A stretch of 58,658 bases of DNA, filler included, from Globobulimina sp. (taxonomy: Eukaryota): assembly GCA_003354225.1 (NCBI GenBank). It is 8 parts of 8 records of this genome, joined end to end, with 100 filler letters (N's around TTAATTAATTAA, not from the genome) between each part and the next. Parts side by side here need not be neighbours in the genome. Positions count along the whole stretch, not along the records: positions 14,713 to 21,964 come from PIVH01000180.1; 7 more parts are not named here. One strand, given 5' to 3'. The translations under genes were made by a program, and so were the position numbers. This document shows, in pieces, positions 1 through 58,658 of this stretch. Positions within the stretch are counted from its first letter, which is position 1, and every line of letters begins with the position of its first letter. The notes under the pieces were generated by a model. The model did no database searches. It saw only the letters and a program-made list of their open reading frames with translations, and was not told where the DNA came from.

Positions 1-12
1 TAGTAGTAGTAG
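1..12 (-). repeat. (CTA)4 microsatellite 3' tail of the LINE
   Basis: tagtagtagtag at the contig end, just downstream of the ORF2 stop (21-23). Simple-repeat tails are typical of non-LTR elements. Confidence 0.65.
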
Positions 13-20
13 GACAAAAT

Positions 21-3000
21 TCAATCGGGTCGGAGATCCGATTCCAGGCTCACAGATTGCTGGAACATCCCTGTGAGGTTGTCAATGGATCCATCGCTGG
101 ATCCGGGTGGTAGATTAAAGGATTTGTATTTAGCATATTGAATGGATGTGATAGTTGGGATTATTAGATTATTATTTTGTGGGTGCATTCGTCCAATATT
201 TGCAAGTTTGTCCGCAATGGCATTATAGACCTGGGACACTGGTTTGGTGTGCGATTTGATTTTCCAAAGTATGGTTTTGGTGTCGATTATGTGTTTCTGC
301 GTTTCTCTGAATAGGCATTTATAGGTTAATTTGTTGACATTTTTTGGTGTGATTATTAATGAGATGAAGTTGGTCATTGAGTCCGTGAAGATGATCATTC
401 TTCTGTGGCTGCAATTGATTTTACATAGTTTTAACATGAACTTTGTTTTGGCGATGGCTATTAATTCACCGTAGTGGGTGGTTTGGGAACCTATTGGTTG
501 GGCGTAGCAGTGGATGGTGTTATTGTCCCTTATCATGACTCCTATCCCAGTTCGATTATTTTCAGTTGAGGCGTCTGTAGCTATCAAGATGTCTGTTTGC
601 CTAATGCGGTGTCTATAATTATACCAATCGGTGATTGAATCATTTCTGGTATGGTGCATCAACATTCTGTCATCTATTATGTTATGTTGGTTTATCAGAT
701 ATCTTAATGTGATTTGGTTGTTATGGATTCTGTACACATAGTCAAGGTAGCGGTGTGCGTGGGAGATAATGCTTTTATAGAATGTATTCGTAGGATGAGA
801 AATGTCTATTTTGCGGTGTTTGTAGGTGAATACCAGGTCGTTTTCATTAAAGCAATTGGCACCACATATTATTTTCCATAGTTCATCAGGATTGGATCGG
901 ACATCTTTGCAGAGTTCAATTACTCTTTGCATAAATATTTGATTATGGAAACGGTTTATTTTGGAGCCAATTTTGGCAAATTCAACTCGCGCATGGTTCC
1001 AATAGACAAAGCGTAGGTGGCTCAGGAAGGGGCAAGTGATGCAAAGATGAGTTTCTATTGGTTGGGTGATGTTGCTATTGCAGAGCTTACAGTGGTCAGG
1101 AGATTGGTGGAAATTGTAGTAAATGTTTCTATATGGCTCAATCATACGTTCAAGCACGAAATCATCTAAGTCTTGGACTTCATATGTGTTCATTGCGGAG
1201 TAATCAGATAGATAATACTGTAGGACACGGAATGGGTGATATTCATTGAGGGCATCAATTATTTTTTTGTGCTGATTGAGGACTATTAAGGGGCGTAGTT
1301 GCGAGGAGGACTGCCCATCTTTCAATGGGGGACGGAATACCTGCAAATATAGAGAATTGCTCAACGACGAATTTTTTGATGCCTGTGTGGTTATGGATCA
1401 CTTTTATTTGTTTATTGGTGGCTTCTTGTAGGTTTATGTCGTTGCAATCTAAAACTTGCGCGAATATCTCCGTTTCTATTGGCAAACTGTAATGCCATTT
1501 CAATCCAGCACGTTGTTATCATCATTATGTGTGTGGGTATCAGTACGTAATGCCTCACCCGGGGTATCAGCCATCATTTCCATGATCACCACGTTATCAT
1601 CATTGTCATCAAAGTGCGTGGGTTCTATGGCTCTGTGCTCAAGTTGAAACATTTCAATTTGCTCAGCATTGTTTCTGGCGATGTAATGGGGATCAAAATG
1701 TGGTATTCCTTCAATATGTGCAGGTTCCTGCCAAATCTCAGTAGTTTGGTCTATTCTTTCCAAGTCTGGCGGGGAATCTGTGCTTTCATTGTCTGTTGGT
1801 TTCGAAGGGATAAATGTGATGTCATTGTGGATAAAATTATTTAAATCAACATTAAATTGGGTTATTTCATGGAGTTTGGTGTTAGTGGTTGGTGCAGAGA
1901 TATGACAATTTATTTTGGCAAAGTGATCGGCCAAAGCAACATTCTTCGGCACCAATTTGTCATTATAACTAAGAAATGGTTCGTCCTCAATGTAATTAAG
2001 ATTGGTATTCAGTGATTTGAACATTTTCAATTTTTGGCAGTGTCCCAGGTTACCAAACCGTGTGGTGTTTCGACGGAGACTGTTTATTTTTTCTTGCTCA
2101 TAGATCTCCTTCGCTTTCTCTTTGATCTTATCCCCTTTTCTGTATTCATTATTGGTGTTGTTTAAGCAGCGTTGTTTTATATCCAAATCGATTCGATCAA
2201 TTGAAGAATCTGACCATTTATTTATCGATTCAAAGTCAGAGATTCCAAACGCTTTTATTGTTGCTAAGTGTATCGTGTACAGCACGCAAAGGGAAATCGT
2301 GTTGGAAATGAAGGACCGGTCTCGCGGACTCGTGTAGAAGTTGGTGCCAGTTGCAAATTTTCTTATGTGTGGCAATCTGTTTTCAATGATTTGACGATGA
2401 ATTGGGATCAATTTCTTGCTGGGTTCATATGCGCGTAATAGAAAGTGCTGATCTGCATAAGACACCGTACAATTTGATTGTTTGAGCGCGAAAATCACTG
2501 GTCTGTGATCAGTGAAAATCGGGTGAGTGTCTACTTTGAGACTTTCAATGTCTGTCATTACAAAATCAATAATCGAGCCGCCTGTATGGTCAATGTCTTT
2601 GGAGAGACTGGTGAGGAAGTACGGCGCAAATATTGGGTTGGCAATACGGAGATTTGTGTGCATTAATAATGTCTTCATTTGATGGTAATGCGCATTGACG
2701 GCGTGGTCAGTGACCTCTCTCCCAAGCCTCGCATTGAAATCGCCAATCACAAATATATTCGAACATTGTGGCTTATATTTGTTAATATCCGCAGTGAGCA
2801 GTTCGTAGAACTTTTGGCTTCGCGCGGCTTTATCTGCTCTGTAGGGCCTTGCATAATTTATGGATAAATATGTGGGTTTTATTTGTTGCTCAAAATCAAT
2901 GGAGAGCCAAACTGTATTATGCCCTCTGGTTTTGTGTATGTATTGATTTTATTTTTCAGATGCCTTTTTTTGTAGATCATTACCCCGCCAATTCTGCCGA

Positions 3001-3979
3001 AATTGTTAGTTTGCATTGGGGCTTTGTGTGCAATTAAGGTATAACCTGCTAAATGCCAGTCAGGTCGTGCAGTGCGTCGTGTATCAATTAAGCAAATTAG
3101 ATCTAGTTTGTGATGGGTTATTAGTTGTTGCATGTAAGGGTGCATGTGTTGGGCGCGATATTTTGCAGATCCATTGATGTTTAGGAAACCTATGGAGAGA
3201 TTCTTGACTGTTATTTTTGTGGCAGTAATTGGTTCAATTCTCGGAGCATATGGCTGAAGGAAGGGGAATTTCTGTATGATGTTGGGGAGATCAGCATTGG
3301 TGAACTCTTTATTGTTGAGGTGGTGGTGCATTACTTTGTGGACAAGATATTTTTTATACCGCTTTAGATTGTCATGGGCTGTGCGGTAGTTGGAAATGGC
3401 ATATTTGAAGATCTGATTTAGAGCTAAAATAGCATTATTCTTCATATTATTTATATGTCGCGACCTGTTTATGCGGTGGAAGTTGGTGCAGTTGAACCGC
3501 CGGTTTGCGTTCCAATGCGAGGTTATTTGTTTATGGTCCTTAGCACTGGGGACATCCCAACGAATGTGATATTTGCTGTGCCTGCTAGATTGCTGAATAA
3601 TTGGCTCGGACTCAGCATAATCATATAGCTTTAAAAAGGTGTATATACTATTGATTATCGCAGGGTCTTTGCTATAGGCGTGCAGCTGAACTTTGTCAAA
3701 CTGTTCCACGGTGGGGTCGTTATATGGGATGTTTTTGAAGCGAATAGGTATCATTCTCGGGAAATTGTGCAGAATATGATATTTTATTGGGTTAAGACGG
3801 TGGACTGGCATGCGTAGTGTGACCCAGCGCATTGATTTGTGCATGATGATCTGTACATATTTAAAATAGTTACGGATTGAATGTTGATTTCTTTCAATGT
3901 ATTTATAAAGTTTATCTGTGTGCTTTTCGTGTAATGTGCTTATCATGAAACCCGTGCTGTAATTGTTAGAACCTGTCAT
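21..3979 (-). pseudogene. LINE ORF2 in pieces (2879-3979, 1500-2750, 1255-1503, 21-1364)
   Basis: APE motifs LSIGFLNING, LDLICLIDTR, GGVMIY, IGDFNARLG, SIIDF, TDHRPV. Zn finger CKLC..ETHLCITCP. RNase H motifs ATDAS, GELIAI, IFTDS, KIKSH, NAIADKLA. Frame breaks near 2930, 1500 and the T-run at about 1262-1268. Confidence 0.85.
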
Positions 3980-4344
3980 TGCGCTTTGGTGGTTGCTGTG
4001 TAGTGATCTGACTATTTAAAGTTATCTCGTTTGTGTTTTTGTCGTAATTATTTTGTATGTCAATGCTAAAATAGCCGCTGGTTTGTGGTACAGGTGACCA
4101 GCAAGAAAATAGATTTATACTTAAGTTTAAAGAAATAAAAATTAATAAAAAAGGAGATCTAGGGAAATATCGCAAATTGCACAACAAAACAAAATATAAT
4201 ACAGAGATTGCACAAAAAATGTGATAAAATATGTAACATAAAATAATAAAAAACTGATGCTTCCTTCTCCGACCCTCATAATACCGCCGATACAGATTTA
4301 AAACCAACACTACGTTTAATGTTGAGATTCGAATTATTATTTCC

Positions 4345-6948
4345 CTATTTTAATGCCGCAGTGATTGTATACCGGACATCATTCATAAACACTTCTCGCG
4401 CACCAAACGAATATTTTGCTTTCAATAAATCATTAATTCCCTCTTTGTCCAAAATCACACCCATCATAGTGTCCGTATTCAATTCATCTGATTTTTCTTC
4501 TTTCATTTCCACCAAATAATTAAAGAATAAATCATCCACCGTCAGGTTGCCAATTGTTTGCATTGTATCTTTGCATAATCGCCAATCCATAATTTGGGCA
4601 TCCGGGAGAGCATAAGGTTTCTGTCCCAATAACAGATTCAACATCACATTGTGGGCAAACATGATTTTGCTGACATGTGCCAATGAGGCGGCGGTGAATA
4701 CCAACGATTTCGATCCATCTCTGGGGTCACGGGCACGCTCCATCCAATTTCCACAATTAACATGTTTCATGGTCCATTTATTCAGGCAGCGACCACAAAA
4801 TTGTAATCGATGCATATGGCACAATTTCTTCTTCTCGCTTTCCGATTTATTCTTATATATCGACATTAATTGTTGTTTATGGACTTTTGCTTTCTCAGCG
4901 AATCCAATGCATTTTATTCCGCCACAGACTGGAGAGAGCATTCGATGAAATAAGCAATAGCACAAAATGAGTTTGAGGACATAATAAATGTTACACGGCG
5001 CAGCTTCAGTGATATTGACGATACCCACTGACGTTTTGATTTTATTGTTATGAACCATTGTACGAATATCGTGATAAAATCCGGCCGTGTCACTGGACGG
5101 GATACCAATACAAAACCATTTGTTTGCATTTTCAATCTTCACTTTTCGCACATATTTATTACAATCGCCTTTGTTTGGGTCTGTCCATGGATTTAATATG
5201 ATATTCTCGGCCGAAATACGTAATTTTTCATGAATCTTAGCAATTTTATTGTCGGTGTCAAAGGGCAAAGGACATACCGGTTGAGAGAAGTGGCCCTCTC
5301 GCAATTTAACATCGTGCGAATACTCCCAGACTGAGGCGCGGTTAATTAATTGTTGCGTGACGTTGACATTTGCCATGTCGAGAATGAATGCGTTATCATT
5401 CCATGGCGGGACGCGAAACAGCGCCATAACTCCGGATAAATCAATGTTTGATGTAAACTCACCATTCATTACACGCATAACATTCGCGGCACCGCATAAT
5501 GTGTTCATTACTTTGTTATTATATCCTTTTGCTAATTGCTCGCGTAATTCTTCATCGCTTAGGTCTCGGATTGCACGGTTAGCGCCAGGCTCTGACTGTA
5601 GTTGAAGCCAAACGTCCGACCACTTATAACTGGTTTCTCTCAATGTAGCGACGATTGGTTGGCCACGGAAAGCCAATACATCCCTCAATTCTTCGTTTAC
5701 GTTCATGCCATAACCTAACATCAATGGGACCAGGCCCTCAGTGTCGCTATTCGGGAAAAATGTGATTTTGCCGTAACCCGCAACAACATATCCATTCAGC
5801 GGAGTGACGAAGGACAATAAATGTCTCTCATCGGTGTCAATAGACAGGAGTTTAAGCCACGTGTTGCTTTTTAACATACCCATTGCAACAATACCCGGAC
5901 CGCTAAACTCCACAGGGTTTGGAACTACCACCGGGGCATAATCTGCTAACCGAACCTGTTTCGGATACTCATCCATTTTCGTCAATATTTGTCCATAATT
6001 CTCAGGGGAAATATCATGCGCTGTCGTGTATGAATCGATTAATAAATTAAACGGCTTGCGACCTAAACAAAACTGTCCATTTACTGTGCGATATTTACGT
6101 AAATTTGCGAATTTTTTATCGCGGTCTGCTTTTCTTTTGGCGTCGAATGAATTAAATCTTGGTTTTGTAGGGCTTGGCTTGGTGTTTGCATTTAATTTCT
6201 GTCTTTTATTCGCATTTCCGGCACTAAATTTGTTCACAATGTTCTTAATCTCAGTTTTGGCGTCGACCTGGTCATTGATCTGGGACTGCAATAATTGATT
6301 TGCTTGCAATATCTCACTAAACTTTCGGACGGGTTTGATTTTCAACTGTTCAGTGCGTACAATTTTCACTGATGGGCCAACTAATTGGATTTCATCGCCA
6401 TTTTCTTGATTTAATACTGCTTTGATACCTTCTGCCGCCAATTTGACTTTCTTTAATATTTTACCATCTGCAGTGGTTATGACGGCATCAACAAAGCCAT
6501 CATCATTTAATGTAATATCATCGATACTGGACTGGATATGGCACGGTGTGTCTGCGGCTTTTGACGGGGCCGAACCGTTTACTTCATCCTTTTTAGAGGA
6601 TGCACCACTTAAACCAGTAACATTTGACGGAGTGGCGACTCGGGGCAATATATTGTCGGGTGCCACATTGCGAAACTGCTCATATGTCTCAGGTTCTGTA
6701 TTGAAAGATGGTGACTTGCTGACTGAACCAAAAGGAACAGCACCAATGGTACCACCAATATCATCATCTAATACGTCTGAATCGTCTGCAAAATCATAAT
6801 CAAATGTCGGCGTACTTTTATTGCCAACTGGTACTTCTTCGTCGAAATCTACATTCATGTTCATTTGATCGCCGGCTGTTCCACCAATTGCATTATCTTT
6901 GGTGTTATCAACTTCCTCAAAGCTAAATTGCCTAACTGTTGTTGCCAT
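4345..6948 (-). CDS. LINE ORF1-like protein, 867 aa, disordered acidic N-terminus, Cys/His-rich C-terminus
   Basis: Intronless ORF directly upstream of the APE-bearing ORF2. C-terminal cluster CYCLFH..CGGIKC..CHMH..CGRC..HVNC. Called from position; no family recognised. Confidence 0.65.
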   Translation of the reverse strand: MATTVRQFSFEEVDNTKDNAIGGTAGDQMNMNVDFDEEVPVGNKSTPTFDYDFADDSDVLDDDIGGTIGAVPFGSVSKSPSFNTEPETYEQFRNVAPDNILPRVATPSNVTGLSGASSKKDEVNGSAPSKAADTPCHIQSSIDDITLNDDGFVDAVITTADGKILKKVKLAAEGIKAVLNQENGDEIQLVGPSVKIVRTEQLKIKPVRKFSEILQANQLLQSQINDQVDAKTEIKNIVNKFSAGNANKRQKLNANTKPSPTKPRFNSFDAKRKADRDKKFANLRKYRTVNGQFCLGRKPFNLLIDSYTTAHDISPENYGQILTKMDEYPKQVRLADYAPVVVPNPVEFSGPGIVAMGMLKSNTWLKLLSIDTDERHLLSFVTPLNGYVVAGYGKITFFPNSDTEGLVPLMLGYGMNVNEELRDVLAFRGQPIVATLRETSYKWSDVWLQLQSEPGANRAIRDLSDEELREQLAKGYNNKVMNTLCGAANVMRVMNGEFTSNIDLSGVMALFRVPPWNDNAFILDMANVNVTQQLINRASVWEYSHDVKLREGHFSQPVCPLPFDTDNKIAKIHEKLRISAENIILNPWTDPNKGDCNKYVRKVKIENANKWFCIGIPSSDTAGFYHDIRTMVHNNKIKTSVGIVNITEAAPCNIYYVLKLILCYCLFHRMLSPVCGGIKCIGFAEKAKVHKQQLMSIYKNKSESEKKKLCHMHRLQFCGRCLNKWTMKHVNCGNWMERARDPRDGSKSLVFTAASLAHVSKIMFAHNVMLNLLLGQKPYALPDAQIMDWRLCKDTMQTIGNLTVDDLFFNYLVEMKEEKSDELNTDTMMGVILDKEGINDLLKAKYSFGAREVFMNDVRYTITAALK

Positions 6949-7256
6949 TGCTCAAGAAACAAGTCGAGAGTGGAGGAGAAGAAGTTTGAGATGACAGCCA
7001 TCATTTTCATTTCCACTAAGTTTTTACTAAACTGGTACATCACTGATTAGAAAAATACACAAACTAAACTAAAAGCAAATATAATGTAATATTTAATATA
7101 AGGAAAGAGTACAAATAATTTATAATACAACACAAAAAAAAAAAAAATATAATTATTCAAAACAAAAAAAAAGAAACTAAATCATTCCACAAAATCCATA
7201 AACTCATTGCTATTCTCATTTTTATTCCAGAAATTGTGTATCGTGCTATAATTTAT

Positions 7257-7356
7257 NNNNNNNNNNNNNNNNNNNNNNNNNNNNNNNNNNNNNNNNNNNN
7301 TTAATTAATTAANNNNNNNNNNNNNNNNNNNNNNNNNNNNNNNNNNNNNNNNNNNN
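7257..7356. other. Artificial contig linker N44-TTAATTAATTAA-N44 (same linker at 14613-14712, 21965-22064, 29316-29415, 36666-36765, 44000-44099, 51330-51429)
   Basis: Identical 100-nt N-padded spacer with stops in all six frames. The segments between are 7256, 7256, 7252, 7251, 7250, 7234, 7230 and 7229 bp, i.e. size-sorted contigs. Confidence 0.99.
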
Positions 7357-7788
7357 CCACAAAAACTAAAGTCCAATTTTTCTCATCAAAGCGTGCCGAA
7401 TACCACAGCGTATATTCCTTGGTCACATTGGAAGGGGTAATGTTTTGCGACAATATCCATTTATATTCGTATTGCTGTTTCATTGTACCGCCACAATGAT
7501 AAATCTTCATCAATTCCACTTCATCGTCTTCCTCCTCCTCTCACTTTGGCATGAAAATCTTGATTTTTGCTCTTAGAATCCGTACAGATAAAATTTGGGA
7601 TTTATAGGAAAAGTTGGATTAAAATGAAAAAAAATTATACCTCGGAATTCCCGAGAATATGGAGATCACGAATTGATCGGTTAAAATTTTTTTTGAAGCA
7701 CTTTGAAAATCTTGAGTTTGTATGGATTTGTATGGATTTTGTATGGATTTTAAATAAAAAACCTTGTAACTTGTCAGCATACTCAGTC

Positions 7789-10700
7789 ATGGCATACGTC
7801 AGCGTCGCCACTCACGTTTCTCTATTGGTCGACGATGCAACAGAAGCGACATATTCGCCACGATTCAAATTCGTCAGGAATCGAGTGAATATAACCAACA
7901 CCACCCCGATCAACAAATCAATCAACACCAAAGCGAAATTATCGGCGAAGAAATTTAAAGAAATCACCACATTCGCACCGTTCACACCAACAAAGCAGAT
8001 TCTCGTGGATTTACGAGATTTATCATTAGACGAATTGGAACAATATCAAAATACGTATTGGTCGCGGATACAGATAGCATTGGCGTGGAAGAGGAAATAT
8101 CAAAATGCAGACGAAGCTGAAAAGGCAAATCGATCAACAATATGGAAATCAACAACAAAATTAAAATCGAACAAAGTCGCCACTCAAAAACGTATATCAA
8201 ATAATTTTAAGAAAGGATATCAAGCATTATTGGATCGCGCCGACGAATTATTAAAAATTGAACGCGAAGTAAAAGATGAAGACAGTGATGACGATGGCGA
8301 TCAAACGATGGCTCCGGCTCAAACGTCTACGGTGGTACGTATTTTTTATATATATATACAGCAATTTATTATTCAGTTTGAAACTAAAAATGTACACAAA
8401 TCATTTCAGTTTCAAACTGAAAAAGTACGCACCCCATTTCAGTTTGGAACTATGAATTTTATTTTTATAGTTTCAAACGAAATGGGGCGGCGGAGCCGCC
8501 GTTCCATTTCAGTTTGAAACTGAAAATATAGATTCATAGTTTCAAACTGAAATGGTTTGCGTACATTTTTAGTTTGAACTGAAATGATTTGTGTACATTT
8601 TTAGTTTCAAACTGAATAACTCATCATATAATATTTCAAACAGGGATTAAATTTGGATGAATCTGTCGACGATGAGGAAGACGATGAAGACGATGAAGAC
8701 GATGAAGAGTCATACGAGGAAATATCTGATGATGAGGACGTGTCGGAGTCGGGATACCATCCGAAAAATGTTGTAAATGCCTGCATCTACGCAGCACTCA
8801 GTCCAATCACCGCGACAATAACAACAATATTACAACGAGTGAATAAAATATCGCGGCAAAGCAATGTGATTGAAGAAGGTATGAATGTATTTTATTTATA
8901 TATAACACACATATTATATCAATATATAGCAACTGAATCGACGCGGAAAGATATTGAATGTATACTGCATAAACTGGAACCTGTTCGTGGTGGTAAAGTG
9001 CAGCATTATTTTCAAATGGATATAAAGCAAATTTATGAGACATTTACGGCGGAAATATGCGTATTGAATGCGAGGATTAGAAATTTGGTGAAAAAAATGG
9101 CAAATTTGAGGAATACGAAGGAGAAATATCGTGGCAAATATAATAGGTCGACGGGGCGAGTCAAGCAATTTACGAATTTATTAGGAAGCAAATATTTATT
9201 TACGGATATCAAGGCTAAGGTACAAAAGACGCAGCAAAAAAGAAGGGATGAAAGGATTGATAATATATTACAGAGGTTGGGATTTGAAAAGTCGACGGCA
9301 GAATTTATTAAAAGACGATATGAAGAAAAATACTCAAAAGACGAGATGTTTAGAAGTTGGGCAATGGACAAAACCATCGCCGATGTTGTGAAAAAAATAA
9401 ATAAAGGAGTACGGGCGAAAGAGTTATCTGAGAAAGAAGCATTTGTATGGCTGATGGTGCGAACATGCGCAAAGTCGTCCCGCCGCTTAAACGGATTTTA
9501 TCATCAGCAAATATGGGAGAAAAATGTGGACAAAAACGGAAAAGAAAGACGATCAAGAGTTCGCGGCGAGTATGGAGTGCTGTCATCGATCGGTGTATCA
9601 GATTATATGATTACGAAAGTATTGGACAGATTTTATGATGATTGGCCCGAATTAGAACCGCATATTTTTAATGGAATGGTTTTTTATTTTAATATTTTAC
9701 AGCTATTAATGTTATATTTTACAGAATGGGGCGTATCGCGAGAATTGGATAATAATTTCGCATTTCATGAAGACATATTAAAAATACGTTATAAAGATAG
9801 GATCGAGTCGTTACGAGATGGTGAGAGATTGCAATTATCGTTTGGTACATTTAATGGTATGCTATTTATACATTTAACATTTTGATTTATTTATACATTT
9901 GTATATAATTATAGCTTTTGGATATATTGATTCGATGCCGTTAAGTAATGCAGCTTTTGGTAGCGGCACAAATTGGGTAGCTGGTATACCGGATTTATTT
10001 AATTATGGACAAGCAAGTGTTTTACTAAATATATTATATGCGTTTGGCACACATTCGGATAAAGGGAAGTGGGTCAATTCATTCAACGAATTTAATGAAA
10101 CAAATATGGTTTTGGCTGAAAGCGTAGGGATTACGGTATCATGCCGTACAATTCCTGTGGATTATACTGCAGGACTTAAATTTCGGTATCACGGCGATAT
10201 ACCATTAGTCTCCTCGATTACGGAAAGTATGGGCAATCGGCAGGATTATGGAGTGGTTGAATTTACCATAATAATGACAAAGGATGCAACGGTGGCGACT
10301 GATGATGCATGGTGTCATTCATTAACACCAACAAATTGCTATAAAAGTATGTATAAACTGAAAAATATGCATACAAACAAATTTTAGTTTCAGTTTCAAA
10401 CTGAAAAGTGAGACAAACATATTTCATTTTCAGTTTGAAACTATAAAAGTACGCCGTCCCATTTCCGTTTGAAACTAAGAATTGATATTTTAGTTTCAAA
10501 CGGAAATGGAACGGCGGCTTCGCCGCCCCATTTCATTTTGAAACTAAAATATTAAATCATAGTTTCAAACGGAAATGGGGTGGCGTAGTTTTATAGTTTC
10601 AAACTGAAAATGAAATATGTTTGTATCACTTTTCAGTTTGAAACTGAAACTAAAATTTGTTTGTATGCATATTTTCAGTTTGAAACAGAACGTGAAATAA

Positions 10701-12142
10701 TTCCTTGTTTGCTTTTAGAGAATATACAGTTATTATTGCAATTGCCGAGATTTGAAAAATGGGAACAAATGCAATTTGAAGCTCTCCCCAATGTGTTTAA
10801 ATGTACATTGACATTTAAAATACATAATCGTATGAATTATTTAATTGATCAATATATTGAAGAGACTGGCGGTTATGTTGGCGATATTGATTTGAGAAAA
10901 GCAGCTGCGAAACATTTACAAATATGTTTTTATAATCGATGTTTAGAGCGAGCCATATGGCAACATTTTGAATTTTTGCATGCCGGTTGTTCATTATCTG
11001 GGACAATGTTAAGTCATTTTATACATACAAGCCGGAATGTGTTCGGTTTGAGTAAAGAAGATGTACAAATTGGTGTTGGTATGATGGGAAACAACAATAT
11101 TTCTAAACAAGTTAAAACTGGATTGGCAACCATCGCGAAAGAGAAAAGGATCACAATACATTCAAACGGATTAATTTCAAAGTTTATGTGGAGACATTTA
11201 TATTTGGTGGCTATTTATATTATTAGTAAAGTATACTCATTCAAAGACATAATTATTTGCATTGCATGGTTATTAATAATAAAAAATACACAATTTATTG
11301 TATGGCTGGCCTTTGATGGTATTGATTCATCCGCTGATTTAACAGAGACATTACTCCGTAGAGCCGAAGAGTCGCAGTTAATTGTATTTAATTTATATAC
11401 TTTATTTATTTTAGCAAATCCAACACCATACATTTGCCGATTATGTGTGGAGAGCGTCAATCAAATTCGCTTACATTTGGACGATGAATTAAATATTCAT
11501 CAAAAATCACTGACCCAAGCAAGTTCGCAAGCTATTGAAGCGTGTGGCAAATTAATGAAATGTTTTTTTCGTAGAAATATGTGTAAAAGCGATCAAGAAA
11601 AAGGTATTAGACATATATTGAAGTTATGGCATATTCGGAATCTTATGGGTACCAAACATAATATGTTTAAACTTAAAAATTTGCAATATATGGATTCAAG
11701 AGATAAATATTATGATACATTGGATGAGAAAAATTACCATCATACGGAATATAAAGCAAATGCAGATATTATCGATGAAAACGATGAAGAGATAAATATT
11801 GGGCATGTATTCGATGAATTGAATAAAATTAAATCAAACAAAATTCCTCAATCATATCTGGGTTTGTTTGGAGGCTTTGAAGTATATCAAGGAGATGGCA
11901 GTGATGAAGGCGATATATCGGATGATGATGAACAAAAAATGGATGTAGACATTCAAGCAGATACAGAAACACATTCAGATTCAGATTCTGATATTGATGG
12001 CGTACAAATGCGAGATGAACAAGAATTATTGGAACAAGGTAGAATTTCATCGGAAATGAGTATTTCATCGGAAGTGTCAATTCCAATGGACAGTGATGAG
12101 GATTATAGATCAAGCATGGAAAGTGATGTTGAGTCTGATTAA
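7789..12142 (+). CDS. Spliced protein of about 1197 aa, putative Transib/RAG1-like DDE transposase (exons 7789-8334, 8644-8878, 8930-9856, 9915-10346, 10689-12142)
   Basis: Four GT-AG introns join ORFs 7567, 8653, 9899 and 10610 in frame. Candidate motifs: FGYIDSM, FRYHGDIP, FEFLHAG, PTPYICRL and SSQAIEACGKLMKCFFRRN..ILKLW. The gene model is well supported; the family call is tentative. Confidence 0.5.
8369..8619. repeat. Foldback palindrome of about 250 bp inside intron 8335-8643
   Basis: Arms ttattcagtttgaaactaaaaatgtacacaaatcatttcag and ctgaaatgatttgtgtacatttttagtttcaaactgaataa. Centre ggcggcggagccgcc. Built from repeated TTTCAGTTTGAAACT units. Confidence 0.9.
10355..10681. repeat. Foldback palindrome of about 330 bp filling intron 10347-10688, inverted relative of the 8369-8619 element
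   Basis: Arms aaactgaaaaatatgcatacaaacaaattttagtttcag and ctgaaactaaaatttgtttgtatgcatattttcagttt. The centre gaaatggaacggcggcttcgccgcccc is nearly the reverse complement of the first element's centre. Confidence 0.9.
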
Positions 12143-12217
12143 TTAAAAGCAAGTTTTTTTTTTAAATTTATTTAAGTCAAACATTTTTCTTTCAAACATT
12201 TAAGTCAAACTCTAGTC

Positions 12218-13038
12218 ATGGCAGAACGCAGCGGACTTTTCAGTGACGAATTGATGTATTTCGAGGATATTACCCACGACAATACGACCAATGTTAGTAT
12301 TGATGTATTCGACAATGGTACCTATATTTTGCGGCATAAAGCAAATATGCGCAAATGGAAGAAGATGACCGCGTATAATAAGAAGAAGAATAAGTCGAAT
12401 AAGACGAACAAGAAACCGGTTTATGTGCCTGCGGCTGTGCGAGGATTTGATATATCGGTTTTATTGGCAAAGGAGCTGAATAAGACCATCGAGGTAAGGC
12501 CGACGAATGAAGAGGGATTAATCAGTGAGGCAGCGAGTATTTGCGTACATGACAAGCAAATTGCGATGTTGCGAGGTGTGAACTAATAATTTGTATAATT
12601 AATTTTTATACAGTTCATGTGGACGGAGCACGTAAGGAAGTAAATCGTGCGAGACATCATATTTCGGCGAAAAGAGAAGAGAAATTGTGGAATAAAGTGA
12701 AAAAATATGGATTTGATTTTGACCGTATTCGTTTAAGTGCGGAGGAATCGCGATTAATGGCGGCCAGATGCAAGCATAGAACATGTAAAATGGAAAAGGA
12801 TTTGGAGGAATTGTTGAAAGAAGGGGGCCGATGGTTGAATGGAAAGAAATCATTTATGGCTCGTCGGGTACATAAGCAGGACAATCCCGGCGATGTAATT
12901 TATTACAAAGATAATGGGCGATATGGAAAGAGAGTGGATCGAGAGTGGTTATTGGATCAGGCGAAGAATGTTATGGATGATTGGAGGAATGGAGTTAAAA
13001 TTTATGTTAACCCAATCACTGATGAAGGCTGCGTTTAA
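12218..13038 (+). CDS. Basic hypothetical protein of about 260 aa (intron 12576-12613)
   Basis: A 38-nt GT-AG intron joins ORFs 12218-12586 and 12619-13038 in frame (..MLR-V-HVDGARKE..). Confidence 0.65.
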
Positions 13039-13396
13039 TGTGTTTGCTTGTTTTATTTTTTTTATAATGTGTTTGCCATAATGTGTTTGCATGTACTTTT
13101 TTTTTCAATACGTACACTATATAATTTTAATTACTTTTTTTTTATTAAAATAGATGTATACAATTAACTGATCGACCAGTCGATGACTAGCTCACTTTTA
13201 ATTAGTTTGCAAGACGTTCAAAGTTGTAAAGTACTTTGCAATTTAAAGACAATAATTAAATACATGCAAACACATAATTAATAAAAACAAATTAATTTAT
13301 AATTAAACAATAATTATGATGAATAATCAAAGACGTACAAATTGCGCATTTGCGCGCACAACACAAACAAACAAAAAAAAACAAACAAATTAATTG

Positions 13397-14200
13397 TCAA
13401 TTATGCCCATTAAACCAATTATTATCCAAATATCGCATAGGCGGCGGTGTGTCTTCTCTGCGCCGCCGCTGTCTCTGTCGAACTGATGAATAAAATATAT
13501 TATATCTGCGTTTTTTGGGAGGCGGCGGTGATAAACTTCTCGATTGCGATGCAGCGACAACCGGCGTATCATCACTTAAATCAATATCCGCTGCGGATTC
13601 GCTTCCTTCAATTAATTCCGTACTAGATTCGCCGCTGCCAATATCACTTAATTCCGCTGCGGATTCGCTGCCGGATCTGCTTCCGTCACTCGATCCCGTC
13701 GCAGATTCGCCAATTTCACTTAATTCCGCTGTCAATTCCGGATCGGAGCCTGCTTCAAATTGAAATCTACTGCGTTTACGGTGCCTTTTCATCGCGAATG
13801 TTTCGCCGCTGCCATCTTCATCAAATTCATTCTCTTCAAATTCATCCTCTTCAAATTCATCAAATTCGCTTACATCCGAATCATATTTCAATATCGGATT
13901 TTGACTCCAATCCGGTTCGATTGCCAATTGGTGATATGGTACTCCACAATGCATTACAAATCGCCTTCTTCTTCTCTGCGAGTGCGACGGAGACTGTGAT
14001 TGCGACGGAGACTTCGATTGCGACGGAGACTTCGATTGCGACGGAGACTTCGATTGCGACGGTGATGGTGATGGTGCTGGTGCTGGTGCTGGTGATGGAG
14101 ACTGTGTTAGCTCCGATTCACTAAACGGTGCCATAGGTCCGATATATGCTGGTGATGGCCGCCCTCGATACGTACCGAGTAACCCGAGTCGCGGTCCCAT
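13397..14200 (-). CDS. Low-complexity Ser/Pro/acidic protein with NLS-like motifs
   Basis: 267-aa ORF with SPSQSK repeats, SESAAELS repeats and PPPPKKRR. No domain recognised. Confidence 0.5.
   Translation of the reverse strand: MGPRLGLLGTYRGRPSPAYIGPMAPFSESELTQSPSPAPAPAPSPSPSQSKSPSQSKSPSQSKSPSQSQSPSHSQRRRRRFVMHCGVPYHQLAIEPDWSQNPILKYDSDVSEFDEFEEDEFEENEFDEDGSGETFAMKRHRKRSRFQFEAGSDPELTAELSEIGESATGSSDGSRSGSESAAELSDIGSGESSTELIEGSESAADIDLSDDTPVVAASQSRSLSPPPPKKRRYNIFYSSVRQRQRRRREDTPPPMRYLDNNWFNGHN
13983..14062. repeat. 18-bp tandem repeat (tgcgacggagacttcgat, about 4 copies) encoding SPSQSK
   Basis: Seen directly in the sequence. Confidence 0.9.
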
Positions 14201-14712
14201 ATTCGCATTGAAAACTTTCAGATCTAGTTATCCTTGCACAAGATTTCAGAAAGCAGAGATTGAATTAATTTAAATTATAATAAGTAAAAAAATTAAAAAA
14301 AAGTGAAACAATTCAGTCGATGTGTTTTTTTAGTTTAATTAGAATCGTCGCCAAGGGGAAGGTGGAGGTCCCTGTGATCTTTCTCTTTCTAAAAATTCTC
14401 TTTCTTTTTCATCAAATTCCAGATTAATTTCTTTAATCACATCAATTTCCGATTGTGTAGCTGGGGTTACTCCACTCCAATCAACAAATAAGTCAGGTGG
14501 ATCATAAAAACTACCATTTGATGATGGAGCAGGCGATAAATCCATGTAATTTGGTGATGGTACATTGGATTGTTTTGATCGCGACCATGGCGCAGTTTGT
14601 GCTTTTTGGGAANNNNNNNNNNNNNNNNNNNNNNNNNNNNNNNNNNNNNNNNNNNNTTAATTAATTAANNNNNNNNNNNNNNNNNNNNNNNNNNNNNNNN
14701 NNNNNNNNNNNN

Positions 14713-14919
14713 AGCGTTTGGGCCATCAAATCTAAAACGCCCCGCCAATACTCCTAATTGACCATCAGCAGCGCCTGTTAAGCCCGCGCCCCTCAATTGA
14801 TAATCATTAGTGCCATCATAGACCGTGGCAAATGTCTGATAACCTCCCACTAAAGGATCAAACACATCACCCGTAACACGCCTTAAAACTGGCTGTAAGA
14901 CTGGGTTTAAAACCGTCAT
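14713..14919 (-). CDS. Phage protein, N-terminal fragment, possibly a LamG/ConA-like virion protein
   Basis: ATGA overlap at 14916-14919 gives MTVLNPVLQPVLR..YDGTNDYQLRGAGLTGAADG. The DGTNDY motif often opens LamG-like domains. Truncated by the contig end. Confidence 0.45.
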
Positions 14920-15236
14920 TGAACCGCTTCGACTGAAATAGTCCCGGAGGTGTAAGCCGTACACTCAAAACGATAGCGAACGTTCTTACGGGCGTTTGTG
15001 CCGACATTTTCTATAGGGGCGGTTATGGGAGAACCAACCGTGCGCCATACGCCGTCCTGATTGAAATCTCTCTGAAGTTCTACCGTGCCGACAAATGTGC
15101 CGGATATGCTTACGTCAAAATTGCCCTTGTCTGCAAAAGGGAATTGCCCTTGACCGGCAATATCTAATACGCCAGTACCGGTGAAATCTGCTGATATGTT
15201 TAAAGTGTTTTGACCTATGGGTGACTTGATTGCCAT
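14916..15236 (-). CDS. Small beta-rich phage protein, 106 aa
   Basis: AGGAG SD. The pattern ISGTFVGTVELQRDF..W..YRFECTAYTSGTI is one I recognise from phage hypothetical proteins. Confidence 0.75.
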   Translation of the reverse strand: MAIKSPIGQNTLNISADFTGTGVLDIAGQGQFPFADKGNFDVSISGTFVGTVELQRDFNQDGVWRTVGSPITAPIENVGTNARKNVRYRFECTAYTSGTISVEAVQ

Positions 15237-15274
15237 GAATTTCTCCTAGTTTTTTAGGAGTATAACATAAAGTT

Positions 15275-15418
15275 TTACTTTTTCTTTCTCTTTTTTTTGG
15301 CGCGTCCAGCCTTAGAAAGAGCAATGGCAATGGCGGTCTTCTGTGGCTTGCCTTCACTCCTGAGTTTAGAAATATTCTTTGACACAGTTGCTTTCGATCG
15401 TCCTTTTTTGAGTGGCAT
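15275..15418 (-). CDS. Small basic phage protein, 47 aa ([38 protein letters not shown]...)
   Basis: Translated by hand (below the track cutoff). Matches the common phage MPLKKG..QAxAIAL type. Confidence 0.8.
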
Positions 15419-15541
15419 CTATCCACCTATGAATTGTGCGAGTTCTTGAGACATAAAACTACCAGCAGCAGTAACTACCGATCCTGTGATAATACCATAT
15501 AAATACCATCTTATTCTAGCCGAAACATCTTTTCGTTTCAT
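15419..15541 (-). CDS. 40-aa putative membrane peptide (MKRKDVSARIRWYLYGIITGSVVTAAGSFMSQELAQFIGG)
   Basis: GGAG SD upstream. Its stop abuts the ATG of the next gene. Confidence 0.6.
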   Translation of the reverse strand: MKRKDVSARIRWYLYGIITGSVVTAAGSFMSQELAQFIGG

Positions 15542-15555
15542 GTGAAACACTCCGA

Positions 15556-15585
15556 AAAAGGAGGGAGGCTTTTTACACCTCCCCC
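15556..15585 (-). terminator. Intrinsic terminator closing the hfa-like cassette
   Basis: Minus strand GGGGGAGGTGTAAAAAGCCTCCCTCC-TTTTT, starting 12 nt after the stop at 15597. Confidence 0.8.
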
Positions 15586-15596
15586 AAGTTTACCAG

Positions 15597-16226
15597 CTAG
15601 TGCTTAATAACAACCACGTTCACACGGTTTTGAGCCGTTTGAGTGATGTTGTCGGCATGGGCCACTGCTGACACGTTGCCAGCGACCTGCAAGCTAGATG
15701 AGAATTGATGTGTATCAATATCTACTATATTTCCATTAGGATTTTTCATGGTGATATCAATAAGGTTAATATCATTAGCTGCTACCTGCGTAACATCATC
15801 AAGACCATGTGCGATGGAAACGTTACCAGCAATCTGCGCGTTGCTAACACTCTGGCCTACATGAACGTCTTGATCTCCCATATACCAAACACCATCTTTA
15901 TCATTGATAACAACTTCATTGGCGAGGTTATAGGCGGTTTGGTCTACATCATCACCATGCCAAGCCAAGGCAACGTTACCGGCAATCTGATCAGCATAGA
16001 CGCGCTGGTGAGATCGGTAATCATCATTGTAGGCATCAGTGTCTACAGCTTCGTAAGTATTGGCAACGTTAACCGCTGTCTGCTCAACATTATCGATGCT
16101 ACCAGCAGCGCTAAAGTTGACCGCCAATTGATGACCAACAAAGAGTTGGTTGTTTACGTAGTCATCAGCAGAGGCCGGGGATACGAGGGCAAAGATTGCC
16201 AAGAGTCCTAAAAGTGATTTAATCAT
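15597..16226 (-). CDS. Secreted repeat protein, putative functional-amyloid or beta-solenoid subunit (occupies the HfaD position; curlin/FapC-like)
   Basis: Signal peptide ending ASA. Four repeats of about 36 aa with consensus Q-x5-QxAxN-x7-D[DN][VI]xQxAxNxxN. ATGA overlap with the upstream CsgG/HfaB gene. Confidence 0.75.
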   Translation of the reverse strand: MIKSLLGLLAIFALVSPASADDYVNNQLFVGHQLAVNFSAAGSIDNVEQTAVNVANTYEAVDTDAYNDDYRSHQRVYADQIAGNVALAWHGDDVDQTAYNLANEVVINDKDGVWYMGDQDVHVGQSVSNAQIAGNVSIAHGLDDVTQVAANDINLIDITMKNPNGNIVDIDTHQFSSSLQVAGNVSAVAHADNITQTAQNRVNVVVIKH

Positions 16227-17092
16227 GTTATATCTTCCTGTTTTTCTAAATGTGCGTCCTTGATTGTATTGCCCTCAGGACGTTTAGAGGGGAGTAAAAA
16301 GTCGCATGTATCATCGGCGTTTAAAATATCCTTGGCTATTCTCCAGGCCGCTACTTCAGTGATATAGCGTGCCGTCCATTGTGAGGGGGAGTTGGTTTGT
16401 ACCCCGCCATTGAAATCAGTGAGATTGTCACCAAAGAACTTAAAGACGTTTGCCTTGATCTCTGAGCCATAGATACGCTTGGCTATGGTATTGGAGTAAT
16501 ACAGCTTGGTCGATACTGTTTGCCAGACCTGGAAGTCCGCAGCGACAAGCATCTCGTAGTCTCGGAAACCCGCACCAAATCCTGCAACGTCCAATTCAGC
16601 ACCGCCGCTAGATGTATCCCAGTCCAGATTATTAAAAGCACCAGTGATAAATAAATCAGAACCGCGCATAGAGCCCTTTTTAATCGGACGGAACTTAATA
16701 CTCTTGCCATCCACAACGATACTTTTGCCATCTCCTAATATGCCCTGCTTGGCGTATTTAATCTCCCACTCAGTAACGGCTGTTTGGTGACGGTTAACCA
16801 TTGGGATTCCGGTTTTACCGAGCGCAGCCACCAGCATTTCGGTAGCGCTTAGGGGTAGAGGCGCGCCTTCACCGTCCTGAGTGTATCTGTTGGTTTTATC
16901 CGCAATGTTATGGACGCCAACATGAACCTCTGTGGAAAACTTCTGCAAGCATCGGAGGGCGCTTGAGATAGGTGTATCACCTACAGAGGGGAAATCCCTT
17001 GATATATGCTTAACTTCCTCTACAGCAACGCTCTGAGCGCACGCGGAGAGGGTTAAGACTGCGAGTCCTAGCAATAGCTTACGGCGTAACAT
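16223..17092 (-). CDS. hfaB: CsgG/HfaB-family outer-membrane secretion lipoprotein
   Basis: Lipobox LSAC. HfaB-like blocks TPISSALRCL, VGVHNIADKT, EMLVAALGKTG..VNR, EIKYA, GSDLFITGAF, KRIYGSEIKANVFKFFG. GGGGA SD before the ATG at 17092 (track start 17101). Confidence 0.88.
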   Translation of the reverse strand: MLRRKLLLGLAVLTLSACAQSVAVEEVKHISRDFPSVGDTPISSALRCLQKFSTEVHVGVHNIADKTNRYTQDGEGAPLPLSATEMLVAALGKTGIPMVNRHQTAVTEWEIKYAKQGILGDGKSIVVDGKSIKFRPIKKGSMRGSDLFITGAFNNLDWDTSSGGAELDVAGFGAGFRDYEMLVAADFQVWQTVSTKLYYSNTIAKRIYGSEIKANVFKFFGDNLTDFNGGVQTNSPSQWTARYITEVAAWRIAKDILNADDTCDFLLPSKRPEGNTIKDAHLEKQEDIT

Positions 17093-17444
17093 TGTTATCA
17101 TCCCCGCTTACATTCGTTGCGGTTTGATCATCGCCGTTTTGATTGGCGTTAGTGTTTACATATTCGCTTTCACTAACAACAATTTGATTTTGGATGTTTG
17201 TAGAGGCTTGATAAGTGCCTATATCGGCATGATCGATTGAGCCTGTGTAGGAGTTGTAATTGGTGTTGTAGGTCTTAGAGGTGCCTAAGCCGTTTTTTTT
17301 CATCTCTTGCATGTAAAGCTTTTGAAGCCGTACTGATTTAGATATTGGGTCTTCAAATTGCCATGCTCTAGACTCTTTAAAGCCGCCAGCTTGTGCCGTT
17401 CCTGCAACGAATAGAAAGAATACTAATGCTGTTAACATCTTCAT
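17079..17444 (-). CDS. HfaA-like small secreted protein, 121 aa
   Basis: Signal peptide (AQA). N/Q/T-rich C-terminus ASTNIQNQIVVS..VNTNANQNG..QTA resembles that of HfaA. First gene of the cassette; overlaps the hfaB-like gene; GGGAGA SD. Confidence 0.65.
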   Translation of the reverse strand: MKMLTALVFFLFVAGTAQAGGFKESRAWQFEDPISKSVRLQKLYMQEMKKNGLGTSKTYNTNYNSYTGSIDHADIGTYQASTNIQNQIVVSESEYVNTNANQNGDDQTATNVSGDDNNVTP

Positions 17445-17684
17445 AATAAGGTCTCCCTGTTATGTTTTTTAGTTTTTATTAACTAAAACGGTATAACAAA
17501 GGAGAGTGCAAACATATTCTTTTTAGACGTATAGTTGCATTTTTACAATTGTATGTTGTAATTATAACACGATTAATCCTGTAGTCCTTCTATGATCAAC
17601 CACATACTGACACCAAAGGCACACCACACCAGAAGGAACCCACAGAGATTACCTAATGATTTAGATAATTCTAATATTCTCTCT

Positions 17685-17999
17685 CTAGTAAAATGCACGG
17701 GATGTTGTCCTACAAGGGTTGCATTGCCTGTTCCATATGCCTTCGCTCATAAAGGTATTACCGCATACGATACAGCTTCTCTTTTTCTTCACTTTAACGC
17801 CTAAGCCTAGTTTGACCTTTTGTTTGCTGACTTCACTGGCTTTTATTTTCATCATCTTGGCAATTTCTGCCGTTGCATAACCCTCTTCGTGGTAGGATTC
17901 CAGCAGGGCTATTTGTTTATCTCCCCACACAAAGCCTAGTTGATTATCTATTTCTTCATCTAAATCAAAGAAATCTGGCTGCTCATTCTCTAATGGCAT
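17685..17999 (-). CDS. GcrA-like HTH plus C4 zinc-finger regulator
   Basis: WGDKQIALL..EGYATAEIAKMM..V..KLGL resembles the GcrA N-terminal HTH. Followed by RSCIVCG..FMSEGIWNRQCNPC. Confidence 0.65.
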   Translation of the reverse strand: MPLENEQPDFFDLDEEIDNQLGFVWGDKQIALLESYHEEGYATAEIAKMMKIKASEVSKQKVKLGLGVKVKKKRSCIVCGNTFMSEGIWNRQCNPCRTTSRAFY

Positions 18000-18017
18000 T
18001 GTTAGTCCCCCGACTGT

Positions 18018-18227
18018 TTAATCTTTGTTGCGCGGCTCACTTACTTTCAAACTCAGAAATGACTTGCCTGCTCTATCAGTCTTCAGCCATCCGGCTATCT
18101 CGAAGACGTCCCCCTCCTTAGCGTCTACTGGCAGTGTGAATGTTCCCTTTCTATCAGGGTGTGTGTCTTTGCCCTTGTCGTTCATGTGTAGGGCTCCAGA
18201 ACCGGGGTTCCATTTAAAGTTACTCAT
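18018..18227 (-). CDS. DUF736-like putative ssDNA-binding phage protein, 69 aa
   Basis: GALHMNDK..HPDRKG..IAGWLKTDRAGKSFLSLKV. GGAGAG SD before the ATG at 18227. Confidence 0.65.
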   Translation of the reverse strand: MSNFKWNPGSGALHMNDKGKDTHPDRKGTFTLPVDAKEGDVFEIAGWLKTDRAGKSFLSLKVSEPRNKD

Positions 18228-18237
18228 TCTCTCTCTC

Positions 18238-18645
18238 CTATGTTTTAGGCAATATTCTAGGCAAATTCGATGGCGTAAAATTACAAACAAACCAAGGATA
18301 ATAATCATCTAAATTTTCTGTTCCTACCCTCATCCAGATATGACCTGTTTCAACGTCAACCATCTCGATAATATCTGAATCTTCTTGATAATCTCCTTTG
18401 TCTACATGACGACAAACAATGTCCCTTTGAATATAGTCAGGGTCCCAAAAATCGTATGCCGGACCATTACCTACTAAAATAGGGGCTGCTTGACTACTAT
18501 ATCCATCGTTTCTGTCTTCAAATACGAAATAAACTTTGTCATCCATAGCCCAAGCTATTCCTTCAACATCATCTGTAAATGGATGTCTAATATTAATAGC
18601 AACAGCCTCTAGTTTATGTTTTCCTACTAAATCTTTTAGTTCCAT
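18238..18645 (-). CDS. Phage hypothetical protein, 135 aa
   Basis: ORF with AAGGAAG SD, in operon context. Confidence 0.75.
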   Translation of the reverse strand: MELKDLVGKHKLEAVAINIRHPFTDDVEGIAWAMDDKVYFVFEDRNDGYSSQAAPILVGNGPAYDFWDPDYIQRDIVCRHVDKGDYQEDSDIIEMVDVETGHIWMRVGTENLDDYYPWFVCNFTPSNLPRILPKT

Positions 18646-18972
18646 CTTCTCTTCCTTTCTTCCATAGCTAGTGGCTTTTGGGCATCCCAGAGTATGGGAA
18701 GGACTATGTTACACGTCCTAGGGATTAACCCCGCCTACTAAGCTCGCTTCCGGCTCTCGCCTATCTGTCTCTCGTTGCTAAGACAGTGCATTTGGCTATT
18801 TTTTAGGCCAGCCAACAATTTGGGTTAAACATATTGCAACACACCAAACTGCCTTTACCTTGAATCCATAACGGTCTCTGTACATGCCTCTAGTTGCTGC
18901 CAAGCAGAGCTAGAAAATTTTGGTTGTTTTTAACGAGGAAACCATCCTGTACTGGGGGAATTTTGTAAGGAA

Positions 18973-19002
18973 TTGACACTTTGTTTGTAAGTTTGTTACA
19001 AT
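18973..19002 (+). promoter_or_regulatory. Sigma70-type promoter antisense to the phage operon
   Basis: TTGACA (18973-18978), 18-nt spacer, TACAAT (18997-19002) with an extended TG. Confidence 0.75.
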
Positions 19003-19008
19003 GTGTCT

Positions 19009-19090
19009 ACGATCATTCTCAAATTCCCACCAAAGAAATTTAATGATCGTCATGACCTCGGACATTAACGTGTCGCGAGGTCGTTCTTTT
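19009..19090 (+). ncRNA. Candidate antisense small RNA of about 80 nt (two hairpins, U-rich tail)
   Basis: Starts about 7 nt after the -10 box. Stem acgatcatt/aatgatcgt, then terminator-like gacctcg-gaca..tgtc-g-cgaggtc followed by gttctttt. Confidence 0.6.
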
Positions 19091-19093
19091 ACT

Positions 19094-19291
19094 CTAGGGT
19101 TTGTTTATTTTATTGTCAAGTTTCCCGGGGCGCATACCTGATATTAGTCCTATAATAAAATGTGTGGCGAAGGTTGCTAAAACGACAGCGAATGCAAACC
19201 AATAAGATTCTACGATAACAAAATGTGCCATTGTCCCGCCAAAAAGAGTATCTCTTATACTGAATCTAGATTTTATCATAAAATTAATCAT
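19094..19291 (-). CDS. Small membrane protein, 65 aa
   Basis: Hydrophobic segments; AAGGA SD. Confidence 0.6.
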   Translation of the reverse strand: MINFMIKSRFSIRDTLFGGTMAHFVIVESYWFAFAVVLATFATHFIIGLISGMRPGKLDNKINKP

Positions 19292-19309
19292 GTGCTGTTC
19301 CTTTTGCTG

Positions 19310-19480
19310 TCAAGTTTGCATATCATGTTCAATTATTATTCGACCTATCTCATCCATAGTTTTACCGAACAACAACATAGTTCCTTCATTGTTAAAAATC
19401 TCTTTTCTAACGGTATCCCATGAAATCATAACTTTGTTATTATTAATATCTTCAACGATAAGAACTTCATTCTGTTTCAT
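19310..19480 (-). CDS. Phage hypothetical protein, 56 aa
   Basis: ATGA overlap at 19477-19480; translated by hand (MKQNEVLIVED...). Confidence 0.55.
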   Translation of the reverse strand: MKQNEVLIVEDINNNKVMISWDTVRKEIFNNEGTMLLFGKTMDEIGRIIIEHDMQT

Positions 19481-19845
19481 TTCACCATCCTCAACTTTCC
19501 ATCTCGTTCTAGCTTATCCTTAGTCCCCTGCATTTTGTCGTAGTTGTCTGCAAGGCGCTTTCGCTCATCTTCGTCATAGTCTAAAAAACGTGCTTGATGT
19601 AGATACACCTGAAACCCCGGAACGAACTTTAACTCCTCTTCCGGTGTGGTCATACACATGGATTTGATAGCCTCTAAGAGCGCTTCCTCTGTCTCTGTAA
19701 CCTTTCCTAGCTTGATAGGGCTAGAATCCACTCTAGCAACGCATTGGTGGCCTGTGGTGGTTATTTCCTGCCATAGAGCGCGGGAGGAGGCTTTTTTAGA
19801 TCGGTTAGCGTGGTGGGGGTAGGTGGACCAGGCTGTGTTAAACAT
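19477..19845 (-). CDS. Protein resembling the C-terminal domain of phage replication initiators
   Basis: FNTAWSTYP..KK..W and KFVPGFQVYLHQARFLD match the F..FW..YP.K / Y(I)P...WLN..RW.D pattern. No N-terminal HTH. Confidence 0.65.
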   Translation of the reverse strand: MFNTAWSTYPHHANRSKKASSRALWQEITTTGHQCVARVDSSPIKLGKVTETEEALLEAIKSMCMTTPEEELKFVPGFQVYLHQARFLDYDEDERKRLADNYDKMQGTKDKLERDGKLRMVK

Positions 19846-20164
19846 TGCCGGCGCTCCTGGCTTTTAGGGCGGCTATGCAGATGGCTAGGGGTGCACTCAT
19901 TGAAAAACCTTGGTGAAATTCAGCGTATTCTGGTGCGTTATCAACATTAGAAAAAGCTGCCATCCATTGCAAATCTACGTTTTGGCCTAAAGATAATAAC
20001 CAGTCTTCAGACACCAACGTTAAAGCACCATCTATGGATGTTGTGAAAGGTGTTAGTGTTGCCCCCTCTTTTAAATCGAGCGCTCTACAAATATCCACAT
20101 CTAGATTAAAACTACCCTCTGTAGCCTCTTCAAGCTGTGCTATTAGGTCTTCTATATCAGCCAT
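19838..20164 (-). CDS. Phage protein, ABA-sandwich-like
   Basis: LIAQLEEATEGS..LDVDI, FTTSIDGALTLV, APLAICIAALKAR. TAATG overlap with the upstream gene. Confidence 0.6.
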   Translation of the reverse strand: MADIEDLIAQLEEATEGSFNLDVDICRALDLKEGATLTPFTTSIDGALTLVSEDWLLSLGQNVDLQWMAAFSNVDNAPEYAEFHQGFSMSAPLAICIAALKARSAGNV

Positions 20165-20649
20165 TAGTCTCCCCCCGGTGGTGTGGGTAGTGGTTGCCAT
20201 TTATCTGGACCATAACCCTCTATAAATGATTGCCGCCCCTCGCTGTCATACCAAGACCAGACAACACCGTTATATGTAGCCTCATAAACATGATCTCCAT
20301 TAGCTATTATAACAGGCGTGTGGATAGGCGCATAATCTATGTTTTGCCATTGGTCTTTAATAACAAATAGATTACCAGTAGGTCCGGCTTTCAATTGTTC
20401 AACGTCTTCTGGTGTTAGTTTTTCAGGGTCGAAGACAGGGGGTTGTTCTTCAGCTAATTCATCAAGTAATTTTACCCATGTTTCTAATTGACCGTGACTA
20501 GGCCAAAGTCCGCATGGTATAGTCATAATTGCTGTACCGTCATAAGTCTCTAAGCCTTCTTTGTCTCGGTTTTCTTTATTATGCTTCAGCCAGTCCTTCA
20601 TAATTGAAGACATTATTTTCAAGCCTATGTGTTTGTCTGCCATCTTCAT
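20164..20649 (-). CDS. Phage protein with C-terminal DUF551-like domain
   Basis: WQNIDYAP..VII..W..PDKWQPLPTPP. Confidence 0.75.
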   Translation of the reverse strand: MKMADKHIGLKIMSSIMKDWLKHNKENRDKEGLETYDGTAIMTIPCGLWPSHGQLETWVKLLDELAEEQPPVFDPEKLTPEDVEQLKAGPTGNLFVIKDQWQNIDYAPIHTPVIIANGDHVYEATYNGVVWSWYDSEGRQSFIEGYGPDKWQPLPTPPGGD

Positions 20650-20807
20650 CAAACAGGTGCTCCCGTTACTGTGTCGCGTGTGTGTTCCGTCTCAATCTCA
20701 GCTTTTAGCTGCTCGTTCATAATTTGGCGTAGCTTCTTTAGATAATAGCGCTTCATACCGTGGCGGGCTGTGCGGTAGTTATATTGTGCTTGTTCAAGAT
20801 TTTTCAT
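20649..20807 (-). CDS. Phage hypothetical protein, 52 aa
   Basis: Coupled on both sides (ATGA at 20804-20807, TGATG at 20647-20651). Translated by hand. Confidence 0.6.
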   Translation of the reverse strand: MKNLEQAQYNYRTARHGMKRYYLKKLRQIMNEQLKAEIETEHTRDTVTGAPV

Positions 20808-21154
20808 TTCACGATCTCCACAGGAATGCCGGTTAAGGCTTCCACAAGTTTGTATTTAAGCTTCCAAAGTTGGGTAGCTGCTCCACTGCCGATATAACCC
20901 TTTACGTCCTCTAAAACTTTTCGATCATCAGAAGTCATGACGTAGCCAAAATCTATTTTAGTAAATCCGCATTTCTTACCGTTGATAATAAAATCAATAC
21001 GGACTTGGCGCTCTAAATCTTTAATGATGAAAGACTTTTGTAATAGAACTAAATCGCGCCACCTACGTGCCTCTGCTTGGCTATCGAACTTTATACCGTC
21101 AACAATAGTTTTCTTGGCGTTGAATTTATTTTTAGCTGTAAATGCGTGTTTCAT
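20804..21154 (-). CDS. DUF1064-family PD-(D/E)XK endonuclease
   Basis: NKFNAKKTIVDGIKFDSQAEARR, LERQV, IDFGY, EDVKG. Confidence 0.9.
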   Translation of the reverse strand: MKHAFTAKNKFNAKKTIVDGIKFDSQAEARRWRDLVLLQKSFIIKDLERQVRIDFIINGKKCGFTKIDFGYVMTSDDRKVLEDVKGYIGSGAATQLWKLKYKLVEALTGIPVEIVK

Positions 21155-21163
21155 GTTTCCTCT

Positions 21164-21214
21164 AAAAAAATGGGGCTAGAACTATTCAGGAGTGATTGAA
21201 GCATCCTAGCCCCC
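21164..21214 (-). terminator. Intrinsic terminator between the cro region and the DUF1064 gene
   Basis: Minus strand GGGGCTAG..CTAGCCCC-ATTTTTTT. Confidence 0.75.
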
Positions 21215-21317
21215 AAGTTAACAGGGAGGAGTTAAACTATGATGATAAGTGCCAATCCACATATAAAGGCTACTACTATCAAGCGTTGGCGTTCTAATGC
21301 AGTCATGTGCTTATCCT

Positions 21318-21506
21318 TTAATCGTAAAAACTTTTAGGCGGTACGCGCCCCTTCGTTAATTCATCGATCTTTTGTGCAAGGCCCAAACTCGGTTTTCTCG
21401 ATCCTGTTTCAATCCGAGATAATGTGGCCTCTTTTATACCTAGCGTCTTAGCGAGTTCTGCTAAGGTTAGCTTTTTGCGTTTCCGCCATGTTCTTAATGT
21501 TTCCAT
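21318..21506 (-). CDS. Cro-like XRE HTH regulator, 62 aa
   Basis: LRTWRKRKKLTLAELAKTLGIKEATLSRIETGSRKPS. GAGG SD before the ATG at 21506. Confidence 0.9.
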   Translation of the reverse strand: METLRTWRKRKKLTLAELAKTLGIKEATLSRIETGSRKPSLGLAQKIDELTKGRVPPKSFYD

Positions 21507-21513
21507 ACCTCTC

Positions 21514-21600
21514 TTATTACATATAAGGAAAGTAGCGTCAAGAAAAAAACTTTCCAAAAAGGTAAAAACTATTTGACAACACTTTCCAACGTGGTAATAT
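21514..21600. promoter_or_regulatory. Divergent promoters with three operator-like palindromes TTWCC-N5-GGWAA
   Basis: ttacatataaggaaa 21517-21531 (one mismatch), tttccaaaaaggtaa 21551-21565, tttccaacgtggtaa 21583-21597. TTGACG on minus (21541-21536) and TTGACA on plus (21573-21578). Confidence 0.75.
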
Positions 21601-21631
21601 GTAATCATAAACAAACGCATGGAGAGTTAAA

Positions 21632-21811
21632 ATGATTACCATCAAAGTTAACGAAACAAACGTAGACGTAATTAAATCTGACGAGGTTCTTTATACCTTT
21701 TGTGCTTATCGTCAGTCAGAGAACATTTCGGCGGCGTACGGCATAACAGAGGAATTGTTTCCATACGAAGAAGTTAATCTTGATGAAAGTGGGTTGTCTC
21801 ATGTTGCATAG
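21632..21811 (+). CDS. Phage hypothetical protein, 59 aa, divergent from cro
   Basis: GGAGAG SD; MITIKVNETNVDVIKSD..; no HTH. Confidence 0.65.
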   Translation: MITIKVNETNVDVIKSDEVLYTFCAYRQSENISAAYGITEELFPYEEVNLDESGLSHVA

Positions 21812-22064
21812 CGCTATCACATTTGTCTTAGACAAGAAAAACCTTGGGAAGATGTCTTCATATATGAAGCGCCAGGAATCAGACAGTCGTTATTTTGAAC
21901 AAATGCGGGCTCATGTTGATGAGGGTGGAAAGATAACGGAAAGCCAGAGAATTCAGCTAAAGCANNNNNNNNNNNNNNNNNNNNNNNNNNNNNNNNNNNN
22001 NNNNNNNNTTAATTAATTAANNNNNNNNNNNNNNNNNNNNNNNNNNNNNNNNNNNNNNNNNNNN

Positions 22065-22240
22065 ACAAATCGTAGCCTTCGTGGTGGTGTCTATGGTTTG
22101 GTGGACAATGTAATACAACGTCCGATGCATATAACGTCTGCTCACACTTATCGCATGACGCCATTTGTAAGCCCAAATTGTGATAAGCGTCATATACAGT
22201 CAACACTCCAACACATTGCTTACAGCGAGTATCTGAGGGA
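22065..22240 (-). CDS. Partial Cys/His zinc-finger (ZZ-like) protein
   Basis: SCDKCEQ..LHCP..H..GYDL(C), running into the linker. Confidence 0.4.
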
Positions 22241-23167
22241 CACGTCTAATGTTCATAATGTTAATTAAGAATCTTAACTATATCTTACACATACAACAAA
22301 ATATGAGTTACTTAACTAAAGCACTGAATTTTGATACCAAATGGTGAATATTATTTGAGTTTTGATCGTCCTGATTAGTTTACATTTAATTTTAAATACA
22401 AATAGGAGAAATTAGCAGACTAAAAAATAGACATACACCCATTGTATCAAATAGGTTGCTATGATGAATTGACATCAATTAGGTCTTTTGCATGAGCTGC
22501 CAGTGTCGTAGCAATGTGGATTGTAAAGATATTTTGCGTTTTTGCGAGTGACTATACGTCTGTTTTTGCGGGTAACATGTTGGACAACATACCACATGGC
22601 AACGCATAATAATTCTTAGAATTACATCCTTTATTATCACATATGTGTTAATACCATCGGTAATTGAAGTATTTGTAAAAACATCGGAAATATACGGTTT
22701 ATGTATAACTATTTGTTGAGTGAATATACGGTTATACAGTTAGTAATTGTTACATATTGATGTATTTAACAAGCCACAGCATTGTAAATGATACACAATT
22801 AAAATCAGATGCATTAAAAGACCAGATTTCGTGGTATAATGTATGCAGAAAAAAACTAATCTGACACTTTCTATGTCAGATGACTGACTGTGGGAAACAA
22901 ATGAGATTTGCATAGAAATCAACTGATGTATATCCTCGCCAAACAAGGTCATATAATCCTGCCGGCCATTTACATATTTAGTCATATAATCTGTTTTTGG
23001 TAAATAAATTGACATTTTCATTTTATTTGTCAACTACACGGACTACAAAGGATATTGTATAGTTATAGTAACGTCCAGAATTAAATAAAACACAGAATTT
23101 ATGTATAGCCAACGTTGTGATTAATTCATAACTCTCTTTTTAACTGTAATGATTAAAAAAACAAAAA

Positions 23168-25444
23168 ATGTACTCAAGAAGTCTTGCTTGTTTATGTCGC
23201 CGTCAATGTTGCAAACACCAACCACCAACAACCAATTACATTTATGATAATCATTATTCATATTTATTGTACACCAATCACCATCATTACATTTCTCACG
23301 CAACATCAAATAAACATAACCGTCATAATCAACTTAACCTAACATTTCCAATCCGATGCTTTGCTACCAAACAAACGGAGAACACAACCACAACCACAGA
23401 GCATGACGATAGCTACCTGGACCTCGACGAAGAACAACAACCCGAACAAGAACAAGAAAGCAGTAAATCACGCAAATGGAAATCATCCCAAACTAAACGT
23501 GGCCAAAGAATGGATAAAATTGATAGTCCCTCCACCTCCGAACCAGCTATAAAACCATCAAAATGGAGCTCCATTAAGTCCGTAATAAACAAACCATTCG
23601 CCGCTATAAAAGCAAAAACATCGCGTAAAAAAAAAACGGATGATTCCGAGTCAGAAACAAAAACAAAAACAATCAAGAAAGAAAAATTAGTACACAGACC
23701 GGGCAAGAAATCATTACCTTCGCCGGGTGAGGGTATCATGACATTTATACCCAAGCACAAAGCACAAATATTGCATATATTACAGGAAGAATGCAACATT
23801 TTCCCTGACGAAGTATTTCCGTTATTCCCTGATCATAAAACTGAGGAAATCCTCGCTGGTATTTTTTATATACGTTTCCTTTGAAATTTATAGAATTTTC
23901 TCATGTCCACAGATGCCGAGGATTGGACCGGTGAAAGCATCAAATTTGTGGATGATGAGCAAACCAAAAAATTAATAACAGCACAGGATGATACCTCCGA
24001 AGAAGAAGACTCTGAATCTGATGAAGACGAACAGCGATATATTGATCCAGACCAACATGGTAAAAAAAAACAATTATTACTACAACAAACAGAGAAATCG
24101 AAGAGTGATTCATTAATTATACCTAAAAAAACGCCGTTAAGTCAGCTAAAAGCGGAGAAACGCATAGAAACACTGAGCATAGCGGAGTTAATGAGTGATA
24201 AACCAAAGACCACTGCGTCGAAATTGCGCGACCATAAAGTCTCCGGTATCGATGTAGACGACGAACGGAGTAAATTTCGGGAAATGTCTGTGATGAATCC
24301 ATATAAATATAGGCGGATTATGACACCTCAGCAAGTGAAGCAATTATATGCGGATGAAATAGGAGATAAAAAGGGTGAGGATGAGGATGTATTGGATGTG
24401 GATGGTGCTGATATATGGGCGCAAGACGCAGATAATGTGTATGAAATCGTTCAGTTATTACGGGAGTTGGGATTCAAAACCAATCAGAATAGCGCAGTGT
24501 GGCCATATACAGAGTTTATGAAGTCTGAAATGGAGATGTCTGGGGATGTGGATACGGGGAAAGAAGGGGATGGCGGAAGTGGCGAAACTGCAGTGGTGTT
24601 GCATGAGGGGAGCGGATTGAATCCGATTGCTGACACATTTAATGATTTTTATTTATTATTTGCACGATTTCCAGAGATATTATCGATGGAATTGAACGAT
24701 ATTCGACGGAAGTTACATGTTTTAGAACAGTTTCAAATCGATGATATTCGGATATTGTTATTGAAAGATCCGCGGATTTTAAGGCGGCCATCACATCACA
24801 TTCGGTGGTTATTGGAGGTGTTTGATGATTATTTTATTGACGATTTTACGCAAATTATTGAATTATCGCCACATTTTTTAGCCTCTACATCGAAGAAAGA
24901 AATGGTGAAAAGGCTATGTTTTATTCATAAAGAGATATTGCAACCATATCAAGAGTATAATAATGAGATTGATAAGGACTCAGTGTATAGGAATATGCAA
25001 ATTGAGTTGAAACATTTGCATAAAAATTCGGAATTTATTATAAAACATGGTGTTGCTATACAGAAAGATAAGAATTTGGAGAATGATATGATAAATGGGG
25101 TGTATTTGGATGATTTGGATAAGGAGAATTTATCGAATTTTATTATAAAACATGTGGATTTCATTGGTAATGCGAATGTAAATAGAATGTGTGAAATAAA
25201 AGGGTTGTTAAAGAAATTAGGGATAAAAAATAAAAAATTAAATGATTTGTTGTATGAATATCCGCAGATTTTAACCATTTCACCACAGGCATTGCATGAA
25301 TGTGTGCATCAAATTAAAATAAATGGTATTCGGGATTACAGACAATATTTTATTGATAATATTCATGATGTTTTGACGTATTGTTCACCGATTGACAGTG
25401 TTGTAACTACTCATCATCAGCAGCTTGAGACACTGCAGCAATAA
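23168..25444 (+). CDS. mTERF-repeat protein with putative mitochondrial presequence (intron 23859-23912)
   Basis: Repeats FARFPEILSM, LLKDPRILRR, IELSPHFLAS, LYEYPQILTI. Arg-rich N-terminus ending RCFAT. In-frame 54-nt GT-AG intron. Confidence 0.8.
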
Positions 25445-25511
25445 CACCGTTTAATTCAATTCGTCCATGCATGTTTTTGGTTAACTTTTGTACTTCAGTT
25501 TTCTTGATTTA

Positions 25512-26705
25512 ATGAAAGTGCAACACAGCAGACACAATATAGATGACAAATATCCACGTCGATGGAATATAATAAAACGAAAGAAAAACAATGACCCATG
25601 GTCAAGGAGAAGATTTGGATGCATTTGTAGTGGATCAAATTTACGATTAAAATATTCAAAGCAACCCGATTACAGCAGAGAGAACAGTTATAATTCCAAT
25701 AATAATCAAATTATCGCATATTCACAACAAAATCATAGAAACAGTTATATACACAAAATGATGACCAGATCAATGCGTAAAACAAATACAACTCCATTAA
25801 TAACCGATAATGAAACTAATAATGGTCTTCAGTTTGATGATGACAATGAATTTGCTGCAAATTGGATTATAAAGGATAACCTCATTGAATATGGCAACAT
25901 ATATGATAATGATTATTCTCATCACTTACATCGCATTGAAATGGATATTGAAAATCTAGATAAAAACAACACATATAAGGAAGAAGCACCACACGATTAT
26001 AATTTTGAAATTGATCGCAAAACAAATAGGTTTGATGCTGACGAATATAATCCAAAAGATGATACACATAATACACAAGAGCAAGAACAAGAAAACATTA
26101 CAAATGAGGATGAAATTGAGATAGAATGTGATATATTATCAGAATCATCAATGGATGCAAATGATTATAGAATAGCAATGGAATTAGAAAAAGAAATGAA
26201 TGTTTATAGTGAAGAAATAGATGGTTTATATGAACCGATTACAGTCAATGATATTAAAAATGATAAAGCAGCTCAGCGAGAAAATGATATTGAAAATGAA
26301 TTGGATCAGCAAAGAACAAACAGATACACAAATAATGGATATCATAGTTATTCATCGCCAGCAACGTCTACAGTTCGGAAACCGCATAGATATCGGCCAG
26401 GAACAGTGGCTTTGAAACAGATTCGAAGATATCAAAATTCGTGGAAAATGTTGATAAGTAAAAGTGAATTTGAACGGTGTATTGGCGCTATTGTTTATAA
26501 AGCATATCCGCATAATATAAAATTTCAACAATCTGCAATTTATGCATTGCAACAAGGATTGGAAGCATATGCTGTGGATTTATTTGAAAATAGTACTTTG
26601 TGTGCCATTCATGCACATCGAGTAAATGTTTGCCCAGAAGATGTTCAAATGGCGACAAGAATTCGACAAAAAGCAAATATTGATAGAGTTCGTGACAGTC
26701 ATTGA
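25512..26705 (+). CDS. Divergent histone H3 variant (CenH3-like) with long acidic N-terminal extension; start may be 25758
   Basis: RKPHRYRPGTVALKQIRRYQ..FQQSAIYALQ..EAY..LFENSTLCAIHAHRV..DVQMATRIR. Confidence 0.85.
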   Translation: MKVQHSRHNIDDKYPRRWNIIKRKKNNDPWSRRRFGCICSGSNLRLKYSKQPDYSRENSYNSNNNQIIAYSQQNHRNSYIHKMMTRSMRKTNTTPLITDNETNNGLQFDDDNEFAANWIIKDNLIEYGNIYDNDYSHHLHRIEMDIENLDKNNTYKEEAPHDYNFEIDRKTNRFDADEYNPKDDTHNTQEQEQENITNEDEIEIECDILSESSMDANDYRIAMELEKEMNVYSEEIDGLYEPITVNDIKNDKAAQRENDIENELDQQRTNRYTNNGYHSYSSPATSTVRKPHRYRPGTVALKQIRRYQNSWKMLISKSEFERCIGAIVYKAYPHNIKFQQSAIYALQQGLEAYAVDLFENSTLCAIHAHRVNVCPEDVQMATRIRQKANIDRVRDSH

Positions 26706-27570
26706 TACATTATTATAACGGGCGTGTCCATTTGTTTGGTTTTGTCTTTGTCAGTACCTTGCTCAATGTCCCATTCTTTGAATGGCTGCTCTGAAAATTT
26801 AATAATTTCGACATTTTGATATTGTGTTCGTAAATAACATGCAAGTCTGTACTTGGCCTTTGCATCAATTCCATTAAACACACGTTGTGCTTTATGAATG
26901 ATATAATTTCTTTGTATTTCGGTATGAGTTATGATATTATGAGTATCGGTATCGGTGGAGTTTTCATCATGAGAAATATGTTGATAACCATGAGAAACGT
27001 TGAGGTTATCAATATATTCGCATCTTTGCGCATAGACACATTTCATATCATAATCCAAACATAAATTAATTAAGTCATTCCCTTTAAATTCAATACCAAC
27101 ATTGCATAATAAACTGGATTCTGTCCATATTTGTGCATCGGAATAAATACCAATGGAATGTTGATTTCTTATATACCATGACTTGAGTATGCCATCTTGT
27201 TCACGCACAAAGCCAACGGCAAATGTATACTCAAAATCTGAACCCATTTTCAATTTCCAATAATATTTACATATTTTGTTATCAGTGGATGGTGCTGCAA
27301 TTACAGTCAATCCATAAGCTGATCCTCTTGATATAGGTGTGCCGGTATTTTGTATTTTGGCATTGTTGGAGCCACCTACAATGGCTAAGCATTGACTAAA
27401 CGAACTCCATTCATCACCACAATAAAAATATAAATGTATCAATGCACATATTCCTTTGGGTATGTTCAGTTTGGATTTTATAGCAGTTCTAATCCAGTGC
27501 TCCAGCACATACTGACAATCTTGATCTTTTGGATCACTTGAAATTCGAACTCCTAAAATTACCTCCATCC
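26699..27570 (-). CDS. SPRY/B30.2-like beta-sandwich protein
   Basis: WIR..IPKGICALIHLYF leader, then YYWKLKM, FAVG, FKGNDLINLCLD, YRLAC. Start uncertain. Its 3' end overlaps the H3 variant stop. Confidence 0.55.
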
Positions 27571-27632
27571 ATCCACTGTTAAAAACAGTTAATTTTGCGA
27601 TAATTTGTGCAAGGATTAAATTCAAGTGCAAG

Positions 27633-28070
27633 TTAATTTGAGTAAGATTTTAGAAATATTGGGTTCAAAGCACGTGATTTGTCATTGCCTTTGCGGTTTT
27701 GGTCTTTGGATTTGTCAATAAAACATTCACGAATGCGTAGTGTTGCTGGTTTATTTGTTAACAAATGCTTTGATTGTTTTAATATTGAGTTTATAATTAA
27801 TTTTTCTTTTTGAGTGTTATTGTGTTTGTCAATTTGTTTCCTATTCCTATTGTTCATTTCATGCCTTTTTATATGAACATATTTATTTGTCACATCCATT
27901 AACAACAAATCAATATATTCTCTTAAACAACGGGATGCTTCACTGCTAATTGTACATTGTATCGGAATTTCATTTAGTTTTAGATTTTTTGATTGATTCA
28001 CTTTCTTCAACATATCATTAATATTGGCATTTGTGACACAACATCTTGCATCTTTACCTTGTATAGACAT
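27633..28070 (-). CDS. Basic hypothetical protein, possible histone fold
   Basis: 145-aa ATG ORF. ISSEASRCLREYIDLLLMDV weakly resembles histone-fold helix 2. Confidence 0.45.
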   Translation of the reverse strand: MSIQGKDARCCVTNANINDMLKKVNQSKNLKLNEIPIQCTISSEASRCLREYIDLLLMDVTNKYVHIKRHEMNNRNRKQIDKHNNTQKEKLIINSILKQSKHLLTNKPATLRIRECFIDKSKDQNRKGNDKSRALNPIFLKSYSN

Positions 28071-28161
28071 TTGATTAAAAAATTAAAAAAAAACCCAAGC
28101 GCAAAAAACTCAATTCCAATGTTCTAACAATCATTGATATTCCTCTCATTTATATTTAACA

Positions 28162-29076
28162 ATGGATTTTATCAAAAAATTAACATCCAAAAAAAAACCC
28201 AAACCCCCACCACAAGAACCACCACCACAACAACAGCCAACCCCACATATTAAACTCCATGCTCCCAATCCAAACGCAACAAAACCAAAAGGAATATTAA
28301 AAAATAAAAACGATACGCAAAAATACACGAACATCAATGCCTATCCTACCTCTGATGATATCGATGAATCCCTACGAAATGCACAAAAAAATAGCAGTTT
28401 GAATCAATCTTTGACCACAACACAATCGGCGTCGCCACAAAATGAATCTAAATCCGATCATAATGACATCGATGGTGATAAATCGAGCTCAAATAAACAG
28501 CAAAAAGACTTAAAATGGGATGAAAATAATTTAGAAAAGAATGAAAACGAGAAAGTGCCGCGCATGAAAATAGACGAACCGCCAACACCGTACAATGCAG
28601 AAATCCCCATCGAATTACAAGACAACGATAGCAATGATAATAATGAGTATTATGACATAGAAGAGGTCATTTTAGACGAAAATCCAATGGATATGGACAT
28701 GCACAGTAAAAATAGTATAAGCGATGATAATTCGTCGAGCAATTTGCATAATAATAATAATAAAACATTGGATCAGAAACAGCAGGCATTATTATTGGCG
28801 GATGATGATTATAGACAGAAAATGGTGGACGATGTTATGAATAGGAGACAAAATGAAAAGGACACACATAAAAAAATCGTATCGTCGGCGTGGGAGGAGG
28901 ACAATGGCAATGATAATGATACACCAATGCCGGGTCAAAATGAGCCAGCTGATACCGACCAAGTGGCTGCTAAAAAAGCAAAATTTAGAAATAAAAGGAA
29001 AGCGCACTATAATGAGTTTCATGCCATTCGAGCATGGCGAACAAAGAAACAACAAGAGGAGGATTTAAATAAATAA
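28162..29076 (+). CDS. IPP2: Protein phosphatase 1 inhibitor-2 (IPP-2/Glc8 family)
   Basis: KGILK, LKWDE, MKIDEPPTPY, FRNKRKAHYNEF. Confidence 0.93.
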   Translation: MDFIKKLTSKKKPKPPPQEPPPQQQPTPHIKLHAPNPNATKPKGILKNKNDTQKYTNINAYPTSDDIDESLRNAQKNSSLNQSLTTTQSASPQNESKSDHNDIDGDKSSSNKQQKDLKWDENNLEKNENEKVPRMKIDEPPTPYNAEIPIELQDNDSNDNNEYYDIEEVILDENPMDMDMHSKNSISDDNSSSNLHNNNNKTLDQKQQALLLADDDYRQKMVDDVMNRRQNEKDTHKKIVSSAWEEDNGNDNDTPMPGQNEPADTDQVAAKKAKFRNKRKAHYNEFHAIRAWRTKKQQEEDLNK

Positions 29077-29096
29077 CAAGTGTTTCTGACTTTTTT

Positions 29097-29315
29097 TTAG
29101 CCTTTCATTAACTTACAAAATTCCTCAAAATCGATCTGGCCGTCACCATCAATGTCGCCTTCTTTGAATAAATTGTCAATTTCTTTTTCTGTTAATTTCT
29201 CGCCTAAGTTTGTCATTACGTGTTTGAGTTCTTGCGAAGATATGGCACCGGAGTTATCTTCATCGAAAACATGGAAGGCTTCGATTATTTGTTCTGTTAT
29301 GTCCGAATCATCCCA
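29097..29315 (-). CDS. Calmodulin-like EF-hand protein, C-terminal half
   Basis: Translated by hand: [59 protein letters not shown]. Confidence 0.9.
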
Positions 29316-29415
29316 NNNNNNNNNNNNNNNNNNNNNNNNNNNNNNNNNNNNNNNNNNNNTTAATTAATTAANNNNNNNNNNNNNNNNNNNNNNNNNNNNN
29401 NNNNNNNNNNNNNNN

Positions 29416-30111
29416 ACTAGTGAGAAAATCTGCAAAGGGATATTCACCGAGATTTCTTTCAGGGTGGATAATGCTAGAGAGGCACACGGCAGAGAAAGCG
29501 AACAAGCATGGTCCGCATCGATGGAATATATTGAAGTCCAAAAAAGACTGAAAAAAGATAAAGTAGCGCTTCAATTGTATTTAGAATTAGAGCCGGTAAC
29601 AATAAAGTTATTTGGTGATGATCATGAAAATTCGTCATCTGTTTTTAATAATATTGCAATGTTATATTATCATACATTCCAACATTCGAAAACAATCCCT
29701 TATTTCAAAAAGACTCTAGCAATTTGGGAGAAGATATATCCAGCCAATGATCAAAGGGTTGTGGTCACTCGAAATAACATCGCTGTTAATCAACAAATGT
29801 CATATTTTGATTTCCAGAGTCAAAAGCATGGCGTTAAAATAGAAAAAATGGATTTTACAAGAGATTTAGCGGGGAGAAAGCCAGAAAGTCATGATCAGGA
29901 TGATAATGATAATAATGATGATTTTAAAAATGATCCAAAACGAATGGCTTCATTTCAAGCGGCCATTGATGAGCAATTTGGAAGTAATTATAATCAGATT
30001 GATGATGAACAGAAACAGAAAGTGGTTTCGGATAAAGATGTTTCAAATAACAATGACTCCACACAACAAACAGACAATGCGCAACCATCGGATGCAAACA
30101 TTCAGAAATAA
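29416..30111 (+). CDS. TPR protein (kinesin-light-chain-type repeats), 3' part
   Basis: LFGDDHENSSSVFNNIAMLY..YFKKTLAIWEKIYP..RNNIA. Confidence 0.75.
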   Translation, partial: TSEKICKGIFTEISFRVDNAREAHGRESEQAWSASMEYIEVQKRLKKDKVALQLYLELEPVTIKLFGDDHENSSSVFNNIAMLYYHTFQHSKTIPYFKKTLAIWEKIYPANDQRVVVTRNNIAVNQQMSYFDFQSQKHGVKIEKMDFTRDLAGRKPESHDQDDNDNNDDFKNDPKRMASFQAAIDEQFGSNYNQIDDEQKQKVVSDKDVSNNNDSTQQTDNAQPSDANIQK

Positions 30112-30302
30112 GCAATACAAATCTGAATCTATACATTATAAATTATAATATAATTAATTTTCTTCAAATCTGATTTAAAAAAAAAAACACAAAACTTTTT
30201 CACAACTTCCAACTTCCAACAACAAAACATACAACAATCCTACCTTCCTTCTTGATATCTCATTGTTACTCCTCTTTATTAACACAACGAGACCCTTTCA
30301 AG

Positions 30303-31772
30303 ATGGTACGTGAAGTATTAACAATCAATGTCGGTCAAGCCGGTATTCAGTTAGGACAAGCTGTCTGGGAACAGTACTGTTGCGAGCACAGTATTGACAG
30401 AACTGGCAACAAACACAGCGAAGAAAAAGAGAATTCATTTCATTGTTTTTACGAGGAAACAACAGCCGGGCAATATGTACCACGCAATCTAATGATTGAT
30501 TTGGAGCCAAATGTTATTGATGATGTGAAAAACAGTCAATATTCAAACATCTTCAATGATACATTTCTGTTGCATGGAGATGAAGATGCTGCAAATAATT
30601 TTGCTCGCGGACATTATACGGTTGGCAGAGCAATGATGGATAAAATTAATGACAGAATACGTAAATTAGTCGATAATTGCGATAATGTGCAAGGCTTTTT
30701 AGTCAACCATTCTGTCGGTGGGGGTACTGGCTCCGGATTAGCCGCATTGATTTTAGAAAAGATTGCTGTTGATTACAGACGAAAATCCAAAGTATGTTGC
30801 TTTAATTCCGTCTGCTATGCGCAAATTCGCTACTTCACACAATGTTTTTTTGAACTACCTTACTACAAAAAACTTTGCTTGTATATTTAGATTGGATTCG
30901 AATTATATCCATCACCAACAATATCGACGTGTGTGGTAGAACCGTACAATGCATTGCTAGCAACTCATTGGTTATTGGATCATACGGAAGTATCGTTGCT
31001 ATTGGACAATGAGGCGATATATGACATATGTCAGAAATGGTTGGATGTTAAAAGACCATCCTATAATAATTTGAATCGATTGATTACCAAAACCATATCT
31101 TCAATGACTGCCAGTTTGCGATTTGGTGGTGAATTAAATGTCGATTTAAATGAATTCCAAACCAATTTGGTTCCGTTCCCGAGGTTGCATTTTATGATTA
31201 CCTCAATGGGGCCAATATTAAGTCCCCCAAAAATGCACAGTGCCTCTATTACTGCCAGGTCCATAACCGAGTCATGCTTCAATCCGCAGAATTTCTTTAC
31301 AAAATTGGCAGACTTTGATGTCGAAGAAGATAAATATATGGCAATATCCGTGAATTACAGAGGTGATATCAAAGCAAAGGATGCAGCGTCGACTGCTCAA
31401 TGGCTCAAAGAAAAGAAAAAAGTAACTCTTGTGGATTGGTGTCCGACTGGATTCAAAGTTGGATTAAATGAGAGAGTGCCTGCTATTTTAGAAAGCGATG
31501 ATATTGCAGCATGCAACAAAAATGTTGTTATGATTGCAAATAACACAGCCATTTCCAGAGCATTTAGCGAGAGAATCTGTAAAAAATATGATGTGATGTA
31601 TAGTCAGAGGGCTTTTGTGCATTGGTATGTTGGCGAAGGAATGGAAGAAGGCGAGTTTGCTGAAGCAAGGGAAGATTTAGCATTTTTAGAAAAGGATTAT
31701 TTGGATGTTTTGACTGACATAACGTCTGACGATGAGACAGATGTTGGAAGCGATGATGAAGATGATGATTAA
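30303..31772 (+). CDS. Divergent alpha-tubulin, Retaria alpha2-like (intron 30792-30890)
   Basis: [83 protein letters not shown]. In-frame 99-nt intron. Confidence 0.95.
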
Positions 31773-31929
31773 ACGGTGCTTTAAGCACTAAAAAAAATAA
31801 ATATATAAAAAAGAATATTGTTTATGCCATTACATTAGTTTGTTAATGTGTGGTGTAATTCATTTATTATTATTATTACTTAAATTTATAGTTGTTTTTC
31901 GTTGCAACTCCGACCGTCAGCGTTTAGAA

Positions 31930-32588
31930 TATCGATAATATTGTGGTACAATTAAGATTTCCAATGGACAGCTTGTCTCAGAGCATCTGCAATATCCTTT
32001 GGTCGAAGCATTAGCTTTGGATTTAACTTATTCTTAATTCGATGCAGAATGTTGTTTTATCATTTAATTCCGTGGCAGTTAAACCCGGCATAATGCCTGA
32101 AACTTTAATCCCAAAATCACCAATTTCTTAGTGTTTTGAAGAAACAATTTGTAAATGCGGGCACACCAAATTTTGTCGCCGCATAAATGCTCATTTTTGG
32201 CCACATTGCGCGTAATGTTGATGCAATTTGAATAATTGCACATGGAGTGAGTGGATATTTTAATTTTGATTCTTTAATATAAGGTATGGAATAAACACAT
32301 CCATGAATCTATTTTTTTATTATCTGCAGCTTCTTTATATAGAATTCCTGCATTATTTATGATTATGTTTTATCGATACAACTTTGGAATGAGTCTGTAT
32401 TTGATATATCACATTGCAATATTAATAAGCTAATATTTGGAGTTCTTCTTTAATTGTGTAATATTTCTGGATAATAATGCAAGTTTATATGTGTTTGAAT
32501 GTGCCAAGCTCAATGCAATTGCTCTGCCAATTCCTTCCGATGCTCCAGTCAACAACACTGTTGGTACCACATTGACACTGCCAGACAT
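31930..32588 (-). pseudogene. Short-chain dehydrogenase (SDR) pseudogene
   Basis: VLLTGASEGIGRAIA, early stop at 32430. Downstream fragments IIQIAS..IYAATKFG, IKVSGIMPG and LRPKDIADA are broken by stops and frameshifts. Confidence 0.8.
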
Positions 32589-32642
32589 AAATGTTTTATG
32601 TTTAAAGAGGTTTTTGAGTGGGTGTTTGCTTGAAGTTGAAGG

Positions 32643-32844
32643 GAAGAAAAAACATAATAAATATAAATTACAGATAATTAATAGCAAAATAAAAAAGAAA
32701 AAAACATAATAAAACGTATAATATTAATTTCTAGAAATTATTATCAGAGTAAAAAAAGTAGAAGAAAAAACATAATAAATATAAATTGCAGATAATTAAT
32801 AGCAAAATAAAAAAGAAAAAACATAATAAAACGTATAATATTAA
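32643..32844 (+). repeat. Direct duplication of about 85 bp (about 32643-32727 and 32761-32844)
   Basis: gaagaaaaaacataataaatataaatt(a/g)cagataattaatagc...aacgtataatattaa occurs twice. Confidence 0.85.
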
Positions 32845-33107
32845 CCTTTTGCAGGAATTGGGGTCATTTGTTTCTAGTTTCGGTATATCAATGTTTGGAT
32901 GATATTTAATAATGATATTTGCCAACGATAAAAACACAAACGACCATATTTCAAAATGTTTCCCAAGTTCGTTTGTGTTTTTATCGTTGGCAAATATCCT
33001 GGAATATACTCACAAATATCATATCCCCAAATATCATTATTAAATATCATCCAAACATTGATATACCGAAACTAGAAACAAATGACCCCAATTCCTGCAA
33101 AAGGTTA
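32841..33107. repeat. Nested foldback (MITE-like): outer inverted repeats of about 80 bp, inner of about 25 bp
   Basis: ttaaccttttgcaggaattggggtc..gatatttg pairs with caaatatc..gaccccaattcctgcaaaaggttaa. Inner tttgccaacgataaaaacacaaacga pairs with tcgtttgtgtttttatcgttggcaaa. Confidence 0.9.
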
Positions 33108-33143
33108 ATAATTTCTAGAAAAAAACATAATAAATTTCGGCCT

Positions 33144-34140
33144 TTAAATAAAAATATCATCGGATACAATATTTGCGGCTGATGGACTGAGTGATGGTGC
33201 TTTGTATCGATAAACACAGAAACAGCACGCGGCAGAAAACAACACCAACAAAACCAAAAATAAATGGATATACGTGACTTGAGACAGAGACACCGCAATC
33301 ACAAAATGATAATGATAATTTACATTCTTTCTCTTTTTCTTTTCATCCACGTTATCCATTAAAGATAAGGCGCTGTAAATAGAGCTAGATATTTTTATTC
33401 TGAATGAATACACATACAAATGTGCAATACAATGTATATACGTATATATATTTTAACTTTGAAGCACTATCGGATGAATCGGATGAATCGTCTGAACCTG
33501 AACTAGAATCACTGCCATATGTTGGTATTACGGTCGTTGGTGTGGCAGTGGTTGGTGTGGCAGTCGTTGGTGCGTCAGTAACTACATTGTAATGTATTCT
33601 GCCATTCCATACTCGCGGTGAAACTGAATGCCCGAAAGGATATACCAAACCAATTCCTTCTTTAAAATCTAAATCCGCGTTTGAAGCAAAAATATCTCCA
33701 ACAGAAACGCCATTTGTGTACGCGAGACCGCCATCAGTCTTCGTGACATAGAAACCTCTGCAATCACCATTGTTGATGAGTGCTGGTATGCTGTTGATAT
33801 TAAATTCATTTAATACTGTTAATGTGCCCTCTGGTTGGCATGTGGCATTTTGTCGGTGAATTAATGTCCATGAGGATGAATCGTTGTTGATCAGGGCATA
33901 CGGTTCGTTTATTGCGGTTGCTATATATATTTCGACTGTATATAAATTATCTTCATCACAATAAAAGGGATCATGATGTATATCAAGTGATGTTATTTCT
34001 ACATTTGTTTTTGCGCATAAATCAAACATATTTCCCTCACCACCATTCCCGCCTTCTAAAGTTGTATCTAATGTCGCCGCAGATGTCCTGGTTAATAACA
34101 ATGAGAATAAGAATAAGGTAAATGATATTATTTGCTTCAT
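33144..34140 (-). CDS. Type I membrane or cell-surface protein with beta-rich ectodomain and PT stalk (intron 33400-33457)
   Basis: Signal peptide; GGNGGEGNMFD..GFYVT..EGIGLVYPFG..PRVWNGRIHY; PTTAT repeats. The splice joins it to a TM helix (IHLFLVLLVLFSAACCFCVY). Confidence 0.75.
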
Positions 34141-34955
34141 GTTGGTCTGTTTCGATAATGTATGTATTATTACTACTTTAGAAACGATGCAACTTTGTCA
34201 GTGTGGTTTTTTTTGCTTCCTCAAAACTTTTAATTTCATAAAAACAGTACTTTTTTTCGATTTTTTGGATTTCCGGGAAAAACAATATTTCCGTGAAAAA
34301 AATAATTCCCATGATTCCATTAAAAACAATATTATTTTTTTATTATGTACGATGCATTATTAAACTATGTACGATGCATTTTTTGGACAAAACATTGTAT
34401 CCAAGGGCGCGCCCCTCGACGTGAAAAACTTTGTTTTCGGAAACACGTTCCTGACTCGATATTACTGAATTTGGATAAAATTGGTATGTGCGCATAATGA
34501 TGCGATAATAAATGATGCGATGCGATACTACTTTCGGATTTATTTTGGAAAATATTACATATTTCCATTTCATGTTTTGATTTCATGAAACCAAACGGCA
34601 AAAAAACTTTAGGTTTTACATTTCTTGAAATAATTACAAATGTTGTTAAAACGGCGCAGACTTCGTGAAAATATGTCGCAAGGATGCTAACTGAAAGAGC
34701 ATCTGGTTTTCAACGTCAGATTATTATTGTTTCTGAGAAACGAAGGCAAACCTATACCTTTGTCAGTCACTAGAAACGGTTTGCATCTACCTTACTCCAA
34801 TAAAAATCTGACGCTGAAAACGGATGCTCTTGACGCTACTGCCAGACATAAATGTTTTATATTTAAAGAGGTTTTTGAATATGTGTTTGATTGAAGTTGA
34901 AGAGCATGTAATCTTTGTTCCAACTTTACTCACAAATAACTAAATCATCACAAAC

Positions 34956-36665
34956 ATGAACTCTGAACTTGAGGGCTCGCCCAGGTCTCCATTCTCAGCT
35001 CAATACTCCACTCATTCATTATCCCCAATCCCTGATCTCAACGACTTCAACGGCGATGACAATATCCCGACAACCACGCCATACACCATAAGCTCAGCGC
35101 AAATAGTGCCAGTACATGACCACGTCGACATAAACATATTGCAAAACGACGATGATGAAGATATCGTAGAACAAAAAAACAAAGAAAAAGTAGTGGATCG
35201 CTTTAGTATTATAGTAGATTCGCGCAACAACACCACCATAAAACATCGTTATAGCGTCGACCCGGACGCAGATGACGCGGACGACCAATTCTCTCCTCGT
35301 TCCACCAACTCCGATGCCGATGCCGATGCCGATGCCACTGCTTCACACCACACAGACGACGACTATGCACATGCTCACTTACAGAAACCTCAAGACATTG
35401 GCTATGTGGCACTGCTGCAAAACAGTGAGAGTAGAAACAGCAACAAATTCACATTAAACAATATCAGCAACATAGCCTTCTCGATCAGCACCGACAAATC
35501 CTCCAAATCCTGCATAAATAGGAACAACTCACCTGGCTTCACATTGAATTCCATCCAGGAACACACAGTGAATCGCGATCTTAGCCCTGTTGGCCATATA
35601 CACAATGATGCATTGCGAGAATTGTCCTCTGCACAGACCAGCACTTTTGACATGATTGGACCTGAAGACATTAGCTCGGCGAGTTCCTTTCAACCCAAAA
35701 AGACGTACGGCTCTGCCAATAATTTGCCTAAAATGAGATCTGTAGTACACACCCATTTGGACCCCAACAACAAGAAACCATCTGTTACTCGCGTACACCA
35801 CTCAGACGACGACGAGGAGGAGTTCGCGCCACCTCCCATCGCGTTGGAGCCCTCAGCGTCGCAGGAACAGGTCGCGAACCTGACCAATTATATAGTGGCC
35901 TTGACGCAGGACCACGAGAAGCTGAAATCTGAGCTAAACAGCATCTTCAATGTAAACGGCGCACCGGAAGGCACTGCCAACGCGGCCACACATATAAACC
36001 CGTCCTCTGCAGAGAAAAACGCACATACTCCGTCGCTATCATCTACCACTCATCGCGTCTTCCCATACCACAACGAACAGCACCACCCATACAATCAATA
36101 TAAATACGACGTCGCCTTTCTAGTGTCGCAGCCCATACTACATAGCACTGGCTCTGAGGTGTTGCCTGTCGAGCCCTTGAATTGCGAAGACGAAGAAAAA
36201 GCAATGTTAAGTGTATATATATCATAGCATATCCTTGCACTGTGACTGTAACTGTAACTGTTTCACATTTAATATATTATACACTCAGTCAAGAAGCCTT
36301 CAGCAGTTCGGGGCGCAAAATCAATTATGTTCGTAAATTTGCCACAGTGAATAACTTGCGCGAATTAGTGACTGCCGGCACCCAAATCATCCATTATTGC
36401 GGCCACGGCATCCGCAAAGCGTTGATCTTTGAAAACGACATGGCGCAGCAAATTGGGATGAGCCATAGGCTGAGCGCCAACCATTTACGCAAACTGATCT
36501 CTGCGGGCCATTCGCAAGACGTATCTGCATCCAATATATCGTTAGTCTTTGTGTCGGCGTGCCATTCCGAAGACGCTGGCAAAGCCTTTGTCAATGCGGG
36601 TGCTGCCCACGTGGTAGCTGTCAAGCGAACGGCCGAAATGCACGATATTGCCGCTGGCACCTCCA
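34956..36665 (+). CDS. CHAT-domain (caspase/HetF-like) protein, partial (intron 36206-36288)
   Basis: IIHYCGHG and LVFVSACHS catalytic dyad motifs, LIFEN, FVNAGAAHVVAV. Confidence 0.85.
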
Positions 36666-37079
36666 NNNNNNNNNNNNNNNNNNNNNNNNNNNNNNNNNNN
36701 NNNNNNNNNTTAATTAATTAANNNNNNNNNNNNNNNNNNNNNNNNNNNNNNNNNNNNNNNNNNNNTTGTTTAATTTTTTTATATATTTTCATCATTTTCT
36801 GTGTTTTGTTTTTAAGAAAATTTTTATCTGTTTCCACCTCTATATCTTTTCTATATTATTCATGTGTGTTTTCTTTTATTTTGCCACAACGTTTTCTGAT
36901 TGCAGTGCTATCTATTTATACAGCTGAAAACACATAACATGTAAATCCGAGCAAGTTACACAGTCTCATAGAAAAACTACGGTGAGACTGTCAAAATTAG
37001 ATGAATGGCAGTATGCACTCTCTATTACAAATCCCTGAGTTGTAGAGTTGCGGCACTATTTATATTTTAAATTCTAAGG

Positions 37080-38000
37080 TTAGTATTCACTGTGAAAATA
37101 TTGATTAAAATGTTCATCCTCTTCGTCATCAGTAAAGTGGTCCAGTTTCATTACATTGTCATAATCATCCAACTTATTCTCCTGTTTATTTTCAACTTCA
37201 TTGATACAAAACAATAACAAATCAATCATAGAACTCCCTAAAGAAAATCCAAAAGTGTCAGTAAAATCTTCTCCAACATCATATCCATGAAATGTATAAT
37301 TTTTACCATCCATTTGCTGTACTGTTCGAAATGAGTCTCGATTCAATATCAATTGCATTTGAATTAAATCCAAGGAACGTACACCTATTCCCAATGTAAA
37401 ATCACTTATAACATTCATAACATCTCTCGATAACACCATAAAACAAATGCTATAATATCTAACATAATAGTTACAAATATGATAAATATTTTGTCGAACA
37501 TAAATAGAAGTGGGATATATTAATTTCCATTCACCACAGCCATATATATTAGTAATGAGTGCATCAACTGCAAAATGACTATTTGCGCCGCTCCCTTTGT
37601 GTATTTGTGCTCTCCATTCCTTACAATTGCCGTCACTGTTCATTCGCAAATCAACTTTCATAAATTCAAATGATTTCCCTCTTTCTCCCATCACCCAAAC
37701 GCCAACAATATTTTGTAAAACTTCTATATCCAACCACTCGATCCATGCGGGTGCCATTTTACTTTCATTGTTGCATATCTTTGTTGTTGTTGCTTCCTGG
37801 AATGGATTATATTTTATGATTGCTTTCGATTTTGGTTTATTAGTAACTGTTGAAATATTGTTGTTTATTATTCTCTCTACAATATCTTTTTTTGTTCCCT
37901 TATATGGTATACTCTGTTTTATACATTCCTTAATAAGCTTTGCACGCGTCATTTGCAGCAAATTCCTGCGCATTGCCGCAATGTCAATAATATTCTCCAT
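37080..38000 (-). CDS. Protein with N-terminal SAP-like domain
   Basis: LLQMTRAKLIKECIKQSIPYKGTKKDIVERII. Confidence 0.6.
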   Translation of the reverse strand: MENIIDIAAMRRNLLQMTRAKLIKECIKQSIPYKGTKKDIVERIINNNISTVTNKPKSKAIIKYNPFQEATTTKICNNESKMAPAWIEWLDIEVLQNIVGVWVMGERGKSFEFMKVDLRMNSDGNCKEWRAQIHKGSGANSHFAVDALITNIYGCGEWKLIYPTSIYVRQNIYHICNYYVRYYSICFMVLSRDVMNVISDFTLGIGVRSLDLIQMQLILNRDSFRTVQQMDGKNYTFHGYDVGEDFTDTFGFSLGSSMIDLLLFCINEVENKQENKLDDYDNVMKLDHFTDDEEDEHFNQYFHSEY

Positions 38001-38099
38001 TATTTTTAGTGTTTTCAAAACAAGTTAAAGGCCGTCAACCAATGACAAAATTCATAAGATATATAATATATTTACAGTTTACACAAGAAAAGAAAGCAT

Positions 38100-39077
38100 T
38101 CATTGATTGTCATTTTTATGCTTTGTATCAATCTCGTCTTTTATGACTAACGTAACAAAGTTCTGATCACCCGATACATTTTTTAAATGTTCTTTTGTAT
38201 AATTATCAGTATTATGAAGCCATTTCTCTTCAATTGGTCGGTATAATTGATTTATTTGTAATGTAATTAATGAAATACAATTATATAATTCTTGTAAATT
38301 ATGAATGATAATGGGATTATATTTGAAATGTAATGCATCGATCATAGCACCAGTTAAAGAGCAACAGTTTGAAGCAATCTTTTGAAATACAATGGATTTC
38401 GAGAGTTTTGTTTTATTTTTTGTTGATATTTGCGTGGAATGAATAATTTCATTTAATGAGTCTTGTATTTCTTGCGTATATTGATATTCTTCCGAGTCTT
38501 TATCTAAATCATCTTCACTTAAATCAATATGATAAAATTGCCACATTCGATTTAAATAATTTGTCACAAAAATTAAATAAACTCTACGAAAATCCACAAC
38601 AATCGCTTTCTTACTGTGACCACCACCTTTTTCACTCCATTGCCAATCTAATAATTGCATGGTGGTAAACTGTTTATTTTTGACATGGATCTTCCGAAAA
38701 TATTCTGGGATTTGCGCATACGACGCAAATATTCTTCCAATTACTGTTTGATGACAAAATAACAGCAATAATCGAACAAATTGGGTATTTCCAGAAGTTG
38801 TTGTTTTATATACATTCATTATAAATTGTTCGACAATTTCATTTGAATATTTTATATCATATACATTCTTATCGCTTTCTTTAATATCACTTTCAATTTT
38901 GGGATATTCCCATTTTACTCCTTTGGCTTTCCAATCATTTATTTCTTGTTCAACAAATGCATCATAAGGTATTGGTTCTGCCACTGTAAAATATACACAT
39001 CTCGTTGTAACAAATGAAAATAAGTACTAGTATGTATAACGCAAACAACCTTCTGTTATAGTAACTGCTTCTGCCAT
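38100..39077 (-). CDS. Hypothetical protein of about 300 aa (short first exon, then intron)
   Basis: ATG at 39077 (MAEAVTITE) splices via GT-AG to VAEPIPYD.. of ORF 38100-38984. Confidence 0.6.
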
Positions 39078-39307
39078 TGTTCAAGGTTCACTCAAATATC
39101 AAGGTTCACCCAAAATGGTTGACATGCAAATTTTGTGGACAGTACGAAAATCGCTTTTTTTTCAAAGACTTGTTTCCTTAAAGTATAGTATTCTATCACA
39201 TGGATTTGATGATTTCTACAACCGTGATTGATGTGCGACTCTTTCAAGCGCAACAAATATCCAATTGGATCAAACTTTAACTAGTCATATTTATGTTGCA
39301 AAATAAA

Positions 39308-39874
39308 TTAACAAGGTCCACTTTTAATATTAACAAAAGCATTACTTCCACCAACTCCATTATAAACAGCAGTTGCTACATCGATAGTATTCCGTATAAT
39401 ACAGGTACAATAGGCATCATTTTGATTGTCGCAACATTGCTGTGCATTTTGTGGGTGATATTTAGGACACGCTGATACAATGCGACCAGTTGCATTTCTA
39501 CCATTTGCTGTATTTTGTAAACATATTTGTTTTTCACACGGCGCATAACATTTTGGATAAGCATTATTGGCACATTTATAAATCGGCTGATTCTTATATG
39601 TACAGACTTGTACGATTTGGCCATCAGGACATGAACAACTACATATTATAAATATTTATTAAATATATGCATATAGCAGCATATTAATGTTTGCGACCTA
39701 CCTCACACCAAACATCCCTTCTGATGGAGCAACACCATTATCCTGCCAAGCACAACCATTCACTGTGCCACAGCCTGATTCTCCACCACAAACTGTCATA
39801 TACGCATTATTATAATTTTGTCCAAATGCAGTATAAATCCACACGGCATTGATGACAATATACAACGAGAACAT
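39308..39874 (-). CDS. Secreted Cys-rich protein of 167 aa, DPBB (expansin/barwin/GH45-like) candidate (intron 39639-39701)
   Basis: Assembled by hand. Signal peptide; ICLQNTANGRNATGRIVSACP..TIDVATAVYNGVG. Missed by the ORF track. Confidence 0.6.
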
Positions 39875-40064
39875 GGTTAGTGTGGAGTTGTATATAGTTT
39901 TAAAATCTTCAAGTGCTAATTATGGCGGTCCCTTTTTTCAATTTAAAAAATATTATTTTTTTTCCAAGTTTAATTTATATTAAATTTTAAACAGCTAAAA
40001 CTGGAAAGATTACCAAAGAAAAAAAGCAATTCAACACAAAAAAGTAATTCAACAATACATGTAT

Positions 40065-43000
40065 TCAGACAAAAGTATATTTCCTATCCCTGCCAGTAAT
40101 CCATGTAACCGTTTTATTTACATCCGAGTGTTGAGATAGCGGCGAGGTCGCGCCCTGATTATTATTGTTATCATCATTCACCACTGGGTCCTCACACGAC
40201 GGTGATAACCGTGGTGGTGGCAGCGGCGGCATTTTCTGCTTATGAATCTCTTGTTGAATTAGATTATTATTAAACGATGCAAAATTATTGAAATTGTTTT
40301 CGTTCAAACTGTTTTGAAATTGCTGTGCTATGCCAGGCTCCGATGTGGCACTCCCCGCCGTATGCAATATGCCAATACCAATACCAAGCTGCGCATTCAC
40401 TGCATTGTCGCTATTATGAACACTTGCATTCGAATGCGAATACCGGGAGTTATTCACCGGTGTGCTTTGTACACCAAATAGAACATCCGCGTGGGTCACA
40501 CCATTGCCTCCTTCGTACCGTATTGTCTTCAATGCATCGGAGCATCTCTTATACCAAGAACGATATGAATCGATTATGGCATTGCCACTGTCATTATAAT
40601 GCAGATTGGCAATGGCCATGGAAACAGTCAGATACTTGTCATCATAGCGAAACTCCCGCGTTATCCGACACAATTTCATGATTTCTTTCTGCAAAAAGCG
40701 CGATATCAACAACGATTTGGCCACTTCGCAATTATGCAGCAACAGTGCAAACACATTGTGTCCGTAGCGGAACGACTCGCTTTTTATTTTATTCCCTTTT
40801 TTGCCCTGTTCATTGACGGAGATATTGTTGTTATGTTGCGAATTGAATGAAGATTGCGAGTCTAGCAAAGATTGTATGTCCTGGTCGTAACTGCCCAATT
40901 GTGACTGTGTGGTGGCGTTCCAATTTAAGTTAAAACGCGTACCGATATTATCCACCACTTTGCTCACCTTCGCCATAATGGTATCTTCATTGTATTTCTC
41001 GTCCAGATATTTATTTTCTTGCTTCATCATCTCACTATGCCGGTTACTTAGATTTATTTTCGACGACAACTGGTCGATTTCAATCAACATCAAAGCAATG
41101 GGATGGATGTTCTTTGCTTTTACCACGGACAATATCGCCGTATTATTGATGTCCGAATCATTTATTTCGTTCAATCCGCACAATATATTATCATCACAAA
41201 TATCTCGCAACCGCTCGTTTAAACGCACTGCGTTGCCCAAACCGGTCAACATGTCCAATAATTCAGACGTACGGTTTGCTTTCATGTCAATGGTAACCGA
41301 CAGCGACGCGCGTTTCATGCGGTTCTTTATAATCATTGGCCGCACAAAGTTGCGGTCGTAGCGATTCAGTGTAATCTGTTCCAATGTGGCGTCTTCAAAA
41401 TCTATCTTGGCCAATTTGTTCGCGTCCATTATATCAATGCGCGAGCTACTTTTGCTCTGTCCGCGCGGCGTGCGTTGTGTCGGCGAAAATGGCGCCGTAT
41501 AATCCGTCAGAACGCTGCCTCGAACGCCATCGTTAGACAGCACATTCACGCTACTAAACGTCACCTTGGCTGCCATCTTGATCTCATCACTGGGCGGTGG
41601 CGGACCGGCGTTAGGCGGTGGGTGTAAATCCAATTTAATGTCTTCAACATCACTGTTATTTGCATAATCAAATGCAACCTCACTGTTATTTTCCTCATTG
41701 CCTTGTTTCAAGGGCGGATCGTTGTGCTTGCTTTGGGTGTTTGTGGGCGTATAATTGGAGTGCAACACAGCGAATTTCACCATGATGTCATCTTCTTTGT
41801 ACAGCTTAGTTATTTTGCCGGGACACCACTTCTCAATGTCTTGCTTGAATATCATCACTGCGTCGCCCACCTTCCATTTAGTGCGCGCCGCATAGTCCTT
41901 TGGGTACATGAAGACGCTGCCCAATGCGCTGAATTGCAGCGCAGATTGCACGCGTTTGATGATGCTGCGTTGGTCGTCGATGTCCGACCAATATTTGGCT
42001 AAACCGCCGCAGATATTTATAAATGAAGCCTGTTGCATGGAAGACAGTGATAGCAAATGTTGTTTGTGCGAGTCTTTGATCTGTTCGATGTACTCTGACG
42101 GGGACATATTATGCATGGACGCCTGCACAACGATGCTGTATAAAAACGATAGATCGTCGATGATGTTATTGATTTTGATCACTAATTCTTGTATTTTTAA
42201 TAAGGCGGAAGTCCGATCGGTGCATAGTGTGAAGTAGAAACGATTGTGTTTGGTGGTGTTGTCGTGATGAATGACATTGGTTTCTGTCTCCTCTTCTTCT
42301 CCCAAGTCGGTCAGTTTCTTGCTAGGCCGGAATTGTGTGATGGCGTTGATATTATGTAAGGACGATATTGATTTCAGTTTGCTGTGGGTTCTGAGTGTCA
42401 AGAGGTGTCGTTCAGACACAGTGACAGCTAAACACATGGCCTGCATAGTGATGTATTTGTGGAAATCGGTCAGTTTTATGGCGGTTAATGTGTTGTTATG
42501 TGCTAAGATGTCCTCATTATCGGAATATATCCCATTGTAAGCCGAGGCAGACGCTTCTTTGCTATGCGGTGTATGGGTGGTGGTCTCTTGTGATATGGAT
42601 TTGGGTGATTTGTTTGGGAATACTTTCAATTTAAAAGCGGATTTTTTGTTTGCTGAGCTTGGTTGTAAGGAAGGTGAATACAGCTTGTTTTGATTGCTTT
42701 TATTGGTGGATGTAAAGGGGGAGAATGAGTGTACTTTGATGATAGAATCGTCTTTGTGATGGTGGTTGTTGTGGTTTTTTCGTATTTTGACCGTTTTTCT
42801 ATAGTCGTGCCAGCGCGGCCTTAGTACCACTAAAATGTCCCCTTGTTTCATGTACTGTTTCTGTGTAAGATGTGCGCGCAAAATGCGCAAGGATGGGTTT
42901 GTGCATATATTAAAATGTGAGTATACAACCTAACTATGCTAGTTTTGGTGTTTATGACCGGATTGTATTGGTCAAATAACTGCAGATCAGAGTTGTTGAC

Positions 43001-43471
43001 GTAAGATAATTGTTCTTCGACTTTCCATTTTTTAAACTGAAACATTACATCGATGTGGCGTTTAATAACTTGTGTGGAAGAGATATATTTCTCCATTTTC
43101 CAGTATTGACAAAAAATAGATTTGCTGATTTTATTTTGTTGTAAGATGTGCATTAAATGCTCGATGGAGTCATATCCAATGTCGTCATCGGGCGGTAAAT
43201 GATTCTTAATTGAAATCTGTAAAATTGAATCGAATTTCAACATTGACATATATTCGATAATGTTGCTCCTATTCATTCGCCATCGTAAATAGATTTTCTT
43301 TATTTTTTCTTCAATTGGATCATTATCTGAATATGGTATCAAACAGGATGTTTTTTTGAAAAATACTTGTTCAGCGTCCTCATTCCCATTCTCATAATGT
43401 GATGCAGTGGTGGATTTTTTTGCTTTTATACCATCCTTTGACGGATTTACAGTTGACGTGCAACACCCCAT
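40065..43471 (-). CDS. Protein of about 1110 aa: MGCC acylation motif, Tudor/SH3-like domain, degenerate GGDEF domain (intron 42861-42934)
   Basis: DMLTGLGN, PIALMLIEIDQL, FRYGHNVFALLL, LTVSMAIA, RCSDAL..EGGNGV follow GGDEF motif order. WKVGDAVMIF..WCPGKI. In-frame 74-nt intron. Confidence 0.8.
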
Positions 43472-44588
43472 TGCAAGAAAAAAGAAGTTTTTTCGAACTC
43501 TCAAACTTTACTTTAGTCATTATCAATTTCCTTATTATTTTTATCATGGACAACCACCTCACTCAGTCAACTCCAATCAACAATGCATTCAATGGCGCAT
43601 TCCATAGAGTCTGCGATGGAGATGGATCTAGTTTTAATTTTTTCCAAGATAATAGCCGAATACATAGTATTAACAGATGCATTTATGCATAGCATTAATA
43701 ACAAACCTTTATTTGTGTTACAAATAATAATCAGTGCCCATTGGTACCTATAATCGATGCTGCATTTAATGCTGGAATTTCAATAACAAAAATTAAAAAA
43801 AATGAAATTAAAGTTGAGTACTAGTATAATATGACATATATATGTTACCTATGTGCGATTTACCGTTACGCGACCCCTAACTCAAAAAGCACAAACGTAA
43901 ATTTTATGGGTGAGCCTTAGGGCTGGCTTTGTCTTGCAATGCGTTGTGAGTCTGTACGTTTGTGTTGGGCTGTTGGTGAGCCTTGTCGTGCTGGTGAGTN
44001 NNNNNNNNNNNNNNNNNNNNNNNNNNNNNNNNNNNNNNNNNNNTTAATTAATTAANNNNNNNNNNNNNNNNNNNNNNNNNNNNNNNNNNNNNNNNNNNNT
44101 AAAAGAAACAAATGAAAATTGACAAACTTTATTGATAATACAGTAGTATTTAATGAGAGTAGTTTCTAAAAATATCTCTTTAGTTTAGTTTAGTATCTTA
44201 TATAGTCGTGAATTCGAACTGAGCATAATATATTACTAATACAATTGAATATGCAGATTCCAGTTTATTATAGTTAGAGAATCCCAAACACAACATTCTT
44301 TCACTTCACTTCACTAACTTACATGCTCTGTTCTTTTTGTTTGAGAAACACTCTTTTAACGCTCAGCTTACCGCTCCTTTATACACTCGCTACAACGCCA
44401 AGAATTGTATTGCCGTGTCTCGGCCGTACATTACAATTTACCTATATTCTATATACAGCTTTTTATTTATATTATCATAATTCCTTTCTTCTTTATAATA
44501 TCCTTCTTATCCATCAATTTTCTGTGTTTCAACAAATTTTTGTTTGTGTTTTTTATTTATTATTATCAATAATTATATTACGTTTAAT

Positions 44589-47500
44589 ATGAGCCAAGAT
44601 CCCTCTGTAATCCCTGTTGATCCAGTCACTGGAAAAATATTGAAAAGACCTTTCTGTGAAGTTTGTGGCTCTGATTATCCGGGCAATATGCGTTCACCAG
44701 ATACTAGCTGGACCTGTACAGTCTGTGATGAAACCTATGCCTTTGCATACCAACAACGAAGACATAAACATAACCAAAATAAGAAAACACAAAAACAAAC
44801 TGACGAACAACAACAACGTACAACCACCCGTCAGAAACAACAACACGTTAACACTCAGCAACAAAAACAAAGTATACAACAACAACAAAATATAAATAAT
44901 ATACAAACAGAAGAAAAACATATTGAACAGAAGCAATCAACACAACAACAACAACAAGAAAGCGTTCCGGTACAAAATCGAGTGAGATTCCAGCGCCAAA
45001 TCTCAGCAACACAACAACTTATTCGCCGATATGGCAAATGGTGCATTAGTTTCATCCGTGATGCCAGGCAACATTCATATTATCATTTGCCATTAGAATG
45101 TAGCGTGATAGCACATATTAGCCCGGTTTGCAAAGGCTTTGCTTTCCTCACTGGTTCCAAGCGTTCGCCAAATCGCCGATGGTATAAAAAGATAATGTTG
45201 GAAGGCGTCGTTTTGAATAATGAATATATTGAAAAGATTAAACTTGAAAAATTGGCTTTGAGTGCCAAGATTGGCACAGATATTTTTATCGCGGATGATG
45301 AGTATTTTTCAGCTTCGGATAACGACCATAAAATGCAACCGAATCAATCTGAAAGTAAAGCATTTGAGGACTCCGATACCGTTGTAATGACTGTAAACGA
45401 TGCACTTAATCCGCGTATCATTGATTATATGTTGCTTTTTGATTATATATATGGTAAAGGTGGATGGATTGGATTTCGTCGCATCCTAAGCTTTGCCTAT
45501 AAAGATATTAATATCCATAGCAATCCTGATGATGCATCTGATATTTATTTGCTATTTAAACATTGGTGCGAATCCGATCTCATGTTTGAGGAGGAATTGG
45601 TTGACCTCTTTATATCTATTTATTGCTTGAACCGTGAGATAGTTTTGACTCTACAAATGATACATGATGGTATACGCGATGATTCCCTCCGTGATCGATA
45701 CATTGAAACGTGCCCATTTATCAATCCATGGCGAGCAGCAGAACAACAAAATAAAATTTATATTAAACCCTCTCCTGTGGGCTGTTGGAACGCCATCTTA
45801 GCGTTGGGCCATGCTTTCCGGTTTGCAGTCGTTGGCATTCCTTATATGACTATGTACGCCAATCGTTTATCTCCCAGTATCACTAAATCCGATGGTAATA
45901 AAGCACGCATTATATACTGTCTTTCCTTAATCACACAAAAGCAATATAAACTCAACGAGATTGAGGTCTTAACTGGGAATTGGTTTAATAAAAGTGTCCA
46001 AATGTGTGACTATACTGCAGGTGATGCAGCGTTGTTTATTTATAATTGGCTGTACAGTGAATCATTGATTGAATCATGGAATCGCAGAGCAAATTTATTT
46101 GTTGAGACGACTGGGATAAAAATACAAGTCGCACGCTTTCGTGTGATATTAGTTGAAGGCCGCATTCGTAGATATATTCCATATATGGAAGCCCCGATGG
46201 GAGATAAAACACGATTATATGAACAAAATCATATCGTTTACGCTCGTAATAATAAATATATATTTTCTACCATGAATGATGACTGTCCAATCGCTGCAAA
46301 ACCAGCAACGATACAACAACCCCAAGATCGCTCTGTATATCATATTGATGTCTTAGAATTAAATTTTTGTTTGGCGTCAAAGTTTGACTGTGCGCGGAAT
46401 CCTGATTTCGTTTTTAGTGATTATGTACAAAATCGCGCCTTTGTTAATGCAGATTGGCATGCCAATGATATAAAAATATTTAAATCCGAAATTGAAGCCA
46501 ATGGGACTCTTATTTATAACATAGATATCTGGAAAAGCACATTGGTGACTTGCACCATAGGTAGATATAAATCGTGTAATCAATGGTGTGGCACAGAAAT
46601 TGTTATGTTTGATCGCCATTTGCCTCGAAATATTGACGTATTACAGTCATACATCCCGAATGATAATAGATACATAGAACTGTTCCCGAATAAAACTACA
46701 AATTATCTCGCTGGAATTGCAGGATTAGATGCTGGCACTGCCGAGTTAACATCAATTGGTTTGGATGAACAACTCAGTAATCCCGCAGCGCTTAAACAGA
46801 TACCACGAAGCCGCCAGAATAGAAATAATAATCGTTACCGAAGCAACCCGAGCCGGACATTTGTTTCCTCAAAGTTGCGATATATACAAACAAATCACGC
46901 TGGGCCTGTATCTAAAGAATGTCCAGAAACGGCAAAAGAATCATATCCGACTAATTTTGTGCCATCTACAATATCAAAGAAACAAACATATAAAGAAGCC
47001 ACTCGTTTGGCACAGACCGGAGGGCGAAATCGCTTATTTTCTGATGTGCGACAACGAAACGTTGGATCCAAAGCAATCTCCGAACCATTACGTGATGCTG
47101 TTAATGATACACAGAACGCATTGACACAAACGCAAACCGCAGCAGTTATTCATAATAATTTGAGAGTTGACAGTGATCGCTTTGCGCGAAACCATAATGA
47201 TCACAATAACACGCAACTAAATATGCGGAATAATGAGTTCCTCAAAAATAAGCCATTGACAGCGTTGGAAGGTGATATTTTTCAGCAATCTGCAATTAAT
47301 CCAGTAACTAATGACTATGCTAAATTTGATCCATTGTATTCACACAAAGGTGGTATAATTGATAATGGCGATATTTATTATGCTGCCATGTTGGTACAAT
47401 ATTTTATGTATCTCCATAAATATGAGGCCGGTTACCAACGCATTGAGGTCTTTTGGCGGCAATTAAATAAAAATCCGTATCAAACTATAAAAAATATCGT

Positions 47501-48518
47501 TGATATCAAGCGCCTTGGCATCCCTTTTACGAATACATTTATTGTGGACAATATTGGGTATAATGTATGGCCCAATGACTATCCTGTAATGAATTGGGAG
47601 CGTTTAATGTCTCCCGTAGCAGTTAAGCAATATACAGCGGTGATATATAAAAACCGCGGCATCATACCACAAGATTTAGAGAGTCGCGCATTCCGCCTAC
47701 ATCAGCTCACTTTGCGTAATGATATTGCAACAAAAACAGATAAAAATAAAAATAGAAATATAACTATGGACACACGAGGTAACACAGATGACATTGATAA
47801 AGCCATTGATGCGGTTGAACCAGATTTAGAGGACGCGATATCGCATAACGTTGCCAGTGATATTCATACAGTACACGCAAATAAATCGGATGGCGACGCC
47901 GATAGATCAGACGCAAATAAATCAGACGGCAGTAAATCCGATGTTAAATCTGATATTTCTATGATAGATAACACTTTTCATGCATTAAAAGCGTCTGTTT
48001 CTTTGGCAATGAGTGTGCGGGATATTGTATGTGATATTTGTGGATATTTACAACGCATTGAATCTGACCAAAATGAATGGATTTGCAATTCTTGCACATA
48101 TAAACACATTATCGATGTATCAGTATCCTATGATGATGCCGATAATGTTAATAGTAATGATTCTGATTTTAAAAACGATGAAAACGATGAATATAATTCG
48201 CGCCATACACTCAATATTAATGCCGCTGCCTTTGTGCCTAAAACTGCCCATAACGCAAAACATGAGATTGATTCTTCAAATTCTCCTCCATTTACATTAA
48301 AAACTGCCTTAACAAATACGCAGTTATCCCCAACAGAAATGGATAGTACGCAGCCCGATAATATCAATTTAATTGATTCGCAATTAACTGTCGATGAACC
48401 GGCGCAATTTACCGGTATATTACCCCCGGAAATCCCTAATGATAATGACACAAAATCGAGTGTGAACCTTAATGATCCGGATAATGCAAACAATGATGAT
48501 CCCGACAATGCGAAATAA
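44589..48518 (+). CDS. Intronless protein of 1309 aa with N- and C-terminal C4 zinc ribbons, unknown function
   Basis: 3.9-kb open frame. CEVC..WTCTVC and CDIC..WICNSC; Gln-rich segment. Confidence 0.8.
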   Translation: MSQDPSVIPVDPVTGKILKRPFCEVCGSDYPGNMRSPDTSWTCTVCDETYAFAYQQRRHKHNQNKKTQKQTDEQQQRTTTRQKQQHVNTQQQKQSIQQQQNINNIQTEEKHIEQKQSTQQQQQESVPVQNRVRFQRQISATQQLIRRYGKWCISFIRDARQHSYYHLPLECSVIAHISPVCKGFAFLTGSKRSPNRRWYKKIMLEGVVLNNEYIEKIKLEKLALSAKIGTDIFIADDEYFSASDNDHKMQPNQSESKAFEDSDTVVMTVNDALNPRIIDYMLLFDYIYGKGGWIGFRRILSFAYKDINIHSNPDDASDIYLLFKHWCESDLMFEEELVDLFISIYCLNREIVLTLQMIHDGIRDDSLRDRYIETCPFINPWRAAEQQNKIYIKPSPVGCWNAILALGHAFRFAVVGIPYMTMYANRLSPSITKSDGNKARIIYCLSLITQKQYKLNEIEVLTGNWFNKSVQMCDYTAGDAALFIYNWLYSESLIESWNRRANLFVETTGIKIQVARFRVILVEGRIRRYIPYMEAPMGDKTRLYEQNHIVYARNNKYIFSTMNDDCPIAAKPATIQQPQDRSVYHIDVLELNFCLASKFDCARNPDFVFSDYVQNRAFVNADWHANDIKIFKSEIEANGTLIYNIDIWKSTLVTCTIGRYKSCNQWCGTEIVMFDRHLPRNIDVLQSYIPNDNRYIELFPNKTTNYLAGIAGLDAGTAELTSIGLDEQLSNPAALKQIPRSRQNRNNNRYRSNPSRTFVSSKLRYIQTNHAGPVSKECPETAKESYPTNFVPSTISKKQTYKEATRLAQTGGRNRLFSDVRQRNVGSKAISEPLRDAVNDTQNALTQTQTAAVIHNNLRVDSDRFARNHNDHNNTQLNMRNNEFLKNKPLTALEGDIFQQSAINPVTNDYAKFDPLYSHKGGIIDNGDIYYAAMLVQYFMYLHKYEAGYQRIEVFWRQLNKNPYQTIKNIVDIKRLGIPFTNTFIVDNIGYNVWPNDYPVMNWERLMSPVAVKQYTAVIYKNRGIIPQDLESRAFRLHQLTLRNDIATKTDKNKNRNITMDTRGNTDDIDKAIDAVEPDLEDAISHNVASDIHTVHANKSDGDADRSDANKSDGSKSDVKSDISMIDNTFHALKASVSLAMSVRDIVCDICGYLQRIESDQNEWICNSCTYKHIIDVSVSYDDADNVNSNDSDFKNDENDEYNSRHTLNINAAAFVPKTAHNAKHEIDSSNSPPFTLKTALTNTQLSPTEMDSTQPDNINLIDSQLTVDEPAQFTGILPPEIPNDNDTKSSVNLNDPDNANNDDPDNAK

Positions 48519-48981
48519 ATCTTTGGCATTTATCTGACTCTTAACTAGTCAGAGTTCACATGAGCTGACATGATTTCGAGTGCGGTGATTGAGTGAACTT
48601 TTTGTAAAGGGGTTTTATCACTAAATATTTATTTATATCAAGTCTACATCGAGTGAGTCAAAGTCCCGCATCGAGTGCAACGATCGAGTCAAACTGGTAT
48701 GTCGTATAACATTCATACCCATACAAAGACCAAATACGAACACATAGCGCTGAAATGTCACCAGAACACAATAAACATGCATGGATAAACTCATATGATG
48801 AAAGAAAAGCGAAATGTATATATGGTTATTAATTATATTGATATTAAAACCGCATAGCTCAAGTAGAGCACTAGTGATAAAACCCCTTTACAAAAAGTTC
48901 ACTCAATCACCGCACTCGAAATCATGTCAGCTCATGTGAACTCTGACTAGTTCAGAGTCAGATAAATGCCAAAGATTTATT
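48514..48981. mobile_element. 468-bp element with 110-bp terminal inverted repeats (MITE-like)
   Basis: 48514-48623 and 48872-48981 are reverse complements with one visible mismatch. No obvious target-site duplication. Confidence 0.8.
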
Positions 48982-49067
48982 GAGCATGGAAGCTTGATTA
49001 AAGTTGACGCAATTAATAGAGATGTTGTTTTAGATTTAAAGCTAGAAAGTCAAGAGAGTTGAATTAT

Positions 49068-49257
49068 AATTATGAACAGCGATTAACTGTAAATCATGAA
49101 ACTGCAAAATATGATGAATTTAAATTTGGTGTGGCTGATCGTGGGGCATCAATTAGAATACCAAGCCAATGTGAAATAGAAGACCTGTGCCAATTGTGAT
49201 CCATATATGGTTACTTCGATGATTGCAAATACTACAATTTTAAATCAAACAATATAA
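49068..49257 (+). pseudogene. Glutamine synthetase type II, C-terminal remnant
   Basis: EQRLTVNHETA..FKFGVADRGASIRIP..ANCDPYMVTSMIANTTIL. The GYFEDRRP segment is largely deleted and frameshifted. Confidence 0.85.
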
Positions 49258-49307
49258 TGATTGCGTTTTAATAAAAGGAATCTGACGCTGAACATTTCTT
49301 GAATTAT

Positions 49308-50731
49308 TTAATTGCACAAGTCACAGATTGTTTTGTCATAATTATCGCAAATTTTGATTGCGTTATAATTTGACGAAATTTGTTTGCAACGATTTTTAAT
49401 ATAAGTTACTTTCTGTTTAGCGCTCGGCTGATTGTTGTGCATTATCTGAAGCACATTTATTAACTTTTTAACCAAATCACCTTTTGATTTATGATTATAA
49501 AAATAGGGATAATTTTTTATTGCTTGAAAGTGTTCCACATAAACCAAATTATTTGGTAATATCGGAATTGTGTTACAATGCATGCTTTCCATCAATGAAA
49601 TGCCAAAAAATTCATGAATACTCGTCATGACCAAAATATCACTCAAATGCAGCCACAAAATATACTCTTTGTAAGATTTAACATATCCAAATTGTAATAT
49701 ATTCTCTTTGAATTCATCGTAAATAATATTAAAAATAGAGTGTGATTGTTGGCTTTGTTTCGAATCTTTACAATATGAAAAATTTTCACCCAAAATTACT
49801 AATTTGAATGAATTAATGTTTTTAATTTTTTTAATGTGTCTTAAAGCGTATAAAGACAAAGATGGGTTTTTATCTTCTTCCCACCGAGCATTCCATAAAA
49901 TTATTGTTTCTTTAATTTGTTTTCTTTTATCTATTATTTCTTGATTCATCTCCAAAGTGATCTTATTCATTTTATTCAAATCCATCGGAATATACATGTT
50001 TTCTCTTGATTTTTGTTTTACATATTTTATCATATTAATTGCAGTCCAATCGTCATTACTTTTATTCCGAATTATTTTTGGCAAATTATCAAAGAAATCA
50101 TTTGCGTGATATTTACTATTCCACCAAACCTCATGCGAACCCAACATACATTTATAATTTTGATAACCATACATCCAATATTTGTCAATATCTCTATCCG
50201 TTGATTTCCAGGGTATGTAACCTGATTTTCATGCATAAAGTAAATGTATTTTATATTATTATTGGCATAGCAATTAATAATATTTGAAAATAAATTCAAA
50301 TCAATCATATCCTCAATGATTATAATATCGGGGCATTTGTCTATTTTGATATTACATTTGATGTTTATTTGATTTTTTGTTTCGTTATGATTATTTTTTG
50401 AGTGGCTATTAAATGTTTCATCAAAAAATATTTGAATGAATTTTTTAGCAAAAGCAATTGCCGATGAATGCATTCTCCATTTAAAGTATGATCCATCGAT
50501 TGACATTGTAGAGATAGCATGATTCGAATATTTCTGGTATGTCTGACACCAATAGGCATGCGAGGTGTAATTGCAATACAGTATCAGTACATGTATTGAT
50601 TGTGTTTTGTCACAGAAAATGTTCTTTTTATTGCAATTGGCATTGTTGAAATAACAGTAGGTCATAACAACAGTAATAACCGCACAAATAAACGCTAACA
50701 ATGTGTTTACAGTTGGGTCGTCAGCAAACAT
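49308..50731 (-). CDS. GTDC1: GTDC1/QTMAN-like glycosyltransferase (DUF3524 + GT-B), one frameshift near 50210
   Basis: SHAYW, FKWRMHSSA, YFMHENQVTYP, NSKYH, ILWNARWEEDKNP, HEFFGISLMES. One base is missing at YP|WK. Confidence 0.8.
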
Positions 50732-50931
50732 ACTACTTTTCACTTCCAATGCCAAAGAGAAAAACATTTTCTCCAAAACTTTGCCAATATTTCCTGAACA
50801 ATGGTCTCGTTTATTTTCTACAGTATTAATCGTCTCGAACACTCGTCTGTATTAAAGATAGTATTCTTAGTTACAACAGAAATTGTAAATATAATTATCT
50901 AATTAAATCGGAAACACAAAACAAACATTAA

Positions 50932-51329
50932 TTATGCAAATTGAGAATTATCTTTTACTTTCTTCATAATTTCAACCGAATGAGGAGCAAATAATGAAAT
51001 CTTTGCTATTCTAAAATGTATGACACTGAATTCATTAAAACCAAACACTGCAAATGGCAATGATAAAAAACCAAACACTAAATGCAAAACAGTGGATGGA
51101 ATGCCAAATATTAAGATCCACATAAATGTAAAACATATATCACAACAACAATTTTTTTCATTGCTTCCATGGCTGTCATAACATTTACATTCTGTTTTTA
51201 TTTTAATATCATTATCTTTGCTGCATAAACCACATAATAAATATTGACTAATTGTAAAGCATGGTTTAAACCAAAAAAAGAAGATCATTCCACATACGAA
51301 CCACCAAATACATGTTACCAAACCACCAC
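50932..51329 (-). CDS. YccF-domain membrane protein, partial
   Basis: MWILIFG..LHLVFG..HFRIAKISL pattern, with a similar unit upstream. Confidence 0.6.
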
Positions 51330-51429
51330 NNNNNNNNNNNNNNNNNNNNNNNNNNNNNNNNNNNNNNNNNNNNTTAATTAATTAANNNNNNNNNNNNNNN
51401 NNNNNNNNNNNNNNNNNNNNNNNNNNNNN

Positions 51430-51959
51430 ATATAGACAATATCCGTTGTGCTGAATGCAATGATATAACATAAAAATAAAACGCTTTCTTGAATAATTGT
51501 ACAAAGCAACCAAAATTTACTCATCCATAAAGGCGTTATTATGGATATTCCACTCATTGCACTCATTGCAGTCGATGCCGATGCTGATGCCGACGCTGCC
51601 GATGGCATTGATATATATGATGAGGATTTATACGCTGAATTTATTGAGTAAATTACAAAAAAATAACCAATAAAAAAGGATGTAAACAACCATAAAAACT
51701 GAAAAGTTCGAACAATTAAAACAAAATCACCATCTAAAAACTCAATATCTCCATTATTTCGCAATAAATCAAAATTTAATACAATTGACAACACACATAA
51801 TATGGCATTAGATAATAATACGCCAATACGAATTTTAAATAATTCATGTTTTATTGATAAACTACAGGTTTGCTGCAAGGCCACACTAAACACAAAGATT
51901 ACCAACAATGTGGTGGTAATATGTATAGAGGCTGGAACACCTGTGTTATTATTATCCAT
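51430..51959 (-). CDS. Multi-pass membrane protein, partial
   Basis: Four hydrophobic segments; runs into the linker. Confidence 0.6.
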
Positions 51960-52026
51960 TATTAAACTAACAAAATTATTACTTTACTTGACTTGACTTG
52001 ACTTGACTTGAACTAACATTCTAACA

Positions 52027-52589
52027 ATGTCCTACGCAAAGCATGGCCATGCACACGAACAAAAAGTAGATCCAACAGAATATCGCGTGCCACGAAATTT
52101 CAAATTATTGGATGAATTAGAAAACGCAGAAAAAGGGAAATATACAGATGCTAAGAAATGGGGAGATGCCTGCAATTGGCTCAATCTTGGCTTAGACGGA
52201 CAAGACGCAACTTTTACTCATTGGAATGCGACAATAATACCACACCAAGTACAGTACTGCTTATATTATATTATATTATTATATTAATATATTGATATTA
52301 TATTATATTATATATATTAAAGGGTGGCCAAATTGGTGATCGCATTTATACGTTACAAATTAAGGCAGGACCGGGTTATCCCGATGATCCTCCAACTTTT
52401 AGATTTGTCCAACAAGTGACTATACAATGTGTGTCAAGACAAGGATATGTAAATTTTGCTAAAATGAAGCACTTTGAATGGCATTCTGAGAGATGTTTAT
52501 TTGATGCACTTTTGGCAATTCGAAAAGAAATGGAGCCATCTGCTGTGGCACAAGCTTGTGCACGAATTGGCCAAGGAAAAACCTATTAA
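52027..52589 (+). CDS. UEV1: Ubiquitin E2 variant, MMS2/UEV1 family (intron 52249-52322)
   Basis: VPRNFKLLDELENAEKG, WNATII, RIYTLQI..GPGYPDDPP..RF. Confidence 0.92.
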
Positions 52590-52836
52590 CATCTCCTTGC
52601 TCACAGCTCACAGCTCACAGCTCACACGTCTCATTTTAATGCGTTAATTTTAATACCACCATTTGATTTGTTTTAATTTGATATTTATGGTGAAGTTTAT
52701 TTCGTATTTTTGTGCGTGCGTTGTTTGTGTAAAAGGCAATCTCGAGTCGACTAGAAGTGACTGCAAATAAACTGCGTTATTAACAGTAAGAAGTAAGAAG
52801 ATTTTGTTCAGACAGCCTGAGTATTAAAGTGCAGTA

Positions 52837-54843
52837 ATGAGTAAAAAACACAGTAGTAAATCAAAAAAAACAAGAAAAGGCAAAAACAAACGAGTTAGTA
52901 TTCGCGATCAGCTGCGTGCAGCCAAAAGTGGTCAAAATGTGTCAGATAGTGATAAGTCATCGGATCCGATTGGATCTTTAGATTCTGAATGGTATAAAAA
53001 TGCAAAAGAAGCGGATAAATGGAAGGAAAAATGGGAATGCATGCAGGCATTAATGGGATTTTGTTGTGGTGATTCATTTGGAAATCAAGAGCTACCGCAA
53101 AAATTTGATGATCATAATAGAGCGGGAGAGGTTATTGCTATTTTTGCGAAATGGCTAAACGATGAAAATCACATATTTACACGGCAACATATATTAAAAT
53201 TATTAGTTCCATTTAGCAATTCCTTCGCCAAGCAACATTGGAAAAAAACAAACAAATTAGCGGAAGGTATCATTATTAAGCAATGGGCCGAGAAAAAGCA
53301 TGGTTTTTTGCAGTTGGTGACGCCCGCTTTGATTGCCGTGTATATTATTTCTGGCGCACAGCTCAAGAAATGGAAGGAGTACTTGATCCAATCCATGGAT
53401 TCCCCGCAGGCTCAGGTTCGGATGTCTTGTTGGGACTTTTTGGCCAAAATCTGCATTCTATGCAAGGCCGGCAATAAGAACAAGAAATACATCAAACTCA
53501 AAAACAGAGCGCCAAAAGACGTCGAACTGTTCATCAACGACAACAAAATCATAAATTATTTAAAAAACACCATCTTAAATGATAAAGAAAAAGATGTTCG
53601 CGATTCTTGTGCCAAATTTATTTATGGCGCCAAACAAATCTGTAATAAAGTTTCCATTTTAGACAGTGCCTACAAAGAGATATTGAATGATAAGCGAGCC
53701 TCCATATCGTTGGACATTGCGGCGGATTTATTTAACAACGACAAAAAAGTATTATTATTAACCAAACAGAAACAAAAACAGAAAGTGGAAATTAATAAAA
53801 AAGTGGAAGCAAAGCAACAAAAAAAAAAAAAAAAACACGCCTCGTCGAGGAAAAACCAAATGAGAGCAATGATCGCCAAAGCAAAGGAAGAGTCGGCTAA
53901 AACTGGCGGTGGCGGAGCCATCGAAGTTGGCCGCACCAAACAGCCCTCCGCCAAACCGGCCAAATCAGCCAAATCCAACAAGAAAAACAAAAAGGAAAAC
54001 AAAGGGGGCGGCGGCGGCGGCGGCGGTATGAAGGCGTTGATGAATAAATATAAGAAAGAGCCGGCTAAAAATAAAAATAAAAATAAAAAAAAACAAAAAA
54101 AAAGTAAATATTCATCGAGTGAGGAAGACGAAGACGAAGAATCAACTGAATCTGAATCAAAATCAGGAGAAGAATCGGTGGAAGAGGGAGATAGCGACGA
54201 TTCGTCGGCTGAGAGAGAGAGGGAAAGAGAGAAAAAGAAGAAGGAGCGAGAGAAGCAGCGGAAAGAGAGAGAGAAAGAGAGAGAGAGAAAGCGGAAAGGA
54301 AAGGAGAAGTCGAGAGAGCGGGAACGAGAACGAGAGAGAGAGCGAGAAAGAGAGCGAGAGAAAAAAAAGAAACAACAGCAAGCAAAGAGCAAAAAGAGTG
54401 CGAGGCGGACCTATTCGAGCAGTGACAGTGAGAATGAGAGCGAGAGTGACAGTGACAGCGATAGCACCGCTTCGAAAAATAGTGATAACAATAAAAGGAG
54501 AATCAATAATTCACGAACTGAGACAATAAAAGGCAGCCAAGCCGCAGTGGTGAGTGCCGGCGGCGGCGTTAATAATAAAAAAGAAATCAAGGAATTAACA
54601 GAAAAAGTTGATAAAATATCGCAAAATGTGCAATCTTTACAGAAAGGAATGAATGGAATGGAACGTAAAATGAATGATTTGGCGAAAAATAGTGAAGCAA
54701 AATCTGGCATTTCATCCAAGACCGAAGAAAAAATTATGAAAATATTGGCTCAGTTGCAAAAAGATGTAAAAATAATGAAAAATGATATTTCATATATTAA
54801 AGCCTGTTGGGAAGATGCCGAAAGTGTCCCTTCTGATCAATAA
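52837..54843 (+). CDS. Single TOG-domain protein with basic/acidic low-complexity tail and C-terminal coiled coil
   Basis: DKWKEKWECMQAL, KQWAEKK, QAQVR and DKEKDVRD resemble XMAP215 TOG intra-HEAT loops. (RE)n and K-rich tracts follow. Confidence 0.65.
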   Translation: MSKKHSSKSKKTRKGKNKRVSIRDQLRAAKSGQNVSDSDKSSDPIGSLDSEWYKNAKEADKWKEKWECMQALMGFCCGDSFGNQELPQKFDDHNRAGEVIAIFAKWLNDENHIFTRQHILKLLVPFSNSFAKQHWKKTNKLAEGIIIKQWAEKKHGFLQLVTPALIAVYIISGAQLKKWKEYLIQSMDSPQAQVRMSCWDFLAKICILCKAGNKNKKYIKLKNRAPKDVELFINDNKIINYLKNTILNDKEKDVRDSCAKFIYGAKQICNKVSILDSAYKEILNDKRASISLDIAADLFNNDKKVLLLTKQKQKQKVEINKKVEAKQQKKKKKHASSRKNQMRAMIAKAKEESAKTGGGGAIEVGRTKQPSAKPAKSAKSNKKNKKENKGGGGGGGGMKALMNKYKKEPAKNKNKNKKKQKKSKYSSSEEDEDEESTESESKSGEESVEEGDSDDSSAEREREREKKKKEREKQRKEREKERERKRKGKEKSREREREREREREREREKKKKQQQAKSKKSARRTYSSSDSENESESDSDSDSTASKNSDNNKRRINNSRTETIKGSQAAVVSAGGGVNNKKEIKELTEKVDKISQNVQSLQKGMNGMERKMNDLAKNSEAKSGISSKTEEKIMKILAQLQKDVKIMKNDISYIKACWEDAESVPSDQ

Positions 54844-55040
54844 CTGGTAAACATTTAACATTATGTTGTAAAAAATTAATGTATACAATGTAAATCTTGT
54901 GCTTTTTGTTGTTGCTCGCTCTGACACAAAACAGAGACCTTTTAGTCTGAACTCTGAAATCACAGCTAAACGTTTGTAAATGTGTATGAAAGTTTTTTTT
55001 TTATAGTCTATCAGTTAGTAAGTGAAGTGAGTTGAACTTA

Positions 55041-56686
55041 ATGGATGTAGATTTTGAAGATGCCGATGCCGATCCAGAATTTGAAGATGCCGATGATATC
55101 GATGGTGATGTGGATGGTTGGGGTGATGAAGACGCCAAAAATGATGATGATGATGGATGGGGTGATGTAGTGGAAGAGACTGACCAAGCAATCATTGGTA
55201 TAAACAAACCAGATTTATCCAAACAAATCAGTGCCATCCACGCATTACGCACAGAAGACATCGATGAAGCGGTGGCGGCCAAAGTACGCAGTTTAGCGGA
55301 GGAACTGTCGTTGGCGGAGAGGAAATGTTTATTATTGTTGCGAAGATACAAATGGAATGCAAGCAAAATAATCGACGTATATTTTTCAGCGGATAGTGAA
55401 CAAAAGAAAATATTGGTCGGTGCCGGTGTTTGTATAGCACCCGTTGAACAACACAAACTCAGCAATGATTCAAACAAAAATGTGGTGATGGAATGTGGCA
55501 TTTGCATGGATGAGGTGAAAATAGGCGACACTTTTAATTTGGAATGCGGGCATTTAAATACATGCTCTTTGTGTTGGGTGGATTATTTGAGGGATGGCGC
55601 CAAAACCAAAAAATGCGTCCATTTAACTTGTCCGACGCATAAATGCTATGTTACCGTACCGCAACATGTATGGCTGCAATTTTTAGGTGGCAAGAAATAC
55701 AAAGCTGAGTTGGATAGATATCTTCGGTTTTGTCGCGAGAATTTTGTTGAAGTTAAGTTCTGCGAATATGCGTATTTTCTAAAATATAATTATAATCTAA
55801 TTAGAACAGTAAAGAGTATTGTTTTTGTCCGGGAAAGTCGTGTGATATGATCTATTGTTCGGAGAGTGGCATAGCAAAAGAGATCGTGTGCTTAGGCTGC
55901 TTATCTCGCTTTTGTTGGGCTTGCAAGCATGAGTCTCATTTCCCCTCCTCTTGCCATACGGGAATAAAATGGCTACAAAAATGTTCATCGGAAGCGGAGA
56001 ATATCTCATGGATATTAGCCAAAACAAAGAGATGTCCAAAGTGCCACGTCCACATCGAGAAAAACCAAGGTTGCAATCATATGACTTGCCGTAAGCATGC
56101 GGGGGGCTGCGGTCACGAGTTTTGTTGGCTATGCAAAGGGGATTGGAGCAAACATGGCAGTGCCACTGGCGGCTATTATCAGTGCAACATTTATGAAAAG
56201 AATAAGACTGATGGCAAATTGTCCGATGAAGACGCTGCACAACAAAATGCACAAAATGAATTGGAGCGATATGAGTTTCATTATACGCGATTTGATTCAC
56301 ATTCAAAGTCATCCGCTCATGCAATCAAACAAAAAGAAACTACCCATGAAAAAATGCATGAATTAGCACAGAAATTCCAATGGCGATTAAACGAAACACA
56401 ATTTTTGTTGGATGCGGTGAATGAAGCCATACAATGTTGGCATGTCTTAGCTTGGACATATCCAATTGCCTATTATTTAGATGGTAAAAAATTTAATTTG
56501 GATTTAATCAAACAACAACAAGGGAAGCTAGAAAATTTTTGTGATGGATTACAACAGAAATTAGATTTTGATTTAGAAAAATTGGGGGATAATAAAACAA
56601 GGCAAGAAATTATTGGATATACACGCACTGCGCAAAAATATAGAAAAAACATTGTTGAATATATAGAAACTGAAATTTCTTTCTAA
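55041..56686 (+). CDS. ARIH1: Ariadne-type RBR E3 ubiquitin ligase (intron 55752-55804)
   Basis: Acidic N-terminus; RING1 CGIC..CGH..CSLCW; IBR; TKRCPKC..IEKNQGCNHMTC..EFCWLC; ELERY..RF Ariadne domain. Confidence 0.92.
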
Positions 56687-56964
56687 ATCAGAAAATACAA
56701 TTATTTTTTTTTTTGTTTTGTTTTGTTTTCTTTTTTCAAAATTTGTCATACCTTATCAATCCGACTGCAATTAAAAACATTGTTTGCTAACTCACCAAAA
56801 TTTTTTAGTTAACACATTTCTTGTTGTCTTTGTCCATTGTTGCTTGTCTCAAATATTGTCACATGCAATTATTAGGTATGCAGTATGAAATAATTTATCC
56901 TTTAACATTCAAACAAGTAATCCTTTCACACTTTTGTGTAATGTGAATTTTAAATAAAACAGAA

Positions 56965-58191
56965 ATGGAACCGCAACAACAACAGTTACCACGCGACGAA
57001 GAAGAAGGGAGTGAATCAACTCCACCGCCACAATCGCCACAATCTCAAGATACAATAAATGAAAATAATAATCAACAACAACAAGCATTTGAGTTTACAA
57101 TGATTGAGTCGGTAAATCCACCAACTCCAAGAATCTTATCACTAAACCAATTATTACAAAATAATCAACAAAATACGGAAAACCATGCAACAGCAACAAT
57201 GATAAAATCAGAGAGCACTCAATCTCACACTCAAAATAATAACCAACTTCCACCTCAATTTAGTGGTTTCTCTGCTTCACCACATCATTATCATTATCCC
57301 CATCCCCAACCACATCCACATCTGCATTATCATCATAATCATAATCATAATCCATATTCTTTGCAAAATCCGTTCCAACCAATAACTCTTCGCTATGCAC
57401 AACCGATCCAATTCCCAATACCGCCACCATTACCATTTGCCAATGGCAATGGTCACAGCAATCATAATCAAATAATAATGTTTCCCTCAATCATGCCCGC
57501 ACCGCCTCCGCTAAATGAAGTGATGAATAATGCGAAAAATAAGAAAGAGATTTGCGAGACGGACATCTTTGGCATTGGCAAAAAGCGTAAAAGAGGCAGC
57601 GGCGGATCGGGATATGAGGGATCATCATCGGATGGCGATGGCGATGGAGATGGCGACGGGATCACTGGGTATGAGCCAGAGAGGAAAAAGATGAATGTGG
57701 CAGTGGATAATCGCCAATGTTGCCGTTATTGCAATAAATCATTTGTGCAGAACTGTCATTTGTCGCGTCATATTCGGGAGAAACACGCGTCGAGTACGCC
57801 AGCATTTGAATGTATAATTTGCAGTAAAAGCTTTAATCAGCGATCAAATTTGAAAGTACATTTACGATCACATGCATTGGATGAAAGTGTATCGCGGCCA
57901 TGGCTTTGTATCGAATGTTATCCAAATCGGCGATTTACGCGGAAATCTTCATTGAAAAGGCATTGGGTCAAAAAACATAAAACATTGTCGAAAAAATTAA
58001 TATCTCAACTTGATCATGACACAAATATTAAATATGAAACCACAAACATTAAAAATGAACAAATCAATGAATCAATACAAGAATTAAGATTTGATAATGG
58101 AATTTATCGAATTGGTGATATTGAAATTCCGCCTCAAGTCTTTATACAACAAAACAATTCAAATAATCTTCCACCACTACTTGATAATTAA
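56965..58191 (+). CDS. C2H2 zinc-finger transcription factor (3 fingers)
   Basis: CRYC..H..H, CIIC..F..SNL..H..H and CIEC..F..SL..H..H. Q/P/H-rich N-terminus; KKRKR NLS. Confidence 0.9.
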   Translation: MEPQQQQLPRDEEEGSESTPPPQSPQSQDTINENNNQQQQAFEFTMIESVNPPTPRILSLNQLLQNNQQNTENHATATMIKSESTQSHTQNNNQLPPQFSGFSASPHHYHYPHPQPHPHLHYHHNHNHNPYSLQNPFQPITLRYAQPIQFPIPPPLPFANGNGHSNHNQIIMFPSIMPAPPPLNEVMNNAKNKKEICETDIFGIGKKRKRGSGGSGYEGSSSDGDGDGDGDGITGYEPERKKMNVAVDNRQCCRYCNKSFVQNCHLSRHIREKHASSTPAFECIICSKSFNQRSNLKVHLRSHALDESVSRPWLCIECYPNRRFTRKSSLKRHWVKKHKTLSKKLISQLDHDTNIKYETTNIKNEQINESIQELRFDNGIYRIGDIEIPPQVFIQQNNSNNLPPLLDN

Positions 58192-58658
58192 CTGATTTTT
58201 GTCACTTTAATTCAAAATTGACAGTTTTCCAAAAACATTTGAGTTGAGTTGTTGATTTGTAATTATATGCGTGTCAAACCATGCTTTCTAAAGGATGTAG
58301 AAAGATACCGTTAGCAACAATTTATAGGAAAGGAATAACACCTGAACCAATAACAAATTTGTTGACAAATAATAATGTGTCGCATGTTCAGTCGTCCTCA
58401 GCAGAATTGAGTGAAGAAGCAGAATTAGGAGTTGATAAATTATTTCCTTGTGACGTATTACAAGCGCATTGGGCGTCTGAGATAATGGCAATGTGCCCCA
58501 AATGGATAACTTCCGTATCTTTGGTGTCTATGCAAATTCAAATTGACTGTCCATTGGAATATACAAAACCAATGTTATTATTTTTACGAAATCATCAACA
58601 TTCTTTTTTTCAACAAATGGATATGTTGGCTGTGGCTGATCACATTGGCGAGCCATTG

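Follow-up and report, generated by a model that had tools for sequence, protein, structure and literature searches.

A candidate CsgG/HfaB-type secretion cassette on a phage-like contig of a Globobulimina sp. assembly

The locus under study raises the question whether three short, overlapping genes on a phage-like contig encode a secretion pore together with the proteins exported through it, and whether these are the genes of a holdfast anchor, of curli or of something else. The window, i.e. the whole stretch of DNA that was analyzed (58,658 nucleotides), consists of eight unrelated ∼7.25-kb contigs, arranged in descending order (7256 to 7229 bases) and joined by N44-TTAATTAATTAA-N44. The real context of the cassette is therefore limited to positions 14713–21964. 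On balance, the most probable reading of the cassette is a self-contained CsgG/HfaB (type VIII-like) secretion module that would build a fibre. It would be accessory cargo (a 'moron') of a phage or prophage whose Gram-negative host probably belongs to the alphaproteobacteria.

Cassette architecture and contig context

The cassette comprises three translationally coupled genes on the minus strand (17444–15597; 1.85 kb), bounded by an AT-rich spacer and a terminator. ORF-A (17079–17444; 121 aa) overlaps ORF-B (16223–17092; 289 aa) by 14 nt, or by 23 nt if ORF-B starts at the earlier ATG at 17101 (292 aa). The start at 17092 is the likelier one, and a GGGGA sequence is located 8 nt 5′ of its ATG. 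ORF-B and ORF-C (15597–16226; 209 aa) share an ATGA overlap. Export signals were identified by eye, resulting in signal peptides for ORF-A and ORF-C, both of which appear to encode exported proteins, and a lipobox for ORF-B. The spacer (17445–17572, minus strand; 128 nt, 27.3% GC compared with 42.4% for the contig) contains a GGGAGA ribosome-binding site ahead of ORF-A and is the presumed promoter region; a sigma-70 consensus scan returned no minus-strand promoter-like site in it, so the promoter is a presumed one. The intrinsic terminator (15561–15585, minus strand) has a 9-pair stem, including 6 G-C pairs, followed by a T run, and ranked first of 10 terminator-like sites (shuffles: 6.8 ± 2.6). 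The layout given in an earlier note, i.e. three overlapping genes with export signals, an AT-rich upstream region of their own, a closing terminator and the hfaA-hfaB-hfaD order of small protein, pore and repeat protein, was thus recovered.

Judged by its gene content, the contig appears phage-like, in line with the phage origin claimed earlier. At least 13 small genes are present, all on the same strand. Among these are a DUF1064/Holliday-junction-resolvase-like phage gene (20804–21154, minus strand; Pfam DUF1064, 45.8 bits vs 24.7; phrog_190, 2.5e-23) and a cro/cI-type HTH regulator (21318–21509, minus strand; phrog_8, 2.8e-10, and 20 further PHROG families, regulators for the most part). 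Besides these, four PHROG families were detected, including phrog_2423, phrog_13335 and phrog_27926, and one protein displayed 35% identity to an Erythrobacter phage protein and had 5 relatives in IMG/VR. At the DNA level, the sole match to phages was a 64-base stretch of Listeria phages under the DUF1064 gene. The cassette had also been placed between early and late or virion genes. Its early side was supported by the cro-type HTH and DUF1064/phrog_190 genes, whereas the late side depends on one weak link, a 106-aa product encoded 3′ of the cassette (14916–15236, minus strand) that possibly marks the start of a late module. This protein, which has no PHROG or Pfam match of its own, is 43% identical to a protein of an IMG/VR contig (L087), where the homologue is located 3.5 kb ahead of a phrog_332 head-tail adaptor gene.

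Alternatively, the contig could be no phage at all but stem from the chromosome of a bacterium, from an ICE or from a degraded prophage, in which case the cassette would be an ordinary surface locus of the host. No virion hallmark (terminase, major capsid, portal) and no integrase was found among the genes of the 7.25-kb contig, neither ORF-A nor ORF-C matched anything among 50,697 phage records, and sister triads were found on a plasmid and on conjugative elements (L010 and L018), in the latter directly after trbF-trbG-trbI. The at least 13 small same-strand genes with their phage families and the protein related to Erythrobacter phage and IMG/VR proteins make a non-phage origin quite unlikely, and a prophage location would still mean that the cassette is phage-borne. 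Scans of viral, metagenome and genome contig sets with ORF-B or its alignment A1 yielded 0 loci, as did the same kind of scan with the 162-aa neighbour protein of the contig. The contig itself was found in one sequencing run, probably of the source sample and not recorded as RNA. Eight Logan contigs of that run tile it at an even depth of 3.5–8 and one Logan contig spans the 3′ border of the cassette; these are not independent support.

Families and predicted folds of the three products

ORF-B is predicted to be a CsgG/HfaB-superfamily outer-membrane lipoprotein and is the presumed secretion pore. Pfam CsgG (PF03783) was matched with 36.6 bits (gathering threshold, 20.8), residues 57–248 corresponding to profile positions 8–190 of 210, and the lipobox L-S-A-C (LTLSAC) has, by eye, Ala at +2. 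A profile of alignment A1 matched 5 distinct sequences in the PDB, each of them CsgG (best 9e-11 over 233 positions). The best NCBIfam match was HfaB (NF037935, an equivalog model; 110.3 bits, E 9.1e-32), under the cut-off of 300, as were the proteins scored for comparison (207 and 235 bits for jumbo-phage proteins and 159 bits for the protein of the alphaproteobacterial chromosome G274). In a quick ML tree of 52 rows, in which long branches were flagged, ORF-B and P0001–P0003 formed a clade (SH-aLRT 99) outside a 46-row clade (SH-aLRT 99) to which the HfaB-like proteins of canonical hfaA-type loci, of WQF-type loci and of jumbo phages belong. The middle gene, proposed earlier as an HfaB/CsgG pore, therefore retains its assignment to the superfamily of lipoproteins and loses that to the HfaB equivalog. 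Modelled with AF2 on an alignment of four sequences, ORF-B reached a pLDDT of 36.4, too low for a fold search, and a complex prediction with three copies each of ORF-B (residues 22–275) and ORF-A (residues 20–70), run without family alignments, scored 0.02. In the HMMER alignment, the sequence YPASNFST of E. coli CsgG is positioned opposite a different, shorter loop in the ORF-B profile. The constriction residues of E. coli CsgG are Tyr, Asn and Phe, and the loop that bears them does not appear to be conserved in ORF-B.

ORF-A, a small secreted protein, can be assigned by profile to an unnamed WQF-motif family. Its N-terminus, MKMLTALVFFLFVAGTAQA followed by GG, constitutes the signal peptide region, after which come G-x-x-E-x-x-x-W-Q-F, an N/Q/T-rich tail and a terminal Q-N-G-D-D-Q-T-A-T motif. 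Using a 9-member WQF profile from which ORF-A had been left out, ORF-A was the sole match among 589 six-frame ORFs of the window (E 7.7e-10; runner-up, 0.59). A phmmer search with ORF-A against 1503 locus ORFs gave 5 matches, all directly upstream of an HfaB-like gene, and the family was found 5′ of HfaB-like genes in ICEs, the Loktanella plasmid and Caulobacter and Brevundimonas jumbo phages. There was no Pfam match and no PDB match at E ≤ 10. The first gene had been called HfaA-like; the HfaA model NF037934 did not match at E ≤ 1, while the positive control (L013:3411-3944) reached 73.5 bits at a cut-off of 50.

The N-terminus of ORF-A was presumed to resemble the pore-binding N-terminus of CsgF, which was not supported. 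BLASTP against E. coli CsgF gave a best E of 1.5, hhalign of the WQF-family alignment A4 against CsgF a probability of 0.13, and 0 of the 9 A4 members matched the Pfam CsgF family at E ≤ 10. CsgF was consequently rejected as the identity of ORF-A. By eye only, ORF-A and HfaA have a Q-T-N-x-G-x-Q-like motif at the C-terminus in common.

ORF-C, which is presumably exported as the subunit of a fibre or adhesin, has an N-terminal region ending in LVSPASA followed by DD, and four ∼48-residue units, each of the form Q-x-A-x-N ... Q-x-A-x-N-x-x-N, at residues 33, 80, 131 and 180. The family, aligned as A3, A5 and A8, is rare, and it has invariant Q, A and N on alternate residues. A leave-one-out profile of the family retrieved ORF-C with an E of 5.9e-32 (runner-up, 0.6), and relatives reach 360–640 aa. 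One of 6 ORF-C matches, P0008 (1346 aa, Ig-like repeats), was judged spurious, since only 46 ORF-C residues were matched. A word search against 5.8 billion proteins gave no match. Neither HfaD nor curlin was recovered for this gene, earlier described as an amyloid-like repeat subunit: neither ORF-C nor P0004–P0009 matched the HfaD model NF037936 at E ≤ 1, Curlin was absent from the ORF-C Pfam matches at E ≤ 1, and comparison with E. coli CsgA gave an E of 0.18 by BLASTP and of 0.34 with the family profile. Two Atlas searches produced scores of 0.83–0.92 at most, to be taken as leads only, among which an HfaD cluster at 0.83.

These data bear on whether the products could form a true holdfast anchor, tethering a polysaccharide adhesin of the host as Caulobacter HfaABD does. 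The shared gene order and the rank of HfaB as best NCBIfam match of ORF-B are consistent with such a role, and the ORF-C-family profile weakly matched the HfaD-like proteins of jumbo phages (5.3e-9 for CcrColossus gp243, with a bias as large as the score). Set against the ORF-B score, its position outside the clade with canonical hfaA-type loci, the missing HfaA and HfaD matches, and a contig without holdfast synthesis genes, a holdfast anchor is very improbable.

The AF2 model of ORF-C (pLDDT 86.4, pTM 0.78) is all-beta and confidently predicts a beta-solenoid. Its best VIA-align match among 48,161 chains was the CsgA fibril (8enq_A; Z 7.1, rmsd 7.5 Å, 93 residues), a Z below 8 being the tool's stated background. 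The best Foldseek match was FapC (9u4u_A; E 3.7e-4), yet at a TM of 0.13. SufD/SufB-type beta-helices gave a Z of 5.1–5.7 with an rmsd of 2.7–3.7 Å over 116–119 residues, and two-partner-secretion domains a Z of 4.3–4.8. Because the CsgA and FapC matches are weak and the SufD-type helices superpose at lower rmsd, the amyloid nature of ORF-C stays putative. The same comparison, together with the two-partner-secretion matches, the missing Curlin match and the length of the relatives, which resemble long single-chain solenoids, would suit a monomeric beta-helix adhesin or surface coat, exported through ORF-B and anchored by ORF-A, e.g. as a receptor mask or decoy, with no amyloid-like polymer. 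However, CsgG-type channels are known as exporters of unfolded amyloid subunits, the invariant alternate Q/A/N positions resemble the ladder-forming positions of curlin, and CsgA and FapC lead two independent fold searches. A monomeric product is accordingly considered fairly unlikely.

Related loci and known systems

Outside the cassette, the ORF-A, ORF-B and ORF-C families were found together only on a plasmid of Loktanella salsilacus and on the chromosome G274; the ORF-A and ORF-C families, both of them unnamed, recur next to HfaB-like genes in bacteria. Contig 35 of G274 (L081) carries, on one strand and in cassette order, genes for a 111-aa small secreted protein, for an HfaB-like lipoprotein with 32% identity to ORF-B (6e-45) and for a member of the ORF-C family (359 aa). 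The plasmid (NZ_CP072995; L088, 194.0–198.2 kb) encodes a 127-aa protein of the WQF type (5.9e-9 with the A6 profile) and a pore protein of the CsgG/HfaB kind with 38% identity to ORF-B. Unlike the cassette, it has two ORF-C-family genes in convergent orientation (5.1e-61 and 1.4e-24), and the pore gene is followed by an additional gene for a 156-aa product. Pairwise, ORF-A had no significant similarity to the small proteins of either locus. Both loci differ from the cassette in being part of cellular replicons and in their longer repeat proteins (359–428 aa), and their genes are annotated as hypothetical or 'CsgG/HfaB family'. Taken together, the three loci define a module.

For the phage csgGF genes of methylophage Melnitz, which lack fibre genes, roles in lysis timing or uptake are proposed in PMC9004378. 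By analogy, the pore alone might serve the phage as an outer-membrane channel with such a role, ORF-A and ORF-C being dispensable passengers. There is little probability in this, as both are translationally coupled to ORF-B and the co-occurrence of the three families in two bacterial loci argues that they act as a unit.

The earlier note knew of no complete module of this kind in a phage, a claim that did not hold. CsgF-CsgG-CsgA/B modules of pelagiphages (HTVC023P-type podophages and pelagimyophages) are published (PMC9599517, PMC7029224, PMC9004378) and, like the cassette, combine a phage-borne CsgG-family pore with a co-located small accessory protein and repeat fibre gene. The roles proposed there for type VIII secretion (curli), aggregation or 'sibling capture' and defence against superinfection, are those proposed here. 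In contrast to these modules, ORF-A is not CsgF and ORF-C not a curlin repeat, as far as Pfam and the comparisons with E. coli CsgF and CsgA indicate, FecR, kinase and cyclase genes are absent beside the cassette, and the carrier is a cro/DUF1064-type contig and not a lytic pelagiphage. In a tblastn search of the 50,697 phage records, pelagiphage CsgG did not match ORF-B at E ≤ 1e-3.

In addition, a triad of small ORF, HfaB and HfaD-like genes was found in seven jumbo phages in GenBank (280–357 kb): Caulobacter phages CcrColossus and CcrPW and Brevundimonas phages Bambus, Domovoi, Papperlapapp, Marchewka and Kabachok. A literature search returned no publication discussing these genes. Like the cassette, the triads are phage-borne, have the same gene order and are followed by a terminator, and their first product shares with ORF-A the motif after the signal peptide (W-K-F-R-T-P, W-Q-F-E-D-P in ORF-A). 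They differ in pores with only 25–29% identity to ORF-B that belong to the other clade, and in an HfaD-like third product (NF037936, 24–31 bits) unrelated to ORF-C by BLASTP.

Caulobacter HfaA-HfaB-HfaD shares the gene order and the CsgG-like lipoprotein with the cassette; as described in PMC6707917, HfaA and HfaD are secreted, multimer-forming proteins, and HfaB is required for their surface placement. No product of the cassette reaches the cut-off of its NCBIfam equivalog model (HfaA, HfaB or HfaD). With E. coli curli the cassette has in common the Pfam and PDB matches of ORF-B to CsgG and the CsgA fibril as best fold match of ORF-C, whereas homologues of CsgE and CsgF are lacking and the curlin unit (∼22 residues) differs from the ∼48-residue unit of ORF-C, with no sequence similarity. 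Other phages, as well as plasmids and bacteria, are known to carry curli-like and holdfast-anchor-like modules.

Proposed function and significance

Under the preferred reading of a fibre-building secretion module, all three products would cross the inner membrane via Sec. Once lipidated, ORF-B would reach the outer membrane and form an oligomeric channel, as in CsgG, through which ORF-A and ORF-C may pass unfolded. Outside the cell, ORF-C would fold into a Q/N-laddered beta-solenoid, giving rise to a fibre or surface layer, while ORF-A could be retained at the pore and nucleate or anchor the fibre, like HfaA or CsgB/CsgF. The phage would probably gain from the altered surface of the infected or lysogenic cell, either by aggregation and adhesion or by receptor masking against superinfection.

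A broader reading, which we regard as possible though doubtful, is that the WQF-motif nucleator or anchor, the deep-branching CsgG/HfaB pore and the Q-x-A-x-N beta-solenoid of the cassette, Loktanella and G274 make up an undescribed three-component surface-fibre system, which would join curli and the holdfast anchor as a third kind of type VIII-like secretion. As a group, HfaB-type triads would then be adhesion modules that travel between ICEs, plasmids, jumbo phages and small temperate phages. The copy on the phage would cause the infected or lysogenic cell to grow a fibre resembling functional amyloid, which alters aggregation or prevents superinfection.

Although curli-type secretion encoded by phages is known, it has, to our knowledge, never been bench-tested; the published cases are in pelagiphages, of which the hosts are hard to handle. 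At 1.85 kb, the present cassette forms a self-contained unit that can easily be expressed, and its nearest cellular counterparts are found in culturable Roseobacter-group bacteria, so that the gain of a phage from a host fibre could become directly testable. HfaB-like triads are carried by conjugative elements, plasmids and phages, and HfaB-like pores are seen with no fewer than three distinct partner-protein sets.

Organization of the cassette and its carrier contig

The cassette holds up as a genuine feature. Its best interpretation is a self-contained secretion unit of CsgG/HfaB type, sited on a phage-like contig and equipped with two cargo or anchor proteins of its own; the pore lineage and the two partner families to which its parts belong are unnamed. 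The three genes lie on the minus strand. ORF-A (17444-17079, 121 aa) carries the N-terminal signal ...VAGTAQA/GG, ORF-B (17101 or 17092 to 16223, 292 or 289 aa) the lipobox LSAC with Ala at +2, and ORF-C (16226-15597, 209 aa) the N-terminal signal ...SPASA/DD. For ORF-B, the start at 17092 was favored because GGGGA precedes that ATG by 8 nt. The ORF-A and ORF-B frames share 14 nt, and the junction of ORF-B with ORF-C is an overlapping ATGA. The upstream spacer (17445-17572) has a GC content of 27.3%, and a terminator at 15585-15561 (minus) consists of 9 pairs (6 G-C) and a T run, confirming the overlapping, export-signaled trio with AT-rich upstream region and closing terminator described in the earlier note. 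A minus-strand sigma-70 site was not seen in the spacer by consensus scan, and the cassette promoter is therefore assumed. The GC content of the cassette (45.5%) contrasts only mildly with that of its flanks (44.3% and 41.1%). Contigs of the sole public run with this sequence tile the piece with uniform depth and span the 3′ cassette border; this is not independent support, because the run is probably the source.

The window comprises eight pieces of 7256, 7256, 7252, 7251, 7250, 7234, 7230, and 7229 bases, separated by seven N44-TTAATTAATTAA-N44 spacers (7257-7356, 14613-14712, 21965-22064, 29316-29415, 36666-36765, 44000-44099, and 51330-51429). The sizes decrease along the window, which suggests that intact contigs from a single assembly were placed in order of length. 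The window is not a single locus, and adjoining pieces give no genomic context for each other. The cassette sits in piece 3 (14713-21964; 42.4% GC). The other seven pieces (34-39% GC) look eukaryotic; one of ten large ORFs taken from them has a Pfam family, mTERF (23903-25444, plus), which is typical of eukaryotes. Context was therefore drawn from piece 3 alone, which is probably bacterial or phage DNA found together with a eukaryote's assembly. A 267-aa ORF in a neighboring piece (13397-14200, minus) is rich in SPSQSK repeats and acidic stretches; it resembles low-complexity sequence of the eukaryotic kind and has no relation to the cassette.

Piece 3 carries at least 13 genes, every one on the minus strand, and is likely a phage or prophage. 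A cro/cI-type HTH gene (21509-21318, minus; phrog_8, 2.8e-10) and a DUF1064/phrog_190 gene (21154-20804, minus) were identified, together with weaker matches to replication-initiator and SSB families and matches to phrog_13335, phrog_27926, and phrog_2423, families whose function is unknown. A 135-aa protein has 35% identity to a protein of Erythrobacter phage vB_EliS-L02 and five IMG/VR relatives. Directly after the cassette is encoded a 106-aa protein with 43% identity to the product of an IMG/VR contig gene that precedes a head-tail adaptor gene by 3.5 kb. Terminase, capsid, portal, and integrase genes were not found on piece 3. Directly after the terminator follow a 43-aa ORF whose product has a single hydrophobic helix (15419-15550, minus) and a 47-aa Lys-rich protein (15275-15418, minus; phrog_2423, 1.4e-16). 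A short region (within 21318-21811) separates the HTH gene from a divergently oriented 59-aa ORF on the plus strand and contains a plus-strand promoter-like site (21573-21600; 10/12, with TG), an arrangement that resembles a cro/cI switch. For a temperate lifestyle, the HTH gene is no more than a hint.

Placement of the pore-family protein

ORF-B scored 36.6 bits against Pfam CsgG (gathering score 20.8). As a profile with its three close relatives it retrieved only CsgG from PDB, as five distinct sequences (best match 9e-11 over 233 positions). Its top NCBIfam match was holdfast HfaB (9.1e-32), with 110 bits against an equivalog cut-off of 300 bits. Just three close relatives (53-60% identity, all metagenomic) were found in 5.8 billion proteins. 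The ORF-B fold model reached a pLDDT of 36 and did not confirm a CsgG fold. Species-representative genomes yielded 73 loci with relatives at 25-38% identity, mostly in Alphaproteobacteria. A quick 52-row ML tree was built from 43 of these loci, chosen for fuller matches, the relative from genome G274, three phage proteins, and the window clade, using E. coli CsgG as outgroup. ORF-B and its close relatives formed a single clade (SH-aLRT 99), placed outside a 46-row clade (SH-aLRT 99) that includes the canonical loci plus the WQF loci with jumbo phages (WQF being the unnamed ORF-A family). The G274 protein likewise fell outside; long branches were flagged in this tree. Judged by score and tree, ORF-B is a deep-branching member of the CsgG/HfaB superfamily, and HfaB orthology was rejected. 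Of the HfaB/CsgG pore claimed earlier, membership of the CsgG/HfaB superfamily stands and identity as HfaB does not.

The two partner families

ORF-A had no match in Pfam, NCBIfam, or PDB. Searching 1503 ORFs of the 73 loci by phmmer gave five matches (best E 4.2e-5), each encoded immediately upstream of an HfaB-like gene. Immediately behind the signal peptide, these relatives and the products of the first genes in the jumbo-phage triads carry a common motif, G-x-x-E-x-x-x-W-Q/K-F-x-T-x-A-D-R-A-N (alignments A4 and A6). When the window's 589 six-frame ORFs were searched with a nine-protein WQF profile built without ORF-A, ORF-A alone was matched (7.7e-10; next 0.59). By motif count, the WQF type occurs in 6 of the 73 loci and canonical HfaA in 53; two loci were counted in both because of a common C-terminal Q-T-N-x-G-x-Q motif. 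Neither was found in 16 loci, four of which lack upstream DNA. WQF proteins did not match the HfaA model, on which a canonical example scored 73.5 bits (cut-off 50), so the HfaA-like assignment proposed for the first gene is not supported. A likeness of the WQF motif to the pore-binding N-terminus of CsgF gained no support in tests.

ORF-C consists of four units, starting at residues 33, 80, 131, and 180, each bearing Q-x-A-x-N ... Q-x-A-x-N-x-x-N. It belongs to no Pfam or NCBIfam family, HfaD and curlin included. The family is rare: 1.84 billion representatives gave six matches, one discarded as spurious, and searching with a profile brought in four further, longer members, of which two come from the Rhodobacterales Boseongicola and Rhodophyticola. 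Within one alphaproteobacterial class, a member was present in one of 401 sampled genomes, and in one of 44 genomes of that genome's order; none was found in 50,697 phage records. Invariant columns are nearly all Q, A, or N at alternate positions. AlphaFold2 (11-row alignment) gave an all-beta model of four strand-plus-hairpin units (pLDDT 86.4, pTM 0.78). The top Foldseek match was FapC (E 3.7e-4, TM 0.13), with CsgA at rank 12. VIA-align against 48,161 chains placed a CsgA fibril first (Z 7.1, rmsd 7.5 Å, 93 residues), followed by SufD/SufB-type beta-helices (Z 5.1-5.7, rmsd 2.7-3.7 Å) and two-partner-secretion beta-helices (Z 4.3-4.8). The predicted beta-solenoid fold is well supported; its "amyloid-like" character we infer. 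A family profile without ORF-C matched gp243 of phage CcrColossus, itself weakly HfaD-like, at 5.3e-9 with a bias as large as the score, which gives no more than a lead to a distant link with HfaD.

Related modules on other elements

The three families appear to travel together. In G274, a secreted 111-aa protein, an HfaB-like lipoprotein (32% identity to ORF-B, 6e-45; 159 bits on the HfaB model), and a 359-aa ORF-C-family protein are encoded on one strand in window order. Loktanella salsilacus plasmid NZ_CP072995 encodes a WQF-type 127-aa protein (profile E 5.9e-9) and then a CsgG/HfaB protein, the best named relative of ORF-B (38% identity); after the pore gene, two paralogous ORF-C-family genes (367 and 428 aa; 5.1e-61 and 1.4e-24) with Q-x-A-x-N repeats run convergent to this pair (plasmid locus L088, 3501-7712). 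Pairwise BLASTP of ORF-A with the G274 and Loktanella small proteins was not significant, and the first-gene link therefore rests on profiles and position. Beside the G274 triad, a second small secreted protein (locus L081, 8802-9131, plus) has the C-terminal tail ...G-N-G-S-I...I-D-N...G-G-I-G-F/Y in common with the 111-aa protein and may therefore be its paralogue. The Loktanella locus has an extra 156-aa gene between the repeat genes and the WQF/pore pair, and a LuxR-type regulator nearby.

Complete phage T8SS modules are also on record: the available text of PMC9599517 describes pelagiphages that encode CsgF, CsgG, and CsgA/B along with FecR and a cyclase, proposing superinfection defence, "sibling capture", and import as roles. 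The claim that no complete phage module had been described thus does not hold. In the available text of PMC9004378, csgGF of Melnitz is discussed as a lysis-related pore; that of PMC6707917 served as background on HfaABD biology. Curli, CsgG, and hfa were absent by term search from the main text of the phiCbK genomics paper (PMC3556154), and no literature on phage hfaABD-type triads was found in a search of open-access main texts. A phage-borne pore plus fibre is a kind of cassette already represented, as is the layout of small protein, pore, and repeat protein; the main value of the present cassette is as a compact, testable example.

In L010 (Pseudoxanthomonas; 250-6375) and L018 (Rhizobiales genome; 178-6419), a WQF-type small protein, HfaB-like pore, and 454-462-aa protein directly follow trbF, trbG, and trbI, which points to HfaB-type triads on conjugative elements; for L010, this is also argued by the large serine recombinase after the triad.

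A tblastn search with ORF-B matched nine of 50,697 phage records (25-29% identity); they belong to seven phages, all Caulobacter or Brevundimonas jumbo phages. In all three records examined (CcrColossus gp241-gp243, L001 2380-4744; L002 2366-4971; L003 2380-4745), WQF-type (163-165 aa), HfaB-like, and HfaD-like (309-355 aa) genes are consecutive; among these, a terminator is annotated after the triad in the CcrColossus record only. One jumbo-phage record names the pore gene "transcription activator hfaB".

What the first reader, a model, noticed from the sequence alone, without database searches (positions are those of the whole stretch)
15597..16226. Four-repeat Q/N-ladder protein: candidate new functional-amyloid family
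The four repeats align without gaps: NQLFVGHQLAVNFSAAGSIDNVEQTAVNVAN / HQRVYADQIAGNVALAWHGDDVDQTAYNLAN / GQSVSNAQIAGNVSIAHGLDDVTQVAANDIN / HQFSSSLQVAGNVSAVAHADNITQTAQNRVN. Q, Q-x-A-x-N, D and Q-x-A-x-N-x-x-N are invariant, and the linkers vary in length. Invariant inward Q/N ladders are the hallmark of CsgA and FapC beta-solenoids. Here the repeat is longer than the roughly 22-aa curlin repeat and the protein is much shorter than Caulobacter HfaD. It ends at the last repeat without a cap, consistent with head-to-tail polymerisation (inference).
Basis: partly seen in the sequence, partly recalled or inferred. Interest (0 to 1): 0.75.

Follow-up and report, generated by a model that had tools for sequence, protein, structure and literature searches.

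The report
Phage-borne Q/N-ladder solenoid in Hfa-like cassette
A small secreted protein made of four stacked repeats with glutamine/asparagine ladders sits behind a curli/holdfast-type export gene on a phage-like DNA piece, and it probably forms a sticky surface fibre or anchor of a type not yet catalogued.

Summary
A 209-aa ORF on the minus strand (15597-16226) has a signal peptide and four gap-free repeats with period 47-51 aa. Their self-alignment scores are 52-72, against 24.4±4.9 for shuffles. The motif Q-x5-Q-x-A-x-N-x11-Q-x-A-x-N-x-G-N is nearly invariant in 32 repeat units from 8 homologues.

AlphaFold2 gives a confident all-beta model with three strands per repeat (pLDDT 86.8). A two-copy model stacks repeat 4 on repeat 1 in ladder register (ipSAE 0.71, best control 0.00).

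The gene is not isolated. It is the last gene of a translationally coupled three-gene unit: a small secreted HfaA-like protein, a CsgG/HfaB-family lipoprotein, then this protein. A terminator follows. The unit lies on a 7.25-kb phage-like contig.

No Pfam, NCBIfam or PHROG family matches the protein. I found 13 relatives. The one whose context I could read, on a Loktanella megaplasmid, also lies by HfaA-like and HfaB genes. At repeat level it aligns weakly but in register with HfaD-type repeats.

Verdict: a divergent, uncatalogued HfaD-slot substrate and a plausible functional amyloid. Fibre formation is untested.

The parts
17445..17684 (-). AT-rich intergenic region upstream of the cassette. 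It holds a perfect extended -10 (TGtTATAAT, 17569-17561) about 117 nt before the first ATG, and a GGGAG ribosome-binding site.
   Evidence: Read directly from the sequence. The consensus scan reported no minus-strand promoter here, because it needs a -35 hexamer. Promoter function is inferred, not shown.
17079..17444 (-). Gene 1: a 121-aa secreted, Q/N-rich small protein (HfaA-like partner). It has a signal peptide, then the motif E-x-x-x-W-Q-F, then M-Q-E-M-K-K-N-G, then an N/Q/T-rich tail with one Q-T-A-T-N pentad.
   Evidence: ORF. No Pfam, NCBIfam or PHROG hit. The N-terminal W-x-F motif aligns with the small proteins upstream of HfaB genes in Loktanella and in the CcrColossus, Bambus and Kabachok phages, and appears by eye in Variovorax. 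BLASTP against the CcrColossus protein gives E 0.007 for the single comparison. The Atlas gives a lead only: an HfaA (PF27294) cluster at 0.83, rank 15.
16223..17101 (-). Gene 2: a 292-aa CsgG/HfaB-family outer-membrane lipoprotein (lipobox L-S-A-C), the presumed export channel. Its start overlaps the end of gene 1.
   Evidence: Pfam CsgG E 3.9e-9, 36.6 bits, above the cut-off of 20.8. NCBIfam HfaB E 9.1e-32, 110 bits, below the equivalog cut-off of 300; NCBIfam CsgG 26.6 bits. phrog_20175 E 2.7e-25. 36.8% identical over 269 aa to the Loktanella CsgG/HfaB protein.
15597..16226 (-). Gene 3, the finding: a 209-aa secreted four-repeat Q/N-ladder protein. Its ATG overlaps the stop of gene 2 (ATGA).
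16167..16226 (-). Signal peptide, residues 1-20, ending A-S-A before D-D-Y.
   Evidence: Read from the sequence. A20, D21 and Y23 are invariant in 8 homologues. Residues 1-18 have pLDDT below 50.
16026..16166 (-). Repeat 1, residues 21-67.
   Evidence: Repeat HMM domain 21-67, i-Evalue 2.4e-17. Strands at 22-29 and 33-62.
15873..16025 (-). Repeat 2 with its spacer, residues 68-118.
   Evidence: Repeat HMM domain 68-115, i-Evalue 2.9e-22. Strands at 69-76 and 80-109.
15726..15872 (-). Repeat 3 with its spacer, residues 119-167.
   Evidence: Repeat HMM domain 119-166, i-Evalue 5.8e-17. Strands at 119-127, 131-141 and 144-160.
15600..15725 (-). Repeat 4, residues 168-209. The protein ends six residues after the last ladder Asn.
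   Evidence: Repeat HMM domain 168-209, i-Evalue 2.3e-15. Strands at 168-176, 180-190 and 193-208. Residues 167-209 form the predicted stacking face.
15551..15585 (-). Intrinsic-terminator-like hairpin (9-bp stem with 6 G-C pairs, 7-nt loop, T-rich tail), starting 11 nt after the stop codon.
   Evidence: This is a consensus match; function is inferred.

Best explanation
The ORF encodes a secreted beta-solenoid subunit. It is the last gene of a self-contained three-gene cassette carried on a phage or prophage fragment. The cassette encodes a small HfaA-like secreted protein, a CsgG/HfaB-family outer-membrane lipoprotein, and this protein.

Proposed mechanism:
1. Sec export and signal-peptide cleavage after residue 20 (inferred from the sequence).
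2. Passage across the outer membrane through the HfaB/CsgG-like channel encoded immediately upstream. This is inferred from gene linkage and from what is published for HfaB and CsgG.
3. Folding outside the cell into four stacked layers. Each 47-51-aa layer has three strands. Its core is zipped by ladders of Gln, Ala and Asn in the pattern Q-x5-Q-x-A-x-N...Q-x-A-x-N-x-G-N (predicted).
4. Because both ends are uncapped repeat faces, repeat 4 of one subunit stacks on repeat 1 of the next in the same register. The result would be an amyloid-like fibre or multimer, probably together with, or nucleated by, the HfaA-like protein (predicted and inferred).

The protein occupies the place of HfaD in holdfast-anchor operons. 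It is most likely a very divergent relative or replacement of HfaD-type repeat proteins. The biological role would then be a surface fibre or anchor for adhesion or for tethering polysaccharide, given to the host by the phage as a conversion ('moron') module. This last step is the least certain.
For: The gene is real.
- Its four closest same-length relatives are 36-41% identical over the full length, and 41 columns are invariant across 8 sequences.
- It has an ATGA overlap with the upstream gene and a terminator-like hairpin 11 nt downstream.

The repeats and ladder are real.
- Repeat self-scores are 52-72, against 24.4±4.9 for shuffles.
- In 32 units from 8 proteins, ladder positions are Q 32/32, Q 30/32, A 28/32, N 32/32, Q 32/32, A 32/32, N 32/32, G 24/32 and N 27/32.

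Fold.
- The AF2 model on the 8-sequence alignment has pLDDT 86.8 and pTM 0.78. It is all beta, with three strands per repeat.
- The best Foldseek PDB hits are the FapC amyloid (9u4u_A, E 4.6e-4) and other solenoids, including CsgA.

Self-association.
- Two copies gave ipSAE 0.69, 0.71 and 0.71, against a best control of 0.00. Partner pLDDT was 86 and the runs shared at least 95% of contacts.
- In the tool's calibration, 21 of 30 proteins solved as pairs of one chain reached the mark, and 0 of 23 solved as single chains did.
- The interface is residues 167-209 of one copy on residues 21-64 of the other. Pairs include 174-27, 196-49 and 203-56, which is the intramolecular ladder register.
- Cross-strand contacts 203-27 and 196-37 place ladder residues together in the core.

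Export partner.
- The neighbouring gene passes the Pfam CsgG cut-off and best matches HfaB.
- Passages read in the literature say that HfaB is required for surface localisation of HfaA and HfaD, that HfaA and HfaD form SDS- and heat-resistant multimers, and that HfaA multimerisation depends on HfaD (PMC6707917; bioRxiv 10.1101/2022.07.20.500906).

Independent linkage.
- On the Loktanella salsilacus plasmid NZ_CP072995.1, a 428-aa family member (repeat HMM E 1.2e-26, 9 domain hits) lies 1.7 kb from a small HfaA-like gene, a CsgG/HfaB gene and a third small gene. Wza/Wzc-type polysaccharide export genes are alongside.
- The same small-HfaB-repeat-protein layout occurs in the 4 Caulobacter/Brevundimonas jumbo phages I opened, out of 7 distinct phages (9 records) hit.

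Relation to HfaD.
- The repeat-profile comparison gives hhalign P 4.8e-4 over 41 in-register columns. None of 100 column-shuffled controls reached its score of 19.1 (mean 7.7, maximum 13.4).
- The period (45-51 aa) is the same, and so is the ending directly on the last repeat.

Phage setting.
- The contig carries an HTH_3 repressor-like gene, a DUF1064/Holliday-junction resolvase (phrog_190, E 2.5e-23), an SSB-like gene and other PHROG hits.
Against: - Nothing here measures fibres, SDS resistance or secretion.
- AF2 and ESMFold2 readily build solenoids from repeats. Solved curli and Fap fibrils may have primed the dimer prediction, so it may be 'from memory', as the tool itself warns.
- Every Foldseek match has TM below 0.15 in the PDB and below 0.35 in BFVD, so there is no global structural relative.
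- The NCBIfam HfaD model does not hit the target or any of the 10 family members tested at E ≤ 1.
- Full-length hhalign against phage HfaD-like proteins gives only 11% probability. The repeat-level probability is only 32%.
- The repeat HMM does not significantly hit HfaD-like proteins (E about 5).
- The HfaA-like assignment of gene 1 rests on a short motif and a sub-threshold Atlas lead.
- Linkage to HfaB could be checked in only one other genome. The contexts of the 12 metagenomic relatives could not be seen.
- No holdfast polysaccharide genes are on the 7.25-kb contig, and the host is unknown.
Confidence: 0.6

Rival explanations
1. It is an independent, curli-like matrix amyloid. On this view the family is evolutionarily unrelated to HfaD and merely uses a CsgG-type channel. 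It builds long free fibres for biofilm matrix rather than a cell-bound anchor. This is essentially the first reader's reading.
For: - No HfaD model hit.
- The ladder kernel Q-x-A-x-N is unlike the hydrophobic A-V-G-N core of HfaD-type repeats.
- The best PDB hit is FapC.
- Head-to-tail stacking is predicted.
- Repeat number varies from 4 to about 9 across the family, as it does in CsgA homologues (PMC10192328 passages).
Against: - The neighbour is of HfaB type rather than CsgG type (110 versus 27 bits).
- An HfaA-like small gene precedes it.
- No csgB, csgE or csgF-like genes and no fap genes are in the cassette.
- The in-register repeat similarity to HfaD-type repeats exceeds all 100 shuffles.
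- The Loktanella relative sits next to polysaccharide export genes.
Confidence: 0.2
2. It is a non-polymerising surface beta-solenoid. It would be a monomeric or small-oligomer adhesin or S-layer-like protein, exported by the HfaB-like channel and possibly stabilised by Ca2+. It would bind polysaccharide or a surface without forming amyloid.
For: - The monomer model is confident and compact.
- HfaD is described as having limited similarity to S-layer proteins and adhesins (PMC6707917 passage).
- The top Atlas cluster is auto-named 'Adhesin' (0.88, a lead only).
- The protein is acidic (pI 4.2), with conserved D-x-D and D-x-D-G spacers.
- In Variovorax the gene after the HfaB-like gene is annotated as an S-layer family protein.
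Against: - Both ends are bare repeat faces with no cap.
- The homodimer prediction passes with in-register stacking.
- Ladder residues are conserved in the terminal repeats just as in the internal ones.
Confidence: 0.13
3. It serves the phage rather than host adhesion. Examples would be a coat that masks receptors (superinfection exclusion), or a virion or lysis-associated component.
For: - The cassette lies among phage-type genes on the contig.
- Related cassettes are conserved in lytic jumbo phages of Caulobacter and Brevundimonas, which attach at the cell pole (the polar attachment is recalled, not from a call).
Against: - A Sec signal peptide and a lipoprotein channel point to the host envelope, not the virion.
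- No PHROG structural category matches.
- The family also occurs on a bacterial megaplasmid beside polysaccharide export genes.
- This rival concerns the biological purpose. It is compatible with the same molecular mechanism.
Confidence: 0.07

Closest known systems
HfaD, with HfaA and HfaB: the holdfast anchor of Caulobacter crescentus (NCBIfam NF037936; Pfam PF27277 as named by the Atlas and the protein database)
   Same: - Same operon slot: small secreted protein, then a CsgG-like lipoprotein, then a secreted repeat protein.
- The neighbour is HfaB-like.
- Same repeat period of about 45-51 aa, a signal peptide followed directly by repeats, and an ending on the last repeat.
- Weak in-register profile similarity: Q-x5-Q-x-A at the start and A-x-x-G-N at the end of the unit.
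- HfaA and HfaD are reported to form SDS-resistant multimers that depend on HfaB.
   Different: - No hit to the HfaD model.
- The core positions are Gln and Asn where HfaD-type repeats have hydrophobic or small residues.
- Only 4 repeats (209 aa), against 9 repeat-HMM hits in the 436-aa HfaD-family protein P0019.
- It is on a phage-like contig of about 42% G+C, with no holdfast synthesis genes in view.
FapC, the Pseudomonas functional amyloid (PDB 9u4u, 9nqd)
   Same: - A few long imperfect repeats, each forming one multi-strand layer, joined by spacers of variable length, with conserved Asn and Gln (review passages in PMC12822426).
- It is the best Foldseek PDB hit (E 4.6e-4).
   Different: - TM-score is only 0.12-0.15.
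- No sequence relation.
- FapC is exported by the FapF barrel of a fapABCDEF operon. Here the partner is a CsgG/HfaB lipoprotein.
CsgA/CsgB curlin (Pfam Curlin_rpt) with CsgG
   Same: - A secreted, uncapped beta-solenoid with inward Gln/Asn ladders.
- Predicted head-to-tail docking of the last repeat on the first.
- A CsgG-superfamily export gene next door.
- Variable repeat number across homologues (PMC10192328 passages).
   Different: - Curlin repeats are about 23 aa and form a two-strand beta-arch with the kernel N-$-Psi-$-Psi-$-Q and the spacing Q-x10-Q.
- Here the unit is 47-51 aa with three strands and the kernel Q-x-A-x-N.
- No curlin Pfam hit at E ≤ 1.
- No N22-like targeting segment, and no csgB, csgE or csgF genes.
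The hfaA/hfaB/hfaD-like cassettes of Caulobacter and Brevundimonas jumbo phages (CcrColossus gp241-243, CcrPW gp250-252, Bambus, Kabachok)
   Same: - Phage-borne, with the same three-gene order.
- The HfaB-like proteins are 25-29% identical to the window's.
- The small proteins share the N-terminal W-x-F motif.
- The third proteins are repeat proteins of 309-355 aa with a 45-50-aa period.
   Different: - Their third proteins are of HfaD type: NCBIfam HfaD gives 24.5 and 31.3 bits, below the cut-off.
- They are not hit by the Q/N-family repeat HMM (E about 5).
- tblastn of the target against 50,697 phage records found nothing.

Membership tests
Curlin (CsgA/CsgB, Pfam Curlin_rpt) | Tandem repeats of about 22-23 aa with the kernel N-$-Psi-$-Psi-$-Q and the spacing Q-x10-Q, recognised by the curlin repeat model | tested here: not met
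   The period is 47-51 aa and the kernel is Q-x-A-x-N. No curlin hit in Pfam at E ≤ 1. The definition is taken from passages of PMC10192328.
Curlin (CsgA/CsgB, Pfam Curlin_rpt) | Encoded with a CsgG channel plus the csgB, csgE and csgF accessory genes | tested here: not met
   A CsgG-family gene is adjacent. None of the other 17 ORFs scanned on the contig matched any curli accessory family.
Functional amyloid in general | Cross-beta fibres; SDS or formic-acid resistance; ThT or Congo red binding | not testable with these tools
   Only predictions are available: a solenoid model and in-register homodimer stacking with ipSAE 0.71 against a best control of 0.00.
FapC / Fap system | Sequence or structural match to the FapC repeats | tested here: inconclusive
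   Foldseek's best PDB hit is 9u4u_A at E 4.6e-4, but TMq is 0.12 and TMt 0.15. No sequence hit in the PDB profile search or in Pfam or NCBIfam.
FapC / Fap system | A fapABCDEF operon with the FapF barrel as exporter | tested here: not met
   The neighbours are an HfaA-like protein and a CsgG/HfaB-like protein. No Fap family hit on the contig. The operon description comes from PMC12822426 passages.
HfaD (NCBIfam NF037936 equivalog) | A score against the HfaD model at or above the cut-off of 100 bits | tested here: not met
   No hit at E ≤ 1 for the target or for the 10 relatives tested: P0005-8 and P0010, and P0015, P0016, Loktanella RS17385, RS17380 and the Vibrio protein. For comparison, the phage HfaD-like proteins score 24.5 and 31.3 bits and P0019 scores 15 bits.
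HfaD (NCBIfam NF037936 equivalog) | Encoded directly downstream of hfaB in an hfaA-hfaB-hfaD arrangement | tested here: met
   The order is the 121-aa small secreted protein, the HfaB-like lipoprotein, then the target, with overlapping start and stop codons.
HfaD (NCBIfam NF037936 equivalog) | Remote homology of the repeat unit | tested here: inconclusive
   Repeat-profile hhalign gives P 4.8e-4, probability 32%, over 41 columns in register. None of 100 column shuffles reached the score. Full-length hhalign gives probability 11%. The Atlas lists an HfaD cluster at 0.83, which is a lead only.
CsgG/HfaB family (for the neighbour at 16223-17101) | Pfam CsgG above the gathering score, plus a lipoprotein signal | tested here: met
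   36.6 bits against a cut-off of 20.8. The lipobox L-S-A-C is read from the sequence. The NCBIfam HfaB score of 110 bits is below the equivalog cut-off of 300, so the protein is HfaB-like, not an HfaB equivalog.
HfaA (for the neighbour at 17079-17444) | A match to an HfaA model | tested here: inconclusive
   No NCBIfam or Pfam hit at E ≤ 1. I did not confirm that either local library contains an HfaA model. It shares the N-terminal W-x-F motif with small proteins encoded next to HfaB genes in 5 other loci. The Atlas lists an HfaA (PF27294) cluster at 0.83, rank 15.

The most novel reading that the evidence does not exclude
A temperate phage carries a complete, portable three-gene amyloid machine: an HfaA-like nucleator or adaptor, a CsgG/HfaB-type channel, and a Q/N-ladder subunit. 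The subunit defines a third structural class of CsgG-dependent functional amyloid. Its layers are 47-51 aa with three strands and a Q-x-A-x-N kernel, distinct from both curlin and HfaD. The phage would confer fibre-mediated adhesion or polysaccharide anchoring on its host by lysogenic conversion.
Probability: 0.3. Interest if true: 0.8.

Novelty: new variant of a known kind. Interest (0 to 1): 0.6.

Why it matters
Only two bacterial amyloid architectures, curli and Fap, are known at high resolution. The Hfa anchor proteins are called amyloid-like on biochemical grounds alone. This small four-repeat protein is modelled with confidence and has an almost perfect Gln/Ala/Asn ladder. Its export partner is encoded next door. 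That makes it an unusually tractable handle on how HfaB-type channels and their substrates work, and on how far CsgG-dependent amyloids have diversified.

If the cassette really moves on phages, it would also show that surface-fibre or anchor systems can be acquired as single mobile modules. Short, regular solenoid subunits of this kind are also of interest as building blocks for engineered living materials.

Tried and rejected
- **Word-indexed homologue search with the single protein:** none of 460 candidates scored.
- **tblastn of the target against phage records:** no match.
- **Scan of 185,579 representative genomes:** the one confirmed locus, L003 in a Chromatiales MAG, is a false positive. 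The match lies in an alternative frame over a long ORF on the opposite strand of a high-G+C contig. The scan therefore found no true relative. It searches only two short peptide patterns, so this is weak evidence of absence.
- **P0009 from the exhaustive search:** rejected as a relative. It is a 1346-aa protein of 100-aa Ig-like repeats that matches only query residues 147-192.
- **The listing of cluster members:** could not be run, so the sources and names of the relatives stay unknown apart from what one search lists.
- **Profile search of PDB sequences:** nothing below E 0.67.
- **Foldseek against BFVD:** no match with TM above 0.34.
- **Full-length hhalign against phage HfaD-like proteins:** probability 11%, mostly from the signal peptide.
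- **AF2 of the HfaD-family protein P0019, to compare strand layout:** pLDDT 39.8, unusable.
- **Contig DNA against phages:** only a 64-nt match in the resolvase gene to Listeria phages, which says nothing about the host.
- **Repeat HMMs against the genes after HfaB in Variovorax, Brucella pseudintermedia and Vibrio alginolyticus plasmids:** no significant hit. Those cassettes carry other substrate types.
- **The Q-T-A-T-N pentad in the HfaA-like protein:** not significant against the repeat HMM (E 0.32).
- **Literature:** no paper was found with both 'CcrColossus' and 'CsgG' (0 papers). 'HfaB' plus 'phage' gave 31 papers, of which 15 were listed. None concerned phage-encoded HfaB judging by title or abstract start, and I opened none of them for this point. 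'HfaB' plus 'Rhodobacterales' gave one unrelated paper.
- Metagenome contigs and viral contigs. The neighbourhoods of the 12 metagenomic relatives therefore stayed unchecked.
Full report
**1. What the window is**

The 58,658-base window is not one molecule. Seven spacers of N44-TTAATTAATTAA-N44 divide it into eight pieces of about 7.25 kb each. The finding lies in the piece 14713-21964. Nothing outside that piece can be used as context. Other pieces encode a histone-fold protein and an mTERF-domain protein, so the assembly as a whole looks eukaryotic or giant-virus-like. The piece with the finding is bacterial or phage-like.

**2. The observation**

The ORF at 15597-16226 is on the minus strand and encodes 209 aa. 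Residues 1-20 look like a Sec signal peptide ending A-S-A.

An ungapped self-comparison finds four repeats starting at about residues 26, 73, 124 and 173. Pair scores are 52-72, with 13-16 identities out of 31. In 100 shuffles the best score averaged 24.4±4.9, with a maximum of 51.

A repeat HMM built from the family places the units at 21-67, 68-115, 119-166 and 168-209. The mature protein is therefore repeats from end to end.

**3. The family**

- No Pfam, NCBIfam or PHROG model matches the protein. No PDB sequence matches it either.
- An exhaustive phmmer search of 1.84 billion cluster representatives gave 6 hits at E ≤ 0.001. One of them (P0009) is a spurious Ig-like repeat protein.
- A profile search of the 5.8-billion-protein set gave 9 hits among 5782 candidates.
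- Together with a Loktanella plasmid protein, this makes 13 relatives.
- Seven relatives are 198-222 aa long with four repeats. The others are 268-428 aa long, with 5 to 9 HMM hits each.
- Across 32 repeat units of the eight four-repeat proteins, the motif is Q-x5-Q-x-A-x-N-x11-Q-x-A-x-N-x-G-N-x3-I. The counts are Q 32/32, Q 30/32, A 28/32, N 32/32, Q 32/32, A 32/32, N 32/32, G 24/32, N 27/32 and I 27/32.
- These proteins are only 33-41% identical overall, so the ladder is under strong selection.
- Mature proteins have no Cys, about 19% Q+N, and are acidic, with pI 4.2 for the target.

**4. Predicted structure**

AlphaFold2 on the 8-sequence alignment gives pLDDT 86.8 and pTM 0.78. The model is all beta. 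Each repeat has three strands: a short one of 8-9 residues, then two longer ones separated by a two-residue turn.

The best Foldseek hits in the PDB are the FapC amyloid (E 4.6e-4), acyltransferase and ice-binding solenoids, and CsgA. All TM-scores are 0.15 or lower. BFVD gives nothing better. So the protein has solenoid-like local geometry but no global structural relative.

**5. Self-association**

- A two-copy prediction (ESMFold2; the alignment was not used) scored ipSAE 0.69, 0.71 and 0.71. The best of three controls scored 0.00.
- Partner pLDDT was 86, and the runs agreed in at least 95% of contacts.
- In the tool's calibration, 21 of 30 proteins solved as pairs of one chain reached the mark. 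None of 23 solved as single chains did.
- The interface is residues 167-209 (repeat 4) of one copy on residues 21-64 (repeat 1) of the other.
- The pairs 174-27, 196-49 and 203-56 show the ladder continuing across the subunit boundary.
- Contacts such as 203-27 and 196-37 put the ladder residues of different strands against each other, which means they face inward.
- This supports head-to-tail polymerisation but does not show it. The tool warns that similarity to solved fibrils can produce such a pass.

**6. Surroundings**

The gene is the last of three tightly packed minus-strand genes.

- **Gene 1 (17079-17444)** encodes a 121-aa secreted, Q/N-rich protein.
- **Gene 2 (16223-17101)** overlaps gene 1's end. 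It encodes a lipoprotein that passes the Pfam CsgG threshold (36.6 versus 20.8 bits). In NCBIfam it scores far better as HfaB (110 bits, E 9e-32) than as CsgG (26.6 bits), although it stays below the HfaB equivalog cut-off of 300.
- **The target's ATG** overlaps gene 2's stop codon.
- **A terminator-like hairpin** follows the target's stop codon by 11 nt.
- **An extended -10 element** (TGtTATAAT) lies in the 240-nt AT-rich gap upstream of gene 1. I read this; the consensus scan did not call it.

The rest of the contig carries phage-type genes: an HTH_3 repressor-like protein, a DUF1064/Holliday-junction resolvase (phrog_190, E 2.5e-23), an SSB-like protein and others. The cassette therefore looks like a self-contained 'moron' on a phage or prophage fragment. 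The HfaB-like protein itself matches a PHROG of unknown function (phrog_20175, E 2.7e-25).

**7. Related cassettes**

- **Jumbo phages.** tblastn of the HfaB-like protein hits 9 phage records, which are 7 distinct Caulobacter/Brevundimonas jumbo phages, at 25-29% identity. In the four I opened, the same order recurs: a small secreted protein, an HfaB-like protein, then a 309-355-aa repeat protein. Those third proteins have 45-50-aa repeats of the type Q-x-N-x-G-x-Q...A-x-G-N. They weakly match the NCBIfam HfaD model, at 24.5 and 31.3 bits. Their repeat HMM finds 9 units in P0019, a 436-aa protein that carries the HfaD Pfam domain PF27277.
- **Loktanella salsilacus plasmid NZ_CP072995.1.** A 428-aa member of the Q/N family (repeat HMM E 1.2e-26) and a divergent paralogue lie beside three genes: a 127-aa small protein with the same W-x-F motif, a CsgG/HfaB family protein that is 36.8% identical to the window's, and a 156-aa protein. 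Wza/Wzc-type polysaccharide export genes and a LuxR regulator are next to them.
- **Other plasmid HfaB-like genes.** In Variovorax, Brucella pseudintermedia and Vibrio alginolyticus, small-protein/HfaB cassettes are followed by other kinds of repeat proteins.
- **Overall picture.** The HfaA-like plus HfaB-like pair appears to be a conserved export and anchoring core with an interchangeable repeat-protein substrate. The Q/N-ladder family is one such substrate.

**8. Relation to HfaD**

- By the curated model, the target is not an HfaD. Full-length profile comparison is also negative.
- At the level of single repeats, the family profile aligns with the HfaD-type repeat profile over 41 of about 47 columns in register. 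The Q-x5-Q-x-A segment aligns at the start and the G-N at the end.
- That comparison gives hhalign P 4.8e-4 and probability 32%. The score of 19.1 was reached by none of 100 column-shuffled controls (mean 7.7, sd 1.6, maximum 13.4). The reversed profile scored 9.0.
- Both families also share the operon slot, the period and the uncapped C-terminal ending.
- I judge distant common ancestry more likely than not, but it is unproven.
- The Atlas leads point the same way but are below the tool's own reliability line: an HfaD cluster at 0.83 for the target and an HfaA cluster at 0.83 for gene 1.

**9. Mechanism**

- **Seen in the sequence or in searches:** the secretion signal, the ladder conservation, and the operon coupling to a CsgG/HfaB-family lipoprotein.
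- **Predicted:** the three-strand solenoid layers, the inward-facing ladders, and in-register head-to-tail stacking.
- **Inferred from published work on Hfa and curli:** export through the HfaB/CsgG-like channel, and multimerisation with the HfaA-like protein into an SDS-resistant surface structure. This rests on passages read in PMC6707917, bioRxiv 10.1101/2022.07.20.500906 and PMC10192328.
- **Speculative:** that the fibre anchors a polysaccharide or mediates adhesion as a phage conversion trait. The conserved acidic D-x-D and D-x-D-G spacers could bind Ca2+; this was not tested.

**10. Comparison with known kinds**

The protein works most like a curli or Fap subunit in its predicted physics. 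It resembles HfaD in its genetics. It fails the sequence definitions of all three families. In particular:

- The layer is twice the length of a curlin repeat and has three strands, which is closer to FapC.
- The kernel Q-x-A-x-N differs from the curlin kernel N-$-Psi-$-Psi-$-Q.
- The exporter is of CsgG/HfaB type, not FapF.

I rate it a new variant of a known kind: an uncatalogued substrate class of Hfa-type systems. It is unusually small and regular, and it sits on a mobile element.

**11. Limits**

- Only one other genomic context could be inspected.
- The host is unknown.
- No experiment bears on fibre formation.

Noticed in passing
window 7257-7356, 14613-14712, 21965-22064, 29316-29415, 36666-36765, 44000-44099, 51330-51429: The window is eight separate contigs of about 7.25 kb each, joined by N44-TTAATTAATTAA-N44 spacers (a six-frame stop linker). 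Neighbouring pieces are not physically linked.
   Followed up: yes
window 23903-25444 and 25488-26705; also 10610-12142 and 13397-14200: Other pieces look eukaryotic or giant-virus-like. One is an mTERF-domain protein. Another is a 405-aa protein with a C-terminal core-histone fold (Pfam Histone, E 5e-21). There are also long ORFs with acidic or Ser/Pro-rich low-complexity runs. The phage-like piece is therefore probably a bacterial or phage passenger in a eukaryote-associated assembly.
   Followed up: partly
L001 2380-4744; L002 2362-4880; L004 1880-4245; L005 1866-4471: Caulobacter and Brevundimonas jumbo phages (CcrColossus, CcrPW, Bambus, Kabachok) carry a conserved three-gene set: a small secreted protein, an HfaB-like lipoprotein, and an HfaD-like repeat protein. 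Most are annotated as hypothetical. One HfaB-like gene is annotated as 'transcription activator hfaB'. I found no paper discussing this.
   Followed up: partly
L006 5953-10164 (Loktanella salsilacus plasmid NZ_CP072995.1; a near-identical hit lies on NZ_CP072993.1): A 428-aa Q/N-ladder family member sits with a 367-aa paralogue whose kernel is Q-x-G-x-N-x-x-N. Beside them are HfaA-like and CsgG/HfaB genes, a 156-aa gene of unknown function, and Wza/Wzc/glycosyltransferase genes with a LuxR regulator. This may be a holdfast-like adhesin locus in a roseobacter.
   Followed up: partly
window 17079-17444; L006 9781-10164; L007 2876-3337; L001 2380-2871; L002 2362-2859: The small proteins encoded next to HfaB-like genes share an N-terminal motif just after the signal peptide. 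It runs E-x-x-x-W-x-F-x-T/S, followed by a basic K-x-G-Y stretch, then an N/Q/S/T/G-rich tail. No family model in the libraries searched recognised them.
   Followed up: partly
L009 3384-5316 (Vibrio alginolyticus plasmid NZ_CP082309.1): A CsgG/HfaB gene lies directly after parAB. It is followed by a 222-aa secreted protein with A-T-A-V-G-N-N repeats (HfaD-like by eye, four units) and a 131-aa small protein. This looks like another compact plasmid-borne version of the cassette.
   Followed up: no
window 15597-16226, residues 60-70 and 107-112 of the protein: The spacers between repeats carry invariant acidic residues: D62, D64 and D68, and I107-x-D109-x-x-G112. They resemble Ca2+-binding turns. 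This was not tested.
   Followed up: no
window 17079-17444, residues 105-113 of the 121-aa protein: The HfaA-like protein contains one D-D-Q-T-A-T-N-V stretch that mimics the subunit's ladder kernel Q-x-A-x-N. It might dock on a fibre end. The match is not significant against the repeat HMM (E 0.32).
   Followed up: partly
L003 4688-4837: The only 'relative' found in the representative-genome scan is an alternative-frame artefact over a long ORF on the opposite strand in a high-G+C Chromatiales MAG.
   Followed up: yes
window 14713-15550: Downstream of the terminator lie a 43-aa ORF, a 106-aa ORF and a contig-end ORF fragment. None matches Pfam or PHROGs, and their roles are unknown.
   Followed up: partly
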